Assembly (NCBI GenBank): GCA_963748805.1
Contig: CAVVLH010000006.1
Coordinates: 36,186-100,185, forward strand
Reading direction: 5' to 3'
DNA from: an uncultured Alphaproteobacteria bacterium
Lineage (GTDB): Bacteria; Pseudomonadota; Alphaproteobacteria; Rhizobiales; Xanthobacteraceae
Length of the DNA stretch: 64,000 nucleotides
Part shown: one piece after another, positions 1 to 64,000 of the stretch
Layout: each line of letters opens with the position of its first letter
How positions within the stretch are numbered: position 1 is the stretch's first letter
Position numbers and translations under genes: made by a program
The notes under the pieces: generated by a model
The model's input: only the letters and a program-made list of their open reading frames with translations
Database searches by the model: none
Told to the model about the DNA's origin: nothing

Positions 1-10
1 ACGGCAGATT

Positions 11-33
11 GCCCCTCTCCCTTGCGGGACAGG
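11..33. repeat. Partial CCTCTCCC-N4-GGGAGAGG-type palindromic repeat hairpin
   Basis: cctctccc-ttgc-gggacagg matches the terminal hairpin of the element at 36406-36512 with one mismatch. Confidence 0.5.
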
Positions 34-99
34 TAAAGAGCGCGTTTTAAGCACAGTATTGTAAAGATCGCCGGGCAGCACTCACGCAAGGAACAGGTC

Positions 100-906
100 G
101 TGGCCGACGAGCCTGAACATTCCAGCGATGGACCACTGGATCGCGCGATTGCTATCCTGACCTTTGTTGCCGAACAGAAGAAGGCGCTTTCTGCCGCCGA
201 AATCGCATCCGCGCTCACTCTTCCACTGCCAACCGCGCATCGCCTGATCGGCAACCTTGAAAGCCGGGGCTTGATTCAAAAAGCTCTCGGCACGAAACGC
301 TACGTGGTCGGAAGCAAACTGGTCACGCTGTCGGCCAAGACCATCGGGGCGGCGTTTCGTACGGTGCGCCGGCACGCCGTCCTGAGTGCGGTCGCCGACC
401 GCATCGGCGAACAGTGCGAGATCGGCGTTGTCCGCGACAACGTCGTCGTTTACGTCGACAGCGTGCGATCCAAGCAGCAGCAAGCGTTGCAGTTCAATCC
501 CGGCGACGCAGCTCCCCTCCACTGTACCTCGACGGGCAAGATCTACATGAGCCGGCTGCCCGCGAAGGTTCGGCACCGGCTGGTGCATTCGCTTTCTCTG
601 GTTCGATATACCCCGAAGACGATCGCTGATCCCAAAGAGTTGCTGACGCTGCTCGAAGAGACACGAAGCAGAGGCTGGGCGAAGACCAACGAGGAGTTCG
701 TTCGGGGCGTGGTGGGTTGCGCCGTGCCGATCGTCTCTCCGGCGGGCGACCTCATTGCGTGTTTGGGGGTTTCGGTGCCTGCGGCGCGCGTCGGTTTTGC
801 CGGCCTGGATGCCTTCATCGGTCCGTTGCAGGGGGCAGCGGCCCTGTTGTCCGAAACGATCCTTCAGGACAATGAAGAAGCAGACGATTCTCAATTTTCG
901 GAATAA
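100..906 (+). CDS. IclR family transcriptional regulator
   Basis: N-terminal HTH (LDRAIAIL...LPLPTAHRLIGNLESRGLI); C-terminal IclR effector domain (LHCTSTGKIY, TRSRGWA, GCAVPI). Confidence 0.93.
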   Translation: MADEPEHSSDGPLDRAIAILTFVAEQKKALSAAEIASALTLPLPTAHRLIGNLESRGLIQKALGTKRYVVGSKLVTLSAKTIGAAFRTVRRHAVLSAVADRIGEQCEIGVVRDNVVVYVDSVRSKQQQALQFNPGDAAPLHCTSTGKIYMSRLPAKVRHRLVHSLSLVRYTPKTIADPKELLTLLEETRSRGWAKTNEEFVRGVVGCAVPIVSPAGDLIACLGVSVPAARVGFAGLDAFIGPLQGAAALLSETILQDNEEADDSQFSE

Positions 907-1096
907 AATCTCTCGTTTTTCGTCTTTTGAACTCGACCATGCACGGCCTTGATGTATCTTCGAGGCAGATGATTGAGCTGATCGGATTTTACGCAGCTCT
1001 TTGCTGATCCACGTCGCCAATACCTGAGCTGATCAAGCGCACTCGCCGGACCGTCCGGCGAGACGCCTCGCTATGCCCAGAATTACCGGAGTAATC

Positions 1097-2278
1097 ATGA
1101 GCCAGCATTATGACGTTGCTGCCGTTCGCAAGTCGTTCCCGGCGGCCGAGCACGTCGTCTATCTCGACAGCGGTTTCCAGACCCCGCTCTCGCTTCCGGT
1201 AAAAGAGGCCTACGAACGCTTTCTGCGGGAAGGACTCGAAACAGCGGGTCCCAAACCAATCTGGCTCAACCGTCTCGAAGAAACTCGCGTCAAGGTCGCT
1301 GCCTTTCTCGGCGTCAAACCGCACGAAATCGCCTTCACCAAGAACACCTCTGAAAGCATGAACATCGCCGCCAACGCGCTGCCGCTACGCGCCGGCGATA
1401 AGGTCCTGATGATCCATGGCGATCATCCCAACAACGCTTACGCGTTTCTGAATTTACAGAAGAAGGGCGTGGAAATCGTCTTCATTCCCATGACGGAAAT
1501 TGTGGACGCGGAAAGCTTCCGGCCGCACATCGACGAAAGGACGCGGGCGATCTCGATGTCGCATGTCACTTTCCACGCCGGGCATCGGTTCAACGTCGAA
1601 AGCGTGGGCGAACTATGTGCGCAGCATTCCCTCTACTTCATCGTGGACGTGATGCAGGCTATCGGCGTGGTGCCGATCGACGCCAAGGCCATGAAGGCGA
1701 CCTTCATCGGCTCCGGCACCCACAAGGGCCTGCTCGTCCCGCAAGGACTCGGTCTGCTCTACTGGGACGAGGCACGGACCGAGCTGGAACCGGCCTACCT
1801 TGCGGCTGCGAGTTTTGCCGAACCACCGCTCGATTTCATCGCCCGGCCGGACAACATGGCCTTGCCTCCGACGGCGGGGCGGTTCGAACTCGGAAACTTC
1901 AACCTTCCCGCCATCCAGGGTCTGGGCGCGGCGATCGATTTCATCAACGCGGTCGGCATCGAAAAAATTCAGCGCCACTGCTTCGAGCTCGGCGACCATC
2001 TGATCGAATGCCTCGATCAACTCGACGTCGGACTGGTCGGACCACGTGATCGGCAACACCGCGCGCCGCACATCTACGTCATCGCCCTGCCCGCGGCCGA
2101 CTGGCTGGAATACTTCACGCAGAACGGCATCCGCGTCTCGCCCGAGCGCGATGGGATTCGGGTGTCGCTGGGCATGTTCAACACGATGGCGGACATCGAC
2201 AGGCTGATCGGGGCCATCCGCGCCCGCAATGCGTCTCCTGTTCAGACCCGTACGGCCGTCCTGTCCAAACTCGGATAG
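1097..2278 (+). CDS. Class V PLP-dependent aminotransferase-fold enzyme
   Basis: YLDSG, FTKNTSESMN, VDVMQAIG and GTHKGLL (PLP lysine) motifs; GGAG RBS before ATG 1097; no C-terminal desulfurase Cys motif. Confidence 0.88.
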   Translation: MSQHYDVAAVRKSFPAAEHVVYLDSGFQTPLSLPVKEAYERFLREGLETAGPKPIWLNRLEETRVKVAAFLGVKPHEIAFTKNTSESMNIAANALPLRAGDKVLMIHGDHPNNAYAFLNLQKKGVEIVFIPMTEIVDAESFRPHIDERTRAISMSHVTFHAGHRFNVESVGELCAQHSLYFIVDVMQAIGVVPIDAKAMKATFIGSGTHKGLLVPQGLGLLYWDEARTELEPAYLAAASFAEPPLDFIARPDNMALPPTAGRFELGNFNLPAIQGLGAAIDFINAVGIEKIQRHCFELGDHLIECLDQLDVGLVGPRDRQHRAPHIYVIALPAADWLEYFTQNGIRVSPERDGIRVSLGMFNTMADIDRLIGAIRARNASPVQTRTAVLSKLG

Positions 2279-2376
2279 GCCGATCAGGCTTTTACCATTC
2301 GCGACGGCACCCCGAGATGCTGAAAAGCGCCACAGCTCGGATGCTTCAGACCCCAGGTGGCGCGAAGGATCACGTC

Positions 2377-3675
2377 ATGCAGGTTGGCGGCAAAACGCAG
2401 AATCCAAATCGGCTGACCACGTACATCATGGTCAGCCTGTTCCTTGGCATCGCCGCGGGCTACGCGTGCAATACGCTCGCGAGCCCGGAGCAGGCCAAAG
2501 TCATCGCCGGATATTTCTCGATCGCGGCGGACATCTTTCTGCGAATGATCAAAATGATCATCGCACCGCTGGTGTTTGCCACGATCGTATCCGGAATTTC
2601 CAGCCTGGGGGCGAGCGGCGGCGCCGTCGGGCGTATCGCCGTCAAGGCATTGGCCTGGTTCATCACCGCATCGGTGATATCGCTGCTGGTCGGGCTGTTG
2701 CTCGCAAACGTGCTCCAGCCAGGCCATGGCCTTGGTCTGACCCTGCCCGAGGCGAATGCTACAACCAACGTTCAAACCGGCAGCCTGAACATCAAGGATT
2801 TCGCCGCTCACGTCTTCCCTATCAGCGTCGTGCAGGCGATGGCAGGCAACGAAGTGCTGCAAATTCTCGTCTTCTCGATGTTCTTCGGCTTCGCGCTGAG
2901 CGCCGTCAAGACGACGCTTGCCCCGGACATTGCAAAGTCGATCGATCAGATCGTTCCGGTCATGCTCAAGTTCACCGACTATGTCATGCGTTTCGCGCCA
3001 CTAGGCGTGTTCGCGGCAATGGCCGCGGTGATCACCACGCAGGGTGTAGGCGTTCTCGTCACTTACGGAAAGTTCGTCAGCGCCTTCTACTTCGGCCTCG
3101 CGGTTCTCTGGCTCATCATCATCTTCGCAGGCAGCATGGTTCTTGGCGGGGCCATCAAGCCTCTGCTTCGCCTGCTCCGACAGCCGATGATGATCGCCTT
3201 CTCGACCTCGAGCAGCGAGGCGGCATTCCCGAAGATGATCGAGCAGCTGATGAAGTTCGGCGTCTCCGAACGCATCACCGGTTTCGTCCTGCCGCTCGGC
3301 TACTCGTTCAATCTCGACGGCTCGATGATGTATCAGACGTTTGCGGCGCTGTTCGTAGCTCAAGCATTCGGCATCGAGATGCCGATCACGACCCAGATCG
3401 CAATGCTGCTTCTCTTGATGATTACCAGCAAGGGCATCGCCGGTGTGCCGCGCGCATCCCTGGTCGTGGCGGCGGCGACGCTTCCCACTTTTGGCCTGCC
3501 GGCCGGAGGCCTCGTCCTGCTGATCGGCATCGACGCCTTTCTGGATATGGGACGGACGATGACCAACGTCATCGGCAACGGTGTCGCGACCGCTGTCGTT
3601 GCGAAGTGGGAGAACGAGCTCAGTGAGCCTGTCGAGGAAGATGCCGAACTCCTGACAACGGCCGTCGCGGGATAG
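2377..3675 (+). CDS. Dicarboxylate/amino acid:cation symporter (DAACS, DctA/GltP-like)
   Basis: FLRMIKMIIAPLVF, AFSTSSSEAAFP, VLPLGYSFNLDGS and DMGRTMTNVIGN motifs; start could be 2317. Confidence 0.95.
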   Translation: MQVGGKTQNPNRLTTYIMVSLFLGIAAGYACNTLASPEQAKVIAGYFSIAADIFLRMIKMIIAPLVFATIVSGISSLGASGGAVGRIAVKALAWFITASVISLLVGLLLANVLQPGHGLGLTLPEANATTNVQTGSLNIKDFAAHVFPISVVQAMAGNEVLQILVFSMFFGFALSAVKTTLAPDIAKSIDQIVPVMLKFTDYVMRFAPLGVFAAMAAVITTQGVGVLVTYGKFVSAFYFGLAVLWLIIIFAGSMVLGGAIKPLLRLLRQPMMIAFSTSSSEAAFPKMIEQLMKFGVSERITGFVLPLGYSFNLDGSMMYQTFAALFVAQAFGIEMPITTQIAMLLLLMITSKGIAGVPRASLVVAAATLPTFGLPAGGLVLLIGIDAFLDMGRTMTNVIGNGVATAVVAKWENELSEPVEEDAELLTTAVAG

Positions 3676-3886
3676 AGGCCAATTCAGGCTGGCCGCCGCG
3701 ATTGTGAGGGGTCATGTCCGCGCCGGCCCAAATCAGGCACTTCAAACGCGTTTAAAAATTATCAGCTCCGCCGAGCCTCGCAGCGTTTCGCATCCACGTA
3801 TTTTCCCGGGGGCATTATCATTTTTTTTACCGTAAAGACATTATTATGCAGCGCGACAATTTTTCATCCTGCTCGCGGGGAAAGAC

Positions 3887-4894
3887 ATGCGTGACACGAT
3901 GCGAAGGCGGCATTTCCTTGCGGGTGCCGCTGCGGCCACCATGACTTCGGGCTTCCGGAGCCGGCGCGCCTATGCTTCTGTCCAGCCGCAGGTCTTGCGG
4001 ATAGGCATCACCAATCCCCGGGATTCCCAATTCGGTGCCGGCGCGCTGGAATTCGCCAGCTACATCCAGCACAATTGCGGTGGCCGCCTGAGGGTCGAGT
4101 TGTACCCCGTGGGCGAAGCGGGTGGCGAACTGGAGATGTGCCAGGATCTCATCGCCGGTACACTTGAGATGGCGTTTGCATCGTCGGTGGTTTTTGCCAC
4201 GATCGCTCCAGAACTCAGCATCTTTGATATTCCCTTCCTGTTTCGCGATCTGGGCCACGCCCGCTCGGTGCTCGATGGCGAGATTGGCAAAGCAGCGCTG
4301 GCGCGGCTCGCGCCAACCGGTTTGGTCGGTCTCGCCTGGGGCGAAAACGGGCTTCGCCATCTCACAACCACCGACCGCGCCGTTCATCGGCCGGAAGACC
4401 TCAAGGGGCTGAAGCTTCGCGTGCCGCAATCCGAAGTGATGGTGGCAAGCTTCAAGGCGATCGGCGCGGCCGCGGGCTCGCTGCCCTTCCCTGAACTTTA
4501 CACAGCCCTGTCCTCCGGCGCATTCCAGGCCGAGGAAAATCCGATTGCCACCGTGCTTGCGGCGAATTTCGACAAGGTTCAGCACTATCTGTGCCTGACC
4601 GGACATGTTTACTCGCCGGCCGCCTTCCTTGTCTCAAAGCGGGTTTTCGAACGCCTTTCGCCGGAGGATCAAGACGCGTTCCGCGCCGCCGGCATCGCCG
4701 GAAGCAGGGCCAGCCGCGTCTATATCGATCGGGTCGAAAAGAGCGGCATTGAAGAGCTGCGCCGCCGCGGCATGAAGGTAATCGAGGATATCGACCGCCC
4801 GGCTTTCGCGGCCTCGCTCGCCAGCCTTGAACCCCAATTCCAGAAGCAGTTTGGCAAAGACAACATCGACGCCATTCGTGCGTTCGGCAAATGA
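3887..4894 (+). CDS. TRAP transporter substrate-binding protein (DctP family) with Tat signal
   Basis: RRRHFL twin-arginine leader; [33 protein letters not shown] motifs. Confidence 0.93.
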
Positions 4895-6909
4895 GGCAAC
4901 AACCGATGTCTTTGCTGTCTGTGGTAAACCGGATCAGCCTTAATGGCCGCCTGATCGGCGGTTTCGGACTTTTGATGGTGCTGATCGGAAGCACCTCGAT
5001 TTTCTATAATGTTCGCATTCGCGAGGTGCGGGACAACGTTGCGCGCATCGAGCGCGCGTCGGCGGCCACCGACACGGTGGGTGACTTTACCCGTCATCTC
5101 TTGCTGCTGCGGTCGATCGCCGTCGATTATTTCCGTTCCGGCTCGGCCGCGGACCGCGCACGGACGCTCGCGGCTTTCGAGCCGCTCGACAAATCCATCG
5201 CCGGGCTGAGCGAAGTCGCGGGCTCGCGCGGCGATCTTCTGCGCACCGGCCTCGCCAATTATCATGCCGCGTTCAGCAAACTGGACGAGGAAATCAAAAA
5301 GCGTCAGGCGGCGCTCCAGGCGATGAACGCCAGCGCCGCCCGGCTCACCAACACGTTGACGACGGTGACGCGTGACCTTGGAGCCGCGAACGAAGCGGCG
5401 CTCCCGGCCGCTCAACGGCTCGAACAGGCGTTCCAGGCGCTTCGCGCCGTCGCCTATCGCTATGCTGCAACACCATCCTCGATCGATCTCGATATCATCA
5501 CCGCGGAACGGGAAAGAGTCGTCAGGGAATTGGCCGAGGTGAAGGCGTTGCCTTCGGCCGATCCCGCGCTCGCCAAGATCATCGCGGCGCTGCCGGCGCA
5601 GGTCGAAAAATTGCTGGGTTACTCCGATCAGCTGGTCAGCATGGCGGCCTCGACGGAAGGGAGTTTTGCGGCTCTGGTCAATTCCGGGATCAAGCTCGGT
5701 GACGATGCCGAAGCCTTGCGCAGCGAAAACCAAACCAGCCGCAACACCGCGATTTCAACCGCAACCCGGATTGCCGAAGACGCTTCGACGGCCGGCTCGA
5801 TTGCGGCGGTAGCAGGCGAAGTCCTCGCCGTCATCCTGGCAGCCCTCATCACGATTTCGATCTCGACACTGATCAAGCGGATCACGCAAACGATGTCGAA
5901 GCTGGCGGCCGGCGATCTGAACGTCGAAATCGAGGGTGCCGAGCGCAGTGACCAGATCGGCAACATGGCGCGGGCCGTCGGCATCTTCAAGGCGAATGCC
6001 GTTCGGATTGCCGAGGTCGAAGCGGAGAAGAATCGCCTCGCGTCCCAGACCGAACAGGATCGCAAGGCCGGCTTGAGAGAGCTTGCCTCGCGGCTGGAGC
6101 GCGCGGTCAAGGACATCGCCGACGGCGTGAAGCATTCGGCCCAGAGAATGCACGATGGCGCGTCGACCATGAGCGGAGCCGCCGAGCGGACCAAGGCCCA
6201 GTCGAGCACCGTGTCGGCCGCATCCGAGCAGGCATCGATGAATGTTCAGACGGTGGCTTCCGCGGCCGAGGAATTATCGGCCTCGATCCGCGAGATCGGT
6301 CAACAGGCGCAAAGCTCGGCCACCGTCGCACGGCGCGCCGCCGAGCAGGCCGGCCAGACCACGACCACGATGGAACGGCTGTCCCAGGCCGCCGACCGCA
6401 TCGGTGAGGTGGTCAACCTGATCAACACCATCGCCGCGCAGACCAACCTGCTGGCACTCAACGCGACGATCGAAGCCGCGCGTGCGGGAGAGGCCGGCAG
6501 GGGCTTTGCCGTCGTCGCATCGGAAGTCAAAACGCTCGCCTCCCAGACCGCGCGCGCGACCGGAGATATCGCAGCCCAGATATCGTCGATCCAGAGCGAG
6601 ACCAAGGAGGCCGCCGCGGCCATCAAGGGCATCGAATCCGTCATCCTGGAAATCAACCACATCGCGACCGCGACCGCGAGCGCCGTCGAGGAACAGGGTG
6701 CGGCGACAAGCGAAATCGCACGCAATGTCCAGCGGGCTGCGCAGGGTACCGATGAGGTCTCCAGCAACATCGCAGGCGTGCTCGAGTCCGCAGCAAAAAC
6801 CGACGAGCATGCGCGCATCGCGCTGGAGAATTCCAACGAATTGTCCGATCAGGCAGACCGGCTCTGGCAAGCGGTCATCGGCTTCGTCGAAGACGTGAAG
6901 GCGGCCTGA
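4891..6909 (+). CDS. Methyl-accepting chemotaxis protein (2 TM, ~260-aa helical periplasmic domain, HAMP, signalling domain)
   Basis: [37 protein letters not shown] signature; HAMP (MSKLAAGDL...[10 protein letters not shown]); ATGA overlap with the upstream gene. Confidence 0.96.
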
Positions 6910-9178
<2,269 letters not shown>

Positions 9179-9722
9179 ATGTCCTCCTGCAATTCTCGAA
9201 AAACGACCGTGTGTCTCGTTGATGGCGGCAATCGTCGACCACATGTCGAACGATCGGCGCACGATGAGAGCTTTGACTTCGGATCGATCAGCGTGTCCCG
9301 AAACAAAACCGCGGGACACATCGTAAGTCTCCCGCCACGTTCTGGTGGAAAACTCTTTACCGTCACGTTTAGCCTCGCGTGGCCGGCAGTCTAGAACGTA
9401 ACGGCGACCATTTGAATGAGGTTTTGGAACGCGAAGGCGTTACCGGCCTTCAAATCTTCATTAGCCGGGAGTTCAGTCACAGCAAGTCTGTGTTTCATCA
9501 GATAAAGACTGTCACAAGATGCTTTCGCCTCGCTGCCATCCTTGGAACGAGCTTGACGTCGCTCGAAGGTTTGGAAATCATGACGGGTGTTTGGAAATCC
9601 GTCAGTTTCATTGAAACGTCATTGGAAAGTTCAAGGAATATCACAACTCGGATTTTCGAACGGCGCAGAAAAATAAGCGCTCTCTAATTTGAACCCACGT
9701 ATTATTTTGCTTTCTTCGGTTA

Positions 9723-10286
9723 TTGACAGGTGCGCCGTTGAATAGTGGTGGTGCTTCTGACGGACAGGGCGCCGAGGGCGCCCGCAAGCAGGATGATACC
9801 GACAAGCCGCAATGGCGCCGGCTGGCGCCGCCCCTGATCGCGGCGGTGGTAGCGGGCGTTGCGATCGCTGCGGTACTCTCGCCGCAAAGATCGAACGGAG
9901 AAGGCGCGGAACTCGCCAGCGTCGCAGGCTCCCAGATCGAATCCGCCGCAACCACCATGGATCTGGTCGCCGCCTCAGACGCGGTAGAAGATGCCAAGCG
10001 CTGCCGCATACCGCTCGCCCAGATCACGCTGGCCGCAGCCTCCGGCTCAACCTCAACGATCCGCGTCCGTTCCGGAAGCTATGTGTCGCCGTCCTACGTC
10101 TTGACAGATCAACCGCAGCGCATCGCCATCCCCTTCCCGGCGGCCTATCCGAGCGGCCGCGGCGTCATTTCGGTCGAAGGCCAGGCGCAGAATCTCGCCG
10201 TTGCCCTCACTCCCACCTGGAAAGTAAACTCCCTGACCGGCACGGCAGTCATGAACGTGATCTGGACTCCGAAAACCGGCTGCTAA
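9723..10286 (+). CDS. Hypothetical single-pass membrane protein
   Basis: Hydrophobic LIAAVVAGVAIAAVL segment followed by a beta-rich domain; start uncertain (TTG at 9723 or 9738). Confidence 0.7.
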   Translation: MTGAPLNSGGASDGQGAEGARKQDDTDKPQWRRLAPPLIAAVVAGVAIAAVLSPQRSNGEGAELASVAGSQIESAATTMDLVAASDAVEDAKRCRIPLAQITLAAASGSTSTIRVRSGSYVSPSYVLTDQPQRIAIPFPAAYPSGRGVISVEGQAQNLAVALTPTWKVNSLTGTAVMNVIWTPKTGC

Positions 10287-10387
10287 AGCGCGATGAGATT
10301 TGGCTGAATCGTTATCGCGCTTTAGTTCTTTGATGAAGCATGATCTCTTCGGAAAACCGCTTCACACTTTTCCGGATCATGCTTTAG
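10283..10387. repeat. CIR/RIME-like twin-hairpin intergenic repeat, copy 1
   Basis: CTAAAGC...GCTTTAG ends, two internal hairpins, GAATC at 10306; near-identical inverted copy at 25343-25448. Confidence 0.85.
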
Positions 10388-10412
10388 TGGAGCGGATTTG
10401 ATGTTTGCTACC

Positions 10413-10574
10413 CTAGTGTCCCGATTCCGAAGTTCGTATTATTTTACGGAGCCGCGTTTCGAACTTCGAAATCGAAAGGACACTAGCAAACCTGTTGATC
10501 GAGTGTGGCTTTGGTTCAGAAGTCCGCATGACGAACTCGCGGCGATCATGATGCGGACTTCTGAACCGCCACAC
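10413..10574. repeat. CTAG-bounded twin-hairpin composite element (hairpins 10413-10486 and 10500-10574)
   Basis: ctagtgtccc-gattccgaagttcg...cgaacttcgaaatc-gaaa-ggacactag, a 13-bp core, then gtgtggc-ttt-ggttcagaagtccgcat...atgcggacttctgaacc-gccacac. Confidence 0.8.
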
Positions 10575-10606
10575 GACAATCGGACCACTCGTGAAGCGAG
10601 CGCGCA

Positions 10607-11743
10607 ATGAGCAAGTTCTTCGCCGACCGTCCCCTGCTTGGCTTTCTGATCGTGTCGGTTCTCGCTGCCCTGATCAGCGCCTGGGTATTGAACCCGCAAT
10701 CAAGCCCGATCGATTCCATCAAGGCGTTGATCAGCGGGCTGAACCTCGCCAGGTCCGTCGCGGGCGTGCTGATCCTGCTCGCGGGCGCGGGCATCACCTA
10801 CGTCGCCTGGCGCCTCGGTGGCGATCCGACCGCGATGGGTCTGGTGCCGGCCGGAGCAGGTTATACCGTCGGCCGCCGGCTGACCGTCACGATGCCGGAT
10901 TCAACGACCAAGGTCGTCGCCCGAACGGCAGACGATGCTCTCAACGATCTGGAGAACATGATTGGCCTTGCCCCCGTCAAGTCGGAGGTCAACAAGCTGC
11001 TTGCCAGTCTGGAGATCGAACGCAAGCGGCGCGAACAAGGCCTGCCGGTTGCGCCGACCAGCCGCCACATGGTGTTTACCGGGCCGCCCGGCGTCGGCAA
11101 AACCGTGGTCGCGCGCGCGCTGGGTGAAATCTACAGCTCGCTCGGCGTGCTGCGCAAAGGTCACCTGGTCGAGACCGATCGCGGCAAGGTGGTGGCCGGC
11201 TATATCGGCCAGACCGCGATCAAGATGCTCGAAGTCTGCAAGTCCGCCCATGACGGCATCCTGTTCATCGACGAAGCCTATGCGCTCGCCAGCGATCCGG
11301 GACTTGGTTCGGACTTCGGGCGCGAGGCGATCGACACGCTGCTGAAATATATGGAGGACAATCGCGACCGCATTATCGTGATCGCGGCCGGCTATCCCGA
11401 CGAAATGCGGAAGTTCATCGGCAGCAATCCGGGGCTTGCCAGCCGTTTCACCAAGACCATCAACTTTCCGTCTTACGATGCGTCGGAGCTCGCCGCGATC
11501 TTGCAGGTGATGGCCAAGCAGCAGGGATATTTACTGCCTGAGGGGTTTGAGCCGAAGTTCAAGAATTGGGTCGATGCCGAGCGCAACAGTTCGGACTGGG
11601 GCAACGCGCGCTCGATCCGGACCCTGCTCGAAAAGGCGCGCGAGGCTCACGCGGTCCGCAGCTATTCGGACCCCTCCGCCGACGTGTCGAAGCTCGAACT
11701 TGCCGACCTGGAAAGCGCCTATGGCGCGACGGGATATAAATAA
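10607..11743 (+). CDS. Membrane-anchored AAA+ ATPase, CbbX/CfxQ/SpoVK/EccA family
   Basis: Two N-terminal hydrophobic segments; MIGLAPVK, HMVFTGPPGVGKT (Walker A), ILFIDEAY (Walker B), NPGLASRF. Confidence 0.9.
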   Translation: MSKFFADRPLLGFLIVSVLAALISAWVLNPQSSPIDSIKALISGLNLARSVAGVLILLAGAGITYVAWRLGGDPTAMGLVPAGAGYTVGRRLTVTMPDSTTKVVARTADDALNDLENMIGLAPVKSEVNKLLASLEIERKRREQGLPVAPTSRHMVFTGPPGVGKTVVARALGEIYSSLGVLRKGHLVETDRGKVVAGYIGQTAIKMLEVCKSAHDGILFIDEAYALASDPGLGSDFGREAIDTLLKYMEDNRDRIIVIAAGYPDEMRKFIGSNPGLASRFTKTINFPSYDASELAAILQVMAKQQGYLLPEGFEPKFKNWVDAERNSSDWGNARSIRTLLEKAREAHAVRSYSDPSADVSKLELADLESAYGATGYK

Positions 11744-13386
11744 TGACCGGGCTTGCGTCGCGACTGGCAGCGCTGCATGGCGGTCTCTGGGCGATCGACC
11801 CCTGGTATCAGCGCAGCTGGTTTGTCGCACCGCCTGCCATCGCGCTGGTATTGGCCGGATGGATGATGGGCGACGCGCGGATGCCGGCAAACGCGCCTTG
11901 GGCGAAACCTGGAACCTCGGCGCCGAACGGTCCCGCCGCGCCGCCGGCAAACAACAAACCGCCATCACCGCAGGCGCAGACGTGCCGGAGCGACGACGTC
12001 GACAAGAATGTGGGCCTGGCTGCCTGCAACCAGGCGCTGGCGGAAACCGGTCTCGATACCAACACCCGTTCCGACCTTTTGACCCGCCGGGCCTTTCTGC
12101 GCAACCAGACGCCGGAGGCTCTCGCCGACCTCAATGAGGCGCTTCGGCTCAATCCGAACAATTACTGGTCGCTGGCACGGCGCGGCGCCCACTTTCTGGG
12201 CGAACGTGATTTCACCCGTGCCGCAGCCGATCTCAACAAGTCGATCAGCCTGAATCCCACGTACCAGTACGCGTTGCAGGTCCGCGGCGATATGTATTAC
12301 CAGCAGCAACAATACGACCTCGCCATCGCCGATCTCACAGAGGCGATCAAAATCGATAGCACGTTGACCCGGGCCTATTATCTGCGCGGCCTCGCCGAAT
12401 TCACCAAAGGCCTCTATGCCGCCGCGGCGCGCGACTTCGACGAATATCACAAGCTCAATCCATCGGATGTTGCCGGCCTGCGTTTCCGCGGCAATTCCTA
12501 CGCCTATGCCGGCCAGCGCGACCAGGCCATCGCGGATTTCAGCGAGGCGCTGCGGATCAACCCGCGCGACCAGTTCGCACTGGCGCTGCGCGCCCGCGCC
12601 TACTACTGGCAAAAGAAATTCGATCAGGCTTTCTCGGACGCCAACGAAGCCCTCGCCATCGACGCCTCGATGTCCATCGCCAGCGAAGTCAGAAGCTGGA
12701 TCAATTTTGATCGCGGCAGGTACGAAGCCGCGATCTCCGATCTGAACAACGCCATCAAGGCCGGTGCCAACCTTGACGAGTTGCAGACCCGCGGTCGCGC
12801 CTTGATGGCGACCGGGCAACTTGAGGCCAGCTATCGTGATTTCAAGCAGGCCGAGCAGATGGATACCAAGGCCGGCTACACGCAGTACCTGCTCGGACTG
12901 GTTTCGGAGCGCCGCGAAAATGCGCGGGTTCACCGCTGCATTGCCGGGGAAGGTGATGCGAACTGCTCGCGTATTCCCGATTATACCGAAACGATGGCGT
13001 ATTTCTCCAGAGGCATCGATCTTTCGCCGAACTTCGCACCTTGCTATTTTGACCGCTCGCGCATCTTGATGGCGCAGCGGCAGTTCGATCGCGCCAATGC
13101 CGATATCGAGACCGGCCTCAGGATCGATCCGAATAACTCCGAAGGCTATCTCGCGCGGGGAAACCTGTCGTTGACCCTGGAACGCTGGCGGGACGCGATC
13201 GATGACTACACGCGGTCCATCGGCATCAATTCAAAATCGGCCATGGCCTTCCTCAACCGCGGTCAGGCCTATCTGAAATTGAACGAACGCAACAATGCCA
13301 TCAGCGACTTGCGATCGTCCTATTCGCTCAATTCAAGCAACGACTATACGAGGAATCTTTTACGCTCGCTCGGTCAACGGGTCTGA
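11743..13386 (+). CDS. Membrane-anchored tetratricopeptide repeat protein
   Basis: N-terminal TM (IALVLAGWMM), Pro-rich linker, many TPR units (A..D...A..L.P....A...RG); TAATG overlap with the ATPase stop. Confidence 0.9.
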   Translation: MTGLASRLAALHGGLWAIDPWYQRSWFVAPPAIALVLAGWMMGDARMPANAPWAKPGTSAPNGPAAPPANNKPPSPQAQTCRSDDVDKNVGLAACNQALAETGLDTNTRSDLLTRRAFLRNQTPEALADLNEALRLNPNNYWSLARRGAHFLGERDFTRAAADLNKSISLNPTYQYALQVRGDMYYQQQQYDLAIADLTEAIKIDSTLTRAYYLRGLAEFTKGLYAAAARDFDEYHKLNPSDVAGLRFRGNSYAYAGQRDQAIADFSEALRINPRDQFALALRARAYYWQKKFDQAFSDANEALAIDASMSIASEVRSWINFDRGRYEAAISDLNNAIKAGANLDELQTRGRALMATGQLEASYRDFKQAEQMDTKAGYTQYLLGLVSERRENARVHRCIAGEGDANCSRIPDYTETMAYFSRGIDLSPNFAPCYFDRSRILMAQRQFDRANADIETGLRIDPNNSEGYLARGNLSLTLERWRDAIDDYTRSIGINSKSAMAFLNRGQAYLKLNERNNAISDLRSSYSLNSSNDYTRNLLRSLGQRV

Positions 13387-13478
13387 GCCGCAGCCTCGTT
13401 TCAATAGAGGTATTTCGATCCCGGGCTAGCTTGGGGTGTCCCGTCTTCGAGAGCCACGCCTTGGCCGAATTATTGCAT

Positions 13479-13517
13479 TGGTGCTTTAAGATGGTGCTTT
13501 AAGATGGTGCTTTAAGA
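13479..13517. repeat. Perfect tandem repeat (TGGTGCTTTAAGA)x3
   Basis: Three exact 13-bp copies, about 100 bp upstream of the caspase-like gene. Confidence 0.95.
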
Positions 13518-13614
13518 TTAGTTGCCCGTCGGCCGTGATCACGACGGTGTGTTTGAACCGAAACGATTTTCCAAACCCGAATGAATGCGGGACATCAATT
13601 AAGGGGAATGGGCC

Positions 13615-15018
13615 ATGCGCTTCTTGATCATTGCATTGTCGATTGCTGGTATGCTGGTAAGTGCGAGTGCCGCCAAGGCCGACCGGCGGGTCGCCTTCGT
13701 CGTCGGAAATGGCGCCTACAAGAACGTTGCGGCACTTCCGAATCCGCCGGTCGACGCCAAGGCGATGGCCTCCGTATTGCGAAATGCCGGTTTTGATGTC
13801 GTGGAAGGCATCAACCTCACCCGGGACAAGATGACCGAGCGGCTGCTTGAGTTCGGCAAGAAAACCCAGGGCGCGGATGTCGCGGTATTCTTTTACGCCG
13901 GACATGGCATCGCGGTGGACGGCACCAACTACCTGCTGCCGGTGGACGCCGACATCAAATCCGAAATGGACGTGAAGCTCGGCACCGCCATCAATGTCGA
14001 TCTCAGCATCGACCAGACCATGAGCGACGCCAAGGTCAAGCTGGTGTTCCTGGATGCCTGCCGCGACAATCCGTTCGCGGCGAAACTTCGCACGGAGCGA
14101 GCGACCCGGGGCCTCACCCTTCAATCCGGTTTGTCCGAGATGAAATCGGGCGAAGGCACACTGATCGCGTTTGCGACCGGCCCTGGACAGACTGCACTTG
14201 ACGGCCAGGAAGGCACCAACAGCCCCTTCACCCGGGCGCTGATCGCCAACATCACCCAACCCGGCGTCGAGATTCAGCAGGCGATGACCCAGGTCCGCGC
14301 CCAGGTCCGCGACGAAACCAACAAGGCCCAGCTGCCCTGGGGGAACACCAACCTGACCGGCGCCGTTTATCTCAATCCGGTTGCGGCGTCCGCCGGTGCA
14401 CCGGTAGCGGTTGCTTCGAACAGCCCAACGGCTACCGCGACCGGCACCAATTCCGACGTCGAATTGGAGTTCTGGCGCTCGATCAAGGACTCCAACAAAC
14501 CCGAAGAGCTCAACGCCTATCTGACCAACTATCCAAACGGGCAATTCAAGTCTCTGGCTCTGGCACGCATCGCCTCGCTCGAGAACGGTCCAAGCACCGC
14601 GACCCGCAACCTCAGCGTCGGTACCGATCCCGCCACCTTTACCGACGAAGCCAGCCAGCTCACCGAGGATCAGATCGGCCTCGACCGCAACCAGCGGCGC
14701 GACGTGCAGCGCCGTCTGAGCGGTCTTGGCTTCGACACCAAGGCCACGGGAAAGTTCGATGACTCCACCCGCGTCGTCATCAAACGCTGGCAGGCGGCTC
14801 GCGGCTATCCCAGCACCGGCTACCTCAACAAGCTCCAGCACAAGGCGTTGCTGACGGAAATCGTGGCGACGAACCAGACCAGTTCGAACGACGACTCCGA
14901 CGATCATCCGCGCCGTCATTCCGGCGGTGGCGGCCGCCGCGGTGGTGGCGGAGGCGGCGGACTTGCCGGACCGGGACAATTCATCGGCGGCTTCGCCCGC
15001 GGATTGTTCGGCCGATAA
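13615..15018 (+). CDS. Secreted caspase-like peptidase (C14) with C-terminal peptidoglycan-binding-like domain
   Basis: Signal peptide; RRVAFVVGNGAY, FFYAGHG (His), FLDACRDNP (Cys); RRDVQRRLSGLGFD...GKFD..TR..IKRWQ PG-binding-like segment; Gly-rich tail. Confidence 0.9.
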   Translation: MRFLIIALSIAGMLVSASAAKADRRVAFVVGNGAYKNVAALPNPPVDAKAMASVLRNAGFDVVEGINLTRDKMTERLLEFGKKTQGADVAVFFYAGHGIAVDGTNYLLPVDADIKSEMDVKLGTAINVDLSIDQTMSDAKVKLVFLDACRDNPFAAKLRTERATRGLTLQSGLSEMKSGEGTLIAFATGPGQTALDGQEGTNSPFTRALIANITQPGVEIQQAMTQVRAQVRDETNKAQLPWGNTNLTGAVYLNPVAASAGAPVAVASNSPTATATGTNSDVELEFWRSIKDSNKPEELNAYLTNYPNGQFKSLALARIASLENGPSTATRNLSVGTDPATFTDEASQLTEDQIGLDRNQRRDVQRRLSGLGFDTKATGKFDDSTRVVIKRWQAARGYPSTGYLNKLQHKALLTEIVATNQTSSNDDSDDHPRRHSGGGGRRGGGGGGGLAGPGQFIGGFARGLFGR

Positions 15019-15197
15019 TCCGAACTCGTCGCGGCAGCGCCGGCCGAACCCGGAGCCGCCGCAACTACCCGAAAAGCCCCTCGGTCTTCATTGCCGATCA
15101 AGTATCCCAAAACCGCATCGCTCTGACGATCGAGTCCCGTTCTGATGAACCACCCCTATTGGCAGCCAAATATATACAACCCGCGAGGAAAATTTCG

Positions 15198-15830
15198 ATG
15201 ATCCGATCTTTTAGGACCCAGGCGATTGTTGCCATCGGGGCCCTGCTGACGATGTCTGTCGGACAAGCGTTTGCCGGTGATGACGTCACCGCCGACACGA
15301 TCGTACGAGCGCTTCAGCCCAAGCCGCTGACGAGAAGTCTTTCCATGACGCCGACACGGGACCCGGCCGCCAATGCGGCAGACGGGCGCGTCATCGACAG
15401 CCTTCGCAACAGGAAAACGCGTTCACTTTCGTCAAGCGAGCGCGAAGAGATCGCGACCGTCGCAGCGGACAAGCCGAACATCGATCTCGAAATCACCTTC
15501 GATTACAATTCTGCGGATATCAGCGGAACGTCGCTGCCCAGCGTCCAGGCACTCGGCAAAGCCCTTACAGATCCGCATCTCAAGGGTTCGACCTTCATGG
15601 TCGCCGGCCACACCGATGCAGCAGGTGGGGAAGCCTACAATCAGGAACTTTCCGAACGTCGGGCCGACACCATCAAACGCTATCTCGTCGATAACTTCGG
15701 TATTGCAGGCAACGACCTGATCACCGTTGGCTATGGCAAGGACAAGCTCAAGAATCCGAATGCGCCGATGGATCCGGCCAACCGTCGGGTGCAGGTCGTC
15801 AACCTGGCAAATAAGACCGCGTCCAAGTGA
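15198..15830 (+). CDS. OmpA family peptidoglycan-associated protein
   Basis: Signal peptide; ITFDYNSA, VAGHTDAAG..YNQELSERRA, GYG, NRRVQV motifs. Confidence 0.92.
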   Translation: MIRSFRTQAIVAIGALLTMSVGQAFAGDDVTADTIVRALQPKPLTRSLSMTPTRDPAANAADGRVIDSLRNRKTRSLSSSEREEIATVAADKPNIDLEITFDYNSADISGTSLPSVQALGKALTDPHLKGSTFMVAGHTDAAGGEAYNQELSERRADTIKRYLVDNFGIAGNDLITVGYGKDKLKNPNAPMDPANRRVQVVNLANKTASK

Positions 15831-15857
15831 CGGGTTCGATCGGTTCGCCTCACTTAC

Positions 15858-15928
15858 CTGGTGTGGCGGTTCAGAAGTTCGAAACGTGGCTCCGTAAAAT
15901 GATACGAACTTCGGAATCGGGACACTGG
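15858..15928. repeat. Solo (apparently collapsed) copy of the CTAG twin-hairpin family
   Basis: ctggtgtggcggttcagaagttcg...cgaacttcggaatcgggacactgg; no 3-nt bulge on either arm. Confidence 0.75.
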
Positions 15929-15965
15929 CCTCAATTGGTTCGCAACCCTCAATAGGAGAGACACC

Positions 15966-16334
15966 ATGCGCAAACCTCTTCTCGCGATCGCCGTTCTCAT
16001 GATTTCCACCATCGCCGCCGGTGCCGATCCCACCCTTCGCGTCGCGGAGAACGATCAGCCTTCAGTGCCGCCGGTTGTCATCACGACCGAGCCGAGTGAA
16101 CCGGCAAAGCCCATCGAGGCGAAGACCCCCGAACCGACCAAGGCGGTTGAATCGACAAAGGCCGCCGCCGAACCAGCCAAGGTTGTTGCAGAGCCAGCAA
16201 AGACGGCAGAGCCAACACCGGCTGCGGAAGCAAAACCGGCTCAACCTCAGAAGACGAAGTCGCGTGTGGCGCGCCAAGAAAGCGCCGAACAGAAGGCTCG
16301 CCGGATCGCTGCGAAATACGGCGTCTATTGGTGA
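15966..16334 (+). CDS. Secreted Pro/Ala/Glu/Lys-rich hypothetical protein
   Basis: GGAG RBS, signal peptide, EP(A/T)K repeats, C-terminal ARRIAAKYGVYW. Confidence 0.8.
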   Translation: MRKPLLAIAVLMISTIAAGADPTLRVAENDQPSVPPVVITTEPSEPAKPIEAKTPEPTKAVESTKAAAEPAKVVAEPAKTAEPTPAAEAKPAQPQKTKSRVARQESAEQKARRIAAKYGVYW

Positions 16335-16610
16335 ACTGAAACTCGGATGGGCGGGTAGATCCGCGCAATTCCGATCCTGTTGCAGGACTGAATGACAGCC
16401 GGGATCGCTACTGCCTGAGGACTGCAAGCCCCTTTTCCGACTTCGATCAGCATCCGCGAGAGCCATCCGGGGATGCCGCAAGGATGCTCCGCCACCCGCG
16501 GCCGGCCGGCCCGCGCGGTGGCATTGTTGTTGCAACGTCGGGTCATGCACGGCGACTGTTCAAGCGCGGGCAAGAACCGAGCCCAAAAGAATTGGGCCCA
16601 AGGAGACAAC

Positions 16611-17555
16611 ATGGAACATCACCTGCCTTCAACACCCGGCCATGTGCACTGGGGTCTGTGGGACGCGGCGCTGCCGCCTGTATTGCGGATCGCATCCGGC
16701 GATCGCGTCACCATCGAGACGCTGTCCGGCGAGCCTGAGGATTTGCCGGACCCGGCGTCAGGATTCCGCATCTTGCCGGACCACGAGGCCGTATTGGCGT
16801 CCACTTTTCGCGGGCCCGGCCCGCATCTCTTGACCGGCCCGATCTATGTCGAGGGCGCCGAGCCCGGCGACGTACTCGAGGTGCGTTTGCTCGACATCAA
16901 GTTTCGCAGCGATTGGGGCTGGAATCTCCAGTTGCCGTTCTGGGGCACCCTGCCGGAAGATTTCCCCGAATTGCGGCGGCTCCATATCCCGCTCGACCGC
17001 GATCGCGGCCTTGCCAAGCTGCCATGGGGACAGGAACTGCCGCTCGCGCCATTTTTCGGCAATTTTGGCGTCGCACCTGCCCCCGGCTGGGGCCGGCTGT
17101 CGTCGACCCAGCCGCGGGCCTTCGGCGGCAACATGGACAACAAGGAACTCGGCGTCGGCACCACGACCTATTTCCCGGTCTTCGTGCCGGGCGCCTTGTT
17201 CTCGGCCGGTGACGGCCATGGCGTGCAAGGCGACGGCGAGGTTTGCCTGACGGCGATCGAGACGCCGCTCGCAGGCACCTTCGAGTTTCATCTGCGCAAG
17301 GACATGAAACTCTCGACGCCGCGCGCCGAGAAGCCGGACGCCTGGATCACCATGGGCTTTGACGAAGATCTCGACGATGCCGTTAAACAGGCGCTGCGTG
17401 ACATGATCGCGCTGGTCTGCGAGCACTCCGGCATTTCCCGTCAGGATGCCTACACACTTTGCTCGCTGGCCGCCGACCTGCGCGTCACGCAAATGGTGGA
17501 CCTCAACAAGGGAATCCATTGCGTGCTGCCGAAAGCACACCTGCCCCGCCGCTGA
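16611..17555 (+). CDS. Acetamidase/formamidase family protein
   Basis: AGGAG RBS; GPHLLTGPIYVEGAEPGD, GGNMD, GDGH..QGDGEVCLTAIET motifs. Confidence 0.92.
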   Translation: MEHHLPSTPGHVHWGLWDAALPPVLRIASGDRVTIETLSGEPEDLPDPASGFRILPDHEAVLASTFRGPGPHLLTGPIYVEGAEPGDVLEVRLLDIKFRSDWGWNLQLPFWGTLPEDFPELRRLHIPLDRDRGLAKLPWGQELPLAPFFGNFGVAPAPGWGRLSSTQPRAFGGNMDNKELGVGTTTYFPVFVPGALFSAGDGHGVQGDGEVCLTAIETPLAGTFEFHLRKDMKLSTPRAEKPDAWITMGFDEDLDDAVKQALRDMIALVCEHSGISRQDAYTLCSLAADLRVTQMVDLNKGIHCVLPKAHLPRR

Positions 17556-18044
17556 GGTCCGGATTATCCTCCCACAAGCTGCTACGACTTGAGCGAGCGC
17601 GCCGGCAGCACGACCGGCACATGGGCCGACGAACTCACCACGCGCGGCGCACCATCGGAATAGGTCGGCACCCTGTCGCCGTGGCCCTTGATCAGGGCCT
17701 CGAGGACCAGAAAGAATTTTTCCGCAAGCATTGAACGAACTCCGTTGTTCATCAACTGCCTGCGATGCTGCGCTGACTCTGTTTCACGCCTGTTTCGTGC
17801 CTGCCGCGAAACGGTTTCATCGGGCCGTGCCGGGGCTGACGCGCCGTCACATCGCCGTGATGGGGACGGACCGGACGTTCATTCCAGACTGCCCCCTGTT
17901 TGGAGAAGGCGTTGCCGGAAACCGGCCAATAAAGAGATTCGGTGAATTGGCCGTCCTTAGGGTATTTCCTTCATATGAAGACGTGCCCGTGCTTCCATCG
18001 ACGGAAATGCGGGGCGCAACCAGGATGAGCCAAAGGAGAACGTC

Positions 18045-19022
18045 ATGAAGATTACGCGAAGGGCTCTATTGGGCGGTGTCGCAGCCGGAGCGGCATTCGG
18101 TCCGGCTATCGCTGCGTCTTCAACCGGGACGTGGCCGGCCCGTCCGGTGCGGATGATTTCGACCTATGCCGCCGGCGGCTCCAGCGACATTTCGCTGCGT
18201 ATCCTGGCCGAGTATTTCGAAGGCCGGATGGGCCAGAAATTCTTCGTCGAAAACAGACCAGGCGCGGGTTCGACGATTGCCAACCAGACGGTGGCACGGG
18301 CCGAGCCGGACGGCTACACGTTCCTGTATGCGGCGGCACCTTATGAAACGGCCGAAGCCATGTTCGGCAAGCTCAGCTACGACCCGCACAAGGATCTGCG
18401 TCCCATTGCGATGGCGATGATCGTCCCGCTATTTCTGATCGTCAACGCCAACGCACCTTACAAGACCCTCAAGGAGTTCGTCGCGTTCGCGAAATCAAAG
18501 CCGGACGGCGTAACGTTCGCAACGCCGACGCCTGGCAATCAACCGCATCTCGCCGCAGAACTATTCATGAGAACCGCCGGCTTCAAAGGCGTCGCCGTGC
18601 ACTTCGGCGGCGATGCCCCGGCCTACGTCGAACTTCTGGCCGGGCGTGTCGATGCGACCACCACCGCGCTGCCTGCGGCGCTGCCCCACATCAAGGCCGG
18701 TACCCTGCGCGTGCTCGGGTGTTTTTCCGATCAGCGCAGTTCCGTCTATCCGGAAGCCGCAACGCTGCGCGAACAGGGCGAAGACGTCGTCTCGCTCGGC
18801 TGGTACGGCTTCATGGCGCCGGCGGCGACACCGGGTCCCATCGTCGAGCGGATGCAATCCGAAATCGCTTTGGCCCTCGCCGATCCGACGATCAAGGAAA
18901 AGCTCGCCGTGCAGGGTCTCGATGCACACTATCTGCCGGGCGTGGAGTTCGGACAATTCATCGACCGCGAGAGCGAGAAGTGGGGCAAGATCATTCGCGA
19001 CGCCGGAATCAACAAGCCGTAA
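18045..19022 (+). CDS. Tripartite tricarboxylate transporter substrate-binding protein (Bug/TctC)
   Basis: Tat-like TRRALL leader; WPARPVRMI, AAGGSSD, VENRPGAG, PDGYT motifs. Confidence 0.93.
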   Translation: MKITRRALLGGVAAGAAFGPAIAASSTGTWPARPVRMISTYAAGGSSDISLRILAEYFEGRMGQKFFVENRPGAGSTIANQTVARAEPDGYTFLYAAAPYETAEAMFGKLSYDPHKDLRPIAMAMIVPLFLIVNANAPYKTLKEFVAFAKSKPDGVTFATPTPGNQPHLAAELFMRTAGFKGVAVHFGGDAPAYVELLAGRVDATTTALPAALPHIKAGTLRVLGCFSDQRSSVYPEAATLREQGEDVVSLGWYGFMAPAATPGPIVERMQSEIALALADPTIKEKLAVQGLDAHYLPGVEFGQFIDRESEKWGKIIRDAGINKP

Positions 19023-19026
19023 GCCA

Positions 19027-20145
19027 TCACCCCGAAACGCGTTCGCGGTAATGCGCGAGGACGGCAGCCACGCCGCCGGAAGAGATTGAGCTGTTCAGGC
19101 CTCCCGCGGCTCCTTCCGCAGCCGGCCTGGCGCGCTCCGTGATCGCGGCCTCACAGGCCGTGACCGCCTTCCATCCCTCCGCCGAGGCCAATGCTTCGGC
19201 AAGGTCCGCGGCGTCGGCAAGCGCAAGATTCACGCCTTCGCCACTGAAAGGCGACATCAGGTGGGCTGCATCGCCCAGTAAAGTGAGGCTGGGTCGGCTG
19301 CGCCATCTGTGCCCGATCGGCAACGCATAGAGCGGCCTGACGGCGATGAAGTCGCCGCTTTCGATCAGATAGGTGAGCGACGGCGCCCAGCCGGCGAACG
19401 CGTCGAGCAGCATGTTGCGGATACGCTCCGGACTTTCCGTCGTCCATTCCCGTGCGGTCTTTTCGGGAAGGCGCAGCCCGGCGTAGCCGCGAATATGCCC
19501 GTGGCCGTTACGCTGGGCGATCAGGACCCTGTTGTCGCCGACCGCGAACATCTTGCCGCCACCGACCAGCGCATCGACCGTGATATGGCGCTTCGCGTCG
19601 AAGCCGAGTTCGACCAGGGTCGCGCCTTCGTACAGGGGAACGGCTTCGGTGAGCAGCGGCCGCACCCGCGACCAGGCGCCGTCTGCCCCGATCACGACAT
19701 CGAAGCGTTCGGCCGCGCCGCCGGCAAATACATCGCAGCCGCCCTCCGCGCGAGGCGTGACGGCCTCGACCTTGCTCCCCCAGCGCACAATTCCCGGCGG
19801 AAGTGAGTCCAGCAGGATCTGGCGCAGCGCGGTCCGGTCGATCTCCGGTCGATCGTCGCCGGCTCCGTCGCGGTCGAACAGCAATGTGCCGTTCTGATCG
19901 TAAAGCCGGTCACCCTGATCTTCCGGCCTGGCGGCGGCGCTGAATTCCTTCTCGAGTCCGGCGAGTTGCATCGCCCGTTGACCGGTATCGCCATGGAGAT
20001 CGAGCGAACCGCCTTGCGGCCGGTCGCCGGCATGGCGATCGCGCTCGAATACCACCGGCTCGAACCCGCGCAGCAGAAGCAGGCGCGCGAGCATCAACCC
20101 GCCGGGCCCGCCGCCGATGATCGCGATATGAGGCTTACTTGTCAT
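19027..20145 (-). CDS. FAD-dependent monooxygenase, TetX-like group
   Basis: IAIIGGGPGGL, ERD..GGSLDLH..TGQ.AM..AGL, PEIDR..LR.ILL.SL, DG..SRVR, GDAAHLM.PF.G.GVN. Confidence 0.88.
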   Translation of the reverse strand: MTSKPHIAIIGGGPGGLMLARLLLLRGFEPVVFERDRHAGDRPQGGSLDLHGDTGQRAMQLAGLEKEFSAAARPEDQGDRLYDQNGTLLFDRDGAGDDRPEIDRTALRQILLDSLPPGIVRWGSKVEAVTPRAEGGCDVFAGGAAERFDVVIGADGAWSRVRPLLTEAVPLYEGATLVELGFDAKRHITVDALVGGGKMFAVGDNRVLIAQRNGHGHIRGYAGLRLPEKTAREWTTESPERIRNMLLDAFAGWAPSLTYLIESGDFIAVRPLYALPIGHRWRSRPSLTLLGDAAHLMSPFSGEGVNLALADAADLAEALASAEGWKAVTACEAAITERARPAAEGAAGGLNSSISSGGVAAVLAHYRERVSG

Positions 20146-20163
20146 ACTGATGATCTCCTGTTA

Positions 20164-20197
20164 CATAGGTACCTATATTATAATATAGGTACCTATG
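20164..20197. promoter_or_regulatory. Perfect 34-bp palindromic operator/bidirectional promoter, probable MarR site
   Basis: CATAGGTACCTATATTATAATATAGGTACCTATG equals its own reverse complement; two ATAGGTACCTAT units flank a central TATAAT present on both strands. Confidence 0.8.
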
Positions 20198-20199
20198 CA

Positions 20200-20667
20200 A
20201 TGGCTGATGACGACTGGAATCCGATGGCGCATCCGGGCCATTATTTTAGCCGCATCGCGCGTGGATTGGCGCGGATCGGCGACATCAGGCTTCGCGAACT
20301 GGGCTTCGCCACCGCCCAGCTACCGGTGTTGACCGCACTCAAGGACGGCGCGCGCATGTCGCAAACCGAGCTCGCGCGCTGGGCAAAGGTTGAACAGCCG
20401 ACGATGGCGCAAATGCTCACCCGAATGGAGCGTGACGGAATTATAAAACGGGAGCCCGACCCGGCGGACGGCCGCAGCAGCCTCATCTCATTGACCAAGC
20501 AAGCACGGGCACGGCTTCCGGCCGGCCGCGCCATCCTCCGGCAAGGCAATGTGGACATGACACAGGGTCTGTCGGCGCAGGAAGTGGAGACGCTCGTCGG
20601 CCTCTTGCGTCGCGTGCTCGCCAATGTCGAGGCGATGGAAACCGGATCGCAGGCCGGCAAGGACTAA
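20200..20667 (+). CDS. MarR family transcriptional regulator
   Basis: SQTELARWAKVEQPTMAQMLTRMERDGII.R.PDP.DGRS..I.LT winged HTH. Confidence 0.93.
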   Translation: MADDDWNPMAHPGHYFSRIARGLARIGDIRLRELGFATAQLPVLTALKDGARMSQTELARWAKVEQPTMAQMLTRMERDGIIKREPDPADGRSSLISLTKQARARLPAGRAILRQGNVDMTQGLSAQEVETLVGLLRRVLANVEAMETGSQAGKD

Positions 20668-20751
20668 GCGGCTGCATCCGGCGCCCCGAAGGGATCGCCG
20701 GATGCGCGCGATAGAAAAATGCAGAACTCTCGCCGAGGGTTGGTTTCTCGC

Positions 20752-21249
20752 TTACTTCAGCTGATCGGCGACCTTGTCGAGTCCGGCCTTGATGCAGGCT
20801 TCGTCCTTCTCGCCGCCGGGCGCGCCGGAAGCGCCGGCCGCGCCGAGCACGTCGTCGCCCACCTTGATCGGGAGCGCGCCCTGGTTGGCGATGATGTTGC
20901 TCAGATGAATCAGCGGCAATGAAGGATCGGCCTTCACGCGGGCCGCGAAGTCGCCCGACGGCGACCGGAAAGTGCGCGCGGTGTAGGCCTTGCGGAAGCT
21001 GTTCTCGACGGTGTGAGGTCCTGTGTTGTCACCGCGCACCTGCAAGATGATCTCCCCGCTCCGGCCGACCACGGTGACCGACACCGAATAGCCGTTGGCC
21101 TTGCAGGTTTCGATCGCCGTTTCCGCGATGGTGAAGGCGATGGAAGAGCTCAGATCCTTGTGGCTGAGCAGTTCCGCGCTCGCCGGCGTGGCCGCAGCGC
21201 AAGCGGAAACAAGAGCCAAAGCGGCAAAACGAATCCCAAACGATCGCAT
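20752..21249 (-). CDS. GlcG/HbpS family heme-binding protein, secreted
   Basis: Signal peptide; VTVVGRSG, SFRKAYTA, GALPI..G..LGAAGASGAPGGEKDE. Confidence 0.88.
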   Translation of the reverse strand: MRSFGIRFAALALVSACAAATPASAELLSHKDLSSSIAFTIAETAIETCKANGYSVSVTVVGRSGEIILQVRGDNTGPHTVENSFRKAYTARTFRSPSGDFAARVKADPSLPLIHLSNIIANQGALPIKVGDDVLGAAGASGAPGGEKDEACIKAGLDKVADQLK

Positions 21250-21385
21250 CGTTATACTCCCTGAGTTTTTAGTGCCCATTCTTCGGGGCTTGCAGGCACG
21301 GTTTAGCTTATGCACCGGTTCAAGCCGACAACTCAATGGTCCTGCCCGATCCGCCGAGGCAATTTCACGATCTGAAAAGCGCCGG

Positions 21386-22297
21386 TCAGTAGCTCGAGGG
21401 GTCCGGCGAGTCCGTCGGCTTCTCAAAGGCGTGCTTCAGCGCCGGGCTGATCGGGATGTTCAGATTGACGCCCTTTGGCGGGATCGCTTGCGTGAACCAT
21501 TTGGCGTAGAGCGCCGCCATCTCCGGACTTTGATAGAGAGCCGATGTCGCGGCGTCGGCAACGGCCTTGAACGCCTTGTCGTCCTTGCGCAGCATGATTC
21601 CATAGGGCTCAGGCTTGGAGAACGCGTCCTCCGAGATCACATAGGCCTTTGGATCCTTTGCGTTGGCGATCAGGCCCGCCAGCACGATATCGTCCTGGAC
21701 AAAGGCCACCGCCCTGCCGGTCTCCACCATCAAAAACGCCTCGCCCTGATCCTGAGCCGGGACGATCGTCATCCCGAGATTCAATCTGTTATTGAATTCG
21801 AGCGCCTGCTTGATGTTGGTCGAACCGGCCGGAGCTACGACCGTCTTGCCCTTGAGGTCGCCGATCGAGCCGATCTTCGATTCGACCTTGGAGACGAAAC
21901 GGCTCGCGGTCAGAAAATGCGTGTTGGTGTACCAGACCTGCTGTTGCCGCTCGGCATTGTTGGTGGTGTTGCCGCACTCGAGATCGATCGTGCCGTTGGC
22001 CATCAGCGGAATGCGCGACGGCGACGTCACCAGCTGATAACGCACTTCGAGCTTGTCGAGCTTCAATTCGCGTTTCACCGCCTCGACGATTTTGGCGCAA
22101 ATATCCATGGCGAATCCGACCGGCTGCCGCTTGTCGTCGAGGTAGGAGAACGGCACCGACGCCTCGCGGTGCCCGATGGTGATATAGCCGAGCTCCTTCA
22201 CCTTCTGAAGCGTGCCGGTGAGCTCCTCGGCGCCAGCGGTTGCATGGCTTGAGAGAAGCGCTGCGAAGCTCAGCGCCACGAACAGGTTTTTACGCAC
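21386..22297 (-). CDS. Amino acid ABC transporter substrate-binding protein (GltI-like)
   Basis: GHREASVPFSY, RIPLMANGTIDLECG.TTNNAERQ, EPYGIMLRKDD; GTG start with GGAG RBS. Confidence 0.92.
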   Translation of the reverse strand: MRKNLFVALSFAALLSSHATAGAEELTGTLQKVKELGYITIGHREASVPFSYLDDKRQPVGFAMDICAKIVEAVKRELKLDKLEVRYQLVTSPSRIPLMANGTIDLECGNTTNNAERQQQVWYTNTHFLTASRFVSKVESKIGSIGDLKGKTVVAPAGSTNIKQALEFNNRLNLGMTIVPAQDQGEAFLMVETGRAVAFVQDDIVLAGLIANAKDPKAYVISEDAFSKPEPYGIMLRKDDKAFKAVADAATSALYQSPEMAALYAKWFTQAIPPKGVNLNIPISPALKHAFEKPTDSPDPSSY

Positions 22298-22576
22298 GAA
22301 AATTCTCCGTCGCCGATTTTGGCCCTCTCGCCATGCTTCGCGATATCCGGGAATTTTGCAAGGCGCGGAGGGGCCAATCGGGGATGTGACCGCAGGTCGA
22401 GGGTTAACAGCGCGCCGACCAGCGGCCACCGCATGCTTCGTTTGTCTTGCTCTACCAATGGTAGCGTATAAGAGGTCAGCAACACGCAAACGTGTTCCCA
22501 TCTCACGCAACTCTTTGTGGCGAGCGGGCTTGGTCTTCCGAAACAACCTTCGTTGTTCAGAGTATTGGAGAGCAAA

Positions 22577-22954
22577 ATGCTTCGTCGAACATTGATTGCC
22601 TTTACTACCGTGGTTGCACTTGGGTGCGTACCGTTAACCACAAGCGCGTTTGCGGCCGGTAAAGCCGGCGGTCACGGTGGCGGTGGACACGCGGCGGCAG
22701 GTCGCGCCGGCGGCGGACATGCGATGGGCGCACGCTCCATGGGTGGTCGCGCCCATGTTGGCGGCGGACGTCGATATGTTGGCGGACGTGGCGGACCCCG
22801 TTACGGCTATGGCGGGGGTGGCTACGGTTACGGCGGCGGCGACTACGGATGCAACGGCTACTACGATGACTACAATGGCTGCGGCTACAATCCGGGAGCA
22901 GCTATCGTTGGCGGCCTGATCGGTGGCGCCTTGAATGGCTTTGGTGCTTACTGA
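22577..22954 (+). CDS. Secreted Gly/Tyr-rich small protein
   Basis: GGAG RBS, signal peptide, GYGYGGG repeats, hydrophobic C-terminal glycine-zipper-like segment. Confidence 0.8.
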   Translation: MLRRTLIAFTTVVALGCVPLTTSAFAAGKAGGHGGGGHAAAGRAGGGHAMGARSMGGRAHVGGGRRYVGGRGGPRYGYGGGGYGYGGGDYGCNGYYDDYNGCGYNPGAAIVGGLIGGALNGFGAY

Positions 22955-22993
22955 GACACGTCGCTCAATAAAGCGCTGGTTGCGCAATAACGC

Positions 22994-23030
22994 AGGAGGC
23001 CGGGATCATATCCCGGCTTCCTTTATTTTT
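22994..23030 (+). terminator. Rho-independent terminator
   Basis: aggaggccgggat-cat-atcccggcttcct stem followed by a T-rich tract. Confidence 0.75.
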
Positions 23031-23866
23031 GCGAATTGGCTCCTGTCATGATCTCGATCTTCAACAACGGCGCCCGCCGCTTCGAACGAATAGACGTCCA
23101 TTCTCAGGATGCTGTAGGTGGAGCTCGCGTGCAGCCGCTCGACGCGCGGCTCTATCCCTGCGGCGCCGAGGGCCGAATAGAGCGGCAGGAAATGCTCCTC
23201 GGTCGGGTGGTTCTTGGCGGCGAACGGCGCCAGATCTCGATAATTCAATAAATCGTCGGTCGCGCCCGTCATCAGCGATTGGTGAGTCCAGTTCGCAAAG
23301 CTGTTGACCCAATCCGGTGCGGGATCGTTCGCCCCGTGGCCTCGAAATTCAGACAGATCGTAAGTCATGCTGCCGCTGCCGATGATCAAGACGCCCTCCT
23401 CGCGCAGCGGCGCCAGCGCGCGCCCCATGGCCAGGTGATGCCTGGTGCCGAGATGTGGCTGTATCGAAAGCTGCACAACGGGAATGTCGGCTTGCGGATA
23501 CATCAGGAGCAACGGCACCCAGGCGCCGTGATCCAGCCCGCGACGCCGATCGGTCCTGCAATCTATTCCGGATGCGCGCAGCAGATCGGAAACCCTTGCC
23601 GCGATCGACGGTGACCCGGCCGCGGGATATTGCAGCTCGTATAGCGCTCGCGGGAATCCGCCGAAGTCGTGGATGGTGTCGTTACGCTCGACGGCGTTGA
23701 CCGTCGGGACCGCCGTCTCCCAATGCGCCGACACCACGAGAATGGCGTTGGGGCGCGGCAGCTCGCCGCCAAGCTGTTGCAGGAATGCGCGCGCCGGCGT
23801 GTCGGTCAGCGGCAAGGTCGGGGCGCCGTGCGAAAGAAAAAGGCTGGGCATTTTACCTTGCTTCAT
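23006..23866 (-). CDS. DODA-type (LigB family) extradiol dioxygenase
   Basis: FLSHGAP, SAHW, IHDFGGFP, LDHGAW.PL, GSGS.T, HPTEEHFLPL. Confidence 0.92.
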   Translation of the reverse strand: MKQGKMPSLFLSHGAPTLPLTDTPARAFLQQLGGELPRPNAILVVSAHWETAVPTVNAVERNDTIHDFGGFPRALYELQYPAAGSPSIAARVSDLLRASGIDCRTDRRRGLDHGAWVPLLLMYPQADIPVVQLSIQPHLGTRHHLAMGRALAPLREEGVLIIGSGSMTYDLSEFRGHGANDPAPDWVNSFANWTHQSLMTGATDDLLNYRDLAPFAAKNHPTEEHFLPLYSALGAAGIEPRVERLHASSTYSILRMDVYSFEAAGAVVEDRDHDRSQFAKIKEAGI

Positions 23867-23892
23867 GTCGATTGGGACCCCGCTGTGCCGGT

Positions 23893-24333
23893 TCATCGCG
23901 ATGGCGCGCCGCTCAACCCGCCAGGGATTACTCCAGCGCTGGACGTGCGCAGCGCATAGGCGCCATCGCCGAGCAACGCCTGGACCATCAAGGCGACGGT
24001 CCAGAATGCCGGGTATTCCCAACCGCCATTGGGGTTGTTGAAGAAAAAGCCGGCCGCCCCATGCACCGTAAAGATCGCGCCGAGCAAAATCGGGATCGCC
24101 GCGATCGCAACGACCCGCGTCCAAATTCCGAGGATCAGCCCGGCAGCGGCAAGCAGTTCGGCCGCGATGACGACATAGGCGAGTTCGCCTGGCAGGCCGA
24201 CGCTGCCGAAGAACTTCGCCGTTCCAGCCGGCGTGAAGACAAACAATTTGAGACTGGCATGCGCCAGAAAAAGCAATCCGAGCGTCAGGCGGAGTAGCAA
24301 CGCGGCATAGGGGGCTGTGCGGGAATCGATCAT
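23893..24333 (-). CDS. DoxX family membrane protein
   Basis: LLLRLTLG.LFLAH, GG.EYP, LLGDG motifs; four hydrophobic segments. Confidence 0.92.
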   Translation of the reverse strand: MIDSRTAPYAALLLRLTLGLLFLAHASLKLFVFTPAGTAKFFGSVGLPGELAYVVIAAELLAAAGLILGIWTRVVAIAAIPILLGAIFTVHGAAGFFFNNPNGGWEYPAFWTVALMVQALLGDGAYALRTSSAGVIPGGLSGAPSR

Positions 24334-24437
24334 GGCTGGCTCCTGATTTGGACGTCCAGCGCCTTATCGCTTACCCTAAAATATTAGATAATACGCTCAT
24401 TTTAGAATACACTTAACACTGTTAGAGTGAGATTGCC

Positions 24438-25346
24438 ATGCTTGACCGCCTGACGGGCCTCGAAGTCTTTGCAAAAGTCGCCTCCAACGGAAGCCTGTCG
24501 GCCGCCGCACGGGCGATGGGCCTGTCGAAGACGATGGTCACCAAGCACATTGCAGCCCTTGAAGCGCGGCTTGGGGCCAAACTGTTTCACCGCACGACCC
24601 GCAGACTTTCGATCACCGAAGCCGGGCGGAACTATCTCGAGGCTTCGGAACGGATTCTCGCCGAAATGGAAGCGGCCGATGCGAGTATCGCGGTGGACCG
24701 TGTCGAGCCGCGGGGGCTGCTTCGGCTGAATGCGCCGGTGTCGTTCGGGACCCGACAGATCGCGCCGCTGCTGGCCGAGTTCGCCGCACACTATCCGCGC
24801 GTCACGATCGAGCTCGGTCTCAACGATCGCCTGGTCGATCTTGCCGAGGAGGGTTGGGACCTCGTCATCCGCATCGGCAATTTGAGCAGTTCAAGCCTGA
24901 TTGCCCGGCGCATCGCGCCTTGCCGTGTCGTGGTATGCGCGGCGCCGTCCTATCTCAAAGCGCGGGGCACACCGCCAACGGTTTCGAGCCTCGCCGAGCA
25001 CAATTGTCTTGGTTACACACTGTCACAGACCTCGGTCGATCGCTGGGCGTTTGGCGAGCGCGGGGAAATCAATGTTCGTGTCTCGGGCAATCTGCGCGGC
25101 AACAACGGCGATGCGCTGCGGGCCGCGGCCATTGCCGGGCAAGGCGTGATCTATCAGCCAACGTTCATTGTCGCTGACGATTTACGGGCCGGCACATTGG
25201 TCGCGCTCACGCTCGATTACCCGACGGTCGAACTCGGCGGCATTTATGCCGTCTATCTGCACGATCGCCAGCCACCTGCGAAAGTGCGCGCATTCATCGA
25301 CTTCATCGCCATGCGCTTCGCACCCGACCCGCCCTGGGACCGCTAA
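24438..25346 (+). CDS. LysR family transcriptional regulator
   Basis: LSAAAR...SK..V...I..LE..LG..LF.RTTR.LS.TEAG; divergent from doxX. Confidence 0.95.
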   Translation: MLDRLTGLEVFAKVASNGSLSAAARAMGLSKTMVTKHIAALEARLGAKLFHRTTRRLSITEAGRNYLEASERILAEMEAADASIAVDRVEPRGLLRLNAPVSFGTRQIAPLLAEFAAHYPRVTIELGLNDRLVDLAEEGWDLVIRIGNLSSSSLIARRIAPCRVVVCAAPSYLKARGTPPTVSSLAEHNCLGYTLSQTSVDRWAFGERGEINVRVSGNLRGNNGDALRAAAIAGQGVIYQPTFIVADDLRAGTLVALTLDYPTVELGGIYAVYLHDRQPPAKVRAFIDFIAMRFAPDPPWDR

Positions 25347-25448
25347 AGCATGATCCGGAAAAGTGTGAAGCGGTTTTTCCGAAAAGATCATGCTTCATCA
25401 AAGGATTAAAGCGCGATGACGATTCAACCAAATCTCATCGCGCTTTAG
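25343..25448. repeat. CIR/RIME-like twin-hairpin intergenic repeat, copy 2 (inverted)
   Basis: Reverse complement of 10283-10387 with few changes; GATTC at 25421. Confidence 0.85.
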
Positions 25449-25486
25449 TTGTCAGCGCGGGGCGCGGAGACCGGCGGCGGTGTGCC

Positions 25487-25786
25487 TCAAGATACGCCCG
25501 GCTCGCCCAAACCGATGCGCGTCCTCAGTTCAGGTTTTTGGGCGAGAACCTCGACCAGCCACTGAACACATCGCTCCGCCGCATTCAGGGCATCGGCCGG
25601 CGAACGATAGGTAACGCCGGAATAGTAATGCACCGGCGTCCATTGCCCGCCATCTTCGACATCCCGCCGAAATTCCTCGAACCCGTAGCTGGCATTTTCC
25701 CGCGAAAAGAAATCGACGCATCGGTTGTGCTCCAGATCTTCGATGCTGACGAAGACGATCCAGGACTTGTCGATGCGCTTGGACAT
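25487..25786 (-). CDS. Hypothetical protein
   Basis: Compact ATG-initiated ORF with protein-like composition (RCVDFF...YGFEEFRRDVEDGG.W). Confidence 0.75.
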   Translation of the reverse strand: MSKRIDKSWIVFVSIEDLEHNRCVDFFSRENASYGFEEFRRDVEDGGQWTPVHYYSGVTYRSPADALNAAERCVQWLVEVLAQKPELRTRIGLGEPGVS

Positions 25787-25811
25787 GAAATTGGGATCAG
25801 CAAATTGGAGA

Positions 25812-26096
25812 TCAGCGGCTGTCGCCGCGGCCGGTCCAGTTGCTCCAGTTTACGCCGGTGAGACTTCCAAAGTCGGTGGCGAGCGGCCGCCTGGTTTGCC
25901 GCTCATACATCGCAACGCACCGCTCGGACTCGGCAATCTTTTGCTTGAGGTCGGCGATGGCCCTCGAGATCTGCCCGCGACGGCCGGCGATTTCGCCCGT
26001 GGTGAACCGGGCCGCTTCCAAAGCCTTCAACGCCTCGCGGTTTTTCCTGAGTTGAACCCTGTGCCACGCAACGCTGCTATCGCTGTCTGCAACCAT
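25812..26096 (-). CDS. Hypothetical coiled-coil protein
   Basis: ATG ORF, helical charged sequence, same orientation as its neighbours. Confidence 0.6.
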   Translation of the reverse strand: MVADSDSSVAWHRVQLRKNREALKALEAARFTTGEIAGRRGQISRAIADLKQKIAESERCVAMYERQTRRPLATDFGSLTGVNWSNWTGRGDSR

Positions 26097-26235
26097 GATC
26101 CGAATCCCTGATTCGCCATGATCATATCATTGCATGCAAGCCGAAAGGCGGCAGCGTGGCCCGCCGAATGGCCGGCACCTGTGGCTGGGGCGCCACTCTC
26201 CGGCCGCTGCCATTATAATTACGCAACCATTATCA

Positions 26236-26520
26236 CTACAGGAGTCTCCGCCTGCCCCAGAAACCGCCGCCAACCAGCCGGAGCACCAGCAACAGGACAA
26301 CGGCACCGATAAAAGCATTGATGATCAGCGCGACAATGCCGACCCCGAGGTGGATGCCGAGTTGTGGCAACAGCCAATCGCCGATAAAGGCGCCGATCAG
26401 GCCGACCAGCAAATCGCCGATCAATCCGAACCCGCCTCCTTCCATTACCCTGCCCGCCAAATATCCGGCGACGATTCCGACAATGATGATCACGAGCAGG
26501 CTTTGATTGGACAGGTGCAT
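26236..26520 (-). CDS. GlsB/YeaQ/YmgE (transglycosylase-associated) stress-response membrane protein
   Basis: IIVGIVAGYLAG...GFGLIGDLLVGLIGAFIG...GAVVLL; GGGAG RBS. Confidence 0.92.
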   Translation of the reverse strand: MHLSNQSLLVIIIVGIVAGYLAGRVMEGGGFGLIGDLLVGLIGAFIGDWLLPQLGIHLGVGIVALIINAFIGAVVLLLVLRLVGGGFWGRRRLL

Positions 26521-26550
26521 GACTTTGACTCCCGAGAGGGCACGCCGGGT

Positions 26551-26575
26551 AATGCCGGCGGATCGCCGTTGTTCC
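26551..26575 (-). promoter_or_regulatory. Putative EcfG/sigmaT general-stress-response promoter
   Basis: Minus strand GGAAC-N16-CATT, about 30 nt upstream of the GlsB-family start. Confidence 0.5.
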
Positions 26576-26593
26576 ATCGGCGGATGGATTAAG

Positions 26594-26671
26594 CCTGACA
26601 TTCGTCTTGCGGCCGACGGAATTTGACGGACGTCTCCGATAATGATGCGGACTTCTGAACCGCCACACTGG
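26594..26671. repeat. Degenerate single hairpin of the CTAG family
   Basis: Right arm atgatgcggacttctgaaccgccacac is identical to 10548-10574; left arm decayed (ctgacattcgt). Confidence 0.6.
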
Positions 26672-26768
26672 AGGCATGCCGTTGGAAATCGATTCCATGA
26701 TTAGCCGGACGTGACGTTTTTGCTGCGTGCGGTGAGAGCTGCGCAGCAGCTATTCCGGAAAATGGGTT

Positions 26769-28070
26769 GTGCAACGCACCATAGTCAATATCTCTCGGCC
26801 CTCCAATGAGGTGCGCCGCGTGGCTAATTTGAATGCTGATGCTCTGGTGTCGTTGCGGCATCAGCCGATGGGCTTTACCGAATTCGTCATCGTGATCGCT
26901 TCGATCATGGCACTGAATCCGCTGGCGATGGACATGATGCTGCCGGCGCTCCCGGACATCGCATCGGCATTCCACATCACCGCCGCCAACCAGCCGCAGG
27001 AAGTCTTGTCGTCGTTCCTGATCGGCTTCGGCCTCGGCCAATTCATCATGGGTCCTCTTTCGGACCGTTTCGGCCGGCGCCCGGTCCTGATCGACGGCAT
27101 GGCGCTCTATTGCATCGCCAGCCTTCTGGCGATCATGGCATCGTCGTTCGAGACGTTGCTGCTGGCGCGGGTGCTGCAAGGGCTTGGCACCTCCGCGACC
27201 CGCGTGATCGCGACCTCGATCGTCCGCGACTGCTACGCCGGCCGCCGCATGGCGAGCGTCGTGTCACTGGCGATGATGATTTTTATCGCGGTGCCGGTGA
27301 TCGCGCCATCGCTGGGTCAGGCGGTGATGTTGTGGACGCAATGGCGTGGCATCTTCATCGTCCTGATGCTCTACGGCGTGCTCGCGCTGATCTGGAGCGC
27401 GGTGCGGATGCCGGAAACCCTGCTGGAAGCCGACCGCAAGTCGCTTGCTTTTTTCGACGTGCTTGACGCCTTTCGCCAGACCGTGACCAACCGGCAAACC
27501 CTCGGCTATGCGCTCGCGGCCGGCGGCGTGCAGGGCTCGCTGTTCGCTTTCGTGTTCGCCGCGCAGCAGGTGTTCACCGAAATTTACGGGCTCGGGCACT
27601 ATTTTCCGCTGGCGTTCGCGGCAGTCGCAATCGGCATTGCCATCGCTGGCTTTCTCAACGCCCGTTTCGTCGGCCGCATCGGCATGCGCGTGATTTCGCA
27701 TGGCGCGCTGGTCGGCTTCGTCGCGGTGGCCGGCATCATGCTTTTGGCGGCAAAGCTGAACATGCTGCCGCTGCCGTTGTTCATGGCGCTGTCGGCGCTG
27801 ATGATGTTCGCGTTCGGACTGACCTTCGCCAACTTCACCTCGCTGGCGATGGAGCCGCAAGGCCATATCGCCGGCACGGCGTCCTCGCTCTATGGATCGA
27901 TCACGACGCTGCTCGGCATCGGCCTCGGCACCACGATCGGTCAGGCCTATGATGGCACGCTGTTGCCGTTTGCCACCGGGTTTTTCCTGTGCACGCTGGC
28001 CTCGCTCGCGGTCGTGCTGGTCGTGGAAAAGGGCCGCCTGTTCCAGCCGCACGCACGGTCCGTGACGTAA
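26769..28070 (+). CDS. Bcr/CflA family MFS drug efflux transporter
   Basis: DMMLPALP, GPLSDRFGRRPVL, RVLQG motifs; about 12 TM; start uncertain. Confidence 0.92.
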   Translation: MQRTIVNISRPSNEVRRVANLNADALVSLRHQPMGFTEFVIVIASIMALNPLAMDMMLPALPDIASAFHITAANQPQEVLSSFLIGFGLGQFIMGPLSDRFGRRPVLIDGMALYCIASLLAIMASSFETLLLARVLQGLGTSATRVIATSIVRDCYAGRRMASVVSLAMMIFIAVPVIAPSLGQAVMLWTQWRGIFIVLMLYGVLALIWSAVRMPETLLEADRKSLAFFDVLDAFRQTVTNRQTLGYALAAGGVQGSLFAFVFAAQQVFTEIYGLGHYFPLAFAAVAIGIAIAGFLNARFVGRIGMRVISHGALVGFVAVAGIMLLAAKLNMLPLPLFMALSALMMFAFGLTFANFTSLAMEPQGHIAGTASSLYGSITTLLGIGLGTTIGQAYDGTLLPFATGFFLCTLASLAVVLVVEKGRLFQPHARSVT

Positions 28071-28110
28071 GACATGCCGCGGGTGCAAACCGCGACGAAC
28101 AATATGGCCG

Positions 28111-29097
28111 TCAGCGTGTCTCCAGTGACCTGCAAAAACGGGAGCGGTATTCCTGCGGCAGCACATTGAGACGCCGGCGAAACGCCCGGCGCATGTGCTC
28201 TTCGTCCTGAAACCCCGAGCGGGACGCAATCTCCTTCATGCTGAAGGTCGTTTCCTCGAGCTTCCTTCGGGCGGCTTCGACGCGAAACTCCTCCACGACT
28301 TTGGCCGGCGTCCTGCCGGTTTTGTCCGAGAAGGCGCGCGCGAAGGTGCGCGGGCTCATCCCCGCCTTCTCGGCGAGAACTTCCACGCGCAAATCCTTCT
28401 CGAGATTATTCTGTATCCATGCCGAAAGACCTTCGAACAGCTCGTCTTCCCTGGATTGAATGGCAAGCGGAACGCTGAATTGCGCCTGGCCGCCCGGCCG
28501 CTTCAGAAAAACCACCAGCCTGCGCGCCACCCGCATGGCCTCGCGGTGTCCGAGATCGCTTTCCAGCAAGGCCAGCGCCAGGTCGATTCCGGCGGCAGCG
28601 CCGGCCGAAGTCCAGATACCGCGGTCATGGACAAAGATCGGATCCGGGCAAACCTCGATATCCGGATAGCGTTCAGCGAGCGTCTTGCACGATCCCCAGT
28701 GCGTCGCTGCGCGGCGATTTCGCAGAAGACCCGCCGCGGCCAGCACGAAGGTCCCGGTGCAAACCGAACACACCCTTCGAACGTCTTGTGCCTTGCTGCG
28801 AAACCAATCGACGATCTGCGGATCGGCGGCGGCCAGGTGAATGCCGGGCCCTCCGCCAATGACCAGCGTGTCGATCGTCATGTCGTCGCATTCCGCAAAC
28901 GACGACGTCATCACCGCCACGCCTGAAGAGGTGCGGACCAGCCCGCCCCTCGGCGAACAAACAATCAGTCTATAGGGCGACGATCCGGCCTCAGTGGTTT
29001 CGCAGGCAATTTCGAAAACCTGCAACGGACCTGAGAAGTCGATCAGCAGGCAAGCATCGAACAGCACGAAGACAATGTTGCGGATTTTGTCAGCCAT
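28111..29097 (-). CDS. GlxA family AraC regulator (DJ-1 + HTH)
   Basis: SVCTG.FVLAAAGLL..R.A.THW, WTSAG..AGIDLAL, RPGGQAQFS, MSPR.FAR.F. Confidence 0.93.
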   Translation of the reverse strand: MADKIRNIVFVLFDACLLIDFSGPLQVFEIACETTEAGSSPYRLIVCSPRGGLVRTSSGVAVMTSSFAECDDMTIDTLVIGGGPGIHLAAADPQIVDWFRSKAQDVRRVCSVCTGTFVLAAAGLLRNRRAATHWGSCKTLAERYPDIEVCPDPIFVHDRGIWTSAGAAAGIDLALALLESDLGHREAMRVARRLVVFLKRPGGQAQFSVPLAIQSREDELFEGLSAWIQNNLEKDLRVEVLAEKAGMSPRTFARAFSDKTGRTPAKVVEEFRVEAARRKLEETTFSMKEIASRSGFQDEEHMRRAFRRRLNVLPQEYRSRFCRSLETR

Positions 29098-29190
29098 AAC
29101 GCCACCGATTTGGCAGGAAATGCGTCCTGTCTGACATTTCCGTAAATCAGGCGCTCTGTCAAACATGCGGCCGTTCACTCGGAGTCACCA

Positions 29191-29904
29191 ATGCCGGACC
29201 AGCCACTTCACATCGGACTCTTGATCTATCCGGGCATGACCCAGCTCGACATCACCGGGCCTTTCGAAGTCTTTGCCCGCCTTCCCAACGCGCGCGTGCA
29301 TTTGCTGTGGAAGCGAATAGAGCCCGTCGTCAGCGATGTCGGCCTGCCGGTGCTACCGACCACGACCTTTGCCGAGTGCCCGGATCTCGATGTGTTTTGC
29401 ATCGGCGGGGGCCCAGGCCAGGTCGACTTCATGGACGATGATGAAGTTATTGCGTTCGTTCGCGAAAAAGGTGGCTCGGCGCGCTACATCACCTCGGTTT
29501 GCGCAGGCTGTCTGATCCTCGGCGCCGCCGGCCTGCTCGACGGATACAAATCGGCCTGCCATTGGCTGATGAGTGACCAGCTCGCCGCCTTTGGCGCGAT
29601 CGCGGTCAATGAGCGCGTTGTCATCGACCGCAACCGCATATCCGGCGGCGGCGTGACCGCCGGAATCGATTTCGGCTTTCAGGTCGCCTCCGAACTGTGC
29701 GGCGAAGAATTTGCAAAGCGGCTGCAACTCTTTCTCGAATATCAACCGGAGCCGCCGTTCGATATCACCGTCCAGAATGCTCCGCCCGAACTGATTTCCC
29801 AAATGCGGATCGACGCCCAGCCGTGGCTGCGCAAGCGCGCGGCGGCGGTCCAGAAAGCTGTCACCAAGCTCAAATCGTCGGCAATGACGGCTGTCGAGCC
29901 ATAG
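29191..29904 (+). CDS. DJ-1/PfpI family protein (isonitrile hydratase-like)
   Basis: QLDITGP.EV, TSVCAG.L.LGAAGLL.GY...HW, GGGVTAGIDFG, EYQPEPPF. Confidence 0.9.
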   Translation: MPDQPLHIGLLIYPGMTQLDITGPFEVFARLPNARVHLLWKRIEPVVSDVGLPVLPTTTFAECPDLDVFCIGGGPGQVDFMDDDEVIAFVREKGGSARYITSVCAGCLILGAAGLLDGYKSACHWLMSDQLAAFGAIAVNERVVIDRNRISGGGVTAGIDFGFQVASELCGEEFAKRLQLFLEYQPEPPFDITVQNAPPELISQMRIDAQPWLRKRAAAVQKAVTKLKSSAMTAVEP

Positions 29905-29930
29905 AACCGCATTCGGAAAAAGGCATTCGC

Positions 29931-31181
29931 ATGAACCGGGTCCGTCGCGATGGCTGCTCTGCTCTATTTAACGTCATCGCGTTTTTGATTTTCGGGTCCA
30001 TCGCCGGCTCATTTGCCGCCGCTACCGCCGCCGGGATTTCGGATGGCGTCGTCCGGATCGGCGTCATCAATGACCAGACAGGGACATTGTCCGACCTGGC
30101 CGGACAAGGTTCGGTCGTAGCGGCTAGGATGGCGGCGGAAGATTTTCAGAAATTGGAGCCGTCGATCAAGGTCGAGATCGTTGCCGCGGACCATCAGAAC
30201 AAGGCCGACATTGGCCTTGGCATCGTACGAAAGTGGTTCGACGTCGACGGCGTCGACATGGTCGCCGACGTCTCGAACTCGGCGGTCGGGCTCGCCGTCC
30301 AGTCACTAGCCCGAGACAAAAACAAGATCGTGATTTACGCGGCGGTTGCGACGACGGAGCTCACGGGAAAGCAATGCTCTCGAACCGGTTTGGCCTGGCT
30401 TCACGATTCCTATAATCTGGTCGCGGGTCCTATTCGCAAGCTGGTCTCACAAGGCTACGACACCTGGTTCTTTATCGCAGCCGACTACGCGTTCGGGAAG
30501 AACATGGTGTCGGAATCGCAACGCGTCCTCACGGCGGCCGGCGGCAAGTCCCTCGGCGCCGTGTTCCACCCGGTGGGCAACGCGGATTACAGCTCCTTCA
30601 TTTTGCAGGCGCAGGCATCCGGCGCCAAGGTCATTGCTTTCGCGAATGCCGGCGAGCAGCTCGTGACATTGATGAAACAGTGGAACGAGTTCGGCATGAA
30701 CACGGGCACGCAAAAACCGGTAGCGGAATTGATGTTCATCAGCGATGTCCACGCCATGGGCCCGAACATTGCCAGAGGCCTGACGACCCTCACGGCATGG
30801 TATTGGGCCTTGAACGAAGAAACGAGAGCTTTCGCGCAACGCTTCTTCAAGCTTCGCGGCACCATGCCCACAGCCCCGCAAGCCGCGGTTTATTCCGGCG
30901 TGAGTCATTATCTGAAAGCGGTCGCTGCGGTCGGGACGGATGCGACGGATCCGGTCCTGGAGAAGATGCGTTCAACGCCGGTTGACGACTTCTACGCCAG
31001 GGGCGCGAAAATACGCGAAGACGGAAAACTCGTGCACGATTTCTATCTGGTGCAGGTCAAGAACCCATCCGACGTGAAGGCCCCCTGGGAATACTATAAT
31101 GTTCTTGAAAAGGTTCCGAGCGACGACGTCTACGCCCCTTTGACCGAGAGTGAGTGCCCGTTGACCAAACAGGTCCGTTGA
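29931..31181 (+). CDS. Branched-chain amino acid-type ABC substrate-binding protein (orphan)
   Basis: ISDGVVRIGV.ND, ADHQNKAD, IAADYAFG, QAQASGA.VI motifs. Confidence 0.9.
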   Translation: MNRVRRDGCSALFNVIAFLIFGSIAGSFAAATAAGISDGVVRIGVINDQTGTLSDLAGQGSVVAARMAAEDFQKLEPSIKVEIVAADHQNKADIGLGIVRKWFDVDGVDMVADVSNSAVGLAVQSLARDKNKIVIYAAVATTELTGKQCSRTGLAWLHDSYNLVAGPIRKLVSQGYDTWFFIAADYAFGKNMVSESQRVLTAAGGKSLGAVFHPVGNADYSSFILQAQASGAKVIAFANAGEQLVTLMKQWNEFGMNTGTQKPVAELMFISDVHAMGPNIARGLTTLTAWYWALNEETRAFAQRFFKLRGTMPTAPQAAVYSGVSHYLKAVAAVGTDATDPVLEKMRSTPVDDFYARGAKIREDGKLVHDFYLVQVKNPSDVKAPWEYYNVLEKVPSDDVYAPLTESECPLTKQVR

Positions 31182-31232
31182 TCCGCTTGCCGCGGACACG
31201 AGTTCGCTATCTCAACGTGGCCGGCGAAGACC

Positions 31233-31676
31233 TCACGCCGGGCGGCGCGGCACGATCGCAATCGGATTGAACGTATAGACCGCCTCGCCGTTCTGGTTGA
31301 ACGCGGTCCATTTGACCCGTGCAATGCCTTGCGGCTTCGTTTTCGACGGAATCAGTTCGGTCACTTCGCCTTCGAGATGCAGCGTATCGCCAGGGCGCAC
31401 CGGCTTCATCCAGCGCAATTCGTCGACGCCGGCGCCAAACAGCGGATGCGGCCCGAATGGTTTGGCCGTGAGCGCCAACCGCATCGAAATCGCCGCCGTG
31501 TGCCAGCCGGAAGCGGCAAGCCCGTTCAATATAGTGTCCTTGGCCGCCTCGTCGTCGAGGTGAAACGGCTGCGGATCGAACTCATTGGCAAAGCGCAGGA
31601 TCTCTTCCTTCGAGACAGTCTTGCTGTCGCTTTTGAAGCGCATGCCGACCTTCAGGTCGTCGAACCATTCAACCAT
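31233..31676 (-). CDS. MaoC family dehydratase
   Basis: FDPQPFHLD..AA, ASGWHT, ELRW.KPVRPGD. Confidence 0.92.
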   Translation of the reverse strand: MVEWFDDLKVGMRFKSDSKTVSKEEILRFANEFDPQPFHLDDEAAKDTILNGLAASGWHTAAISMRLALTAKPFGPHPLFGAGVDELRWMKPVRPGDTLHLEGEVTELIPSKTKPQGIARVKWTAFNQNGEAVYTFNPIAIVPRRPA

Positions 31677-31820
31677 GATCTATCTCTCCAGCGACGCGCG
31701 CAGCATCTGCTCCACAACCGAAACTAAAAACGGATTTATTGTCGCAGCCGGAATATCTTTTCAGGCGCGGAGTTTTATCATGCAAGGGTTCGCATGCCCC
31801 GGGCAATTCTGGAGGGCCGC

Positions 31821-32087
31821 ATGACGAGATCGGCGATCCGGCTTTTGGCACTGACCATCTGCGCGACAACGCTGGCAGCCGCGCCGGCCGAGTCCGGCAC
31901 AAGCCACAGCAAACATATCAAAAAGCACGCCTTCCGGACTGTCCGTCCGGCGTGGCCGGGTGTCAGCCCGCCCGCTCAGTCCGGCGGGGTCTGCCCCGGC
32001 ATGGGCCGAAGCTTCGATTGCAAGATATGGCCGCCGCCATTCGATGAAGACCCCGACCGGAAAGTTTCGGGCTCCGACGGCGCCTGA
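31821..32087 (+). CDS. Small secreted hypothetical protein
   Basis: GGAGG RBS, signal peptide, C-X6-C followed by WPPPFDEDPDRK. Confidence 0.7.
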   Translation: MTRSAIRLLALTICATTLAAAPAESGTSHSKHIKKHAFRTVRPAWPGVSPPAQSGGVCPGMGRSFDCKIWPPPFDEDPDRKVSGSDGA

Positions 32088-32112
32088 GCGCACGATGCGT
32101 TGCCGGACTTCT

Positions 32113-32209
32113 CCTCATCCTGAGGAGCGGCGTTGTCGCCGCGTCTCGAAGGATGAGATTGAAAGCCTCATGGTTCGAGACGCGCTGAAAAGCGCTCCTC
32201 ACCATGAGG
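32113..32209. repeat. REP-like palindrome pair (CTCATCCTGAGGAG...CGTCTCGAAGG type)
   Basis: Inverted doublet ctcatcctgaggag..cgtctcgaa / ttcgagacg..ctcctcaccatgag between convergent genes. Confidence 0.75.
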
Positions 32210-32212
32210 ACT

Positions 32213-33868
32213 TCATCCGAGATTGAGCTCCTTGAAGAAGTCGTTGCCCTTGTCATCGATGATGATGAAGGCCGGGAAATCCACCACCTCAATGCGCCAG
32301 ATCGCTTCCATGCCGAGTTCGGGATATTCGACGACCTCGACCTTCTTGATGCAGTGTTCGGCGAGATTGGCCGCCGCACCTCCGATCGAGCCGAGATAGA
32401 AGCCGCCGTGCTTCTTGCAGGCCTCGCGCACCGCGACCGCGCGATTGCCCTTGGCGACCATCACCATCGAGCCGCCGGCGGCCTGGAACTGATCGACAAA
32501 GGAATCCATTCTTCCAGCCGTCGTCGGGCCAAACGCGCCGGACGCGTAGCCTTCCGGCGTCTTGGCAGGGCCGGCGTAATAGATCGGATGATTCTTGAAA
32601 TAATCCGGCAGCGGTTCGCCCTTCTCCAGCCGTTCGCGCAGTTTCGCATGCGCCGAATCCCGCGCCACGATCATGGTTCCGGTCAATGACAGCCGCGTCT
32701 TGATCGGATGCTTCGACAGCGTGGCGAGAATGTCCTTCATCGGCTGGTTGAGATCGATCTGGATCACCTCGCCGCCGAGCGCCTGCTCGACCTGTGGCAG
32801 ATATTGCGCCGGATTGTGCTCAAGCTCCTCAAGATACACGCCGTCCTTGGTGATCTTGCCGAGCACCTGGCGGTCGGCCGAGCACGACACGCCAAGGCCG
32901 ATCGGGAGCGAGGCGCCATGACGCGGCAGCCGGATGACGCGGACGTCGTGGCAGAAATACTTGCCGCCGAACTGCGCGCCGACGCCGAGGCTTTGCGTCA
33001 TCTTCAATATTTCCTGCTCCATCTCCAGATCGCGGAAGGCATTGCCGTCCGGCGAGCCGTGGGTCGGCAAGGCGTCGAGATAGCGCGCGGAAGCAAGCTT
33101 CACCGTCTTCATGCAGAGTTCGGCCGAGGTGCCGCCGATCACGATCGCCAGGTGATAGGGCGGACACGCCGCGGTGCCCAGTGTCAGCACCTTCTCCTTC
33201 AGGAACGCCAGCAGGCGGTCTTTGGTCAGCACTGAAGGCGTTGCCTGAAACAGGAAACTCTTGTTGGCGCTGCCGCCGCCCTTGGCCATGAACATGAACT
33301 TGTAGGCGTCATCGCCCTCGGCATAGATCTCGCACTGCGCCGGCATGTTGTTGGCGGTGTTCTTTTCCTCATACATCGACAGCGGCGCCACCTGCGAGTA
33401 GCGCAAGTTTCGACGCAGATATGCATCGCGCGCGCCTTCCGAGAGTGCGGCCTCGTCCTCGCCATCGGTGATGACGTTGCAGCCCTTCTTGCCCATGATG
33501 ATCGCGGTGCCGGTGTCCTGGCACATCGGCAGTACGCCGCCGGCGGCGATGTTGGCGTTCTTCAGGAAATCCAGCGCCACGAACTTGTCGTTGGAGCTTG
33601 CTTCCTTGTCGTCGAGAATCGAGCGCAGCTGCTTCAGGTGCCCGGGCCGCAGGTAATGGTTGATCTCGCCGAAGGCGGCTTCCGACAGCGCCCGCAGCGC
33701 CTCGCGCGACACCACCAGCATGTCCTTGCCGAGTACCTTTTCGACCCTGACGCCTTCAGTCGTGATCTTCTTGTAGGGCGTGGTGTCGGCCCCTAACGGA
33801 AACAGCGGGGTGTGCTTGTAGGGCGGGACGGGCTTTTGGCTATCGGGAAAGGCTGTGGGGGCGTTCAT
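32213..33868 (-). CDS. fumA: Class I (Fe-S) fumarate hydratase
   Basis: [44 protein letters not shown]. Confidence 0.95.
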
Positions 33869-34026
33869 GGGTGGGCTCGCGCTGGTTTCAGGCCGGCAGC
33901 AGCTCTAAACGCGCTCCGGCAATTCCACCGTTCTAAGCCCTTTTTCCCGAAAAGAAAGGGAAGTCCGCAGCGCGGCCGTCGCCGCTAAAACTTAGCCCTT
34001 CCGGTCCTGCGCCAGATCGGGATCAG

Positions 34027-34227
34027 CTACAATTCTCGCTGGCCAATACGCTTGCGCACCTCAGCCCGAGATACAAGCCTACGACTAGGGGCGGCCACGC
34101 GGCGGCGAACCTCAGCTACTTGTTCGTCAGTCAACAGCGTCAACTTGTCCGGCGACGCCAGAAAGTCCTCGCCGATCCTGACCCGGCCGATTTCGCCCTT
34201 GCTGTATTCAACTGTTGGCCTCTTCAT
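34027..34227 (-). CDS. Small hypothetical protein resembling the N-terminus of CopG-type antitoxins
   Basis: MKRPTVEYSKGEIGRVRIGEDFL.SPD.L resembles the start of CopG-type antitoxins (from recall); no partner toxin nearby. Confidence 0.4.
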   Translation of the reverse strand: MKRPTVEYSKGEIGRVRIGEDFLASPDKLTLLTDEQVAEVRRRVAAPSRRLVSRAEVRKRIGQREL

Positions 34228-34278
34228 AGATCGCAATTCCACTGTAGGTCGTTCACGCCCGAACCCTGTCAGTTTATC

Positions 34279-34366
34279 CGTCATGCCCGCGCTTGTCGCG
34301 GGCATCCACGTCTTTCTTTAGATCCAAACGAAAGACGTGGATGGCCGGGTCAAGCCCGGCCATGAC
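34279..34366. repeat. CGTC-tagged REP doublet
   Basis: cgtcatgcccgcgcttgtcgcgggcatccacgtc...gacgtggatggccgggtcaagcccggccatgac. Confidence 0.85.
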
Positions 34367-34452
34367 ATCGGAAACCGCCGACAAGCTCCTCCCCACCCTT
34401 GCACTCCCTGCCCGCTTGAGGCTTTGATGCCGGGAATTGAGGGGCTGCCACC

Positions 34453-34932
34453 ATGAAATTCCGACGACCGTTTCGCCGACCGATCCTGCTTGCCGCGCTA
34501 TTTGCCATATCATCCGCACTCGCCGTCTCGCCGGCACGCGCCGACCGCTGTAATGACATCGCCAACCAGCTCAAGGAACAGGTCGACAATCTGAAGGTCG
34601 GCATCACCGCGGCCAACATCATCTATCTGTCGCATCCGCTGGCCAAGGAAATGTCGCTTGGCTGCGCCAACCGCAAATATTCCAACGAGCTTTACGTCAA
34701 GGGCTATAGCCGCAAGCCGAAGCCGGAGTTCATTGCGTTCGTCGCCGGCGCCGCCGCGATCGTCTTCACGCTCCCCAAGGACGATTTACTCAAGGGCGTT
34801 TCGGGCTGCATGTCCCGGATGGGCATTTTCCGCGGGGACGACGTCTCGATCCGCTTCCGCCGCCTCGACATGAATTGCACGCGGACCAAGACCGACGCTG
34901 CGATCGCGATTTCGCGCGGACTGGACCAGTAG
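34453..34932 (+). CDS. Secreted hypothetical protein
   Basis: Signal peptide ending in ARA; four Cys. Confidence 0.75.
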   Translation: MKFRRPFRRPILLAALFAISSALAVSPARADRCNDIANQLKEQVDNLKVGITAANIIYLSHPLAKEMSLGCANRKYSNELYVKGYSRKPKPEFIAFVAGAAAIVFTLPKDDLLKGVSGCMSRMGIFRGDDVSIRFRRLDMNCTRTKTDAAIAISRGLDQ

Positions 34933-35076
34933 ACGGGCGTTTAGACCACTAGCGGCTCGTTCACCATGCGGACGCGAGTGCGCCCGATCGCTCGCATTTT
35001 AACAATTCGGTTCACAAGACCTTCGGCCCTGTCCGCTCAGAGTGCGCGCTGCTCCATGTAGCAGGATTTGAAATTC

Positions 35077-35271
35077 ATGAGCGTTTCAAGCATCAATTCG
35101 CCGTCCGCGCCGCTGCCCAACCACTATCTCGACAACAACACGCAGCCTGCTGCGATTGTTTCGCCAGTTGTGACTGACAACACCAATTCAACCGACGCCA
35201 GCCAGGCCCAGCCGCCGGCCCCTCCGCCGCTACCGCCCGGACAGGGAACCCGCGTCAACCAGCTCGTCTGA
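35077..35271 (+). CDS. Small Ser/Pro-rich hypothetical protein
   Basis: MSVSSI start with AGGA upstream; C-terminal PPGQGTRVNQLV. Confidence 0.55.
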   Translation: MSVSSINSPSAPLPNHYLDNNTQPAAIVSPVVTDNTNSTDASQAQPPAPPPLPPGQGTRVNQLV

Positions 35272-35341
35272 GCCTTCCCGCCGCTGGTTGTCGAAGGACA
35301 CCGCGATCACCAAGTGTCCTCCTTAAAAGGGAGGACGCTGG

Positions 35342-36016
35342 ATGGTCGCGAAATGGCTGTTGCAGAGTCTCGCCTGGACCGTCGCCTTCGCTGTGTTGCT
35401 GTTCGTGCCCGCTGGCAGGCTTGATTGGCCGGCGGCATGGGTTTTTGTCAGCGTGATGCTGTTGATCGGGCTCGGTTGCGGATCATGGCTCGCAAAAAAC
35501 AATCCGGAACTCCTGGCCGAGCGCATGCGCCCGCCGATCCAGCGTGATCAGCCGGCCGCCGACAAAAAGCTCGTCGCCGCTCTCGGTTTGACCTTCCTGG
35601 GCTGGTTCGTCGTGATGGGGCTCGACGAGCGCTTTCATCCCTCCCGCATGCCTGTCGCCCTGCAAGCAATCGGGCTTGCATTCCTGATCATCTCGACTGT
35701 CCTTATCATGCGGGTATTTCGCGAAAATTCATTCGCGGCTGCGGTGGTGAAGGTTCAGTCGGAACGCGGCCACCATGTCATCTCAACCGGACCTTATGCT
35801 TTTGTTCGGCACCCGATGTATGCGAGCGCGCTCGTCTTCTTCGTCGGGAGCGCGTTGTTATTGGGATCGTGGTGGGGCGTCGCGATGACGGCTATTTTCG
35901 CGATTCTCTTTGGCATCCGCACCCGGATCGAGGAGAATACCTTGACGGCCGGGCTACCCGGATATGCTGACTATGCGGCGCGGGTGCGCTATCGTCTGGT
36001 GCCCGGAATATGGTGA
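35342..36016 (+). CDS. Isoprenylcysteine carboxylmethyltransferase (ICMT/PEMT) family protein
   Basis: ENSF....V..Q.ERGH.VISTGPYAFVRHPMY, EE..L...L.GY..Y...VRYRL.P. Confidence 0.92.
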   Translation: MVAKWLLQSLAWTVAFAVLLFVPAGRLDWPAAWVFVSVMLLIGLGCGSWLAKNNPELLAERMRPPIQRDQPAADKKLVAALGLTFLGWFVVMGLDERFHPSRMPVALQAIGLAFLIISTVLIMRVFRENSFAAAVVKVQSERGHHVISTGPYAFVRHPMYASALVFFVGSALLLGSWWGVAMTAIFAILFGIRTRIEENTLTAGLPGYADYAARVRYRLVPGIW

Positions 36017-36021
36017 GACCG

Positions 36022-36384
36022 ATGCCCGACACCAAAACCCTGACCGGCGGCTGCCATTGTGGCCTGGTTCGGTTCGAATGCACCACCGATCTTGCGATGG
36101 TGACGGCGTGCAACTGCTCGATCTGCACCAAGCGCGGCCTGCACTTCGCTTTTCTGCCGCCTGCGAGTTTTCAGCTGCGCGCCGGTGAAGACAACCTGAA
36201 AGAATACCTCTTCAACAAACACGCGATCCATCATCAGTCCTGCAACGATTGCGGCGTCGAGGTATTTGCCCGCGGCAACAAGCCGGACGGAATGGCCGTG
36301 ATTGCGCTCAATGTCAGTTGCATCGACGGCATCGAGCTTGCGAGCCTCAAGATGACGCCGATGGACGGCCGGAAGCGGTTGTAG
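36022..36384 (+). CDS. GFA/CENP-V family protein
   Basis: GGCHCG.VRF, CNCSICTKRG, C..CG motifs. Confidence 0.92.
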   Translation: MPDTKTLTGGCHCGLVRFECTTDLAMVTACNCSICTKRGLHFAFLPPASFQLRAGEDNLKEYLFNKHAIHHQSCNDCGVEVFARGNKPDGMAVIALNVSCIDGIELASLKMTPMDGRKRL

Positions 36385-36405
36385 CCGCCGACGGGCACTG
36401 CAGGT

Positions 36406-36512
36406 GCTCCCTCTCCCTTTGGGAGAGGGCTGGGGTGAGGGGTTACGGTTTATCGTTGGACCGTATCCCCTCACCCGGCGCTTTGCGCCGACCTCTCCCC
36501 ATGGGAGAGGTG
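36406..36512. repeat. CCCTCTCCC/CCCCTCACCC-type palindromic repeat
   Basis: ctccctctccc-ttt-gggagagggctggggtgagggg...cccctcaccc...cctctccccatgggagagg between convergent genes. Confidence 0.8.
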
Positions 36513-36542
36513 AAGCAGAGCTTGCCGCACGCTCGGCGTTTC

Positions 36543-37247
36543 CTAGACATCCAGCTCTTTGTAGTAACGAAAAATGCCGTCCGTGTTGAAGGCAATCCGC
36601 CGCTCGCTGGCAAGATACGCCCTGATATTGGGGCGGCCGGCGATACGGTCATGCAGTTCGATTAGTTCTGGAATTTTCCGCTCGAAGGCCTTCATCCGCT
36701 TCGGGAAAGCGTAACGCAGCCCCTCGACCAGCTGGAACAGCGACAGGTCGACATAGGTGAGCTTGCGTCCGGTGATGTAGTGCCCGGAACTCGCCTCAAG
36801 CAGGCGCTCGAAATAGCCCAGATATTTCGGCACGCGCTCGTCCCAGAACGCCCCGGTGCGTTTTTTCGCTTCGCTCTTTTGATCCTCATAATAAAGCGAG
36901 GGGCCGAGCGGATGATGGGTGTCGTGCACTTCCAGGACGAAGTCCGTGACCGTCAATTGCAGCTGATGCACCCAGAGCCTTCCGGTTTCCGTTTTCGGCG
37001 CAAGCGAATGCCGCGCGCCGAGATAAAGCAGGATATTGGCGGTCTGCCCGATCACGACCTTGCCGGCTTTAAGAAACGGCGGCGCGAAAGGCGGCGTGCC
37101 ACTGCCCTTCTCCATCATCCGCATCATCGCAGCCACGCCGCGTTCGCGCGCCACATCGACATAGGCCGCGCCGGCCTCCTCGAGCGCCAGACGGACATAT
37201 TCGCCGCGGCCCTGGATCGACGGCCAATAGTAGAGTTCGTAGCGCAT
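36543..37247 (-). CDS. Glutathione S-transferase
   Basis: YYWP.IQGRGEYVRLALE, FAPPFL, QTANIL, TYVDLSLFQ. Confidence 0.92.
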   Translation of the reverse strand: MRYELYYWPSIQGRGEYVRLALEEAGAAYVDVARERGVAAMMRMMEKGSGTPPFAPPFLKAGKVVIGQTANILLYLGARHSLAPKTETGRLWVHQLQLTVTDFVLEVHDTHHPLGPSLYYEDQKSEAKKRTGAFWDERVPKYLGYFERLLEASSGHYITGRKLTYVDLSLFQLVEGLRYAFPKRMKAFERKIPELIELHDRIAGRPNIRAYLASERRIAFNTDGIFRYYKELDV

Positions 37248-37429
37248 CGAGAAGCCTTTCTGCTTAACGGGATATTAACGTGACCCAGATCCGGGAAGTG
37301 AGCCGCACCTGAAGGAATTGTCCGAAACAACACCCGCCTTCTGTCAGTGTTTCTTACAAAGTTTCAACGCTATTTCGCAAAGTGCCCCGAAACCGACATC
37401 CAGGCCCTTCGCCAGTTAACCGGACCGCC

Positions 37430-37596
37430 CTAGTGTGGCAACTCTGACGTTCCTTTCAGGGCCACCGTGAGTTCTTCGAAGGAACGTCAAAGTCAAAGCC
37501 ACACTAAAATCATATGGTTGCTAGTGTCCCTTTGGTTCTGACATTCGTAAAAGTTGCCGCCGCGATAGGATACGAATGTCAGAACCGGGACACTAG
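37430..37596. repeat. CTAG-bounded twin-hairpin composite element (hairpins 37430-37507 and 37521-37596)
   Basis: ctagtgtggc..ctgacgttcc/ggaacgtca..caaa-gccacacta, a 13-bp core, then ctagtgtccc-ttt-ggttctgacattcgt/acgaatgtcagaacc-gggacactag. Confidence 0.8.
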
Positions 37597-37618
37597 GGTG
37601 GTGGCAGGAAACCGTCGC

Positions 37619-39698
37619 ATGCTCTCCTCCACTGCCCAAAATTTCGCCTATCAGCAGACCCTCGTCGCATTTGCAGGTGCCGTGTGCCTGTTCGGCACCT
37701 GGATTGGTATGCGCCACTTCGCCCGCGCCCGCGCCACCGAAGGCGCGACCCGGCGCGGCTGGCTGTTCATGGCTTCCGTCGGCACCGGCGTGGCGCTGTG
37801 GGCCTCGACCTTCATCTCGATCTTGGCGCTCGATCCCTTGCTGACCAGCGGATTTGAACCGGTCGCCACCGGCGCGGTCCTCGTCATCGCGGTCGTCGCC
37901 TGTTTTGTCGGCTTTGAGATCGGCAGCCGGCACTTTACCCTCGCACCGGAAACCGGCGGCCTTGCGATGGGCGTCGGCATCGTTGCGATGCATCTGGTGG
38001 GTTTCAACGCCTGGCATATCAAGGGCAGTTTCGAGTGGAACGCCTATGGCCTGGCCACGACTCTTGTGCTCGGACTGGGCTTGAGCGCACTCGCCGTCAA
38101 CCGCGCCAACCGTCCGGTCACACGCTGGTGCCGCCATGGCGCCGCCATCGTGCTCGCTTTCATGATCTGCGTCATGCACTACGCGCTGACTGCTTCGGTC
38201 GCGGCTGTACCTGATGCCTCCGTGATTCTGCGGGCTGACCTCGTGCCCGCCGATACACTTGGCATCGCCGTGGTCGCAGCCGTTCTCCTGGTCATGGGCA
38301 ACGGCTTTTCGACCTATATCATCGACCTGCGCGCCCGCACCGAGTTCGGCCGACCGCATCCACCAATTGTCGTTCAACGACACCATGACCGGGCTGCCCA
38401 ACCGCATCGCCTTCAACGAGCGGCTCGCCTTTGACAGCGCCGAGGCTCACGAAAAGGCGCACAAGCTCGCGGCCTTCTCGATCGACCTCGACGGCTTCAA
38501 GGACATCAACGATCTCTATGGCCACGGCGCCGGCGACCTGCTCCTGATCGACGTGGCGACACGGATGTGCAAGCGGCTTGCGCCGGGTGAATTCCTGGCG
38601 CGCCAAAGCGGCGATGAATTCCTGGCCTTGACGACCTCACGCAATCACCCGGATGACGCCTATGCGTTTGCGGAGCGGATCTCGCAGGCCTTCGCCGAGC
38701 CCTTTACGGTTCAAGGCTACGCCGTCCGCCTCACCGCCTCGATCGGCTTTTCGGTGTTTCCGACCGATACGCCGGAGCGCGACCAGTTGCTCAGCAACGC
38801 CAAGCTCGCGATGCACCGGGGCAAGAGCGGGCAATCCGGCTCGATCTGCATGTACAGCCCCGAAATGGACGACAGCGCCCGCAAGCGCCGCGCGCTCGCC
38901 CGCGATCTCGAACATGCGGCGGAGCGCCACGAACTGCTGTTGAACTATCAGCTCCAGATGTCGCTCAATGACGGCAAGATCTGCGGCGCCGAAGCCTTGA
39001 TGCGATGGAAGCATCCGAAACTCGGCATGGTTTCGCCGGCGGAATTCATTCCGCTGGCCGAAGAAACCGAGGCGATCTTCGAAATGGGCGAATGGGCGCT
39101 GCGCGCCGCCTGCCGCGACGCTGCGGAGGGAAAAATTCCCGGAAACGTCGCGGTCAACCTCTCGCCGGTCCAGTTCGGCCGCGAGGATCTGGCCGAGATG
39201 ATCCACGGCATCCTGCTGGAAACCGGCCTGCCGCCGGCGCGTCTTGAGGTCGAGGTCACGGAATCGACCATCATGTCGGACCAGAGCCGCGGCCTGCACA
39301 TCCTGCGCAAGCTGAAAGCCATGGGCATCACGGTGGCGATGGATGATTTCGGCACCGGCTATTCGTCGCTGGCGACGCTGCACGCCTTCCCGTTCGACAA
39401 GATCAAGCTCGACCAGTCCTTCGTCAAACGGCTGCCGCACGATGCGGCCGCTGCCGCCATCGTCCGTACCGTGCTGGCGCTCGGCGAAAGCCTGCGCATG
39501 CCGGTTCTGGCCGAGGGTATCGAGACCGAGGCGCAATGGGATTTCCTGGCGCGCGCCGGCTGCGCCAAGGGCCAGGGCTATCTGTTTGCAAGACCGGCGG
39601 CGGTGTCGCAATTGTCCACTGTGATCAGCGCGGCGGCCCGATTTACCCGCGAGGCGCTGCCGGCGGCCGACGTCGAGCACGCCACCGTCGCGGCGTAG
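37619..39698 (+). pseudogene. MHYT-GGDEF-EAL c-di-GMP signalling protein, +1 frameshift near 38345 (real lesion or sequencing error)
   Basis: MHYT motifs (IVAMHLVG, VMHYAL) in one frame; DTMTGLPNR, SGDEF, EAL and DDFGTGYSS in the next; removing one T from GAGTTCGGCC gives RTESADRIHQL. Confidence 0.88.
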
Positions 39699-39761
39699 CC
39701 TCCTTACTCGGCAGGCGTGTACTCATACATCCGGTCAGCCCGCGAAGCACGCCTTGGCCGC

Positions 39762-39803
39762 TTGCGTCCAAGTATTTGCATCCAAGCATTTGCGTCCAAG
39801 TAT
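39762..39803. repeat. Tandem repeat (TTGCRTCCAAGYAT)x3
   Basis: Three adjacent 14-bp units; the middle unit has two mismatches. Confidence 0.85.
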
Positions 39804-39889
39804 GGACATGAGCTGGCAAGACAGCCATGTCGCCGCTGTGCCATAACAGTTCAGCTAAAATGGCTCACGGACCCAGGAGAATTAAAAAA

Positions 39890-40657
39890 ATGCGATACAA
39901 AATGCTGCTGCTCGCGAGCGCCGTCGGTGCCGTCCTTTGCACCACCGCTTGCCGGGCCACTGAGCTGAAACTGTTCACCGCCGGTGCATTCAAGTCGACC
40001 GTGATGGCGCTGCTACCTGAATATGAGAGGACCAGCGGCAACAAGGTGTCGGTCGAAAACGATACCGCCGGTGCGCTGATGAAGCGGATCAAGGCCGGCG
40101 AACGTTTCGATGTCGTCGTGATGACGCCTGAGGGAATTGACCAACTCGCTGGCGAGGGCAAGGTGATTTCCGGCAGCCGGACCGACCTCGCCCGCGTCGG
40201 CGTCGGCGTCATGGTGAAGACCGGCGCGAACAAGCCTGACATTTCCACCGTCGAAGCTTTCAAGAAGGCCGTGCTCGAGGCAAAGTCGGTCAGCTTCATC
40301 GATCCCGCCAGCGGCGGCTCCAGCGGCATCTATGTCGAGAAGCTGCTCGAGCGCCTTGGCATTTCGGATCAGGTCAAGCCGAAGGAAAAGCTCAAACAAG
40401 GCGGCTATGTCGCCGATTACGTCGAGTCCGGAGAGGCCGAGCTTGGAATTCACCAGATCAGCGAAATCTTGCCGCATGCCGGCGTCACCTTGGTCGGACC
40501 GCTGCCGAAGGAAATTCAAAACTACACCGTGTATGCCGCCGGCATCGGAGCAGGAACCAAAGACGGCGATGACGCCAAAGCATTGATCGCTTCGCTGGTT
40601 GGCCCATCGGCCCAGGCATTGTTTAAATCGAAAGGCATGGAGCCGGCCGCCAACTAG
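39890..40657 (+). CDS. ModA-like periplasmic substrate-binding protein (orphan)
   Basis: AGGAG RBS, signal peptide, DP..GGSSG.Y, G.AELG..QISE, GPLP.EIQ.YT.Y.AG. Confidence 0.82.
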   Translation: MRYKMLLLASAVGAVLCTTACRATELKLFTAGAFKSTVMALLPEYERTSGNKVSVENDTAGALMKRIKAGERFDVVVMTPEGIDQLAGEGKVISGSRTDLARVGVGVMVKTGANKPDISTVEAFKKAVLEAKSVSFIDPASGGSSGIYVEKLLERLGISDQVKPKEKLKQGGYVADYVESGEAELGIHQISEILPHAGVTLVGPLPKEIQNYTVYAAGIGAGTKDGDDAKALIASLVGPSAQALFKSKGMEPAAN

Positions 40658-40703
40658 GCCGCCGAAGGGCTGTTAAGTGATCCACCGGAAAGCTTTCAAA
40701 ATC

Positions 40704-41615
40704 ATGCGCAAAGCGTTGACCGCACTTTGGCCCTCCGGTTTGTGCGTGGTGCTCGTTTGTCTGGCGCAGACGGCATGGACGGCCGAAACTACGCCGGCGT
40801 GGCATGCTGATCTTGCCGAAATCCGCCAGGTCGCCGGGATGATCCCGGGGCCTCGGCCGCTGCGCGTCAACGTGGTCAAATTCGCCGAGAGCCGGCGCAC
40901 GAAGAATTTCGCGGTCAAGGGGCTGCCGGCCGAGCCGAGCGTGCAGGCGCGCACCGCCTATCAGATCGTTTATGCCGACGGCACCATCATGGTCGATACG
41001 GGCATGGATCTCGCCACCCATCGCTTCTTCGGCCGCGGCGTCGATGAGCCGTACTTTCCGGAAACCGAGGCGCGCGTGGCCTTCGCTTTGCAAAAAGCAA
41101 AGGCGATCATCGTCACCCATGAGCATGGCGACCACATTGCCGGCCTGATCAAGAGCCCGTCTTTCAACGAACTCGCGCCGAAGACCGTGCTGACGCGCGC
41201 GCAACTGGAGACGCTGCTTGGCGAGCCACAGATGCCGGAGCTGCGGCCGACGCCCGAGATGGCGTCGCGCCTTCGGGTGATCGACTACACCAACACGATG
41301 GCGTTTGCGCCGGGCATCGCGCTGATCAAGGCGCCCGGCCACACGCCGGGTTCGCAGATGGTCTATGTCGCCCTGCAATCGGGCAAGGAATTACTGCTGG
41401 CCGGCGATGTCGCCTGGCACATGGACGGCGTGCGCTTGAACAGAGGCAAGGACGCGCCGTGGATCAAGGAGCCGGCGGAGCTGATGGCCGCCGAGCTCGA
41501 CTGGCTCAACGGCCTCAGCCAAACCGGACACAACCTGTCGATCGTCATCAGCCACGATGAAGAGCAACGCCGCGCCTATATCGAGCAAGGCGTGCTCGGC
41601 GACGGATTCGAGTGA
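40704..41615 (+). CDS. Secreted metallo-beta-lactamase-fold hydrolase
   Basis: Signal peptide; VDTG, THEHGDH, APGHTPGS, LAGD, SHD. Confidence 0.9.
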   Translation: MRKALTALWPSGLCVVLVCLAQTAWTAETTPAWHADLAEIRQVAGMIPGPRPLRVNVVKFAESRRTKNFAVKGLPAEPSVQARTAYQIVYADGTIMVDTGMDLATHRFFGRGVDEPYFPETEARVAFALQKAKAIIVTHEHGDHIAGLIKSPSFNELAPKTVLTRAQLETLLGEPQMPELRPTPEMASRLRVIDYTNTMAFAPGIALIKAPGHTPGSQMVYVALQSGKELLLAGDVAWHMDGVRLNRGKDAPWIKEPAELMAAELDWLNGLSQTGHNLSIVISHDEEQRRAYIEQGVLGDGFE

Positions 41616-41686
41616 CACGTGACCGGCGCCCCGTCACGAGAGAAATGACAAGGGCGCCGTCGCTGCGGATGCGGTCGCGATGCCCC

Positions 41687-43769
41687 TCAGTGCCACATGT
41701 GCTCGAATTGATGATGGTGACCGAAGCCGTGATCGGAGAACTCGTTGCCTCCGGTCTCCACGATGGGCGGAGTTCCATTGCTCCCCTGGCCCGCCGGCGC
41801 CGCCGTTGCCGGCACCACATGCCCCACCGTTACCTGCACCGTTGCCACCAGCCGCGCTGCCGGAGTTACCGCTGATCGCCGCCGTCAACGTCGCGACGGC
41901 CGCGCTGATCGCGCTCGAATGACCGCCCTCCAGGGCCTGCACCAGACTGGCGATATCGCCGGCGATCGCACTCGAAAGCGCTGACGTCGAAGTACCCCCT
42001 GAAATCGGTCCCGGAACCGGAGCCGCCAGAACCGGAGCCGCCGGCCGTGTGACCGGCATTCGGATCCGGATTCGAGACCCCAAAACCGTTATTGGCCAAT
42101 CCGTCGACCGGATTTGCCGTTGGGTTATCGTTACCATCAACCGCGCCGGAAACGGGAACGGTGGTGCCCGCGGTAGCGGCGCCTGTCGTGGTGGCACCCG
42201 CGACAGTCGTCGCAGTGCCCACGAATGAGCCGCCTCCGGTCGGCAAATTGTTGCCTGAGACGTCATTGGCGTCGGCGACAAATCCAACTCCCGCCGCGAC
42301 CAGCTGAGCTGCGTTGGTTGCGTTCAGACCGTTGGCCTCGACGCTTTGCAGCGCGGACACCGCATTCGCGGTATCCGTCTTGAGCGTGCCAGATAGCAAT
42401 TCATTGTCGAACCGGTCACCGAAGACCCCGCCTTGCGAACCGGTGAAGCTCGCCCCAAACTCGTTGTAATTATTGATCTGAGTGATCAGCGACTGGACCT
42501 CCGAAGCGGTCGGCTGAACCGTCCCGTTGGCAATACCGCCAAGCGTCGTGTTCAACTGATTGGCTTCCGCAATGAACTGTGACCAGAAATTGGTTTGAGC
42601 CTGGTTGTCCTGAAATTGCAGAATGGTGCCGCCGTGGTCGTTCACCCCGCCGATGCCGTTGAGATAGCCGGGCATCTCACCAAATCCGCCCGTACTCGCG
42701 CCGAACGTCTGATTTGGCTGCGCGCCGTTGTTGGCAACCGAAACATCGCCGGCCGCGGTCGCCAAGGCCGCATCGTTATTCACGATATCGACGATGTCGA
42801 GAATGTTGTCATTCGTCGATCGGGCGGCGTCGTTGGGATTGGTCGCATACATCGGGTCGAACTTGTTGATCTGAAGTTCAACCTGATTGAGCGCCGTTTC
42901 GAGATGAATCGTCGTCAGGGCCTGTTCCTGCTGAGCCGTCAGCGCCTGCCCTTGCGGAGACATGCCCGCCTGCTCATTCGCCTCGATGCCTGCGAGTGCC
43001 GTTGGACTGTTGAGGATGTTTGTAAGGCCCGTCACCACCGCCTGCATGTCGGTGTTGAACTCGGTGAGATTGTTCGCATTCAATCCCCCCACCTCGAGAT
43101 CGTGGGCAGCGTTGAAGACGGAACCGATCTGCGCAAGCGTCGGAGGCGCCGCGGCTGAACCCTCGGCCGATGCGGAGACTTCGCGGCTGAATCGCTTCCC
43201 GTCGGCAGCGCCTGGAACCCTACATTGGTAAAGCCGGTCCCGCTTTGATACGCCGCCCCGTTCAACGCGCTTGCCAGCGTGGCATCACCGTTCACCTCCG
43301 ACAGAATTTGCTGTTGAGTAAGCGCGATCGTTCCTTGCGCCGCTACCTCCGCCGCGCTGTTGCCAACCGACAGCGGCGCCTCATGCTGTAGCGTCGCCAA
43401 CTGACCCTGAATCGTCTGAAGTTCGGTAATCAAGGCCGGATCTGTAATCGCCTGACCGCCAACGGTAATTGCATTCGGATTCGCCAGCATCGCGCTGACA
43501 TCAGCCTGCACGGCGTTGACGTCTTGCAGATACATCGGCTCGTAGGGCTGTTCGTTGCTGCCGCTTGCCGCCTCGATCGCCGTCGAACCTGTCCAGAGCC
43601 CGCCATCGGAAAGGCGGACCGCGTCGTTGAAGACCGCGCCGGCCTGCGCCAGATCGGTCGACGTGTTCAAAGCGCTTTCAATCGTCGTCGCGTAGTTGTT
43701 GCCGACCTGGGTGATCGATACCCCATCCAGCCCTTCGGTATCCCGGATCGTCGTTGGAACTGTGATCAT
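41687..43769 (-). pseudogene. Large acidic helical/Gly-rich protein, probable T1SS substrate; three single-base indels (~43182, ~42002, ~41789)
   Basis: GAGAGG RBS; four consecutive frame segments join into one ~690-aa ORF ending DHGFGHHHQFEHMWH-TGA at 41687; no signal peptide; very few Lys/Arg. Confidence 0.75.
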
Positions 43770-44200
43770 GATGTCCTCTCTTACGCTGGCCCGCTGCCCC
43801 CGGTCAGCTTATGAAATACGTGAGATCAGGCGCATGGTGCCGGCAGGCCAAGCATCGCCTCGTAACAGCAAGCGCATTGTTTGCGGCGACTGTGTCAGGT
43901 TGGCGGCCTTGAGATGCCACAGCTCGGGTATTGTCTGGACGATAATGAACTGACAACGAAGCGTCTGCGAGCAAGCCGCTGCGCCCGGACATGCGACAAC
44001 GGTTCGCCGCCATCCTCGTGCCTCGAAATCACACTCACTCCGTCACCGATGTCACAATGCGGCGAAACAAACGTCACGGGGCGGGATGGAAATGTGCCTG
44101 CAAGGTTCGAAAAATAAGGCGGCGCCATCTGCCGGCTGCGCGAACGGACAATGTTCCGCTCGCGTCGGATTGTGGCAAATATCGAAATTACGAAAACGAT

Positions 44201-46117
44201 TTACTGCTCGACGAAAGCCCGGCGCATCTGATCGGCGATCGGCTTGAACAGATAGCTCATCATCGTCCTGCTCCGCGTCTGCATGAAAACTTCGGCAGGC
44301 ATTCCAGGCACGAGCTGTTGACCGGCGAGTCGCCGGCGTTCCTGGTCCGACAGGACAACTCTCACCGTAAAGTAAGGCGCGTTGGTCTGCTGGTCACGGC
44401 TCGTGTCGGCCGAAACATAGGAGACGGAGCCGGTGAGTTGCGGCGTCACGCGCTGATTGAAAGCCGAAAACCGGACAAAGGCCGATTGGCCGGTGCGCAC
44501 CTGGTCGATGTCCTTGGGCTGCAACCGCGCCTCGATCTGCAAGTCTTCGGTATCAGGAACGATTTCCATGATGGTATCGCCGGCGCGGATGACCCCGCCG
44601 ATGGTGTGCGCGGCAAGCTGGTGAACGATACCGGCCACCGGCGCGTGGATCTCGATGCGGTCGAGCAGGTCGCGCGCCGAAACGCTGCGTTCGACAAGTT
44701 CGGCCTCCTTGCCCTGGGCTTCGCCAAGCTCTTTCACGACATCGGTGCGAAAATCCTGATCGGCGCGGACCATCTGCAACTGAGTCTCGCCGATCTTCGA
44801 TTTCGTCTCGGCGATTGACGAGACGATCTGCCCGCGCTCGCCGTCGATCCGCGCGGATTCCCGCTGCAACGTCGTCAGCCGGGTCAGCGGAACCAGGTGC
44901 TTGTCATACAGCTCCTGCACGCCGGTCAGCTCGCCCGCAATCAGCTCCAGTTGCCTGGCCTTGGAATCAAGCTGGGCCTGTAAGCCCACGATCTCCTCGG
45001 TCAATTGCGCAACCTTGCCCTGCAACAGATCTTTCTGGCTTTGGCGCGCGGTCAGACGAGCCTTGAACAGCGAATCTTCCGACGCCAGCAGGCTTTTCAC
45101 TGTGTCGTTGCCCGATCGCGATGCGAGCCCCGCGGGAACTTCTATGCGAGCAAGACCATCGCGCTCGGCCACGAGACGAGCGATCTTCGCCCCCAACTCA
45201 TCGAGCTGCTTGCTCACCATTTGCAAGCCGGCACGCGCCTGGGTCGCGTCCAGCCGCAACAGCAGCTCGCCCGGCTGCACCCGGCTGCCATCCTGCACAC
45301 CGATTTCGGCGACAATGCCTCCGGTCGGATGCTGGATATTCTTGACATTCGATTGCACGACGAGATTGCCGGGAACGACGACCGCGCCTGCGAGCGGCAC
45401 GAACGCCGCCCACCCTCCACCCAGAATCCCGCCGACGAGGAGAACCCGCAGGCCGACGCGCAGTTCGTGTTCGAACGCCCATCGAACGCCCGTCTGCAAG
45501 CTGTCATCGGCCGCATCCGCAGGAGGCAAAGCGCCGTCACGATCGAGAATAAAGGCGGCGCCGGCCACCAGACCGTTACGGCACTGGCCGATCAGCTCCA
45601 TAACCGCCGCGTTGGGCTTCGGCGGGGCGGCGGATGCGACAATGCGCTCGCCTTCAATTTCGGACGGAGGCGAATCCTCGTGCGCGGTCATGTCTGGCGC
45701 GGGATGACGCAGATCCATATACACCGGATCGCTCTGGAAGATCGGCGGACTCTGCCCGTGCAGCGGCGGCACGGCCGACTCGACCGACGGATTGCTGCGG
45801 CTATCAGCCTGGACGGGAGGATTGATGCCAAACGACTTCAGGCAGATGTCAATCGCAAGCTTGACCGTGCTCTTTGGCTTTCGCCTCGGACGCAGCGGCT
45901 GTGGTTTGCGAGGCGCTTGACGTTTCCGCGCCTCACCGCGCCCGGACGGGCCGGCTGGACGCCGACCGTCGCCGCGCTCACCGTCGAGCGCCTGGCGCAA
46001 ACGCTGAAGTTCGAGGATGAGCGCCTCCCCCTGTGGTCCGACGCGGTCCACACCCGGCTCGCCACTCCCGTTCCGATCAGATCCGTCGAGATGTCGATGA
46101 TCCCTTGAGTACGGCAT
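44201..46117 (-). CDS. HlyD/PrtE family type I secretion membrane fusion protein with a long N-terminal extension
   Basis: GAVV.PG....SNVK.IQHPTGG.V, LLRLD.T, I.AP.AG.V, LVPGMPAEVF..T..RT..SY; ATG 2 bp after the ATPase stop. Confidence 0.92.
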   Translation of the reverse strand: MPYSRDHRHLDGSDRNGSGEPGVDRVGPQGEALILELQRLRQALDGERGDGRRPAGPSGRGEARKRQAPRKPQPLRPRRKPKSTVKLAIDICLKSFGINPPVQADSRSNPSVESAVPPLHGQSPPIFQSDPVYMDLRHPAPDMTAHEDSPPSEIEGERIVASAAPPKPNAAVMELIGQCRNGLVAGAAFILDRDGALPPADAADDSLQTGVRWAFEHELRVGLRVLLVGGILGGGWAAFVPLAGAVVVPGNLVVQSNVKNIQHPTGGIVAEIGVQDGSRVQPGELLLRLDATQARAGLQMVSKQLDELGAKIARLVAERDGLARIEVPAGLASRSGNDTVKSLLASEDSLFKARLTARQSQKDLLQGKVAQLTEEIVGLQAQLDSKARQLELIAGELTGVQELYDKHLVPLTRLTTLQRESARIDGERGQIVSSIAETKSKIGETQLQMVRADQDFRTDVVKELGEAQGKEAELVERSVSARDLLDRIEIHAPVAGIVHQLAAHTIGGVIRAGDTIMEIVPDTEDLQIEARLQPKDIDQVRTGQSAFVRFSAFNQRVTPQLTGSVSYVSADTSRDQQTNAPYFTVRVVLSDQERRRLAGQQLVPGMPAEVFMQTRSRTMMSYLFKPIADQMRRAFVEQ

Positions 46118-46119
46118 GA

Positions 46120-47940
46120 CTAGACACGCTCTGGCGCTGTGGCGTGGCGCGGAGCGGGGCCAGGCGCGGTGCGCGGCTGCGGCCGGACTGGCGCACTTTG
46201 CGTCCTGGAGCCACCGACGCGGGCAAACACCTCCTGGCACGAACCGAAGGCGATCGACTTTCCTTCGTAAAGCACGAGAGCCATGTCCAAGGCGGCAATC
46301 ACGCTTGGACGATGCGATATCACGATCACGATGCTCTTGTTCTGCCGCAGGATCTGAATGGCGCGGCTCAACGCGTTCTCGCCGTCGGTATCCAGATTGG
46401 CGTTGGGCTCGTCGAGCACGACCAGAAACGGATCGCCATAGACCGCGCGTGCCAGTCCTACTCTTTGCCGCTGGCCCGCCGACAGCGAAGAGCCGCTCTG
46501 ACCGATCTGGGTCGAATAGCCGTTGGGCAACCGCACGATGAGATCGTGCACGCCCGAGATCTGCGCCGCCTTTATAATCGCCTCTGAAGTCGCGCCCTCG
46601 TCGAAACGACAGATATTTTCGGCGATCGTACCGTCAAACAGAGCGACGTCTTGCGGCAAATAGCCGATATGCCGTCCGAGATCCTCGCTTCGCCACTGAT
46701 CGATCGCCGCGCCATCAAGTCGAACCGCCCCGCCCTTGGCCGGCCAAATTCCGACCAGCGCCTTGGAGAGCGAAGTCTTGCCGGATGCGCTGGCTCCGAG
46801 CAGGGCCAATCCCATGCCGGCCTTGAGCGAGAAGCTGACGCTCGAGACGATGGGCATGTCGGTAGCGGGTGCGGTAACCGTGAGCTGCTGGACCGCGAGT
46901 TCGCGGCACGGACGCGCCAGATGAACTGCCGGAACAGGAGGTCTCGCCGTTACCTTGCAAACCTCGCGCAGCCGCGCGATGCCCTGGCGTGCGGCGACAA
47001 GCTGCTTCCAGCTGGATAATGCGACCTCGACCGGCGCCAACGCCCGTCCCATCATGATCGACGAAGCGATCATGATGCCGCCGGAGGCGCTGTCGGTGAC
47101 CACCAGATACGCCCCCATCCCCAACATGCCGGATTGCAGGACATAACGCAGCACCTTGGCACCCGAGCCTAGATTGGCGAAGAGGTCGCTGGCGCGCATG
47201 TTTTCCCGCAGGTATCGCTCGTTCGATTGCGACCACCGCGCCTTGAATCGATCCGTCATGCCGAGCGCACGAATCACCTCGGCATTGCGCTGGATGGTGC
47301 CCAAGAGCTCCTGCCGCTGAGCGCTGGATTCTGTCGCGGACTTCGCCGCATCGCGCGACAGGCGCTCGGTCAGGAACATCATGGCCACGATGGACGCGGT
47401 CCCGATCAGCGCGGTGACGCCGATCGCGGGATGAAACAGAAACAGTCCAATCAGGAAAATGGGAATCCAGGGCATGTCCAGGAACGCCGTCGGCCCCATG
47501 CCCGACATGAAGGCACGAACCTGCTCGAGATCACGCGACGGCTGCTGCATCGCCGACGGTTTCACGCCGCGAAGCGGCAGCGTCACCAACGCATTGTGGA
47601 TCGCCTCCTGAAGGCCGACATCGAAAAGCGTCGCCACACGGCACAACATGCGTGATCGCAGCGCTTCGAAATATCCCTGTATCAGGTAGGCCAGCAGCAC
47701 CATCAGCGAGAGACCCGACAGTGTTGCGAGATTCCGGCTCGGAATGACGCGGTCGTAGACCTGGAGCATGTAGAGAGAGCCGGACAGCATCAACAGATTG
47801 ATCACGCCGCTGAACGCGGCGATGCCGGTCATTCGTCGCGCGCTCTCCCGCAAACCGTGCAAGACCGGATCACCCGCCGCCGAGGCAGCCAGCAGACTGC
47901 GCGGGCCGAACCGTAACGTCTGTCGCAAACGATCCTGCAC
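46120..47940 (-). CDS. Type I secretion ABC permease/ATPase (PrtD/AprD type, no C39 domain)
   Basis: INLLML.GSLYMLQVYDRV, FLD.PW.P.F, GASASGKT, LSAGQRQR, VLDEPNANLD; GTG start with AAGGAG RBS. Confidence 0.94.
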   Translation of the reverse strand: MQDRLRQTLRFGPRSLLAASAAGDPVLHGLRESARRMTGIAAFSGVINLLMLSGSLYMLQVYDRVIPSRNLATLSGLSLMVLLAYLIQGYFEALRSRMLCRVATLFDVGLQEAIHNALVTLPLRGVKPSAMQQPSRDLEQVRAFMSGMGPTAFLDMPWIPIFLIGLFLFHPAIGVTALIGTASIVAMMFLTERLSRDAAKSATESSAQRQELLGTIQRNAEVIRALGMTDRFKARWSQSNERYLRENMRASDLFANLGSGAKVLRYVLQSGMLGMGAYLVVTDSASGGIMIASSIMMGRALAPVEVALSSWKQLVAARQGIARLREVCKVTARPPVPAVHLARPCRELAVQQLTVTAPATDMPIVSSVSFSLKAGMGLALLGASASGKTSLSKALVGIWPAKGGAVRLDGAAIDQWRSEDLGRHIGYLPQDVALFDGTIAENICRFDEGATSEAIIKAAQISGVHDLIVRLPNGYSTQIGQSGSSLSAGQRQRVGLARAVYGDPFLVVLDEPNANLDTDGENALSRAIQILRQNKSIVIVISHRPSVIAALDMALVLYEGKSIAFGSCQEVFARVGGSRTQSAPVRPQPRTAPGPAPRHATAPERV

Positions 47941-48062
47941 GGTGTTCCCCTCTCCTTCGTCTCCTCGTCGTGCGCCAGTCCAATTTTCTTTTGGCGACAG
48001 ATGCTGTCCATTTTCCGGCAGCAATTGGACCGTAGACAGTCGCTGCTGCGGCTTTCTGGCCG

Positions 48063-48231
48063 CGAGTGCCCACTTTCCGAAGTTCGTGCTCCATTGCGGC
48101 ACCCACCGTCACGAACTTCGGAAAGTCATGGGCACTCGTAAGCTTATTGATTCTAGTACCGCTTCATCGATCTGAAGTCCTTGATCGAATTCGCGGCTGG
48201 TGGTGCAGGGACTTCAGATCGGCGGTACTAG
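48063..48231. repeat. CTAG-bounded twin-hairpin composite element (hairpins 48063-48138 and 48153-48231)
   Basis: cgagtgccc-actttccgaagttcgtg/cacgaacttcggaaagt-cat-gggcactcg, a 14-bp core with GATTC, then ctagtaccgc..gatctgaagtcc/ggacttcagatc-ggcggtactag. Confidence 0.78.
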
Positions 48232-48857
48232 GATCGATCAAGCGGACCAACTCGAAGAGTTCACTTGTGGACACGCGCGGCTTTGCGCGGCACGAAGCTG
48301 CGGCAGGTGCGCCCAAACATGATGCAGCAAAGCTGCCGCGTGCCACGATCGAGGCCATAGAATCGTCCGGCTATCACCTTGCTTCAGCGCGCATTGGCCG
48401 CTGTCTCGGCCGATTGACGCCACGAAACTGAATAAACCTTTGTGTCGTTCCGCCGGCGGCGTTGATCGATTTCTCCCAGGCCGACGACGATACGGACAAC
48501 AAGGAAAAACAAGACAAGGAAAACAAAATGGAGCGCTTGGCGTACGAAGCGAATGCATCAGTTAGTATGAGGATCAGCAGGTAACCAACCACGCGCAGAT
48601 AGGCTCGTCGTTCGCAGCGGGGCGTCGCTGTCCGGACGATTCGACTGCGCGTCGACGAAAAGGAGACGATTTTATTCGCCGGCCAGGCGATCTCTGATTT
48701 TGGGGAACGGACAGTTGAGTAAGCGTCGCTATGGAACCGCAAAGCCGCGCCCGGAAAACTCCGGTGCAAGATCGCGCTGCGCACTTGCCCGGTGCGCGAA
48801 GGCCGCGCGCCGCAGCGGAATCGAAACTCGCCGCATTCATGAAAAGGGAGCGCGCGA

Positions 48858-50669
48858 GTGAGACAACGCAGGACCGACTACGGCACAATCTTCTTGCACT
48901 GGCTGCTTGTCGCAGCCATCGGGGCCGCTTTCGTCAGCGGGCTTCGTATCGCAACGGAGGCGCCAAGCCGAACGTGGATCAATCTGTTCGACGTGCTGTT
49001 GCCGCGGGCCAATGTCTGGACCCTGCACATCGAAGCGGCGGTGGCACTGGTCGCGATTGCGGTCGCCTATACGGTCTATTTGACCCGATCCGGCCTGAGC
49101 CGCCGCGTGCAACTGGACAAGATTCGCCTGCGTGCCCTGATAGGACGAAAGCAGGGCCGGCTTGGTGCGGTCAGCGTCCTGCTTTCGTGGTTCTTCTTCC
49201 TCACCATGGCAATCCTGATCGTCAGCGGCGGCCTTCTCTATTTTGGCCTGCTCGCGGGCCAAAGTGTTGCGGCCGCACATTGGTGGGCGAGCTGGGCAAT
49301 TCCGGTCTTCACTTGCCTGCATATCCTTGTCCAGATTCTGATCGGCGGGACGTCGCAGCTTCTTCGTATTTTTCGTCCCGGACCCCTGCCGCCCCCTCCG
49401 CCTCGCCTTGATGCCGTGGAGCTGCTCACACTGCTCGCCGAACAGTCCGGGCAACCGGCAGCACAACCGCGGCAGCAGCCGCAGCGAAAGCCGAAAAGTG
49501 GCAGCCCGGCAAGGCAGCGCGACGTCACCCTGCAAGCGAACCCTCTCATCGTTGCAACGTCGGTCGCGATCCTGGGCACCTGGGTCATGATCGCGACGGA
49601 CTGGCTGATGGTCGACGGCTTGCGCATCCACCGCGTCTCCAGCGCGCAGGCTCCGATTCTTGACGGCGACACCTCCGATCCGGTCTGGCGCAACATCCAG
49701 CCGTTCTCCGTGATGACCAATCAGGGCGACAATTTCGACGGCAAGGGCGAAACCAGGATCAACATTCGCGCGGTGCATGACGGCGTCTGGGCGTATTTCC
49801 TGTTCGACTGGGAGGATCCGACGCGGTCGTTGAAGCAACTGCCGCTCATCAAGCGGGCTGACGGCTGGCAACTGCTGCATGACGGCTATGAGAGGGGCGA
49901 CGAGCACGCCTTCAATGAAGACAAGTTCGCTGTCCTGTTTACGACGCTGGACCTGACGCTGGCGGGCGACCACACCTTCCATGCGGGTCCGCAGCCGATC
50001 GACGGTGCGCCCCAGACCATGACCGGAAGAGGCTTGCACTACACATCCGCTGCCGGAGTTTACGCCGACGTGTGGCAATGGAAGGCCACCAGCACCGGCC
50101 CAAGCGGCTGGATGGACGATGATCATTTCGGTCCGCCGCTCGAGCCTACCCCCGCGCAATTACAAAACGCCGCTCCCTACCGGGGCGGGTTCGAGCCCGA
50201 CCCTGGCACCGCGAACTATTCCAGCAATTTCGACGCGACGCTGGATCCGGCAGACCGCGATCAAGTGGTGAGGCCGCGGCGTCTGCCGAAAGATCTCGCC
50301 ACGACGTCAGCGGCCATGGGCGCCATCGATCTCGATCCGGAGGTCGGCGAGAACGACGGCGCGCGCTGGTTCATGACGGAGGTCGATTCCGTTCCTTATA
50401 CGAAAGAGATGGACCGTCAGATCCCCGTCGGCACCGTCATTCCCGGGGTCATCATCTCCGGGGATTTTTCAGGCGACCGCGCCGACGTTCGATGCGCCGG
50501 GCGATGGGCCTCCGGACATTGGTCGCTCGAGGTCGCGCGGCGCCTCGATACGCACAGCCAATTCGACGTGCCGATCAAGACGGGCGTCTTCATGCGCGTC
50601 GCGGCATTCGACCACAGCCAGATCGCACATACGCGGCATGTCCGGCCCATTCGTATTGAGGTGGAGTAA
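48858..50669 (+). CDS. Di-heme cytochrome b fused to an ethylbenzene-dehydrogenase-gamma/DOMON-like heme-binding domain
   Basis: Four TM His (FLHW, TLHI, AAHW, CLHI); a fifth TM; then P.LDG...DP.W, F.WEDPT, EDKFAV, D.WQWKA, WSLEVARRL.T. Confidence 0.82.
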   Translation: MRQRRTDYGTIFLHWLLVAAIGAAFVSGLRIATEAPSRTWINLFDVLLPRANVWTLHIEAAVALVAIAVAYTVYLTRSGLSRRVQLDKIRLRALIGRKQGRLGAVSVLLSWFFFLTMAILIVSGGLLYFGLLAGQSVAAAHWWASWAIPVFTCLHILVQILIGGTSQLLRIFRPGPLPPPPPRLDAVELLTLLAEQSGQPAAQPRQQPQRKPKSGSPARQRDVTLQANPLIVATSVAILGTWVMIATDWLMVDGLRIHRVSSAQAPILDGDTSDPVWRNIQPFSVMTNQGDNFDGKGETRINIRAVHDGVWAYFLFDWEDPTRSLKQLPLIKRADGWQLLHDGYERGDEHAFNEDKFAVLFTTLDLTLAGDHTFHAGPQPIDGAPQTMTGRGLHYTSAAGVYADVWQWKATSTGPSGWMDDDHFGPPLEPTPAQLQNAAPYRGGFEPDPGTANYSSNFDATLDPADRDQVVRPRRLPKDLATTSAAMGAIDLDPEVGENDGARWFMTEVDSVPYTKEMDRQIPVGTVIPGVIISGDFSGDRADVRCAGRWASGHWSLEVARRLDTHSQFDVPIKTGVFMRVAAFDHSQIAHTRHVRPIRIEVE

Positions 50670-51703
50670 TGACAAAGATTTGCAAGGTGACCTTCAACAA
50701 AGAGACCTTTCTGATGAATTGCGGTGATCTCCTGCTCGACGGCGCGCTGATGAGCGGCGTCGATCTGCCCTACGATTGCCGCAGCGGCATTTGCGGGTCC
50801 TGCCGGGTGCGTCTTGAGGAAGGCAAGGTATTCGGCGGCACCGATGAGAGCAGCGACATGATCCACGCCTGTCAAGCGCGGGTCGTCTCCGATCTCAAAG
50901 TGGTCGCCGAGCCTACACCAGATCCGGTTTCGATACCGGCGCGGGTGTCCGAAATGGTCCGGCTCGCGCCCGATGTCATCGGCGTCGGCCTCGAGCTCCA
51001 GCAGCCATTCCGGCATCTGCCGGGCCAATATTGCAAATTGCAATTCCGCGGTTTCGCGGAACGATGCTATAGCGCGACCTACCCCCTCGAAGGCGCCCCG
51101 AATAATCGCCGGCTGCATTTTCACATCCGCCGCCTGCCGGACGGCGCCGTATCATCGGCGCTCGGAAGCAAGATCTGTGTTGGCCATCGCGTCAGGCTGT
51201 CGGGCCCGTTCGGCAGTGCATTCCATCGGCGCGAACATCATGGTCGCATGGTCCTGGTCGCCAGCGGGACGGGGTTCGCACCGATGTGGGCGATCGCGGC
51301 CGCCGCCATCACCGAGCGGCCGCAGCGCGAGCTGACCTTTGTGGTCGCCACCCGAAAGCTGAAGTCGTTCTACATGCACAGCGCGTTGTGCCGGCTGGCA
51401 CGATTTCCCAATGTCACCATCGTTCCCGTCGTATCGGAACCGCAGAGCGTCTCGTTTGCCATCAGAAGCGGACGACCGGTCGACTACCTGCCTGAACTGT
51501 CGCCGGAAGACATCGTCTATACGGCGGGTGCGCCCGCCATGACCGACGCTGTGGCAGAGATCGCGAAGGCGGCGGGCGCCAGATGCTACACGGACCCGTT
51601 CTCGCCTAACGATCAAGGCGGAGATTCCTCCGGCCTGATGGCGCGTTTCGTCGGCTGGCTCGACGGTTCCAGAAAGAGCCCCGAAGTTCTGCACGCCGCT
51701 TGA
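50669..51703 (+). CDS. 2Fe-2S ferredoxin:FAD/NAD(P)H oxidoreductase
   Basis: CRSGICGSC...ACQ cluster motif, RCYS (FAD), GPFG, ASGTGFAP; TAATG overlap with the upstream gene. Confidence 0.92.
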   Translation: MTKICKVTFNKETFLMNCGDLLLDGALMSGVDLPYDCRSGICGSCRVRLEEGKVFGGTDESSDMIHACQARVVSDLKVVAEPTPDPVSIPARVSEMVRLAPDVIGVGLELQQPFRHLPGQYCKLQFRGFAERCYSATYPLEGAPNNRRLHFHIRRLPDGAVSSALGSKICVGHRVRLSGPFGSAFHRREHHGRMVLVASGTGFAPMWAIAAAAITERPQRELTFVVATRKLKSFYMHSALCRLARFPNVTIVPVVSEPQSVSFAIRSGRPVDYLPELSPEDIVYTAGAPAMTDAVAEIAKAAGARCYTDPFSPNDQGGDSSGLMARFVGWLDGSRKSPEVLHAA

Positions 51704-51736
51704 GAACCGCTGCGCCCGCCGGCGCAGCGTTTCGAT

Positions 51737-52603
51737 CTAGTTGCTCAGTCGTTCAATCACCAAATCCAGCAGCGCCCGCAATCGCGCGAGCTTCTTCAGG
51801 TCGCGATGGTAGCCGACATAGGTATCGCGCCGGGGCGGCTCTTCCCCAAGATCGATCCGCCTTACGCCCAGAAGCGCATCCCCTATCGGCCGCGGAAGCA
51901 CGGCGACGCCCGCCCCGCATGCGCACATCCGCGCCTGGACGTCGCGATTGTTGCTGCGCGAGACCACATGGCCGTTGGGCAAGACCTTCCGAAGCCAGAC
52001 CGCGTCTGGCATGCCGGCGAAATTGACATCGAGGGTGATGAGCGGCATTCCCCCGCCGTCGCCGGGATGTGGCGCCTCGATATCCGATTTGAGGTAGGCC
52101 CCGTAAGGAATGGTCATCAAGCGCCGCGATATCACCTCCGGCTCATCGAACGGCCGGATCCTGAACACCATCTCGGCTTCCCGCCGGGGCAGGCTGTAGA
52201 GAATCTCACTGGTCAGCAGTTCGACAACGACGCGCGGATGAAGTTTGGAAAATTCGGCGAACACCGGCGCAAGCATGTGAGCGCCAAACCAGTCGGACGA
52301 CGAAATGCGCAGCAACCCTTCCAGTTGCTGGTCTTCGCCGGCGAGCCTTCGCTGGAAGGCAAGGACTTCTTCCTCGATCCGCTCCGCATGCGAGAGCACG
52401 GCCTCACCTTCGTCGGTCAGGACGAAGCCATCGCCGGTACGCTGGAACAGGGTTTGGCCGACCGCCTCCTCCAGGGCCCTCAGCCGTCGGCCCATGGTCG
52501 GCTGACTTTGGCCTAACTTCTGGGCTGCGCCACTGAGCGTCCCTTCACGGGCGACAGCGAGGAAGATACGAAGATCGCTCCATTCCACCGAATGGTCCCT
52601 CAT
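51737..52603 (-). CDS. LysR family transcriptional regulator
   Basis: WSDLRIFLAVAREGTLSGAA..LG.SQPT.GRRL..LE...G..LF.R. Confidence 0.95.
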   Translation of the reverse strand: MRDHSVEWSDLRIFLAVAREGTLSGAAQKLGQSQPTMGRRLRALEEAVGQTLFQRTGDGFVLTDEGEAVLSHAERIEEEVLAFQRRLAGEDQQLEGLLRISSSDWFGAHMLAPVFAEFSKLHPRVVVELLTSEILYSLPRREAEMVFRIRPFDEPEVISRRLMTIPYGAYLKSDIEAPHPGDGGGMPLITLDVNFAGMPDAVWLRKVLPNGHVVSRSNNRDVQARMCACGAGVAVLPRPIGDALLGVRRIDLGEEPPRRDTYVGYHRDLKKLARLRALLDLVIERLSN

Positions 52604-52691
52604 TCAATTTTGTCTGGAGTCCGTGCAGCTTTGTGAGTTTCCATGGACGCCTGCCGCATCCATCTTGTGACCCTGAAGAAGGACAACAAAG

Positions 52692-53705
52692 ATGATGACC
52701 TCAACTCCTACCATGCAGGCGGCCGTTCTCACCAGCCACGGATCGCCCTTCACGATTGGCCCGATTTCCCGCCCCAAGGCCGAGCAGGGTCAGGTTCTCG
52801 TTCGGATCAAGGCCAGCGCCGTCAATCCGCTCGATCTCAAGATCCATCACGGCGAGGCGGCTCATGCGCGTCATCCGCTGCCGGCGGTCCTTGGCATCGA
52901 CCTCGCCGGTGTCGTCGAAAACGTCGGACCGGGCGTCACAGGTTTCCGTCGGGGCGACGAGGTGTTCGGCATGACCGGAGGGGTCGGCGGCCTGCAAGGC
53001 TCGCTGGCCGAGTTTGCCGCGGTCGATGCCGATCTGCTGGCACTGAAGCCGGCCAACCTCACCATGCGTGAGGCTGCGGCCCTTCCGCTGATATTCATCA
53101 CCGCATGGGAGGGACTTGTCGATCGCGCGGGCGTCGGACCAAGGCAAAAGGTGCTGATCCAGGGCGGCGGAGGCGGCGTGGGCCATATCGCGGTCCAGCT
53201 CGCCCGGGCGTTCGGCGCGGAAGTCTTCGCGACTGGATCGGCCAGGGACAAGGCTTACATCGAGCAACTCGGTGCGACCTTCATCGATTACAACGCCGCG
53301 CCGGTGGCCGATTATGTCGCCAAGCATAGCGGTGGCCGCGGCTTCGACATCGTCTACGACACCGTCGGCGGTGCTGTGCTGGACGCGTCATTCAACGCGG
53401 TGGCGCGCTTCGGACATGTGGTCAGCGCGCTCGGCTGGGGCACGCACGCGCTGGCCCCGCTATCGTTCCGCGCCGCGAGCTATTCGGGCATCTTTACATT
53501 GCTGCCGATGCTGACGGGCGAAGGCCGGGCTCATCATGGCGAGATCCTGCGTGAGGCGACCAGGCTCGTCGAGGCGGGAAAGATCGTACCGAAGCTCGAT
53601 CCCCGCCGGTTCACTTTTGAGACGATCGCGGATGCCTATGACGCCGTCAGGACCCGGAAGGCCACTGGCAAGATTGTCGTCGATGTCGAAACCTTGAAGG
53701 CGTAA
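52692..53705 (+). CDS. MDR superfamily NAD(P)H quinone oxidoreductase-like protein
   Basis: VNP.D.K, LG.D.AG.V..VG.GV..F..GDEVFG, GGGGGVG, GKIVV. Confidence 0.92.
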   Translation: MMTSTPTMQAAVLTSHGSPFTIGPISRPKAEQGQVLVRIKASAVNPLDLKIHHGEAAHARHPLPAVLGIDLAGVVENVGPGVTGFRRGDEVFGMTGGVGGLQGSLAEFAAVDADLLALKPANLTMREAAALPLIFITAWEGLVDRAGVGPRQKVLIQGGGGGVGHIAVQLARAFGAEVFATGSARDKAYIEQLGATFIDYNAAPVADYVAKHSGGRGFDIVYDTVGGAVLDASFNAVARFGHVVSALGWGTHALAPLSFRAASYSGIFTLLPMLTGEGRAHHGEILREATRLVEAGKIVPKLDPRRFTFETIADAYDAVRTRKATGKIVVDVETLKA

Positions 53706-53850
53706 GGCCGCTATTCGAGGAACGACTCGGATTTTTCGTCGGGTTTTGACGCCTAACGACATCGTCATTCCACGGATGAAAGTCCGCATGTAGGGTAAAA
53801 GCGGACGCGGCTCAAAGCCGCCGAACGATTGAGATGCAGGAACTAGAAAC

Positions 53851-54519
53851 GTGATGAAGCGGTTTAGCCGGGTATTTTTGACCATCGTTGCACTGGCGTT
53901 GCCGTCCGCAGCATTTGCCGAGGAATGGCCGGGCAGTTTCCTCGCGCGTGTCGAGGCCATGGCGTTGATCGAAACGCTGAATGCCGAACTGCTCTCGAAT
54001 CCCAGCGCCACCCTGACGCTGGAGCGCTGGTGCGGCGCCCACCGGCTGGCGGCAGAGGCAAAGGTTTCAGCGCACCTTGTGCGCGGAGAAGATCGGCAGA
54101 TTGCGCCGGAAGATCGCCAGCGGTTCGCGATTGCCGCTGACGAGCCTGTACGTTACCGGCGCGTGCAATTGTTCTGCGGCGACAGGCTGCTTTCCGAGGC
54201 CGACAATTGGTATGTGCCGAGCCGCCTCACGCCCGAGATGAACCGCCTGCTTGACGAAACCGACACGCCCTTCGGACGCGCGGTGAAGGATCTTGAATTC
54301 CAGCGCCAGACGCTCAAGGTCACCCCGCTCTGGCAGCCACTGCCCGAAGGATGGGAGCTTCAGGCGGCACAAAAGGACGGGACGAGCGCTCTGCCGATCC
54401 CTGACCATGTGCTGGAGCACCGCGCCATTCTTTTTACAAAAGCACGGGTGCCGTTCTCGATCGTGGTCGAGACCTATACGAAGCACATGTTCGATTTTCC
54501 GCTCAACGCCGCGAAGTAA
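53851..54519 (+). CDS. Secreted hypothetical protein, possible chorismate-lyase-like fold
   Basis: Signal peptide; SAT..LE.WC, YR.VQL.CGD.LLSEA.NWY, TDTPFG.AV pattern (fold call from recall). Confidence 0.6.
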   Translation: MMKRFSRVFLTIVALALPSAAFAEEWPGSFLARVEAMALIETLNAELLSNPSATLTLERWCGAHRLAAEAKVSAHLVRGEDRQIAPEDRQRFAIAADEPVRYRRVQLFCGDRLLSEADNWYVPSRLTPEMNRLLDETDTPFGRAVKDLEFQRQTLKVTPLWQPLPEGWELQAAQKDGTSALPIPDHVLEHRAILFTKARVPFSIVVETYTKHMFDFPLNAAK

Positions 54520-54650
54520 CGGGCGCGACGCTCGATGCGGTGAACATCACCGGCGGGTGCCGGCGACCACTGCGGGCATGTTTTCCAGAAACATGGGGAA
54601 ACAACATTTTCTTTTAAAAAAGGCGCCGAATCACGGCCCATGATGAACTG

Positions 54651-55388
54651 ATGATCACCCAGAATATCCTGATTGTGGAAGACGATAGGGAGATGCGAAC
54701 CCTGATTGCGCGGTATCTGCGTGCCAATGGCTGCAATCCGATTGCTGTGGCCGATGGCGTCGAAATGGTGCGCATCTTGGCCGTCTGCCGCGTCGATGTT
54801 CTTATTCTGGATCTCATGCTTCCGGGTGAAGACGGCCTCAGTCTTTGCCGCAAGGTGAGAGCAGGATCTTCCTCACTGCCGATTATCATCCTCACCGCCC
54901 GCGGCGGCGACGTTGACCGTATCGTCGGACTCGATAACGGGGCGGATGACTACCTCGCAAAGCCGTTCAATCCACGCGAATTGCTGGCAAGAATACACGC
55001 CATCATGCGGCGGCAAGCTTTCGGCCACAGCGCCCGTTTGACCGACGACGCGGCCGTGCTTGCATTCCTTGGCTGGCAAATCGACCTTCGTCAGCGCGAA
55101 GTCCGAAGCCCCAATGCCGCGAGCATCGCCATGACAGGTGCCGAGTTCAACCTTCTGCAGACCTTCTGCGAAAGAGCCGGACGGGTACTTTCCCGTGATG
55201 ACTTGCTCGATCTTACCCAGAGCCGTGACGGAAGTGCTCTGGGGCGGAGCATCGACGTCCTGGTAAGCCGCATCAGGCGCAAGATCGAAGACGATCCGCA
55301 AAATCCCTCCATTATCAAGACGGTGCGTGCCGGAGGATACATGTTCACGCCCAAGGTCGAGGTTATCGCGCACGCCACGAGCAGCTGA
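54651..55388 (+). CDS. OmpR/PhoB family response regulator
   Basis: ILIVEDD, DLMLPGEDG, GADDYLAKPF.PREL, R.IDV.VSRIRRKIE, KTVR.GGY. Confidence 0.95.
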   Translation: MITQNILIVEDDREMRTLIARYLRANGCNPIAVADGVEMVRILAVCRVDVLILDLMLPGEDGLSLCRKVRAGSSSLPIIILTARGGDVDRIVGLDNGADDYLAKPFNPRELLARIHAIMRRQAFGHSARLTDDAAVLAFLGWQIDLRQREVRSPNAASIAMTGAEFNLLQTFCERAGRVLSRDDLLDLTQSRDGSALGRSIDVLVSRIRRKIEDDPQNPSIIKTVRAGGYMFTPKVEVIAHATSS

Positions 55389-56737
55389 TGAGAGACGCGA
55401 TCGCTTTCCTGAATTTAAGACGGATTAGCGGTCAGATAACAGCGCTGGTGCTCGCCTCCATCGTCACACTGCATTTAATTGTCACGACCGTCTTTCTGAT
55501 CCACCAGCCCGATCCGCAATCGCGGCATGAGAATCCGTTTCTGCACAGTCATGCTCTGGCGGGTGTGGCTATGCGTCTGCTTGGCGCGGCAACGCCGGCA
55601 GAGCGGGCTACTCTCATCGCGGTATTCTCGCGTTCCGATCCGCAGCTGGAGATCGAGGCGCTGCCGCGCGATTCCGTTCCGCCACCGGAAGATGCTCGCC
55701 GAACCAAGTTGAGGGATTTGCCGCCCTGGTTCAGGGACGATGTCAGGATCTTTGCGGTCGATGCCGACGCAGACAATCCCAGGATCGGTTTCGCCTTGCC
55801 GGACGGGACCGGGGTTACCATGCGGCTGAAACCGGATGGCCACCGCCCGCCATTCTGGGCCGGCCCGTGGATGATGACGTTGTTTCTCGCGGCCATCAGC
55901 GTTGTGCTGCTTAGTCTGTGGGCCGCGCGCGCCTTGACGACCCCGCTATCGTCGTTTGCCGACGCTGCGGAAAATTTCAGCCTTAGTCGCACGCTGAGCT
56001 CGCTGCCGGAACGCGGGCCCGAGGAAGTCCGGCGCGCGGCACGCGCCCTCAATCGAATGCACGATCGTATCGCCGGTCTTTTGGACGATCGCACCAAGAT
56101 GCTTGCTGCGATCAGTCACGATTTACGTACTCCAATTACGAGAATGCGTCTGCGCTCCGAGTTCATAGATGATGAAGCGCAGCGCGATCGCATGTCGGCC
56201 GACCTCGATCAGATGCGATCGATGCTGGATTCGGTGCTCACGTTCCTGCGCAACGATCGCAAACTGGAGGTCATGACGCTGGTCGATATCGCGACCGTGT
56301 TGCAGCTGATCGCAGACCAATTCACCGATATGGGGCACAGCGTCACTTATGCCGGTCCCGAACATGCCATGGCCATGGCGCGACCGGACGATATCCGTCG
56401 CGGCATCACGAATTTGGTAGAAAATGCGGTCAGGTTCGCGAACAGCACAACGGTTCGGCTGACCACGTCGCAGGGCCATGCGATCATCGACGTCGACGAC
56501 AACGGGCCCGGCATTGCCGAAACCCAGAAGGGCAAAGTGCTCGAGCCGTTTGTGCGAGGTGACGACGCCCGGAATATGGACGAGGCTTCAGGCTTTGGGC
56601 TGGGACTGTCAATCGCGCGGGCCATCGCGTTGGCACACGGCGGTATGCTGTCGCTCCATGACCTGGCGCCGCGGGGCTTGAGAGCGCGAGTGCAATTCCC
56701 GCTCAACGAAAGTATCCAGCTTCGAAAGGCGTCGTGA
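55388..56737 (+). CDS. HAMP-domain sensor histidine kinase
   Basis: Two TM, HAMP, ISHDLRTPITR, NLVENA, DDNGPGI, GFGLGLSI. Confidence 0.95.
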   Translation: MRDAIAFLNLRRISGQITALVLASIVTLHLIVTTVFLIHQPDPQSRHENPFLHSHALAGVAMRLLGAATPAERATLIAVFSRSDPQLEIEALPRDSVPPPEDARRTKLRDLPPWFRDDVRIFAVDADADNPRIGFALPDGTGVTMRLKPDGHRPPFWAGPWMMTLFLAAISVVLLSLWAARALTTPLSSFADAAENFSLSRTLSSLPERGPEEVRRAARALNRMHDRIAGLLDDRTKMLAAISHDLRTPITRMRLRSEFIDDEAQRDRMSADLDQMRSMLDSVLTFLRNDRKLEVMTLVDIATVLQLIADQFTDMGHSVTYAGPEHAMAMARPDDIRRGITNLVENAVRFANSTTVRLTTSQGHAIIDVDDNGPGIAETQKGKVLEPFVRGDDARNMDEASGFGLGLSIARAIALAHGGMLSLHDLAPRGLRARVQFPLNESIQLRKAS

Positions 56738-56928
56738 ATTCGGGCTTCGGTTGGCCCCTGTTCTTCCAAACGAGCCGCCTAACACGAAGAGCACGTCCAG
56801 ATTTTTGTTTCAATCTGGCAACAGAGACAAACCTGAAACATCCGGAAATAACCCGCCGCAGCCCGGTAAGATTGAGTTAATCGAGCCTGCCTAACCATGG
56901 CGACATCTTATTCGGCGGGAGACATTCG

Positions 56929-57627
56929 ATGTCATCGATTTCGGCAACCAGCTCCAATCAGTACGCGTACAGCAGTCCTCTTCAGCAGCTCGAGTCCGAG
57001 CTTCAATCCGAAGTGTCGGCCGGCACCGTCAGTTCATCTGACGAGACGGCGCTGTCGTCGGCACTGACGAGCATCAACGATTCGCTGACGTCCGGTCAGT
57101 CCTCGTCCGGTTCGTCCAGCTCCACGGCCGGCAGCGGGGATACCGGTCCTGGAGATATCAAGTCCAAGATCACAAGCCTTATCCAGGCTCAGGTCTCCAG
57201 CGGCGCCCTGACGAGTTCTCAGGCCACTGAATTGCAGAACCTGTTCACCAACACCTTTGCCAATGGACCGGGCGGCGCCGGCGGTCCTAGTGGACCCGGC
57301 GGTCCTGGTGGACCCGGGGGCGCCGGTGGACCACCGCCCGGCCCCCCTCCGGGCGGCGGTCCATCGGGGAGCAACGGTTCATCGTCGTCGTCTTCGAACA
57401 GCCTGGCCTCGGAAATCGAGCAGTTGATCGACAGCAGCGCGTCGTCTTCAAGTTCGAGCGACTTGTCGTCGAGCAGCAGCTCGTCATCCGACAGCAATTC
57501 GTTGAGCAACGTTCTGCAAGACTTCTTGAAATCGCTTCAGGATGCTCAATCCTCTTCTTACGCAGCGAATGGCGCTGCGACAACGTCCAGTTCAAGCTTG
57601 TCGGCGCTGTTCAACTATCAGGCCTGA
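56929..57627 (+). CDS. Ser/Gly/Pro-rich low-complexity protein
   Basis: GGGAG RBS; two short helical repeats, GGP repeats, poly-Ser, C-terminal LFNYQA. Confidence 0.8.
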   Translation: MSSISATSSNQYAYSSPLQQLESELQSEVSAGTVSSSDETALSSALTSINDSLTSGQSSSGSSSSTAGSGDTGPGDIKSKITSLIQAQVSSGALTSSQATELQNLFTNTFANGPGGAGGPSGPGGPGGPGGAGGPPPGPPPGGGPSGSNGSSSSSSNSLASEIEQLIDSSASSSSSSDLSSSSSSSSDSNSLSNVLQDFLKSLQDAQSSSYAANGAATTSSSSLSALFNYQA

Positions 57628-57669
57628 TGTTCCAAAAAATCCGCTGAGGCGGCCTGGCACAAAATCGCT

Positions 57670-57697
57670 CCTCCCTCTCCTGCTAAAGAGAGGGAGG
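57670..57697. terminator. Hairpin between convergent genes
   Basis: cctccctctc-ctgctaaa-gagagggagg. Confidence 0.5.
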
Positions 57698-57707
57698 AGA
57701 AGCCCGA

Positions 57708-58397
57708 TCAGTTCGCCGCGAAACAATACAGCAAGCCGTCGCCGCCGGTGCTCTTGAGGTCGGCCTGCGAACAGCCGCCATCCGGACCACGCGAGGGATG
57801 CGAGGAGTTCCAGGATTTCGAGGCATCGTCGTCGCGCAGGCCGATGCGGTCGATATGGCCCAGCATCGCCGCACCCTGCGTGGAGCTCGTCCAGTTCTTG
57901 CAGGTGCGGTCTTCACCGGCTGCAAACGCCGTACCGTCCGGTTGCGAGCCGGTTAATGCGTCGTGACGGTTCGGCGTGTCGCCACGGCCGTTGATCACTT
58001 CGCCCTTTTCGCTGAGCGCGGTTTGCTTGTTCAGGTTGTTGGAGGCTGAGTGCAGGTCGGCAACGTCCTTGGCGATCACGACGCCTTTCGAATTCTGCCA
58101 CGGTCCCTTGCCGATGCGATCGCGCGCATTGATCGCCGGCTTGCCGTCGGCGGCCTGGGTCGAAAGATAAGCGTGCCAGGTCTTGGCGGTCGCGCCCGAG
58201 GCGGTGGCGAGCGTCGCGCAATGTTTGTCGGCGCCGTCGATACCGCCGAGGTCGGCGCCCTTGCCGGGACCGGCCGAGGTGACGAAGAAGGTGGTATTGG
58301 CCGATTGGGCTTGCGCCGGCGCGACGGCAACAATCGCGAACAAGCCAGCCACCGAGACAAGAGCGAAACGCGAAATTTGTTTAGCGAGAACAGACAT
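57708..58397 (-). CDS. Secreted C-type-lectin/endostatin-like protein
   Basis: GGAGG RBS, signal peptide, TFFVTS, DLGG..GAD.HC..LA, W.AYLS, ARDRIG.GPW, C..WTS, YCFA. Confidence 0.8.
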   Translation of the reverse strand: MSVLAKQISRFALVSVAGLFAIVAVAPAQAQSANTTFFVTSAGPGKGADLGGIDGADKHCATLATASGATAKTWHAYLSTQAADGKPAINARDRIGKGPWQNSKGVVIAKDVADLHSASNNLNKQTALSEKGEVINGRGDTPNRHDALTGSQPDGTAFAAGEDRTCKNWTSSTQGAAMLGHIDRIGLRDDDASKSWNSSHPSRGPDGGCSQADLKSTGGDGLLYCFAAN

Positions 58398-58562
58398 TGA
58401 AAACCTCCCATTTGTTTTTGATTGAACGACCGCTTTGCATCGGCCGTCCAACGATAATGCAACCCTTTTCGGTCGACATTATTCCGTTTGCGCGACGCAC
58501 AAATGAAAAAGGCGCCGCGGTAAAACCGCAGCGCCCGTTCACGTCACAATTTTCGAGCAAGA

Positions 58563-59504
58563 TCAGGTTTGCTGGATCGCTGACAATTCCCAATTAGCGC
58601 CGCGCGGGCGCAGGAAGGTCCACACCTCCGTGACTTCCTCCGGCTGCCCGTTGCCTTTGACGACGCGGCCGGTGGCGCGATCGAGCGTGGTGTCGACCAG
58701 CGAATAGCGCATCGCTACGCTCGCGTAATCGGTGTCGCCCTCGCGCCAGGCTTCGGCGAGATCGCCTTGCAGAAGCCGCGTGCCGGCAACCTTGTTGACG
58801 ACATTCTCCGCCTTGTTCTGCTCGAGATCGCGGACGAAGTACGACACCATTTCCGGCGTCGCCAGCGTGTGAAGCCGGGCGACATCCTCGTTCGACCAGG
58901 CGTCCTGGGTTTCGCTGAGCAGCCGCTCGAAGGCCTCGTAATCGGCGGGAAGAATCTGAACCGGCGCACTGCCCGAGCCCAGACCAAACCCCATCCCCGA
59001 TCCGTGCGTCGCCTGGGCGCTGAGCGGCGAAGGCCCACCGGCATAGGCCGTCGCCGTCTGATTACGGCGCTGCCACCACGACATCGCCATGCGCACCACG
59101 AACACGATCAAGCCGATCTGCAAGATGAGCCCGATGATCGAGGAAAAGCCGCCGATGCCGCCGAACAGTCCGCCGCCAAACAGCATGCCGAGCAGACCGG
59201 CGCCGAGAAATCCCGCCGCTAGTCCGCCGAACAGGCCCATGCCCGGCCGGTTGAAGAAGCCGCCACCGCCCGTGCCCAAACCGGGGCTGCCCGGCTGCGT
59301 CATGGTGCGATTGAACGGTTGCGCCGTGCTCGGCGCGGTCGAGGTCGAAGGCGGCGCAGAGAACGTCCGCGCGCCGCGCGAGCCCGAGCTGACGCCGCCG
59401 CCGATCCGCGCATCGGCAGAGGTTGCAACGACCAGCGGCAAGGCAAGCGACAAAACGACGGCGAAGGCCTGCATGACGCCGAAAACACGTGGCCTGAAAT
59501 TCAT
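58563..59504 (-). CDS. Tim44 domain-containing membrane protein
   Basis: DAR.GGG.S.GSRG.RT, glycine-rich TM, AW.EG..DYA.V, E..E.WTF.R..G..W.LSAIQQ. Confidence 0.9.
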   Translation of the reverse strand: MNFRPRVFGVMQAFAVVLSLALPLVVATSADARIGGGVSSGSRGARTFSAPPSTSTAPSTAQPFNRTMTQPGSPGLGTGGGGFFNRPGMGLFGGLAAGFLGAGLLGMLFGGGLFGGIGGFSSIIGLILQIGLIVFVVRMAMSWWQRRNQTATAYAGGPSPLSAQATHGSGMGFGLGSGSAPVQILPADYEAFERLLSETQDAWSNEDVARLHTLATPEMVSYFVRDLEQNKAENVVNKVAGTRLLQGDLAEAWREGDTDYASVAMRYSLVDTTLDRATGRVVKGNGQPEEVTEVWTFLRPRGANWELSAIQQT

Positions 59505-59686
59505 GGCGATATTCCCTTGAAACCCGCGCTTCGATGGTCTTGATGCCCTTGGGAAAGCGCTCCCCCTTAGGTGGGCAGGGTCGCTCAAAAGGGAAGCCAC
59601 AGCGAGGGGGATAGGCTGCGGCCCTGCGTCGCGGGGCCGGCGCCCATCTTTACGAATGTCACTGTGATCGCAACGCGATATCAACC

Positions 59687-62245
59687 TTACTGCGGCGTCA
59701 TGGTCTCCTTCACGGCGGCGACGAGCTGGCTCAGCGTGAAGGGCTTCGGCAGGAAGGCAAATTGCTGGTTCTCCGGCAGGCTTTTCTCGAAGGCGTCTTC
59801 CGCATAGCCCGAAACGAAGATGATCTTCAGGTCGGGGTTCTTGCCCCGCATGGTTTTCAGCAGCGTCGGCCCGTCCATCTCCGGCATCACCACGTCGGAG
59901 ACGACGAGATCGACCGCACCGTCTTTTTCCTCCAGCGCCTCCAGCGCCTCGACGCCGTTGGAGGCCTCGATCACGCTATAGCCGCGCGAGCGCAAGCCCC
60001 GCGCATTGAGCGAGCGCAAGCCCTCTTCGTCCTCGACCAGCAGGATCGTGCCCTGCCCGGTCAGATCGGTGCGCGGCTTTGCGTCGGCGGGAGTTTCCCT
60101 GGCAGCGCCGTTGGCAGCCACCGGATCGCTCGCCACTTCCTTCTCGGGGTGATGCCGCGGCAGGAAGATGCGGAACGAGGTTCCCTTGCCCGGTTCGGAA
60201 TCCACGTAGATGAAGCCGCCGGTCTGCTTGACGATGCCGTACACCGTCGAGAGCCCAAGGCCGGTGCCTTTGCCGACCTCCTTGGTCGAGAAGAACGGCT
60301 CGAAGATCTTGTCGACGATATCAGCCGGAATACCGGTGCCGGTGTCGCTGACATCGATCCGGACATATTCAGCCGCCGGCATCCCCTTATAGGCCAGCTG
60401 GGTGGCTTCGTCGGCCGTGACGTTGGCGGTGCGTACCGTGAGCTTGCCGCCATCGGGCATCGCATCGCGCGCATTGACCGCGAGATTGACCACCACCTGT
60501 TCGAATTGCGAGACGTCGACCTTCACCGGCCACAGGTCGCGGCCATGGACGAGGTCGAGTTTCACCTTCTCGCCGATCAGACGGCGCAACAGCATGGTGA
60601 GGTCGGACAGCGCGTCGCCGAGATCGAGCACCTGCGGTCGCAGCGTCTGGCGGCGCGAGAACGCCAGCAGCTGGCGCACCAGCGTCGCCGCCCGCGTCGC
60701 GTTCTGCTTGATCTGCATGATGTCCTGGAACGACGGGTCGGTCGGCTTGTGCGCGTTCAGCAGGAAATCGTTCGCCATCATGATCGCGGACAGCACATTA
60801 TTGAAGTCGTGCGCGATGCCGCCGGCGAGCTGGCCGACCATGTCCATCTTCTGCGACTGATTGATCTGGTTTTCCAGCGCCCGGCGCTCGGTCGTCTCCA
60901 GCATGTAGACGATCGCGGCTTCCGCCTCGCGCTCGTCTTCCTCCACGGCGGTGACGAAGAACTGAGCCCACCGCTCCTTGCTGCCGTCGAGCATCACCTC
61001 GACCGGTGCGATATCGCCCTGTCCCTGCGCTGCCTGGTTGATGGCGGCGACCAGAAGGTTGCGGTCGCGCGCGTTCACGGTGCTGAAGATCGATTTGCCG
61101 GCCGCGCCATCGGCGCCGAGGCCCTGCGACAGTTTGGCGAACCTGGCATTGGCGCGGACGATGGCACCTGCGCTGTCGACGGTCGCAATCGCCATCGGCG
61201 TATGGTCGAAGAAGCGCATGAAGCGCACTTCGGCGGCCCGTTGCGGATCGGCGCGCTCGTCGCGCGCGCGGCTGATCACGAGCGTCCGCGAGGCGCCCGG
61301 CGCGCCATCGGCGCCGAATGCAAGCTTGTGATAAAGCCGCGCCGGCATGGTCTTGCCGGTGCGCATGCGCAAATCGATATCGAAGACCTCGGTCGTGACT
61401 TCGCCCGGCACCGGCGTCACCGAGGTCAAAAGCGCCGCGCCATCGCCGGACACGATGTCGGTCAGCTTCAAGCCGCCCGACCCGATTTCCGCCAGATCGT
61501 AATCGAGCCAGTTGGCGAGCGTCGCATTGACATAGGCGATGTCGCCCGAGGCGTTGACCGAGAAAAACCCGCACGGCGCATGATCGAGATATTCGATCGC
61601 GTGCTGCAATTCCTGGAACACGTCCTCCTGCCGCTCGCGGTCGCGGGTGATGTCGGCGATCGACCATACCGCATACTTGGCCTCGCGCTTGCTCTGGCCG
61701 AGCGGACGGACCCGCATCCTGAGCCAGCGGCCGTGGGCGCCGTCGGTGCCGGCAAGGCGGACTTCCTCCTGCTGGCGTTTGCCTTCGCGCGCCGCCTTGA
61801 GCAGCCGGAACACCGCTTCCGAGACGTCGGGATTGCCGATGAAAACCCGCTCCACCGGGCGAACGTCTTGCGGGTTCACCGCGCCCGTGATCGCCAGATA
61901 GGCCGAATTGGAATAAGCGACATGGCCTGATGGGTCCGTAACGGCAATCCCGTCATAGGCGAGATCGGCGATGCGGCGCACCACCGGATCGTCGATCGAG
62001 CGGTCGACAAAGCGGATGATGCCGGCGGCAAAGGCGAACAGATTGAACAGGCCGACCATGGCAAGCAGCGCCAGCAGCCCTAGAATATAAGGCTGCGCCT
62101 GCGCCCGGCCGATGGACATGAGCGCAGCCGCCGCGGCGACGATGACGCCGGCCACCAGCAAAACCAGCACAATGCTGCCGCCCCGCCGCACCGGCTCGTG
62201 GGCGGTGGCCGGTCTCGGGGCGTATGGATCGGATTCGGCGGTCAT
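59687..62245 (-). CDS. cckA: Cell-cycle hybrid histidine kinase CckA
   Basis: Two TM, PAS domains, [35 protein letters not shown]-terminal receiver; immediately downstream of flhB. Confidence 0.95.
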
Positions 62246-62409
62246 AGGTAAGGAGAATAGCCTGTCGACACGGAAAGACGCGCAATATGTACGCTAAATT
62301 CGGCGTTTCTCTCCCTGAGTGCCCCAATCAGGCCCGTTAGCGCAAGCCGCCGCCGGGGTAATTCGCAAGCTGTTCGCCATCCGAAGGACCCGGAACCGGT
62401 GGGGCTGCA

Positions 62410-63483
62410 TCATCGCCGGCCCGACACGCCGCGCCGCAGACCCATCACGTAGCCGATGATTTCGGCGACCGCGTGATAATGTTCCACGGGTATTTCCTGG
62501 TCGATCTCCACATTGGCATAGAGCGCGCGCGCCAGCGGCACGTTCTCGACGATCGGAATATCGTGCTTGCCGGCGATTTCCCTGATCTTGAGCGCGATCA
62601 GGTCGGCGCCCTTGGCCACGCAGATCGGGGCCGGCATGCCGCGTTCGTAGGACAGCGCCACCGAGTAGTGGGTCGGGTTGGTGATGATGACGGAGGCCGT
62701 GGGGACCGCGGCCATCATGCGCTTCTTCATGCGTTGCTGCCGCAACTGCCGGATTCGGCCCTTGATATGCGGATCGCCTTCGGACTGCTTGAATTCGTCC
62801 TTCATCTCGCGCAGCGACATTTTCTGCCGCTCGTACCATTGCCGGTACTGGAAGAAGTAATCCGCAATCGCGACGACTGCGAGCATGGCGACCACCGCGC
62901 CCATCAGATGCATCGTCAAACTGACGATTACGCCCAATAACGCGGCCGGATCGAACCGCAGCATCGACTCCAGACGATGCCGCTCCGGCCACAGGATTGC
63001 CGTCATCACCGAGCCGAGCGCAATCAGCTTGAACAGGCCCTTGGCGAAATTGGCCAGCGCCTGTTTGCCGAAGATGCGCTTGGCGCCTTCCTTCGGCGAA
63101 ATCTTGGAGAACTTGGGCTTGAGCGATTCGGCCGACCAGACCAGCCGGTGCTGCAACATGTTGCCGGCGATCGCCGCGATCAGCAGCATCAGGATCGGCA
63201 GGCCGAGCGCGGCAAACAGCACATATTCCAGGTTTTGCATCAGCATCAGAAGACCCGGACCATCGACCCGGATCATCCAGGAATTGGCGATGAGATTCTT
63301 CAGCGGCGTCTGGACATCGCCGATGGAACCGGAAAAGTTCGAAATAACAAGGGTTGCGCCCGCGATCATGAACCAGGTGTTGACTTCCTGGCTCTTGGCG
63401 ACGTCGCCGCGCTCAAGCGCATCCTTGAGACGTTTTTGGGTGGGGTCTTCTGAGCGTTCGCCGCTATCGTCCGCGTCGGCCAT
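62410..63483 (-). CDS. flhB: Flagellar export protein FlhB
   Basis: E.PT.KRL..A..RG.VAKS.E, E.KQSEGDP..K.R, TNPTH autocleavage motif. Confidence 0.97.
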   Translation of the reverse strand: MADADDSGERSEDPTQKRLKDALERGDVAKSQEVNTWFMIAGATLVISNFSGSIGDVQTPLKNLIANSWMIRVDGPGLLMLMQNLEYVLFAALGLPILMLLIAAIAGNMLQHRLVWSAESLKPKFSKISPKEGAKRIFGKQALANFAKGLFKLIALGSVMTAILWPERHRLESMLRFDPAALLGVIVSLTMHLMGAVVAMLAVVAIADYFFQYRQWYERQKMSLREMKDEFKQSEGDPHIKGRIRQLRQQRMKKRMMAAVPTASVIITNPTHYSVALSYERGMPAPICVAKGADLIALKIREIAGKHDIPIVENVPLARALYANVEIDQEIPVEHYHAVAEIIGYVMGLRRGVSGRR

Positions 63484-63498
63484 GAATTCAAAAAGCCC

Positions 63499-64000
63499 TT
63501 ACTTCAGAGGGATCATGTCGTGCATGACGGCGATAAAGTAGTCGAGGAAGCTGCCCATCATGGCCGTCAGCACGACGGCAAAGATCAGAAACCCGGCCAG
63601 GATCGAGAGCGGCACGCCCACGAAATAGACCTGCATCTGCGGCATCAGCCGCGCCAGCACGCCGAGACCGATGTTGAAGACAAGGCCAAAAACCAGAAAC
63701 GGCGCAGACAGTTGCATGCCGATCTTGAAGGCAGCCGCGAACGCGCGGGTGGCGAGCGCGGCGACGTCGCCGCTCGGCATCACCTCGCCCGGCGAGAAGA
63801 TCGAATAGCTGTCGTTGAGCGCGGCAATGACCAGATGGTGGCTGTCGGTCGCAAACAACATGGTAATGCCGAGCATCGTCAGGAAATTGCCGATCACGAC
63901 GCCCTGCTGGCCCTGCGTCGGGTCGACCGAAGTCACGAAGCCAAGGCCGAGCTGCTGGGCGATCACGGCGCCTGCGACCTGAAGTGCCGCCAACGTGACC
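63499..64000 (-). CDS. fliR: Flagellar export protein FliR (5' end outside the window)
   Basis: AG..IAQQLGL, LF.TD.HH, G.L.RL.PQMQVYFVG.P; upstream of flhB. Confidence 0.95.
   Translation of the reverse strand, partial: VTLAALQVAGAVIAQQLGLGFVTSVDPTQGQQGVVIGNFLTMLGITMLFATDSHHLVIAALNDSYSIFSPGEVMPSGDVAALATRAFAAAFKIGMQLSAPFLVFGLVFNIGLGVLARLMPQMQVYFVGVPLSILAGFLIFAVVLTAMMGSFLDYFIAVMHDMIPLK

Follow-up and report, generated by a model that had tools for sequence, protein, structure and literature searches.

A transporter-less DctP-family binding protein encoded beside an HBM-type chemoreceptor in Bradyrhizobium: a candidate two-gene periplasmic sensory unit

The window analyzed here is a stretch of 64,000 nucleotides, and its host is given as a soil Bradyrhizobium. 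Two open reading frames lie on the forward strand at 3887-4894 (335 aa) and 4891-6909 (672 aa). The first is dctP, and the second holds the chemoreceptor gene mcp. The features of both genes are listed in Table 1.

Table 1. Features of the dctP-mcp locus, with positions in the window
Feature	Position	Strand	Basis
dctP: orphan DctP-family (TRAP-type) periplasmic solute-binding protein, 335 aa	3887..4894	+	PF03480
Twin-arginine (Tat-type) signal peptide, residues 1-30, ending in AYA	3887..3976	+	Read from sequence
GAGG Shine-Dalgarno-like element, overlapping the dctP stop, 9 nt before ATG 4906	4893..4896	+	Sequence reading
mcp: methyl-accepting chemotaxis protein, 667 aa from the conserved start	4906..6909	+	HAMP + MCPsignal; start by conservation
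Periplasmic helical bimodular (HBM-like) sensor domain, approximately residues 35-295	5008..5790	+	AlphaFold2 model, fold match
HAMP domain	5857..5985	+	PF00672 3.6e-06, residues 323-365 of the 672-aa reading
MCP signalling domain	6304..6804	+	PF00015 3.2e-32, residues 472-638 of the 672-aa reading

The dctP product matched the Pfam family DctP (PF03480) at 7e-69, with 232.7 bits against a cut-off of 23.4. It also matched the NCBIfam model TRAP_S1 (2.9e-61) and TIGR00787 (203.8 against a cut-off of 175.05). Its N-terminus carries the twin-arginine motif RRRHFL, followed by hydrophobic residues and AYA, and R7/R8 are near-invariant among its relatives (alignment A4), which bears out the original prediction of a Tat-exported DctP-family protein. 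The cleavage site of the signal peptide was set by the A-x-A rule from the sequence alone.

The nearest solved chains to DctP were 4pdh, 4p9k, 4nq8, and 4pdd (E 1e-80 to 1e-71), and the alignment with 4pdh spanned residues 37-333, almost the whole mature protein. We take these four entries to hold erythronate or pantoate. The ligands of 4PDH and related entries are reportedly given in Vetting et al. 2015. A general statement in PMC11668362 also bears on the assignment of erythronate or pantoate to these entries. The ligand site of 4P47 consists of an acidic residue at position 76, Arg152, Arg173, an aromatic residue at position 196, and Asn213 (PMC11668362). E81, R157, R178, F201, and N218 of DctP, all invariant in alignment A4, are spaced identically to these positions, a match made on spacing and motif context. 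The carboxylate-binding Arg/Arg/Asn triad is present in DctP together with the acidic and aromatic site residues, and the residues that bind a hydroxy-carboxylate are retained.

The dctP stop had been predicted to overlap the mcp start as ATGA. The ATGA is literally present at 4891-4894, and its ATG at 4891 is an in-frame alternative start of mcp. At locus L002, the ATG of the ATGA lies in a different frame from the MCP, and at locus L003, the dctP stop is TAA and the ATGA is absent. Most gene callers give the MCP a length of 667 aa. The comparison points to ATG 4906 (MSLLS...) as the conserved start, 11 nt past the dctP stop, and the overlap is probably not the real start of mcp. With a start at 4906, dctP and mcp are 11 nt apart. 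The layout of GAGG, stop, and ATG was also found in L002 and L003, and the junction, with GAGG over the stop, looks compatible with translational coupling. True ATGA or -1 overlaps were seen in other lineages of the DctP-sensor pair. A scan for promoters and terminators found none above the shuffled background.

The mcp product has the architecture of a chemoreceptor, with two transmembrane segments (read by eye), a HAMP domain (PF00672), and an MCPsignal domain (PF00015). The two hydrophobic segments flank approximately 260 residues. The genome has cheA/cheW and approximately 22 MCPs. The AlphaFold2 model of the sensor domain was all-helical, as had been predicted for a periplasmic domain of this length, with six helices, a mean pLDDT of 95, and helices of transmembrane length at either end. 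The model aligned with the ligand-binding domain (LBD) of McpS at Z 19.7 (rmsd 2.2 Å, 222/235 residues, TM 0.84 on the target) and with the TorS sensor at Z 18.2 (rmsd 2.2 Å, 212 residues). The TorS chain in the TorS-TorT complex (3O1H) aligned at Z 17. The modelled fold has two stacked four-helix bundles, and by this fold the sensor appears to be an HBM domain about equally near McpS and TorS, in agreement with the earlier guess of an HBM-like domain.

The window's sensor domain gave no match to the HBM profile PF16591 up to E 10, and its strongest weak profile match was CHASE3 (0.022). L120, which belongs to the same linked sensor subfamily, matched PF16591 with 41.3 bits (cut-off 29.8). The sequence search of the PDB with the sensor domain returned no match, so the sensor was placed by fold comparison only. 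The residues Y119, R133, R171, and D194 are specific to the subfamily.

A gene-neighbourhood survey, proposed as a check in the original prediction, showed that the pairing recurs and that DctM is never near it; absence of the pairing from other genomes, named there as a refuting outcome, was thus not what the survey found. dctP was directly upstream of mcp in 13/13 Bradyrhizobium orthologues. The wider survey used 80 loci of species genomes, the best of about 456 matched loci in the genome collection, chosen by two peptide patterns from linked DctPs; clade members that lack the motifs fall outside this sample. At 77 of these 80 best pattern-matched DctP relatives, the same sensor-domain family was encoded directly downstream on the same strand, and the 77 paired loci were spread over at least 10 named genera. 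The adjacency was 77/80 in the clade, versus 0/20 for DctQM-linked relatives and 0/29 for the sister sensor subfamily, and is far above chance. Two clade DctPs (L109 and L112) had no sensor nearby, and among the linked receptors, one (G650, L160) lacked a DctP within 8 kb. No third gene family was found near the pair in more than 14 of the 80 loci, and the other flanks were variable.

The partner of DctP was usually an MCP; partners also included MCP-PilZ, multi-HAMP MCPs, PAS-GGDEF-EAL proteins, and a hybrid kinase. With GGDEF-EAL proteins and a hybrid kinase served by this pair as well, DctP is bound up with the periplasmic HBM domain and not with chemotaxis as such. Dependence of the whole sensor-domain family on DctP was considered and rejected, as 28 of the 29 best family-level matches had no DctP upstream. 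The neighbours of those unpaired sensors were unrelated and included a CoA transferase, a ribonucleotide reductase, and a cation efflux protein.

No DctM was found on contig C6 (110,941 bp), and the prediction that the pair has no dctQ or dctM nearby held. The whole genome contains 11 DctM matches at 10 loci and 15 DctP matches. Every DctM locus comes with a DctP of its own next to it; there is no orphan among the 10. DctM was absent within 6-10 kb at all 14 Bradyrhizobium loci (0/14) and at all 80 loci of the wider clade (0/80). In the control set of 20 DctP relatives from outside the clade, 19 had DctM no more than 1.5 kb away and none had the sensor. A complete TRAP transporter (DctPQM) was found at none of the 80 clade loci, with DctM missing within 6 kb of each DctP. 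No transporter gene was conserved beside the pair across the 80 loci.

A gene for a DctA-like carboxylate symporter lies 211 nt upstream of dctP in the window. dctA was found in only 2/13 orthologous loci (L017 and L019), approximately 5–6 kb from dctP, and was missing from the surveyed flanks (approximately 8–10 kb) of the other 11. The DctA-like gene was rejected as a conserved third partner on these counts, and no third gene was common to the 80 loci.

The sensor-linked DctPs formed one clade (SH-aLRT 99), which has diverged to 45% identity. The linked sensor domains were split from the 29 unlinked ones by a branch with a support of 100. The DctP and sensor trees had the same three sub-clades (13, 28, and 34 rows) and 35/72 bipartitions in common. 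The Mantel correlation of the two trees was 0.91, a value reached by 0/2000 permutations. Two Methylobacterium genomes have two pairs each, and these sort concordantly (L080/L091; L083/L108). The trees are congruent, as joint descent of DctP and sensor would produce. Some of the congruence is expected from common species history.

We consider it likely that DctP is a dedicated co-receptor of the chemoreceptor and that dctP and mcp together make up a sensory unit of two genes, complete in itself. DctP, exported through Tat, would capture a small hydroxy-carboxylic acid in the periplasm via its TRAP Arg/Arg/Asn site. The ligand would not be passed to a DctQM membrane transporter; DctP would dock on the HBM periplasmic domain of the MCP encoded 11 nt downstream. 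Either this docking or, as in TorT-TorS, a change that the ligand induces in a pre-formed complex may shift the signalling state of the receptor, and this shift would act on CheA activity and bias swimming. Docking of a binding protein on this fold has precedents in TorS-TorT and in CtpL, an HBM-domain receptor that works with PstS (PMC8050422). What the analysis shows is the gene anatomy, the missing transporter, the conserved adjacency, the matching trees, the sensor's fold, and the retained ligand residues. That DctP physically contacts the sensor, the class of its ligand, and the sign of the response are inferred, with indirect support for the contact from adjacency, tree congruence, and reuse with different outputs.

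The HBM domain may instead bind its ligand directly, as in McpS, and DctP may be merely co-expressed, either as a periplasmic buffer or scavenger or as the feeder of a transporter encoded elsewhere. Uptake and taxis would then be co-regulated without contact. The McpS-LBD is the top fold match (Z 19.7), and a DctA-like symporter gene lies close upstream in the window. Against our proposal, the HBM fold can bind carboxylates directly (malate and succinate in McpS; 2yfa/2yfb), the sister subfamily of the sensor domain functions without an adjacent binding protein, and L109, L112, and L160 lack the partner gene nearby. However, DctQM accompanied the DctP clade at 0/80 loci and its relatives at 19/20, and dctA was in the flanks of 2/13 orthologous loci only. 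The pair is kept when the output is GGDEF-EAL or a kinase, and both trees share all major clades, including the within-genome paralogue pairs. We regard direct binding with a co-expressed DctP as unlikely.

A dual role of DctP, similar to that in MBP/Tar and PstS/CtpL, is less probable still. DctP would then deliver substrate to DctQM or another transporter elsewhere and also signal through the receptor. The well-studied pairs of E. coli and Pseudomonas all use transport-associated binding proteins (PMC8050422), and DctP might in principle share one of the genome's 10 DctM loci, but every one of them has its own adjacent DctP. In addition, the linked DctPs form a clade separate from the DctQM-linked DctPs, and none of the 80 loci shows a conserved transporter gene near the pair. 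It is very improbable that DctP is a ligand-independent accessory, a CpxP-like stabiliser or inhibitor with a vestigial solute site. Adjacency and co-evolution would suit any obligate partner, but the five canonical ligand-contact residues are invariant despite the divergence of the clade to 45% identity, and this invariance indicates that ligand binding is under selection.

The co-receptor reading may be extended from the window to the whole clade. We think, with some reserve, that the DctP clade probably left transport and took on ligand capture as an obligate half of a periplasmic sensor made of two proteins, the other half being a dedicated HBM subfamily. As an input module, this sensor would have been joined to chemoreceptors, histidine kinases, and c-di-GMP enzymes, mostly in Alphaproteobacteria with a few cases outside them. 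It would provide the first chemoreceptor to depend on a TRAP protein and, B. subtilis DctB aside, the first case of a DctP-family protein in the list of receptors activated by binding proteins. The orphan DctP is almost always upstream of a receptor and the pair co-evolves and is reused, so it looks like an undescribed form of organic-acid sensing.

Receptors that sense indirectly, by way of binding proteins, are considered common, but approximately two dozen systems are known. In the list of binding-protein/receptor pairs of the 2021 review, no binding protein was assigned to DctP (PF03480), and the reviews and papers searched described no DctP-family/chemoreceptor pair. This agrees with the original statement, which knew of no well-characterised example of such a pairing. 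No chemoreceptor is known to use a DctP-family protein, and if the proposal is true, the pair would represent a new form within the known class of binding-protein-dependent sensing. Soil and plant-associated Alphaproteobacteria would then have taxis to sugar acids or hydroxy acids among their behaviours. A DctP without a transport job makes a clean and testable case, in which the genetics are unconfounded. The ligand class is predictable, and cultured carriers include Methylobacterium, Rhizobium oryzicola, and Roseicella aquatilis; Methylobacterium planeticum has two pairs. The clade also suggests a practical rule for annotation: where a DctP carries both clade motifs and is followed by an HBM receptor, it would be called a sensor, not a transporter. 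One input module with three output types also offers a system for the coupling of a periplasmic signal to different cytoplasmic machines.

The proteins 4PDH, 4P9K, 4NQ8, and 4PDD are DctQM-linked TRAP binding proteins, and the Arg/Arg/Asn triad of related proteins is found in the window's DctP too. The DctP relatives sampled outside the clade occur with DctM in 19/20 cases, whereas the clade of the window's DctP never does. McpS of Pseudomonas putida (2YFA/2YFB) is likewise a carboxylate chemoreceptor and has the closest fold, but it binds malate or succinate directly, without a binding protein, and its sequence identity is 17–19%. In Pseudomonas aeruginosa, CtpL is likewise an HBM-type chemoreceptor activated by a ligand-loaded binding protein, PstS (PMC8050422). 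PstS is ABC-type and serves the Pst transporter, whereas the protein studied here is TRAP-type, transporter-less, and encoded beside its receptor. The binding-protein genes of E. coli and P. aeruginosa sit with transporter genes (PMC8050422).

In the DctB-DctS-DctA system of Bacillus subtilis, a TRAP-type binding protein likewise co-senses with a membrane receptor and not with DctQM (Graf et al. 2014, as cited in PMC12718363 and PMC6978683). A DctA-like gene adjoins dctP in this window too; however, the receptor of B. subtilis is a histidine kinase, and DctA is required there, whereas dctA is unconserved with the pair here. The DctS sensor is presumably of the PAS/Cache type, not HBM. SatE of Treponema denticola is likewise an orphan binding protein without membrane components that is linked to an MCP, and its signalling role was proposed on genomic grounds (PMC8461474). 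SatE differs in being an ABC-type sialic-acid binder of few Treponema species only, and its role is also a proposal.

In the table of PMC8050422, TorT is marked 'SPa' and MBP-type proteins 'Ta', which we read as probably meaning that TorT is signalling-only. The TorT-TorS system of E. coli and Vibrio parahaemolyticus (3O1H) senses TMAO, and in it a binding protein without a transporter docks on a bimodular sensor of four-helix bundles, as proposed here. TorT is a Peripla_BP_1 protein, the output is a hybrid kinase, and the ligand is TMAO, whereas the pair described here would combine a DctP/TRAP protein, an MCP, and a carboxylate.

The dctP gene encodes a DctP-family (TRAP-type) binding protein. 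Its N-terminus, read from the sequence ([17 protein letters not shown]...RRAYA), has a twin-arginine motif for export, and with the Pfam match this bears out the original description of a Tat-exported DctP-family protein. The adjoining chemoreceptor (MCP) has no Pfam match in its first ~320 residues. The dctP stop had been described as overlapping the MCP start (ATGA). An ATGA is present in the window, where the stop overlaps an upstream in-frame MCP ATG, but the conserved start lies further on. This upstream ATG is out of frame with the MCP in homologous locus L002 and absent from L003, where dctP ends in TAA, and the MCP has 667 aa in most public gene calls. These comparisons show ATG 4906 (MSLLS...) as the conserved start, so that 11 nt separate the two genes. 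Ahead of this ATG, at a distance of 9 nt, is a GAGG element that overlaps the stop codon of dctP. The spacing would fit a single transcript with coupled translation; true 4-nt or 1-nt overlaps were seen in other lineages of the pair.

Genes of the dctP-mcp region in the window
Feature	Position	Strand	Remarks
IclR-type regulator	100-906	+	just upstream of dctP
Class-V aminotransferase	1073-2278	+	just upstream of dctP
DctA/GltP-type symporter	2317-3675	+	just upstream of dctP
dctP	3887-4894	+	335 aa; Pfam DctP at 7e-69, also NCBIfam TRAP_S1
MCP ORF, longest reading	4891-6909	+	HAMP and MCP signalling domains (Pfam)
YdeP/FdhF-like molybdoenzyme	6910-8967	minus	downstream of MCP, convergent

The MCP and YdeP-like genes abut with zero spacer (6909/6910), which leaves no room for separate terminators.

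The pairing of dctP with the receptor was conserved. Among 401 genomes of the genus searched, the orthologous receptor occurred in 13 beyond our own assembly, with sensor domains 67–89% identical. In 13/13 of these loci dctP was directly upstream, DctM was absent within 8–10 kb, and the other flanking genes were not conserved. Another Bradyrhizobium genome holds a second, very divergent pair (L015/L029; DctP 45%, sensor 20% identical). For a wider survey, an alignment of 14 sensor-linked DctPs was scanned against 185,579 species, one genome each, and 456 stretches encoding relatives were obtained. The best 80 were taken with 6-kb flanks; they were chosen via two peptide motifs of linked DctPs, so that the counts refer to motif-bearing members and not to every relative. 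A same-family sensor-domain ORF was directly downstream on the same strand in 77 of these 80, DctM was nearby in none, and no third gene family was common to more than 14. Of the three exceptions, one is truncated by the end of its contig; at L109 and L112 a clade DctP lacks any sensor-domain gene within 6 kb, and in L112 a 357-aa ORF without a Pfam match follows. Pairs without dctQM thus recur in other genomes; their absence would have counted against the original inference. The named host genera are Bradyrhizobium, Methylobacterium/Methylorubrum, Pseudolabrys, Aliidongia, Telmatospirillum, Azospirillum, Rhizobium, Roseicella and Rhodopila; further hosts are other Acetobacteraceae, Beijerinckiaceae, two Syntrophobacteraceae MAGs and one Lacipirellulaceae MAG. 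The control set came from 400 evenly sampled genomes of the phylum and comprised the 20 nearest non-clade DctPs (34–42% identical). DctM lay within 1.5 kb of 19/20, and a sensor domain adjoined 0/20. In some long-read MAGs dctP is split between two frames, near residue 45 (L003/L027/L072, genome G026) or around residue 75 (L075), from either sequencing error or an early frameshift.

The sensor-domain family was found in 99/401 genomes of the bacterial family holding Bradyrhizobium. DctP was absent from 28 of the 29 best loci there, and the genes upstream of these receptors were unrelated ones. The sensor tree separated 75 DctP-linked domains from 29 unlinked ones by a long branch (support 100). 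One unlinked receptor fell inside the linked group (L160, G650:C41:166000-185000) with no DctP within 8 kb, possibly through secondary loss or relocation of its partner. A second MCP of the same sensor family in our own genome (G000:C1:172025-172885, E 4.8e-32) grouped with the DctP-less subfamily and had no DctP within 10 kb. When compared with 20 DctQM-linked relatives and the paralogues in the genome itself, the linked DctPs grouped in a single clade (SH-aLRT 99). The same three sub-clades (13, 28 and 34 rows) appeared in both trees, which had 35/72 bipartitions in common; path distances correlated at r = 0.91, reached by 0/2000 permutations. Species history common to both proteins adds to this congruence but does not account for all of it: each of two Methylobacterium genomes carries two pairs (L080/L091 and L083/L108), and in both trees their halves sort to the same two sub-clades. 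This argues that the pair duplicates and diverges as one unit.

The predicted partner of DctP is the sensor domain and not the output. Most partners in the surveyed loci were plain MCPs; the others were three PAS-GGDEF-EAL proteins (L116, L124, L137), a hybrid histidine kinase (L132), two MCPs of the multi-HAMP/PAS type (L090, L127) and two MCPs with a C-terminal PilZ domain (L126, 4250-6577; L131, 7034-9340), which could also read c-di-GMP. Among 1.84 billion proteins, the sensor-domain profile picked out 237 cluster representatives, whose outputs again included MCP, kinase and GGDEF-EAL types.

An AlphaFold2 model of MCP residues 1-340, built from an alignment of 75 family members, showed six helices (mean pLDDT 95). 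Fold comparison matched it to the helical bimodular (HBM) sensor domain of McpS (Z 19.7, rmsd 2.2 Å, 222 aligned residues), the TorS sensor domain (Z 18.2, 2.2 Å, 212) and the TorS chain of the TorS-TorT complex (Z 17.1, 2.5 Å, 214). The model thus supports the originally described all-helical domain of HBM-like size, and by fold it is HBM-like. The Pfam HBM profile did not detect the window's sensor domain; it matched clade member L120 at 1.6e-10.

We consider it probable, from sequence comparisons, that DctP is a dedicated co-receptor of the chemoreceptor. The closest solved TRAP binding proteins are 4pdh, 4p9k, 4nq8 and 4pdd (E 1e-80 to 1e-71). Residues E81, R157, R178, F201 and N218 of DctP are invariant across the clade and match, by spacing, an acidic/Arg/Arg/aromatic/Asn ligand site described for a group with pantoate, erythronate or sugar acids in its structures (PMC11668362). 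The ligand is therefore likely to be a small hydroxy-carboxylic acid, and the view of DctP as a ligand-independent accessory is weakened. Y119, R133, R171 and D194 of the receptor (667-aa numbering) are conserved in the linked sensor subfamily only. The survey, partner and tree results weaken the view that the HBM domain itself binds the ligand while DctP is just co-expressed. A dual role in transport and signalling is similarly weakened. In the 5.76-Mb Bradyrhizobium-type assembly, DctP is matched 15 times and DctM 11 times, the latter at 10 loci that all lie outside the 110,941-bp contig C6 containing the window, in agreement with the originally noted lack of dctQ/dctM near dctP. Each DctM locus has its own adjoining DctP, so no transporter is spare for the orphan. 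As a co-receptor, DctP would capture the acid and act on the HBM domain, which would relay the signal via HAMP into the Che pathway; cheA/cheW and about 22 MCPs are encoded in the genome.

Two DctP genes of our genome are orphans of another kind (C99:23415-24251, C111:38843-39664), with neither DctM nor an MCP signalling domain in the surrounding 8 kb or so. At C80:32978-34433, next to two tandem DctP genes, dctM may be frameshifted or split, since its match falls into two successive pieces (profile positions 1-257 and 219-411).

In reviews of binding-protein-dependent signalling, the known binding-protein/receptor pairs include no protein of the DctP family, nor is any TRAP-dependent chemoreceptor listed, and full-text literature searches found no report of a DctP-chemoreceptor pair; within these sources, the originally suggested novelty of the pairing holds. 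TorT-TorS and PstS-CtpL are precedents for a binding protein acting on an HBM-type fold (PMC8050422), and B. subtilis DctB-DctS-DctA is one for a TRAP-type co-sensor (PMC12718363). The window's layout of DctA, TRAP-type binding protein and sensor recalls the latter unit, but dctA was found with the pair in only 2 of the 13 other orthologous loci, about 5–6 kb from dctP, and ydeP is kept in these two loci as well. A comparable genomic proposal concerns Treponema, where an orphan ABC-type sialic-acid binder adjoins an MCP (PMC8461474).

Follow-up and report, generated by a model that had tools for sequence, protein, structure and literature searches.

A three-gene cassette encoding a predicted membrane-tethered AAA+ ATPase of the SpoVK/CbbX/EccA clade and two single-span partner proteins

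Our analysis of a 64,000-nucleotide stretch of DNA, referred to here as the window, revealed a cassette of three plus-strand genes at positions 9723-13386. As judged from their sequences, the products are likely to comprise a cytoplasmic ATPase ring and two partners with a single transmembrane (TM) segment, each with a short cytoplasmic N terminus and most of its length on the periplasmic side. We give roughly even chances to the proposal that the three proteins form one dedicated inner-membrane complex, in which the ATPase would act on its single-TM partners as a remodeler or extractase. The cassette and its immediate surroundings are laid out as follows.

9510-9722, plus strand: conserved upstream leader and left homology boundary, with a promoter-like site at 9553-9581 (blastn; promoter consensus scan)
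9723-10286, plus strand: gene 1 (up187), a 187-aa single-TM membrane protein (ORF list, hydropathy, AF2 model)
10290-10590, unstranded: two dispersed hairpin-forming (MITE/REP-like) repeats inserted between genes 1 and 2, absent from the closest relatives
10607-11743, plus strand: gene 2, a 378-aa SpoVK/CbbX/EccA-type AAA+ ATPase (ORF list, Pfam, NCBIfam, PDB)
11743-13386, plus strand: gene 3, a 547-aa single-TM protein with a long TPR array (ORF list, Pfam, AF2)

Related loci, 79 in number and found in Hyphomicrobiales and Acetobacteraceae, carry the gene-1 and gene-3 families beside the AAA gene in nearly all cases, in varying gene orders and with reading frames that overlap or nearly abut. 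A gene-1 homolog lies immediately 5' of the AAA gene in ~76 of the 79 loci, and a gene-3 partner is present in 76/79, the three exceptions being short loci or contig-edge ends. The original prediction had paired a cytoplasmic ATPase with a TM-anchored periplasmic repeat protein, and co-conservation of their two genes, set beforehand as its test, is what we found. The pairing therefore stands, but its description as a two-gene unit does not: by gene neighborhood, gene 1 is linked to the ATPase as tightly as the TPR gene is. Beyond the three cassette families, no neighboring gene recurs in more than ~20 of the 79 loci, and the genome of the window contains exactly one copy of each family.

Homology to the closest relatives (blastn) is restricted to 9510-10290 and 10588-13390, beginning at 9509-9510 in the matches to loci L001, L002, and L004, and the flanking DNA is unrelated. 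The promoter-like site in the leader is a match to a consensus pattern only, the promoter/terminator scan having been uninformative. Two downstream genes, encoding a caspase (13615-15018) and an OmpA protein (15159-15830), were considered as parts of the cassette and rejected, as both are absent from all 79 loci and the homology to close relatives stops at 13390. The repeats between genes 1 and 2 are also extraneous to the three-gene system. The window's own genome contains at least 12 copies of element A (10290-10387) and at least 28 of element B (10413-10574), the fold z-score is -6.7, and genes 1 and 2 lie only ~0-20 bp apart in relatives. Because of this 300-bp insertion, co-expression of genes 1 and 2 could be disturbed in the window copy.

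By sequence comparison, the cassette behaves as a discrete mobile unit of ~3.9 kb. Its distribution is patchy (38 of 301 species of the genus; in the family, 3-4 of 201 genomes), and its genomic surroundings are unrelated even between close relatives; the flanks of L002 carry ordinary metabolic genes (Pfam). Five of the ORFs taken from the flanks of L002 and L030 had no Pfam match and had probably been read in the wrong frame. The host of the window copy is a soil Bradyrhizobium-type bacterium, and cultured carriers include B. ganzhouense JCM19881 and Bradyrhizobium sp. STM 3562.

Gene 2 is, on its profile matches and motifs, a member of the SpoVK/CbbX/EccA clade, in agreement with the original prediction. 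Pfam recognizes AAA (2.8e-17) and AAA_lid_6, and the top NCBIfam matches are SpoVK (TIGR02881, 254 bits), EccA (TIGR03922, 239.6 bits), and CbbX (TIGR02880, 226.6 bits), every one below its equivalog cut-off (422.95, 466.65, and 459.25, respectively). The EccA match covers only the C-terminal AAA part (profile positions 270-527). The top PDB matches are CbbX (3ZUH/3SYL, 9e-55, residues 107-360) and EccA1 (9LUR, 1e-47). The following elements were located in gene 2.

10634-10690, plus strand: TM1, residues 10-28 (Kyte-Doolittle 19-residue mean 2.62)
10754-10810, plus strand: TM2, residues 50-68 (Kyte-Doolittle 19-residue mean 1.86)
between TM1 and TM2, plus strand: predicted periplasmic loop with a conserved LNPxSGP motif (homolog comparison)
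11081-11104, plus strand: Walker A, GPPGVGKT, residues 159-166
11195-11215, plus strand: pore loop, AGYIGQT, residues 197-203
11261-11278, plus strand: Walker B, LFIDEA, residues 219-224
residues 261-263, plus strand: sensor-1, AGY
11426-11449, plus strand: SRH, NPGLASRF, residues 274-281
residues 333-335, plus strand: sensor-2, NAR

The two N-terminal hydrophobic helices and the intact Walker A and B motifs that had been read from the window were thus both borne out. Both hydrophobic segments score at least 1.6 (Kyte-Doolittle) in 74 of 76 homologs, the predicted periplasmic loop between them spans ~20 residues, and this conserved hairpin very probably serves to tether the ATPase to the membrane. 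Family-wide conservation extends to both Walker motifs, the two sensors, and a single SRH arginine, and the aromatic residue of the pore loop is retained in 137 of the family's 142 AAA modules. Sensor-1 (AAGY, 260-263) aligns with LAGY of CbbX, the form used as a criterion for the SpoVK-EccA-like clade (PMC11513918), and sensor-2 (GNARSIR, 332-338) aligns with ANARSIR of CbbX, retaining the second arginine finger of that clade. In the SRH, Asn-274 is present, but position N+4 is Ala-278 (NPGLASRF), compared with NPGFRSRI in CbbX and NEGLRSRF in EccA1. The N+4 arginine is absent from every module of the family, which follows the pattern NPGL[A/S/E/Q/G]SRF, whereas the N+6 arginine (R280) is invariant. 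This family-wide replacement suggests that the ATPase kinetics may differ.

The stop codon of gene 2 (TAA, 11741-11743) shares its final A with the start codon of gene 3 (ATG, 11743-11745), confirming the TAATG overlap with a single-TM TPR protein that had been read from this stretch (TATAAATAATGACC). Gene 3 divides into two parts.

11743-11910, plus strand: N-terminal module (N-mod), residues 1-56 (alignment of relatives, AF2)
11911-13386, plus strand: Pro-rich disordered linker, Cys pair C81/C95, and TPR solenoid, predicted periplasmic (Pfam TPR, AF2)

In the AF2 model of gene 3 (mean pLDDT 92), a helix (residues 20-43) is followed by a disordered linker (44-75) and then by the TPR solenoid (76-542), and Pfam gives strong TPR matches (TPR_1 at 1e-45). 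The partner is therefore a TPR protein in the window copy, as originally proposed, but the array is not the conserved element. Among 73 relatives, 43 have TPR repeats and 35 have Sel1 repeats; by this comparison, roughly half of the family has Sel1 repeats in place of the TPR array, and the constant element of gene 3 is a new N-terminal module of ~56 residues. N-mod consists of a helix (residues 2-18) predicted to be cytoplasmic, a TM helix at residues ~25-43 (11815-11871) of weaker hydropathy (Kyte-Doolittle 1.46), and a WAKP motif (53-56). Tyr-22, Trp-26, and Pro-30 are invariant among the 73 relatives, and His-12, Trp-16, Asp-19, Trp-53, Lys-55, and Pro-56 are near-invariant (65-72/73). The idea that N-mod marks many clients as a general targeting tag was rejected for the window genome, which has exactly one copy. 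Among N-mod proteins, the N-terminal tail contains on average 3.0 Lys and Arg residues compared with 1.3 after the TM helix, and it has no Cys; C81 and C95 are either both present or both absent. Some members end in a C-terminal PG_binding_1 domain, and N-mod genes are sometimes tandemly duplicated. The repeats diverge faster than the ATPase, with 81% identity in the repeat domain versus 93% in the ATPase.

Gene 1 has a TM helix at residues ~34-52 (9822-9878), preceded by a disordered tail that is predicted to be cytoplasmic. Residues 61-187 are modeled as two helices and a β-sandwich (AF2, pLDDT >90), predicted to be periplasmic, and the Cys pair C94/C187 is invariant in the family (alignment A1). 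No family match was found in Pfam, NCBIfam, or PADLOC, and a Foldseek search of the PDB with the model returned nothing below E 0.01. The only candidates for a fold assignment, weak β-sandwich matches to MmpS5, PLAT, and NPC2 (E ≥0.014), were rejected. Relatives are rare, with only 281 among 1.84 billion representatives. The proposed topology of the cassette proteins rests on the conserved TM hairpin with its loop motif, the Lys and Arg bias, the Cys pairs, and the PG_binding_1 ends.

Operons of relatives encode between one and six AAA modules, six being the observed maximum, in arrangements of 1, 2, 3, 1+2, and 1+5; in the 1+5 operons, one TM hairpin serves six AAA modules. A rule that module counts always divide or sum to six was only partly true, given that two arrangements, 1+3 and 1+4, each seen in a single locus that may or may not be an assembly artifact, do not fit. 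Eleven loci encode a TM hairpin-AAA-AAA-Trypsin_2 fusion in which the His, Asp, and Ser motifs of the protease are intact and no TM segment precedes the protease; one of these protease-fused types, L028, has a Sel1 partner. A survey of the SpoVK/CbbX/EccA clade reported peptidase association to be absent (PMC11513918). These fusions suggest an unfoldase-type activity; as most versions, including that of the window, have no protease, the general output must be something other than extraction for degradation. Neither the tandem-module nor the protease-fused relatives figured in the original prediction, and both bear on mechanism.

In the mechanism that we propose, a ring-forming cytoplasmic AAA+ ATPase would be held at the inner membrane by its TM hairpin, beside a disulfide-bonded β-sandwich partner (gene 1) and a partner composed of N-mod, a Pro-rich linker, and a TPR solenoid, or a Sel1 solenoid in relatives (gene 3). 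The pore-loop tyrosine would grip and pull the cytoplasmic N-terminal tail of a partner, the candidates being the conserved 23-residue N-mod helix and the disordered gene-1 tail. Pulling might remodel, reposition, or extract the partner and so set the binding or abundance of the periplasmic scaffold. In trypsin-fused relatives, the same pulling would feed substrate to degradation, as in FtsH or Lon. The sequence data show the gene linkage, the domain content, the conserved catalytic and pore motifs, and the likely topology, from which we infer complex formation, the tail engaged, and the physiological output.

A bolder form of this scheme, which we consider very improbable, would make the cassette a bacterial counterpart of ERAD or, more broadly, an ATP-driven transmitter of force across the inner membrane. 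Clients from the periplasm or the membrane would be bound by a single-TM periplasmic Sel1/TPR receptor. Either these clients or the receptor would then be drawn across the inner membrane, or out of it, by the tethered ring, and the pulled protein would be degraded in the protease-fused forms. If true, no earlier ATP-powered path leading back from the periplasm to the cytoplasm would be known.

Other explanations were weighed against the remodeler/extractase proposal. The partners might instead place the ATPase at envelope sites, for example on peptidoglycan, where it would act as a chaperone for a cytoplasmic or membrane client enzyme encoded elsewhere, with SpoVK for MurG and CbbX for Rubisco as precedents. 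Characterized members of the clade are narrow-substrate remodelers with one dedicated enzyme client (PMC11513918), PG_binding_1 is present on some N-mod proteins, and a single hairpin for six AAA modules would suit a tether. We nevertheless regard this possibility as unlikely, because no client gene is co-conserved among the neighbors and because the invariant cytoplasmic N-mod residues argue for a specific contact on the cytoplasmic side, not for anchoring alone.

Quite unlikely, in our estimate, is a defense-like role in envelope surveillance or conflict, in which the fast-changing TPR/Sel1 array would sense a foreign or damaged envelope and switch on the ATPase, or ATPase-protease, as effector. 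The patchy spread in genus and family, the unrelated contexts among close relatives, the faster divergence of the repeat domain with its TPR/Sel1 swapping and tandem N-mod duplicates, the protease fusions of some relatives, and a weak TPR-S match would all be in keeping with such a module. However, its similarity to PADLOC systems is confined to a generic AAA match (IetA, 35 bits), the cassette includes neither a toxin nor a nuclease effector, most versions have no effector domain of any kind, and the flanks examined carry ordinary metabolic genes without defense or mobile genes. Finally, genes 2 and 3 could be chance neighbors, or the N-terminal helices could lie outside the membrane, the sole pointer in this direction being the modest Kyte-Doolittle value (1.46) of the N-mod TM segment; co-conservation in nearly every locus together with translational coupling, and the conservation of the hydrophobic segments with the motifs beside them, leave almost no room for either.

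The cassette family represents, on this evidence, a predicted membrane-tethered branch of the clade that brings in two new partner families; some of its members also have a serine protease fused to the ATPase. Its range of one to six modules provides a natural series on how many anchors and active modules an AAA+ ring needs. If the ATPase acts on the cytoplasmic tail of the scaffold, as the remodeler/extractase proposal holds, the cassette would represent a new coupling of cytoplasmic ATP to periplasmic events in Gram-negative bacteria.

To our knowledge, the SpoVK/CbbX/EccA clade is known solely as soluble chaperones with one substrate each. We found no described equivalent of the three-gene system in the literature, consistent with the original view of it as undescribed. 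Among the anti-phage systems in PADLOC, the similarity to IetA (IetAS) involves the AAA core only, and genes 1 and 3 have no match. SpoVK gave the top NCBIfam score and works at the membrane surface on an envelope-synthesis enzyme (PMC11513918), but it is soluble, has a small β/α N-domain, and is specific to sporulating Bacillota. CbbX shares with gene 2 the AAA module, the pore-loop tyrosine, the GY of sensor-1, and the sensor-2 arginine; it differs in being soluble and without a TM hairpin, in having Rubisco as substrate, and in carrying the N+4 SRH arginine that gene 2 lacks. No Rubisco genes occur within the window, and on contig C46 the same genome encodes a distinct cbbX, adjacent to a gene for the Rubisco large subunit. 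EccA1 is of the same AAA clade and is also associated with TPRs, and no T7SS genes were found near the cassette. In EccA, the TPRs are fused in cis and cytoplasmic, whereas the cassette repeats, swapped for Sel1 in half of the family, belong to a separate protein and are predicted to lie across the membrane from the ATPase. The earlier picture of a split, membrane-bound EccA thus fails on topology.

Hrd3/SEL1L-Cdc48 of ERAD offers a conceptual parallel only, in which a single-TM Sel1 receptor on the non-cytosolic side works together with a protease and an AAA+ motor that pulls from the cytosol; the cassette has no Hrd1-like channel or ubiquitin system, and 1+5-module operons give only ~four TM helices per ring. 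Msp1/ATAD1 and Bcs1 are eukaryotic extractases or translocases in which an N-terminal membrane anchor is joined to an AAA+ ring that lies in the cytosol and has membrane proteins as its substrates. Their likeness to gene 2 is a functional analogy; they belong to a different AAA clade, have a single TM helix, and lack dedicated operon partners. FtsH extracts membrane proteins by their cytoplasmic tails and, like gene 2, has an N-terminal two-TM anchor followed by a cytoplasmic AAA ring. It belongs to the sister clade of the SpoVK-EccA group, and the sensor-2 arginine present in gene 2 is usually missing from it (PMC11513918). Gene 2 has no Pfam match to Peptidase_M41 and scores only 22-25 bits with the FtsH NCBIfam models (cut-offs 600-1008), and FtsH has a folded periplasmic domain where gene 2 has its short loop. 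FtsH carries its own protease on board, as do the trypsin-fused relatives of the cassette, although the enzyme is an M41 metalloprotease in the former and has a serine chymotrypsin fold in the latter.

The original prediction paired an AAA+ ATPase, carrying two N-terminal transmembrane (TM) helices and intact Walker A/B motifs, with a single-TM protein bearing a long TPR array. Both open reading frames lie where it placed them, and the TAA stop codon of the ATPase gene (11741–11743) shares one base with the ATG of the TPR gene (11743–11745; TAAATAATGACC). The pairing stands, but the machine does not end at two genes, as a homologue of the upstream gene up187 forms a third member in nearly all related loci:

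9723–10286, gene 1, up187, immediately upstream of the AAA gene in ~76 of 79 loci
10607–11743, + strand, gene 2, AAA+ ATPase, 378 aa
11743–13386, + strand, gene 3, TPR protein, 547 aa

A scan restricted to a single genome for each species found 79 related loci, mostly from Bradyrhizobium and other Xanthobacteraceae, with a few from Methylocystaceae, Methylocapsa, Rhodomicrobium, and Acetobacteraceae. A protein sharing the first ~56 residues of the window TPR protein (the N-terminal module, N-mod) was found in all but 3 loci, which were short or ended at a contig edge; the expected co-occurrence of the two families was thus confirmed. The N-mod gene usually lies directly downstream of the AAA gene and is sometimes a tandem duplicate or divergently transcribed. 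No further neighboring gene recurred in more than ~20 loci. The caspase-like (13615–15018) and OmpA-like (15159–15830) genes were rejected as cassette parts, being present in 0 of the 79 loci. The former adjoins the cassette; its secreted product (Peptidase_C14, 8.7e-40) has a signal peptide, PG_binding_1, and a Gly/Arg-rich C-terminal tail. The latter encodes a peptidoglycan-anchoring protein of the OmpA family, also with a signal peptide, and is unlinked to the cassette, as is an exported Ala/Pro/Lys-rich protein of 122 aa and no known family (15966–16334).

Nucleotide homology to the closest relatives (87–93% AAA identity) is confined to 9510–10290 and 10588–13390. Because it ends at 9510 and 13390, with unrelated flanks, the 3.9-kb cassette is self-contained and sits in differing genomic places; the flanks inspected in one close relative held ordinary metabolic genes, not defence or mobile genes. 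A 300-bp insertion between genes 1 and 2 (10290–10590; fold z-score −6.7), missing from close relatives, contains two different dispersed hairpin-forming, MITE/REP-like repeats (element A, ~98 bp, at least 12 genome copies; element B, ~162 bp, at least 28 copies; 81–96% identity) and may affect co-expression of these genes.

Each of the three cassette families is represented exactly once in the window's own genome (5.76-Mb assembly, 90.6% complete). The cassette is accessory and patchy: among 301 species in the window's genus, 38 carry it (23 of 216 high-quality genomes), and even sampling of the whole family found it in only 3–4 of 201 genomes. Cassette contigs labeled Acidobacteriaceae, Frankia sp. 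RB7, and Rudaea (L039, L043, and L050), two of them short, show 57–95% identity to the window protein, matching Bradyrhizobium loci, and look like Bradyrhizobium-type DNA present through mis-binning or contamination.

The ATPase matches Pfam AAA and AAA_lid_6, and its closest solved structures are CbbX (9e-55) and EccA1 (1e-47). Its best NCBIfam scores (SpoVK, 254 bits; EccA, 240 bits; CbbX, 227 bits) lie far below all of the curated cut-offs for these families (423–467 bits). The predicted Walker motifs are intact (Walker A GPPGVGKT, residues 159–166; Walker B LFIDEA, 219–224), accompanied by a pore loop (AGYIGQT, 197–203), sensor-1 (AGY, 261–263), and sensor-2 (NAR, 333–335). [quoted passage not shown] The ATPase belongs to this clade. 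Both N-terminal helices (residues 10–28, Kyte-Doolittle hydropathy (KD) 2.62; 50–68, KD 1.86) reach at least KD 1.6 in 74 of 76 homologues; the ~20-residue loop between them carries a conserved LNPxSGP motif, and homologue comparison revealed a basic residue after TM2. Since the AAA domain requires ATP, the only sensible topology would place both termini in the cytoplasm.

In gene 3, AlphaFold2 (mean pLDDT 92) modeled helices at residues 2–18 and 20–43, a Pro-rich disordered linker (44–75), and a continuous TPR solenoid (76–542); the hydrophobic segment (25–43) is weaker, at KD 1.46. Among 73 family members, Tyr-22, Trp-26, and Pro-30 are invariant and His-12, Trp-16, Asp-19, Trp-53, Lys-55, and Pro-56 nearly so, whereas the remainder varies (TPR in 43, Sel1 in 35, occasionally PG_binding_1 or DUF4189). 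Lys+Arg average 3.0 in the N-tail versus 1.3 in the 15 residues past the TM helix. Cysteines never occur in the N-tail and are mostly even in number past the helix, where Cys-81 and Cys-95 co-occur in 41 of the 73 members and are both missing from the others. These biases and the peptidoglycan-binding fusions place the repeats in the periplasm, as originally suggested, and the conserved 23-residue helix in the cytoplasm, as judged from sequence.

Searches of Pfam, NCBIfam, and PADLOC with up187 returned no family. A single TM helix (KD 2.43) separates its N-terminal tail, which is variable and of low complexity, from a conserved C-terminal domain whose cysteine pair (Cys-94 and the C-terminal Cys-187) is invariant. 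AlphaFold2 modeled residues 61–187 as two helices plus a β-sandwich (pLDDT >90), for which Foldseek found no PDB match below E 0.01; the weak top matches were lipid-binding-type β-sandwiches (MmpS5, PLAT, and NPC2). With 281 cluster representatives in a set of 1.84 billion proteins, this is a very small family.

Related loci vary in module number. The window has one AAA module behind its TM hairpin; others fuse two (~680 aa) or three (973 aa, L015), or pair an anchored module with a separate soluble protein of two (~600 aa) or five modules (1432–1434 aa, at least 4 genomes), with 1+3 and 1+4 in single loci each. The five-module proteins are single polypeptides directly after the one-module anchored ATPase (L068:4997–9295, L073:7126–11424, and genomes G401 and G283). 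The maximum of six modules per operon fits a hexameric ring, which could then carry from six hairpins down to one; this variability speaks for a tethering or partner-docking role of the hairpin and against a channel. Of 142 modules, 137 retain a pore-loop aromatic residue. In 11 loci (L028, 5992–8706; L034, L037, L038, L040, L041, L043, L044, L046, L048, and L056), proteins of ~900 aa combine the hairpin and two AAA modules with Trypsin_2, with intact catalytic motifs (His, TNQHV; Asp, RDIALVKV; Ser, GNSGGP). No TM segment precedes Trypsin_2, so the protease is predicted to be cytoplasmic, giving a putative membrane-anchored ATP-dependent serine protease. These fusions are an exception to the reported absence of peptidase association in this clade (PMC11513918).

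Full-text searches found no description of the cassette. We give even chances to its being a dedicated inner-membrane AAA+ remodeller or extractase. The data support linkage, motif conservation, and the predicted topology; that a complex forms, which tail is engaged, and what the physiological output is, we infer. A cytoplasmic ATPase ring would dock via its hairpin onto the TM helices of both partners and grip the cytoplasmic N-terminal tail of one of them, which would be the conserved N-mod helix or the disordered gene 1 tail. Pulling would change the periplasmic scaffold or eliminate it and, in the protease-fused relatives, would end in degradation, following FtsH logic. A positioned chaperone whose client is unlinked, as with SpoVK and MurG, seems unlikely to us, and an envelope-surveillance or conflict module slightly more so. 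The boldest reading, an ERAD-like route or force-transducing device acting from periplasm to cytoplasm, is improbable, and chance neighbors, contradicted by the data, are hardly credible.

Compared with known systems, the ATPase falls below the curated thresholds of CbbX, EccA, and SpoVK, and lacks both the N+4 arginine of CbbX (NPGFRSR) and EccA1 (NEGLRSR) and the M41 domain of FtsH. Elsewhere in the same genome (contig C46, ~246808–249528, outside the window), a Rubisco large-subunit-like ORF is closely followed downstream by a gene for a soluble CbbX-like protein with 40% identity to the window ATPase, so the genome has a conventional cbbL-(S)-cbbX set; given this separate cbbX, the window ATPase is not the Rubisco activase. 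The proposed likeness to a split EccA did not hold, because EccA carries its TPR domain in cis and in the cytoplasm, whereas the cassette repeats are probably periplasmic and interchangeable with Sel1, the constant element being the new N-terminal module. What is new in the cassette is the presence of two partner families, up187 and N-mod, with a membrane-tethered AAA+ machine.

Follow-up and report, generated by a model that had tools for sequence, protein, structure and literature searches.

On the minus strand of the stretch of DNA analysed here (64,000 nucleotides, hereafter the window), positions 43769-41687 encode one protein of ~693 residues once three frame changes are bridged, and the best reading of the sequence is that it belongs to a new family of non-RTX cargoes of type I secretion systems (T1SS). 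The protein would most likely be the dedicated substrate of the PrtD-type ABC exporter and HlyD-type adaptor encoded beside it. As a whole, the explanation that we favour, and consider reasonably probable, is that a single intact gene encodes a dedicated T1SS cargo which is recognised through its C-terminal tail and takes part in a redox or metal-related process.

A single gene, for a probable cargo, in three open reading frames

The ORF list divides the gene among three minus-strand pieces, 43769-43080 (229 aa), 43092-41866 (408 aa) and 41848-41687 (53 aa), and in three-frame translation the coding sense switches frame near 43180, 42004 and 41793; reading through these points yields 693-695 aa. 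The three pieces are a single gene. The reconstruction of a ~693-aa cargo is validated by its 628 relatives in the database, the top ones being 690-693 aa long and 88-95% identical to the query at 100% coverage, which bears out the proposal of the first-pass annotation that a ~690-aa protein was hidden here. Dozens of orthologues are uninterrupted, and intact ones of this length and identity come from many soil metagenomes and from Bradyrhizobium metagenome-assembled genomes (MAGs); loci L019-L022 are among those with uninterrupted copies.

All features of the gene lie on the minus strand. A Shine-Dalgarno-like GAGAGGA (43774-43780), kept in L019-L023, stands 4 nt 5' of the ATG (43769-43767). 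The first segment (A, 43184-43769, residues ~1-195) aligns with intact orthologues and encodes helical bundle D1 with the motif LAQAGAVFNDAVRLSDGGL; the N-terminus MITVPTTIRDTEGLDG, read by eye, is without a hydrophobic, signal-like stretch. Segment B (42005-43179) encodes bundles D2 and D3, the blocks RSTNDNILDIVDIVNND, QFQDNQAQTNFW and GDRFDNELLSGT (conserved) and the start of a Gly/Ser linker. Within segment C lies an amphipathic helical hairpin, TSTSALSSAIAGDIASLVQALEGG...AVATLTAAISGN (41865-41993; AlphaFold2 (AF2) helices 595-631, pLDDT ~88), which is restricted to the close subfamily and missing in P0042 and P0109. The gene closes with the His/aromatic tail DHGFGHHHQFEHMWH and its stop codon (41687-41734), FEHMWH occupying 41707-41690 and TGA 41689-41687. 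A promoter and terminator scan of 41500-44300 gave nothing above chance, and the iron control element TTTAGAA-N3-TTCTAAA has no match in the window.

Frame breaks: assembly error or decay

The three break sites named in the first-pass annotation stand, and the nature that it gave to the lesions needs correction. Relative to intact orthologues, J1 (43175-43181, GAAGTCTCC) has no missing G but one surplus base at ~43181 and another at ~43175, where five relatives read GAGCCTC or GAGCCTT, and removal of both would leave a GAGTC (GANTC) site. J2 is an extra T at 42004 that makes GATTTC of the GATTC (again GANTC) found in five relatives (L019-L022 and L024); the same extra T occurs in L023, an independent long-read MAG that is ~9% divergent. 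Both J1 and J2 are GANTC (CcrM) sites with a duplicated base. J3, near 41793 in the Gly-rich low-complexity repeat GGCGGGCCAGGGG (41788-41800), is a net change of -2 (equivalent to +1) relative to L019, L022 and L024, and this lesion is not assignable to an exact base.

Similar breaks recur at other genes. The neighbouring GGDEF gene is broken at a GAGTTC that reads GAGTC in L023, and of eight frameshift sites in the loci of MFD long-read MAGs, five fall on GAAGTC, GAACTC, GAGTTC or GATTTC. Frameshift-like events amount to 32.6 per Mb in this assembly (G000), and 78% of them are of the one-extra-base type; two finished congeners, examined over 800 kb, show 5 per Mb, a ~6.5-fold difference. As many as 43.6% lie within 60 nt of GANTTC or GAANTC, compared with 25-27% for random positions (binomial P=4e-7), and enrichment is absent at three control motifs of matching shape. 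The majority of the window's GANTC sites are undamaged, which speaks against error at this motif. Context and comparison nevertheless make it most likely that the breaks in the cargo gene are insertions from base calling or assembly, of the kind that long-read MAGs typically show at CcrM GANTC sites and in G-rich repeats. The gene is therefore probably intact in the organism, and assembly, not biology, is the likeliest reason why it was hidden.

That the copy is instead a genuine, recently inactivated pseudogene, with real frameshifts and a protein no longer made, is a minority possibility, yet one to be taken seriously. Three separate breaks fall within 2.1 kb and none in the flanking ABC and MFP genes, which show no net frameshift relative to their relatives; the three to four indels are more than even this assembly would lead one to expect locally (Poisson P~5e-5 from its genome-wide rate); and J3, like one TolC split elsewhere, lies outside any GANTC site. 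Loss of the cargo is also known in the family, L048 retaining an 89-aa remnant behind an intact T1SS. Decay is opposed by the restored frame, which has no in-frame stop and no large deletion, and by the pattern of substitutions: differences from the intact orthologue L019 at codon positions 1/2/3 are 7/3/29, 13/3/88, 1/0/13 and 1/2/6 in the four segments, that is, mainly at third positions in every one. The recurrence of the duplicated-base GANTC signature at other broken genes, here and in known long-read MAGs, and the raised, strongly one-base-biased rate of frameshift-like events in this assembly argue in the same direction. Programmed ribosomal frameshifting that regulates synthesis of the full-length protein, which the extra T shared by two divergent assemblies might suggest, was rejected as extremely improbable: the orthologues are uninterrupted, none of the three sites has a slippery heptamer or stimulatory context, and the site that they share, J2, is a GANTC motif, broken genes being numerous in either assembly. 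To our knowledge, three mixed-sign frameshifts in one gene would be unprecedented. Systematic one-base insertions at CcrM GANTC sites appear to split real genes in this assembly and in related long-read MAGs, and 'hidden' or 'pseudo' genes in such genomes call for read-level confirmation.

The proposed cargo family, the adjacent exporter and the C-terminal tail

Immediately upstream of the cargo gene, on the same strand, lie genes for a PrtD-type T1SS ABC permease/ATPase without a C39 or CLD domain (46120-48102, minus strand) and an HlyD-family T1SS periplasmic adaptor (MFP; 44201-46240, minus strand), in agreement with the prtD/prtE-like assignment made at first pass. The ABC protein matches TIGR01842 with 660.6 bits over residues 86-628 of the longest possible ORF, HlyB- and LssB-type models score far below their cut-offs, and an N-terminal C39 peptidase or C39-like domain is absent; its true start is probably near 48009, because orthologues are called at 629 aa. 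The adaptor matches TIGR01843 (381.3 bits, residues 260-678) and its orthologues contain the AprE domains PF25994 and PF26002. Its ORF has an N-terminal extension of ~215-255 aa, and the true start is probably near 46117, since orthologues are called at 638 aa. No TolC-family gene is present in the operon; two TIGR01844 matches above the cut-off occur elsewhere in the genome, from where a TolC-like outer-membrane channel would be supplied. The ABC-MFP-cargo adjacency is found in ~24 of ~31 informative loci, including loci whose cargoes are only 28-32% identical, so linkage is conserved to ~30% identity and the outcome named at first pass as refuting, homologues not linked to T1SS genes, was not found. 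Around some members (L032-L034, L037, L014 and L018), however, T1SS genes are missing from the nearest 8 kb. A cultured carrier of the locus is Bradyrhizobium sp. STM 3562 (L041; NZ_CP120694.1, about 3.431-3.448 Mb), with the same ABC-MFP-cargo arrangement and a homologue of ~529 aa.

The composition reported at first pass, about two Lys and four Arg with no signal peptide and no GGxGxD nonapeptide, was reproduced: the read-through has 2 Lys, 4 Arg and 60 Asp plus Glu, and orthologue P0003 has 2 Lys, 4 Arg, 35 Asp, 25 Glu and no Cys, a residue absent from the cargo orthologues. Such features (no evident Sec or Tat signal peptide on inspection, acidity, lack of Cys in P0003) are traits of T1SS substrates. 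Membership of the RTX proteins was rejected, as tandem GGxGxDxUx nonapeptides are absent: P0003 contains neither GGxGxD nor GGxGx[DN], the window read-through contains no GGxGxD, and there are no RTX Pfam matches. From its sequence and its gene neighbours we infer that the cargo is secreted. Export would be in one step, of an unfolded and uncleaved protein, the three helical bundles forming outside the cell.

AF2 predicts three helical bundles followed by a disordered Gly/Ser linker and the tail (in P0003, helices at 40-171 have pLDDT ~90). The internal repeat seen at first pass holds, in that LAQAGAVFNDAVRLSDGGL and LAQIGSVFNAAHDLEVGGL are both present and conserved family-wide, and D1 and D2 are homologous (tblastn E=1.6e-7); this kinship is visible only across homologues, self-BLAST of P0003 giving no long internal repeat. 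Module number varies among cargoes, with 1, 2 or 3 copies (G018, G023, L039). Searches of Pfam and NCBIfam with the three pieces, P0003 and 32 members returned no family, a profile search against all PDB sequences gave 0 matches at E<=10, and Foldseek comparison of the AF2 model with the PDB retrieved nothing more specific than generic helical bundles (vinculin, talin, Cry domain I), each with E>0.1. Hundreds of soil sequences belong to the family, which forms at least 198 clusters at 50% identity; all of them now bear the label 'hypothetical' or, wrongly, that of an adhesin. The label 'trimeric autotransporter adhesin' given to some of them by JGI, which would call for a signal peptide, YadA-type head/stalk repeats and a C-terminal beta-barrel anchor, was rejected, the 32 members having no Pfam domain and the prediction being all-alpha with a disordered C-terminus. 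The cargoes are an uncharacterised, extremely acidic, Cys-free, predicted all-alpha family, mainly of Bradyrhizobium/Xanthobacteraceae soil bacteria, and our literature search found no description of the family or of its module.

Down to about 30% identity the family keeps the end [F/L/Y]-[E/H]-x-hydrophobic-W-[H/G](HA), which is better conserved than anything else in the C-terminal ~150 residues. Of 147 long members, 112 have the strict motif and most of the others near-variants; the motif persists in one-, two- and three-module proteins and in the 397-aa G018 variant, in every architecture 0-2 residues from the C-terminal end. Family members end in W-H, W-H-H-A or M-W-G, and clusters of His precede the motif (HHH; HHHHHH in L018). 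We suggest that the exporter would recognise the C-terminal region, in which the only element conserved family-wide is [F/L/Y]-[E/H]-x-hydrophobic-W-[H/G](HA/HG) after the His residues; this element would be a putative secretion signal. In T1SS substrates the signal lies in the last ~50-60 residues and is both necessary and sufficient for export; for the cargo, conservation of the terminal motif is what the sequences show. The search for other proteins with the tail, proposed at first pass, turned up no further family: the pattern H-F-E-x-h-W-H gave 8 matches in 401 genomes of the family as against 9 for the reversed control, only 3 of the 8 being C-terminal and all 3 belonging to the same cargo family. 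With the strict pattern on no other protein family in these 401 genomes, nothing indicates that other types of cargo share the tail, and its modularity as a signal would be hypothetical.

The alternative, which we regard as unlikely, is that the tail is not the secretion signal and serves mainly to bind metal or haem or to dock (onto the EB_dh haem domain described below, or a surface receptor), the T1SS reading other C-terminal features. The residues preferred in described T1SS signals are L/D/A/V/T/S/I/F, with [FLI][VAI] at the end (PMC8861453); the cargo tail, unlike them, abounds in H, M and W and has H, HA or G as its last residues, and its His clusters and invariant Trp resemble metal or ligand sites more than a composition of that kind. 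Co-conservation of a redox operon with the cargo would also fit a ligand site. Against this, the motif has a fixed position at the extreme C-terminus, which is typical of T1SS signals and unneeded for a metal site, and the ~100 residues before it are disordered and unconserved. One role does not preclude the other.

Non-RTX cargoes of ABC exporters without C39 or CLD domains are a known category, of which HasA/HasD is the textbook case (PMC8277102), and the 'new class of T1SS substrate' of the first-pass annotation was therefore overstated; what we propose as new is the cargo family and the type of tail that it bears. As in the HasA-HasD/HasE/HasF system of Serratia, the cargo has neither RTX repeats nor an N-terminal signal and, by analogy, would be uncleaved (PMC8277102). 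The ABC protein likewise has no extra N-terminal domain, the cargo gene stands beside the ABC and MFP genes, and handling of metal or haem is conceivable by analogy. In contrast to HasA, which is ~19 kDa and alpha/beta, the new cargo has 690 aa, is predicted to be all-alpha and bears a different tail motif; membership of the HasA-type haemophores was rejected, neither the PDB profile search (E<=10) nor Foldseek (nothing below E=0.1) having found a sequence or fold match. Serralysin proteases and lipases of PrtDEF/AprDEF systems carry an acidic-plus-hydrophobic motif at their C-terminal end. Their exporters share the ABC subfamily (TIGR01842, above the cut-off) and the AprE-type adaptor domains, and conservation of the extreme C-terminus within a family is also common to both, in our case as a possible recognition element. 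Those cargoes have RTX nonapeptides and a hydrophobic [FLI][VAI] end (PMC8861453), whereas the new ones have no RTX repeats and the His-, Ala- or Gly-terminated ends given above. PrsDE substrates of Rhizobium leguminosarum (Rap adhesins, PlyA/PlyB glycanases) are likewise T1SS cargoes of soil and rhizosphere alphaproteobacteria, several without classical RTX arrays (PMC9298526). However, the building blocks of Rap proteins are Ra/CHDL cadherin-like beta domains, none of which was detected in the predicted helical cargo, and PrsDE is a shared exporter, while the new cargo has a dedicated one-cargo operon.

The co-conserved cytochrome b561-EB_dh/ferredoxin-reductase operon

The strongest functional clue, which the first-pass annotation overlooked, is a co-conserved operon divergent from the T1SS genes. 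On the plus strand, a gene for a fusion of membrane cytochrome b561 with the DOMON-like haem domain EB_dh (48858-50669; PF01292, PF09459) shares an operon with one for a 2Fe-2S/FAD/NAD(P)H ferredoxin-reductase-type protein (50669-51703; PF00111, PF00970, PF00175; family 4 of the neighbourhood census). A small ferredoxin gene that adjoins the reductase gene in L019-L021 is absent from the window. In the neighbourhood census, L015, L016, L017, L024 and L043 are rearranged and yet keep the five genes together, and the cargo and cytochrome b561-EB_dh co-occur in 8 of 41 genomes, neither being found in any other (Fisher P=1e-8). Since the T1SS-cargo unit is co-inherited with, and adjacent to, this operon, the cargo probably acts in an extracytoplasmic redox or metal-handling process; from the gene context we infer a link to redox chemistry. 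That the cargo itself binds metal or haem, as suggested at first pass, is pure conjecture.

In plant CYBDOM proteins, which are trans-membrane ferric reductases, a cytochrome b561-type membrane domain is likewise fused to a DOMON-superfamily haem domain, an architecture in which electrons cross the membrane to an extracytoplasmic acceptor (PMC10784544, PMC10784552). The bacterial b561 domain is PF01292 and not the eukaryotic CYB561 family, and the electron donor here would presumably be the adjacent Fer2-FAD-NAD protein instead of ascorbate. We know of no described link between a cytochrome b561-DOMON protein and a T1SS cargo. It is conceivable, though we think it rather unlikely, that a CYBDOM-like conduit has the cargo as its secreted partner in an undescribed five-gene module, the His/Trp end of the cargo being both export signal and metal/haem site, for extracellular capture or reduction of iron or other metals in soil Bradyrhizobium. 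The conduit in such a reading would run from NAD(P)H through FAD/2Fe-2S and cytochrome b561 to the DOMON-like haem. Direct electron transfer between cargo and EB_dh is topologically awkward, because a T1SS cargo goes beyond the outer membrane and the EB_dh domain would be periplasmic.

It is quite unlikely, in our view, that the cargo has a structural role at the surface or in a matrix, like an S-layer protein or an adhesin, and that the redox operon is functionally unrelated to it. The acidic, Cys-free composition rich in A, G, T, N and S, the variable number of modules and the JGI adhesin label would suit such a role, as would a TibC-like heptosyltransferase-TPR gene that lies between the MFP and cargo genes in G023, as with glycosylated adhesins. 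Yet adhesin, S-layer and autotransporter domains were not detected, the helical bundles are without a PDB analogue, and the redox operon co-occurs with the cargo in all eight positive genomes and remains adjacent through rearrangements.

If the favoured explanation of a dedicated, tail-recognised T1SS cargo is true, these proteins would form a new and easily recognised family of non-RTX type I secretion cargoes, and their terminal F-E-x-x-W-H, unlike described T1SS signals, would offer a handle on how PrtD-type exporters recognise cargo. Their strict co-inheritance with the cytochrome b561-DOMON/ferredoxin-reductase operon suggests that free-living Bradyrhizobium have a redox or metal function outside the cytoplasm that has so far gone unstudied.

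The candidate cargo gene and its frame breaks

In the ORF list, the candidate cargo gene (43769-41687, minus strand) appears as three pieces in three different frames, 43769-43080 (229 aa), 43092-41866 (408 aa) and 41848-41687 (53 aa), all on the minus strand. In three-frame translation, coding-like sequence changes frame near 43180, 42004 and 41793, and with a same-genus homologue as the tblastn query the switch falls exactly at the first junction. Bridging the breaks gives a product of 693-695 aa with two Lys, four Arg and 60 acidic residues (Asp plus Glu), no GGxGxD motif, an N-terminus lacking a hydrophobic signal-like stretch, and the C-terminus ...DHGFGHHHQFEHMWH-stop; a Shine-Dalgarno-like GAGAGGA lies 5′ of the ATG on the same strand. 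The read-through has 628 relatives, the best of which (690-693 aa) are 88-95% identical at 100% query coverage, and unbroken copies occur in three JGI metagenome contigs and one Bradyrhizobium MAG (L019-L022). Judged from sequence, the three ORF pieces are one gene. Since the checks of ORFs, translation, composition, tail and upstream genes agree, everything observed in the first-pass annotation (split ORF, composition, tail, no RTX, PrtD/HlyD-type genes upstream) was recovered.

Comparison with five relatives revealed two single surplus bases at the first break (~43181 and ~43175; GAAGTCTCC versus GAGCCTC in the relatives), one surplus T at the second (42004; GATTTC versus GATTC) and a net change of -2 near 41793, inside a Gly-rich repeat. 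In Alphaproteobacteria, CcrM methylates GANTC. The second break abolishes such a site through duplication of one base, and the first, minus its surplus bases, would yield a GAGTC site. The same extra T at 42004 is present in an independent long-read MAG (L023). At loci of MFD long-read MAGs, genes for the ABC exporter, the adaptor (MFP) or the cargo contain eight frameshift sites, and five of these lie at GAAGTC, GAACTC, GAGTTC or GATTTC. The ABC and MFP genes adjoining the cargo gene show no net frameshift. An MHYT-GGDEF-EAL signalling gene 4 kb away (37514-39698, plus strand) is split at ~38346 into ORFs of 306 and 479 aa by one surplus base (GAGTTC versus GAGTC, a GANTC site, in L023), an error of the kind seen in the cargo gene.

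A scan of the source genome (5.76 Mb, 128 contigs) with a self-trained frame HMM detected 188 frameshift-like events, a rate of 32.6 per Mb, whereas 800 kb from two complete congeneric genomes yielded 4 (5 per Mb). GANTTC or GAANTC occurs within 60 nt for 43.6% of the events but for 25-27% of sites taken at random (P=4e-7), and three same-shape control motifs showed no enrichment near the events. One extra base characterizes 78% of all events and 85% of the motif-associated ones. Such a pattern points to a long-read assembly in which bases are systematically inserted at CcrM sites, and 'pseudogenes' of this genome require checking against reads. A TolC-family gene (G000:C2:18109-19357; TIGR01844, above cut-off) is split in two frames near 18273, with no GANTC-type motif at its break, and in the window the HMM marks a further same-strand frame change at ~8866, in ORF 6910-8967 (minus strand).

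Compared with the intact copy L019, the four restored-frame segments differ at codon positions 1/2/3 by 7/3/29, 13/3/88, 1/0/13 and 1/2/6, third positions dominating in each, and the restored frame contains no stops or deletions. Such selection-like bias in every segment, together with the lack of stops and deletions, speaks against a real recent pseudogene, an unlikely though not negligible origin in whose favour are the local excess of three breaks within 2.1 kb (P~5e-5), the position of the third outside any GANTC site, and the unbroken state of most GANTC sites in the window. Programmed frameshifting is a highly improbable cause of the frame changes. Because of the codon-position pattern, the GANTC signature, the nearby and MFD cases, the genome-wide event rate and the clean ABC and MFP genes, the breaks probably represent assembly error, not decay. 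The 'hidden gene' first proposed is thus upheld as a single gene, whereas its hidden state is most likely an assembly artefact rather than biology.

Protein family and predicted fold

Neither the cargo pieces, nor the intact orthologue P0003, nor 32 diverse members matched Pfam or NCBIfam, and the family profile had no match among all PDB sequences. When 1.84 billion cluster representatives were searched exhaustively, 198 clusters emerged, all belonging to the cargo family and many of them fragments. Source labels read 'hypothetical' or 'trimeric autotransporter adhesin', the latter being wrong. For P0003, AlphaFold2 with a 32-sequence alignment (mean pLDDT 73, pTM 0.69) predicted helical bundles at ~30-171 (D1), 195-338 (D2) and 389-505 (D3), with pLDDT around 90, a disordered linker rich in Gly/Ser/Thr (530-594), a helical hairpin (595-631) and a disordered tail (635-691). 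Foldseek against PDB retrieved only generic helical bundles (E>0.1). The motif L-A-Q-x-G-x-V-F-N-x-A opens both D1 and D2, whose homology is detectable by tblastn. Polar blocks kept family-wide (H288, RSTNDNxLDxxDIxNND, QDNQAQTNFW, GDRFDNELLSGT and DVSGNNLP) suggest a putative binding or catalytic site.

Besides the standard architecture, members have one module without D1 (397 aa, genome G018), two modules (1102 aa, genome G023) or three (open frame of 1614 aa, locus L039). The 397-aa variant (L097, G018:C12, 9686-10879), which keeps the tail ...HHFHHMWG, is located between the T1SS and redox operon genes and was overlooked by protein search with the window ORF.

Type I secretion genes and the C-terminal tail

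The genes immediately upstream of the cargo gene, on the same strand, encode a PrtD-subfamily T1SS ABC exporter (TIGR01842, 660.6 bits; cut-off 510) and an HlyD-family adaptor (TIGR01843, 381.3 bits; cut-off 209); TolC-type genes are located elsewhere in the genome. ABC-MFP-cargo adjacency was found in ~24 of 31 informative loci, including cultured Bradyrhizobium sp. STM 3562 and cargoes of only 28-32% identity. The homologues therefore bear out the proposed T1SS linkage. The ABC leaves no room for a C39/CLD domain, which places the system with the HasD, LipB and PrtD group, likewise devoid of this domain and exporting HasA, a non-RTX cargo (PMC8277102).

The MFP (44201-46240, minus strand) has an unusually long cytoplasmic extension of ~215-255 N-terminal residues, Pro/Arg/Lys- and Asp/Glu-rich, preceding the conserved part. 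The extension recurs in relatives (563-639 aa) and may be a contact site for the highly acidic cargo. At L013 (G023:C253), in a genome of the same genus, a TibC-like family-9 glycosyltransferase-TPR fusion (1782-3902) lies between the adaptor and the two-module cargo, suggesting that glycosylation precedes export in this variant; a third homologue comes next. L048 is a case of real cargo loss: its ABC-MFP pair and redox operon are intact, but all that follows them of the cargo is an 89-aa remnant (7989-8258), which joins the N-terminal motif to the low-complexity region and lacks the terminal motif. Convergent with the cargo gene of the window is a metallo-beta-lactamase-fold protein (40677-41615, plus strand) with weak AiiA/AidB-type lactonase similarity, far under cut-offs; it is not a conserved neighbour, and in relatives the cargo gene is followed by a 2-hydroxyacid dehydrogenase and a TRAP transporter.

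The last ~150 cargo residues are unconserved apart from the extreme terminus, which is retained in all architectures, down to ~30% identity (FEHMWH, FELMWHHA, FEHVWHHG, HHFHHMWG, HHHHHHMWA, GHFAHLWG). Of 147 long members, 112 fit a strict regular expression and most others carry near-variants, and the tail Trp sits 2-4 residues from the C-terminus, a fixed position such as would be expected for a T1SS C-terminal signal. In composition, however, the cargo tail is unlike described signals, in which L/D/A/V/T/S/I/F are overrepresented and whose last residues are [FLI][VAI] (PMC8861453). Other proteins sharing the tail, as envisaged earlier, did not emerge: in 401 genomes of the taxonomic family, the strict pattern had no C-terminal match outside the cargo family.

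The redox operon and the proposed role of the cargo

Divergent from the ABC gene, an operon at 48858-51703 (plus strand) encodes, by domain matches, a fusion of cytochrome b561 with EB_dh, a DOMON-superfamily haem domain (603 aa), and a Fer2-FAD-NAD reductase (344 aa). This operon is found together with the T1SS-cargo unit in 24 loci and keeps to it across four gene orders (L015; L016/L017; L024; L043), and both are present in the same eight of 41 related genomes, with neither in the others (Fisher P=1e-8). The architecture is reminiscent of that of eukaryotic CYBDOM ferric reductases (PMC10784544, PMC10784552), and the operon is a putative bacterial CYBDOM-like trans-membrane electron conduit. 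A T1SS with an adjoining non-RTX cargo is a known system type, so that the 'new class of T1SS substrate' narrows to the cargo family and its terminal motif; these, and the obligate pairing with an electron-transfer operon, had no description in the literature searched and are, as far as our searches show, undescribed.

A functional tie between the cargo and the conduit, for example in extracytoplasmic metal or redox chemistry, is suggested by genomic context but doubtful; a topological objection is that the haem domain would be periplasmic and the cargo beyond the outer membrane. Alternatively, the cargo may be a surface or matrix protein, in line with the variable module number and the TibC-like heptosyltransferase in G023, or the tail may serve mainly as a metal, haem or docking site. 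Based on gene context and sequence, we rather favour a dedicated cargo of the adjoining T1SS. It would leave the cell unfolded and uncleaved, and its acidic helical bundles would form outside. Recognition would rest on the C-terminal region, where the F-E-x-x-W-H terminus would supply the specificity.

Follow-up and report, generated by a model that had tools for sequence, protein, structure and literature searches.

A stretch of 64,000 nucleotides from an uncultured member of the Xanthobacteraceae (hereafter the window) carries the genes of a type I secretion system with a putative cargo, divergently oriented from two genes that appear to encode an electron path across the inner membrane, and this raises the question of whether the two sets of genes form one functional unit and what a secreted protein could have to do with reducing power delivered to the periplasm. 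All five genes named in a preliminary description of the window are present in the order and at the positions given there, three on the minus strand and two on the plus strand:

41687..43769, minus strand, cargo gene of a His-tailed, non-RTX, all-helical family, recognized by six-frame reading and family alignment and read here in four frame pieces
44201..46117, minus strand, HlyD-family type I secretion adaptor, 638 aa (TIGR01843; Pfam HlyD_3 and HlyD_D23)
46120..47940, minus strand, PrtD-type ABC permease/ATPase of type I secretion, 606 aa with the GTG at 47940 as start (TIGR01842)
48858..50669, plus strand, cytochrome b/EB_dh fusion, 603 aa (PF01292 and PF09459)
50669..51703, plus strand, cytoplasmic 2Fe-2S/FAD/NAD(P)H reductase, 344 aa (Fer2, FAD_binding_6, NAD_binding_1)

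The exporter genes are assigned by profile scores well above the respective cut-offs. PrtD matches the TIGR01842 profile with 660.6 bits (cut-off 510.15), which places it in the PrtD/HlyB group; it comprises the Pfam domains ABC_membrane and ABC_tran, and its translation displays the Walker A, signature and Walker B motifs. For its start, alignment with relatives favours the GTG at 47940. The adaptor scores 381.3 bits against TIGR01843 (cut-off 208.65) and most likely starts with the ATG at 46117, right behind the prtD stop codon. It is atypical in possessing a cytoplasmic N-terminal extension of approximately 220 aa before the single membrane helix (residues ~221–254); this extension can be aligned in 56 of 72 loci and has no match in Pfam. 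The absence of a local TolC, which would have to be supplied from elsewhere, had been noted before and is borne out: the contig of the window encodes none, and two genes elsewhere in the genome (C68:85487-86746 and C2:18272-19357) exceed the TIGR01844 cut-off, so that a TolC-type channel is available off the contig.

The cargo belongs to a family without matches in Pfam or NCBIfam according to our profile searches. Its members are acidic (median pI 4.15) and typically devoid of Cys (median 0; 47 sequences). The RTX motif GG.G.D is missing from 42 of these 47 sequences, and the search for tandem GGxGxD nonapeptide repeats, including the Pfam family HemolysinCabind, was negative for the cargo. 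The family alignment reveals a conserved His-rich C-terminal end of the form ...HHxHHxW(G/H), with an invariant Trp and a median of six His residues among the last 40; in the window the last frame piece terminates with ...GHHHQFEHMWH*. The translations, inspected by eye, start without a hydrophobic stretch that could serve as a signal peptide. The acidic pI, the lack of Cys, the conserved C-terminal end and the missing signal peptide fit a non-RTX substrate of type I secretion, and we regard the protein as a putative export substrate on these grounds. Further conserved features are an invariant His (His288 in the intact 690-aa orthologue from the relative locus L021), which lies in a confidently modelled helix, and several invariant Asp residues. 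The AlphaFold model of the cargo (pLDDT 66.7) is a generic array of helical bundles resembling cytoskeletal linker proteins, with no PDB match better than E = 0.34 and, in particular, no significant fold match to haem proteins. The protein is repetitive, and doubled or tripled fusions of 1090–1602 aa exist in the family; neither adhesin domains nor Ig-like repeats were detected by the Pfam and motif searches.

The cargo had been described as a single open frame, which is not how it reads in this assembly. Six-frame reading resolves it into four pieces (43769-~43180, ~43178-~42005, ~42003-~41796 and ~41795-41687), and a DNA alignment with the intact orthologue puts the breaks near 43179 (+2), 42004 (+1) and 41795 (+7). 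At the 42004 break, a GANTC site contains one base more than in the relatives. The MHYT-GGDEF-EAL gene of the window is broken at 38345, likewise by one extra base in a GANTC site, and two more genes of this genome are also frame-split. We considered that the cargo could be a pseudogene and did not adopt this reading, because the recurrence of extra bases in GANTC sites and the splitting of other genes suggest base-calling errors; at least one of the breaks looks like an assembly artefact of this kind.

The first protein of the opposite operon is a fusion that begins with a four-helix cytochrome b (PF01292, E-value 1.9e-11, above the cut-off). A cytoplasmic linker, basic and rich in Pro, leads from there to a fifth membrane helix, which is followed in the periplasm by a beta-sandwich of the EB_dh/DOMON-like type (PF09459, E-value 3.5e-35). 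The four helices span residues 11–33, 53–78, 104–122 and 144–162, and His14, His57, His141 and His155 are invariant in all 27 aligned sequences; as the four helices and four His residues are those expected of a prokaryotic PF01292 protein, we predict that this cytochrome b is di-haem. Foldseek searches with a model of low confidence (pLDDT 53.9) identified NxrC (7b04_C, 1e-7), EbdC (2ivf_C, 4.8e-4), CBM9 and FdnI (1kqf_C) as structural matches; together with the PF09459 match, they assign the domain to the EB_dh fold. Sequence matches to solved chains are too weak for the Met/Lys haem-b ligands of EB_dh proteins to be mapped, and family membership and fold suggest that the EB_dh domain would bind haem. 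The same fold is also found in the sugar-binding modules of the CBM9 family.

The start codon of the reductase gene overlaps the stop codon of the fusion gene by one base, and the two genes are translationally coupled. The translation of the reductase contains the motifs CX4CX2C...C, RxYS and GTGxAP. Its architecture is BenC-like, but it falls far short of all equivalog cut-offs, reaching at best 113 bits where 430 are required; no oxygenase genes adjoin it, either among the domains of the window or in the conserved neighbourhood, which sets it apart from the class IB reductases BenC and AntC with their Rieske oxygenase partners. We refer to the fusion and the reductase together as the conduit.

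The preliminary description had made its functional proposal dependent on co-conservation of the five genes, and this is what we observe in a survey of linkage in 80 species-level genomes that carry the fusion: the five genes occur together across this set, and their presence or absence is shared within the genus. All 80 genomes have the reductase next to the fusion, 77 have PrtD there, 72 the adaptor and 65 a gene of the cargo family; any other gene family is found in at most 26 of the 80 loci. The flanks are not conserved and the five genes are; the neighbouring LysR gene of the window lies outside the conserved block, which includes neither a receptor of the outer membrane nor a metal importer of the inner membrane. 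The block is present in only about a third of the genomes in the genus. Of 41 relatives, eight possess the fusion, and precisely these eight have the cargo family, which was also found in two further fusion-bearing congeners. No cargo gene was detected in seven loci whose 10-kb flanks are complete. The pairwise identities calculated for the fusion correlate with those of PrtD (r = 0.91) and of HlyD (r = 0.93).

The position of the cargo gene within the block varies. It is located downstream of hlyD in 27 loci (layout A, the arrangement of this window), and in 35 loci it immediately precedes the fusion and reads in the same direction (layout B). In the tree of the fusion the basal arrangement is layout B, with at least two origins of layout A; the cargo gene changed operon at least twice and remained in the block. 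As to whether the two operons adjoin each other only in this lineage, the answer is two-sided: the adjacency extends across the Bradyrhizobium/Xanthobacteraceae clade, whereas outside this clade, in a relative from another family, the conduit pair (46% identity) has no adjacent exporter and the cargo family is found nowhere in the genome. The conduit must therefore have a role for which this cargo is dispensable.

The spacer between the divergent operons had been described as a control region of ~900 bp. It measures 917 bp and includes an interspersed repeat of ~168 bp. Its features are:

48065..48232, no strand, MITE-like interspersed repeat of ~168 bp
48353..48440, plus strand, conserved non-coding element of 88 bp that heads the cargo/conduit transcription unit
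48528..48584, plus strand, 18-codon upstream ORF, MERLAYEANASVSMRISR*, ~87 nt past the 88-bp element

The repeat has 54 matches in this genome, many of them partial (69–96% identity), and was not found at the same site in the two nearest relatives (L019 and L077); it is specific to this genome and lies outside the conserved module. The 88-bp element, by comparison, was found in 71 of the 80 loci, every time on the strand of the conduit, with a mean column identity of 82%, while the flanking proteins fall to 50–60%. In layout B the cargo gene lies between this element and the fusion. A weight-matrix scan of the whole genome recovered no second copy, nothing but the element itself, which led us to dismiss a shared regulon site. 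A riboswitch or other structured RNA is not supported either: there is no match in Rfam, RNAalifold gives three pairs with zero covariation, and the three-stem hairpin proposed by ViennaRNA is no better than those of shuffled sequences. Regulation by Irr in response to iron is not supported, as the window contains no site resembling its ICE motif, and visual inspection for patterns of the sigma-54, CueR, Pho-box or ECF type gave only weak and inconsistent resemblances, which we do not rely on. No known metal-regulator box was recognized. The upstream ORF retains its frame, length and stop codon in relatives with layout A (alignment read by eye), and its position is that of the cargo ATG in genomes with layout B; it may be a relic or a leader peptide.

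What process could require both an exported protein and a conduit? Our favoured answer, which we offer tentatively as a reading that still falls somewhat short of probable, is that the five genes constitute one co-inherited functional module, in which the exported protein and the conduit act in one process, plausibly the reduction of a metal. We consider a PrtD/HlyD exporter that uses a TolC from elsewhere strongly supported, its probable dedicated substrate being an acidic, Cys-free, His-tailed protein of helical bundles; the same holds for an arrangement of the reductase, the di-haem cytochrome b and the EB_dh domain (of haem-b type) that is built like a one-way route for electrons leading from NAD(P)H into the periplasm. 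The flow is taken as outward because the potentials of b-haems cannot drive the reduction of NAD(P)+. The exported protein would capture or present an oxidized substrate outside the cell. The most plausible candidates are metal ions, Fe(III) or Cu(II) for example, which the His (and Met/Trp) residues of the tail and the His-rich stretches would hold; the conduit would supply the reducing power for this substrate, and the reduction would serve its release and uptake. On this model each chain of the fusion would carry three b-haems. A type I substrate exits the cell in one step, whereas the EB_dh domain is periplasmic, and the two proteins need not meet. Further points that speak against the model are that the block conserves neither a receptor nor a metal importer, that no metal-regulator box was recognized and the 88-bp element resembles nothing with a name, that seven loci have no detected cargo gene, that the conduit of the other family does without the cargo, and that the cargo gene of this window is frame-broken. 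A more specific version, which we regard as conceivable but doubtful, holds that the exported protein is a protein "metallophore" or extracellular redox partner with its own CYBDOM-like NAD(P)H reductase, and that the five genes make up a portable cassette under the dedicated 88-bp element.

Other readings have to be weighed against a common metal-reducing process. It is unlikely, in our opinion, that the block serves redox chemistry of the cell envelope rather than nutrient capture, with the conduit acting as a split NADPH oxidase that converts O2 to superoxide, or as a reducer of quinones or humic substances, and with the cargo as an adhesin or a constituent of the surface or matrix that either undergoes modification by this chemistry or protects against it. 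A NAD(P)H flavoprotein plus a di-haem membrane protein is indeed the layout of NOX/FRE-type enzymes, the repetitive cargo with its multiples of 1090–1602 aa and its likeness to cytoskeletal linkers would suit a structural component, and the conduit without cargo in another family points in the same direction; however, the conserved His-rich tail and the His-rich stretches are left unexplained, and the adhesin domains, RTX repeats or Ig-like repeats of a surface protein are not in evidence. We find it still harder to believe that the cargo resembles a haemophore, binding haem through a conserved His of the helical bundle in the manner of HasA, the substrate of the related HasDE, while the conduit reduces haem or its iron in the periplasm. 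HasA is acidic, Cys-free and lacks RTX repeats, as does the cargo, the exporter is of the PrtD/HasD type, and the invariant His288 lies in its modelled helix beside several invariant Asp residues, but the cargo is similar neither to HasA nor to any Pfam family, its model has no significant haem-protein match, and neither a HasR-like receptor nor a haem importer is conserved in the block.

The linkage itself could be trivial, if two independent operons merely shared an island and were kept together by common descent or co-transfer with no common function. The conduit pair that stands alone in another family would be expected in this case, and the correlated divergence of the fusion with PrtD and HlyD could result from plain vertical descent. 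We nevertheless consider a trivial linkage very improbable: the flanks vary while the five genes stay, the match in presence and absence is perfect in a genus with the block in only about a third of its genomes, the cargo gene switched operons at least twice and remained in the block, and in layout B it sits between the shared 88-bp element and the fusion. Least credible of all is an inward flow, in which the secreted protein would present an external donor (for instance Fe(II), Mn(II) or reduced organics), whose electrons the EB_dh haem would accept and pass through the cytochrome b to the quinone pool. Relatives in PF01292 such as FdnI and the hydrogenase cytochrome b do carry electrons from the periplasmic side to quinone, and FdnI is among the fold matches of the fusion model; yet a reductase that is coupled in translation and adjacent in 80 of 80 loci would have no role, and NAD(P)+ is not reducible by b-haems.

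Among known systems, the fusion is reminiscent of the eukaryotic CYBDOM proteins (CRR and HYP1 of Arabidopsis, SDR2/FRRS1 of mammals), whose di-haem cytochrome b spans the membrane and is linked to a haem domain of the DOMON superfamily outside the cytoplasm. It would work like a CYBDOM but is not a member of this family, as Pfam gives just PF01292 and PF09459 for it: the membrane part has four helices instead of the six of b561 (PF03188), the outer domain is EB_dh instead of DOMON (PF03351), electrons presumably come from an NAD(P)H 2Fe-2S flavoprotein of its own instead of ascorbate, and there is a link to a type I exporter and its cargo. Plant cytochrome b561-DOMON proteins are reported to be ferric reductases that work outside the cell (PMC10784544, PMC10784552), which is a precedent for our favoured reading. 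The EB_dh fold and family are shared with the gamma subunits of type II DMSO-reductase-family enzymes (EbdC, NxrC and SerC), which are soluble, whereas the domain is fused here to a membrane cytochrome b; no genes for a molybdopterin alpha or Fe-S beta subunit are present in the conserved block or its flanks.

In the MsrQ/Fre pair, a cytoplasmic NAD(P)H flavin reductase donates electrons to a b-haem protein of the membrane, which hands them on to MsrP, an acceptor in the periplasm, and the same direction from a cytoplasmic flavoprotein toward the periplasm is predicted for the conduit. The membrane protein is however of a different family, with no match to the ferric-reductase domain, it has no molybdoenzyme partner, and the reductase has its own 2Fe-2S domain and is translationally coupled to the fusion. 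The exporter half recalls the Has system, a type I system that exports the small-molecule-capturing HasA by means of a C-terminal signal: HasD, HasE and HasF likewise include a PrtD-family ABC exporter and a HlyD-family adaptor, and the substrate is acidic, Cys-free and non-RTX. In contrast to Has, the cargo is unrelated to HasA (it falls in no Pfam or NCBIfam family), neither HasR nor any other receptor is conserved in the block, there is no sigma/anti-sigma pair, and a trans-membrane reductase is found instead. Fungal Pra1 and methanotroph MopE/CorA have His-rich sites and act outside the cell in metal uptake, a property that the cargo may share with them and with ZepA. The latter is a secreted cyanobacterial protein that likewise has His-rich sites and serves metal uptake (PMC10957091); it is exported by Sec and carries PEP-CTERM, while type I secretion is predicted for the cargo. 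None of these scavengers is tied to a trans-membrane NAD(P)H-driven reductase, and they have neither sequence nor fold kinship with the cargo.

We found no description of the combination of exporter, cargo and conduit in the literature searched (by locus tags and by domain combination). Bacterial fusions of cytochrome b with an EB_dh (DOMON-like) domain and a coupled flavoprotein are annotated merely as "ethylbenzene dehydrogenase-related", and no role has been assigned to such pairs in the same literature. Linkage to a dedicated exporter, rearranged repeatedly and never dissolved, thus provides the first concrete handle on the conduit and on the cargo family, and points to a process that needs both an exported protein and reducing power across the inner membrane. 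If this process is reductive metal capture, it would represent a protein-based alternative to siderophores and chalkophores in Bradyrhizobium of acid soil and peat and in photosynthetic stem-nodulating strains, and a bacterial counterpart of the CYBDOM ferric reductases of plants and animals. Several cultured, non-pathogenic strains carry the block: ORS 278 (with BRADO3970 as its cargo homologue), ORS 285 and B. oligotrophicum, which are all named among the matches of the cargo family, and also B. denitrificans, B. jicamae, B. lablabi, B. retamae and B. valentinum.

The open frames and family scans of the window bear out the arrangement proposed in the preliminary description, in which a cargo gene and the hlyD and prtD genes of a type I exporter diverge from a cytochrome b/EB_dh fusion and its reductase (the conduit pair). 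The features are as follows:

41687-43769, minus strand: cargo gene, read from open frames
start ATG 46117, minus strand: HlyD-family adaptor (TIGR01843, 381.3 bits, cut-off 208.65)
start GTG 47940, minus strand: PrtD-type ABC exporter (TIGR01842, 660.6 bits, cut-off 510.15)
48065-48232, about 125 bp upstream of prtD: MITE-like repeat, ~168 bp, partly self-complementary
48353-48440, conduit strand: 88-bp element conserved in 71 of 80 loci
48528-48584: ORF of 18 codons, preceded by a good ribosome-binding site, in loci with the gene order of the window (layout A)
48858-50669, plus strand: cytochrome b/EB_dh fusion, 603 aa (PF01292; PF09459 at 3.5e-35)
50669-51703, plus strand: reductase (Fer2/FAD_binding_6/NAD_binding_1)
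51737-52603: LysR gene adjoining the block

The exporter and adaptor thus belong to the PrtD and HlyD families; their starts were set by aligning relatives, which places the hlyD ATG immediately after the prtD stop and leaves a divergent spacer of 917 bp, close to the ~900-bp control region described earlier. The outer-membrane TolC, previously noted as absent, is indeed not encoded on the window's contig, but other contigs of this genome carry two TolC-type genes that pass the TIGR01844 cut-off.

The suggested co-conservation of the five genes was examined by scanning one genome for each species, which returned 80 loci with the fusion, nearly all from Bradyrhizobium isolates or MAGs, with a few from Pseudolabrys or Xanthobacteraceae MAGs and one from a contig labelled Blastocatellia. 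The genes are tightly co-inherited: the reductase directly follows the fusion in all 80 loci, an orthologous PrtD is adjacent in 77 and HlyD in 72, and 65 have a cargo-family ORF in the 10-kb flanks (8 of the 15 loci lacking it are short contigs). Clustering of all flank ORFs of these loci revealed no further conserved family in more than 26 of them, and the flank comparison likewise showed that the LysR gene is not conserved together with the block; the conserved unit consists of these five genes and no others. Of 41 relatives, 8 carry the fusion, all members of the same genus, and a cargo-family gene is present in precisely these 8; in two additional congeners with the fusion the cargo gene lies beside it. 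The module has two main layouts, cargo<-hlyD<-prtD divergent from fusion->reductase (layout A, 27 loci including the window) and hlyD<-prtD divergent from cargo->fusion->reductase (layout B, 35 loci), the latter an order in which cargo and conduit apparently share a transcript. The fusion tree puts layout B at the base of several lineages, with two or more origins of layout A. The full module on the contig labelled Blastocatellia (DASTMP010000150.1) nests among Xanthobacteraceae on this tree; the contig has probably been mis-binned and would not represent an acidobacterial occurrence. Also in the window, a secreted-looking metallo-beta-lactamase-fold protein (40677-41615), weakly similar to AHL lactonases (AiiA model 50 bits, cut-off 375), adjoins the cargo gene and is not conserved with the module.

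Outside the Bradyrhizobium clade the linkage was not seen: a sample of 400 genomes from across the phylum yielded just one other full fusion, in a genome from another family of the same order (46% identity). It again has the reductase downstream, but lacks a neighbouring type I system, and the whole genome contains no cargo-family member. Since the distant pair occurs without exporter or cargo, the conduit pair is the older unit, which the secretion half joined in the Bradyrhizobium clade. A more distant membrane EB_dh protein without cytochrome b (G159:C8:77000-96999, locus positions 8854-13070) is encoded alongside a DUF1566/Lcl_C protein and a purple-acid-phosphatase-like metallophosphoesterase with PPC domains, divergent from a PhoD-like phosphatase gene, a second recurrent EB_dh context hinting at a link to phosphate or metallo-phosphatase biology.

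The fusion has four hydrophobic helices bearing His14, His57, His141 and His155, haem-ligand residues of the cytochrome b domain that are invariant in 27 sequences with identity down to 52%. A basic linker rich in proline and then a fifth helix (229-250) separate these four helices from the EB_dh domain. Because the N-terminus and linker are positively charged, the simplest topology would place the EB_dh domain in the periplasm; by family membership this outer domain is a putative haem binder, and an attempt to map its haem ligands gave no residue assignment. The AlphaFold model is poor (pLDDT 53.9), yet its best PDB matches are the expected ones: NxrC (7b04_C, 1e-7), the ethylbenzene dehydrogenase gamma subunit (2ivf_C, 4.8e-4), CBM9 modules and, for the membrane part, FdnI (1kqf_C). 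The reductase, whose start overlaps the fusion stop by one base, is complete, with a plant-type CX4CX2C...C cluster motif, RxYS and GTGxAP; its best NCBIfam scores are far under any equivalog cut-off.

The cargo, the predicted substrate of the PrtD/HlyD exporter, matched no Pfam or NCBIfam model, and its relatives carry public names such as "hypothetical", "beta strand repeat-containing" and, wrongly, "trimeric autotransporter adhesin". It is a small family, numbering 473 clusters at E <= 0.001 in a set of 1.84 billion representatives, and its members are acidic (median pI 4.15) with a median of zero Cys; RTX repeats are absent from 42 of 47 members, and no hydrophobic N-terminus was found in the translations examined. 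All members share a conserved C-terminal tail (...HHLHHTWG, ...HHFHHMWG, ...HHHQFEHMWH, ...HHFEMIWHHG) with an invariant Trp, preceded by a His-rich stretch that varies, and in layout B the N-terminus is also His- and Pro-rich. In the AlphaFold model (pLDDT 66.7) the protein is wholly helical, its well-predicted helices forming three bundles; the model has no significant match in the PDB. The gene is duplication-prone, with in-frame doubled or tripled fusions of 1090-1602 aa (L055:1111-4548, L059:783-5588 and L092:6357-9626, all loci of other genomes) and three tandem copies at G023:C253. The adaptor begins with ~220 aa (window 45430-46117) forming a long cytoplasmic extension ahead of the membrane helix, conserved in length, alignable in most of 72 loci and without a Pfam match. 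Because this part of the adaptor touches the substrate in type I systems, the extension may recognise the cargo's unusual His-rich tail.

The 88-bp element of the spacer always lies on the conduit strand, with a mean column identity of 82%; that of the neighbouring proteins drops to 50-60%. A genome scan found no other copy; there was no Rfam match and none to a known regulator, the Irr ICE box being absent, and none of the RNA folds tried was supported by covariation. The layout-B cargo ATG lies ~85 nt downstream of the element, at the position occupied in layout A by the 18-codon ORF. Relatives with layout A keep the frame, length and stop of this ORF, and its opening residues are similar to those of the layout-B cargo (M-x-R-L/F-A-Y/H); it may be a relic of the cargo start or a leader peptide. 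The MITE-like repeat has 54 matches genome-wide, many partial (69-96% identity); neither of the two nearest relatives has it here, and in one relative a copy sits elsewhere.

Each part of the module belongs to a known kind. Our literature searches on the domain pair, on the region of BRADO3970 (the cargo homologue of Bradyrhizobium sp. ORS 278) and on type I secretion with DOMON or cytochrome b did not find the combination; as far as we could find, the cargo family, the extended adaptor N-terminus and the dedicated upstream element are undescribed, and so, chiefly, is the obligatory link between a secretion system and a trans-membrane reductase. We infer that the two halves serve one process. 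A much less likely view is that they are merely co-located, and the correlation of fusion pairwise identities with those of PrtD (r = 0.91) and HlyD (r = 0.93) could be explained by shared vertical descent alone; a cargo gene that switches operon yet always stays in the block is, however, hard to explain by chance neighbourhood. The NAD(P)H potential lies far below those of b-haems, so electrons are predicted to flow outward, inward flow through the conduit being an unlikely rival.

For a joint function, the leading reading is metal capture and reduction, by analogy with CYBDOM proteins reported to be ferric reductases (PMC10784544, PMC10784552) and with secreted protein metal scavengers such as ZepA (PMC10957091). 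The His-rich, often Met- and Trp-containing tail of the cargo and its His-rich stretches would capture oxidised metal, which would then be reduced for release or uptake. Against this reading, a type I cargo bypasses the periplasm, the block has no conserved receptor or importer, and a metal-regulator site was looked for and not found. Envelope redox or ROS chemistry would be a less likely alternative to metal capture, and a haemophore-like role of the exported cargo is another.

The window's cargo gene is read in four frame pieces, and intact orthologues of 690 aa (L021), 639 aa (L022) and 682 aa (L024) exist in other genomes. Relative to L021 it carries +2 bases near 43179, +1 at 42004 (GAATC to GAAATC) and +7 near 41795. 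An MHYT-GGDEF-EAL signalling gene (37514-39698, plus strand) is likewise split into two frames at 38345 by one extra T (GAGTTC, against GAGTC in the loci L019 and L077 of other genomes). The breaks at 42004 and 38345 resemble each other: in both, one base has been added within a GANTC site. This motif is methylated by CcrM in Alphaproteobacteria and is known to provoke base-calling errors in long reads, and the pattern suggests systematic errors at such sites in this assembly. Elsewhere in the genome (G000) a TolC-type gene (C2:18109-19357) and a PrtD paralogue (C63:62359-64027) each consist of two abutting pieces in different frames, consistent with indel errors. Given these split genes and the GANTC insertions, we did not adopt the view that the cargo is a pseudogene. 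In the nearest relative the fusion (L077:10001-11810) is also frame-broken, its match length not being a multiple of three and the frame changing at a position equivalent to about 49577 of the window; MAGs of this series therefore carry indel errors.
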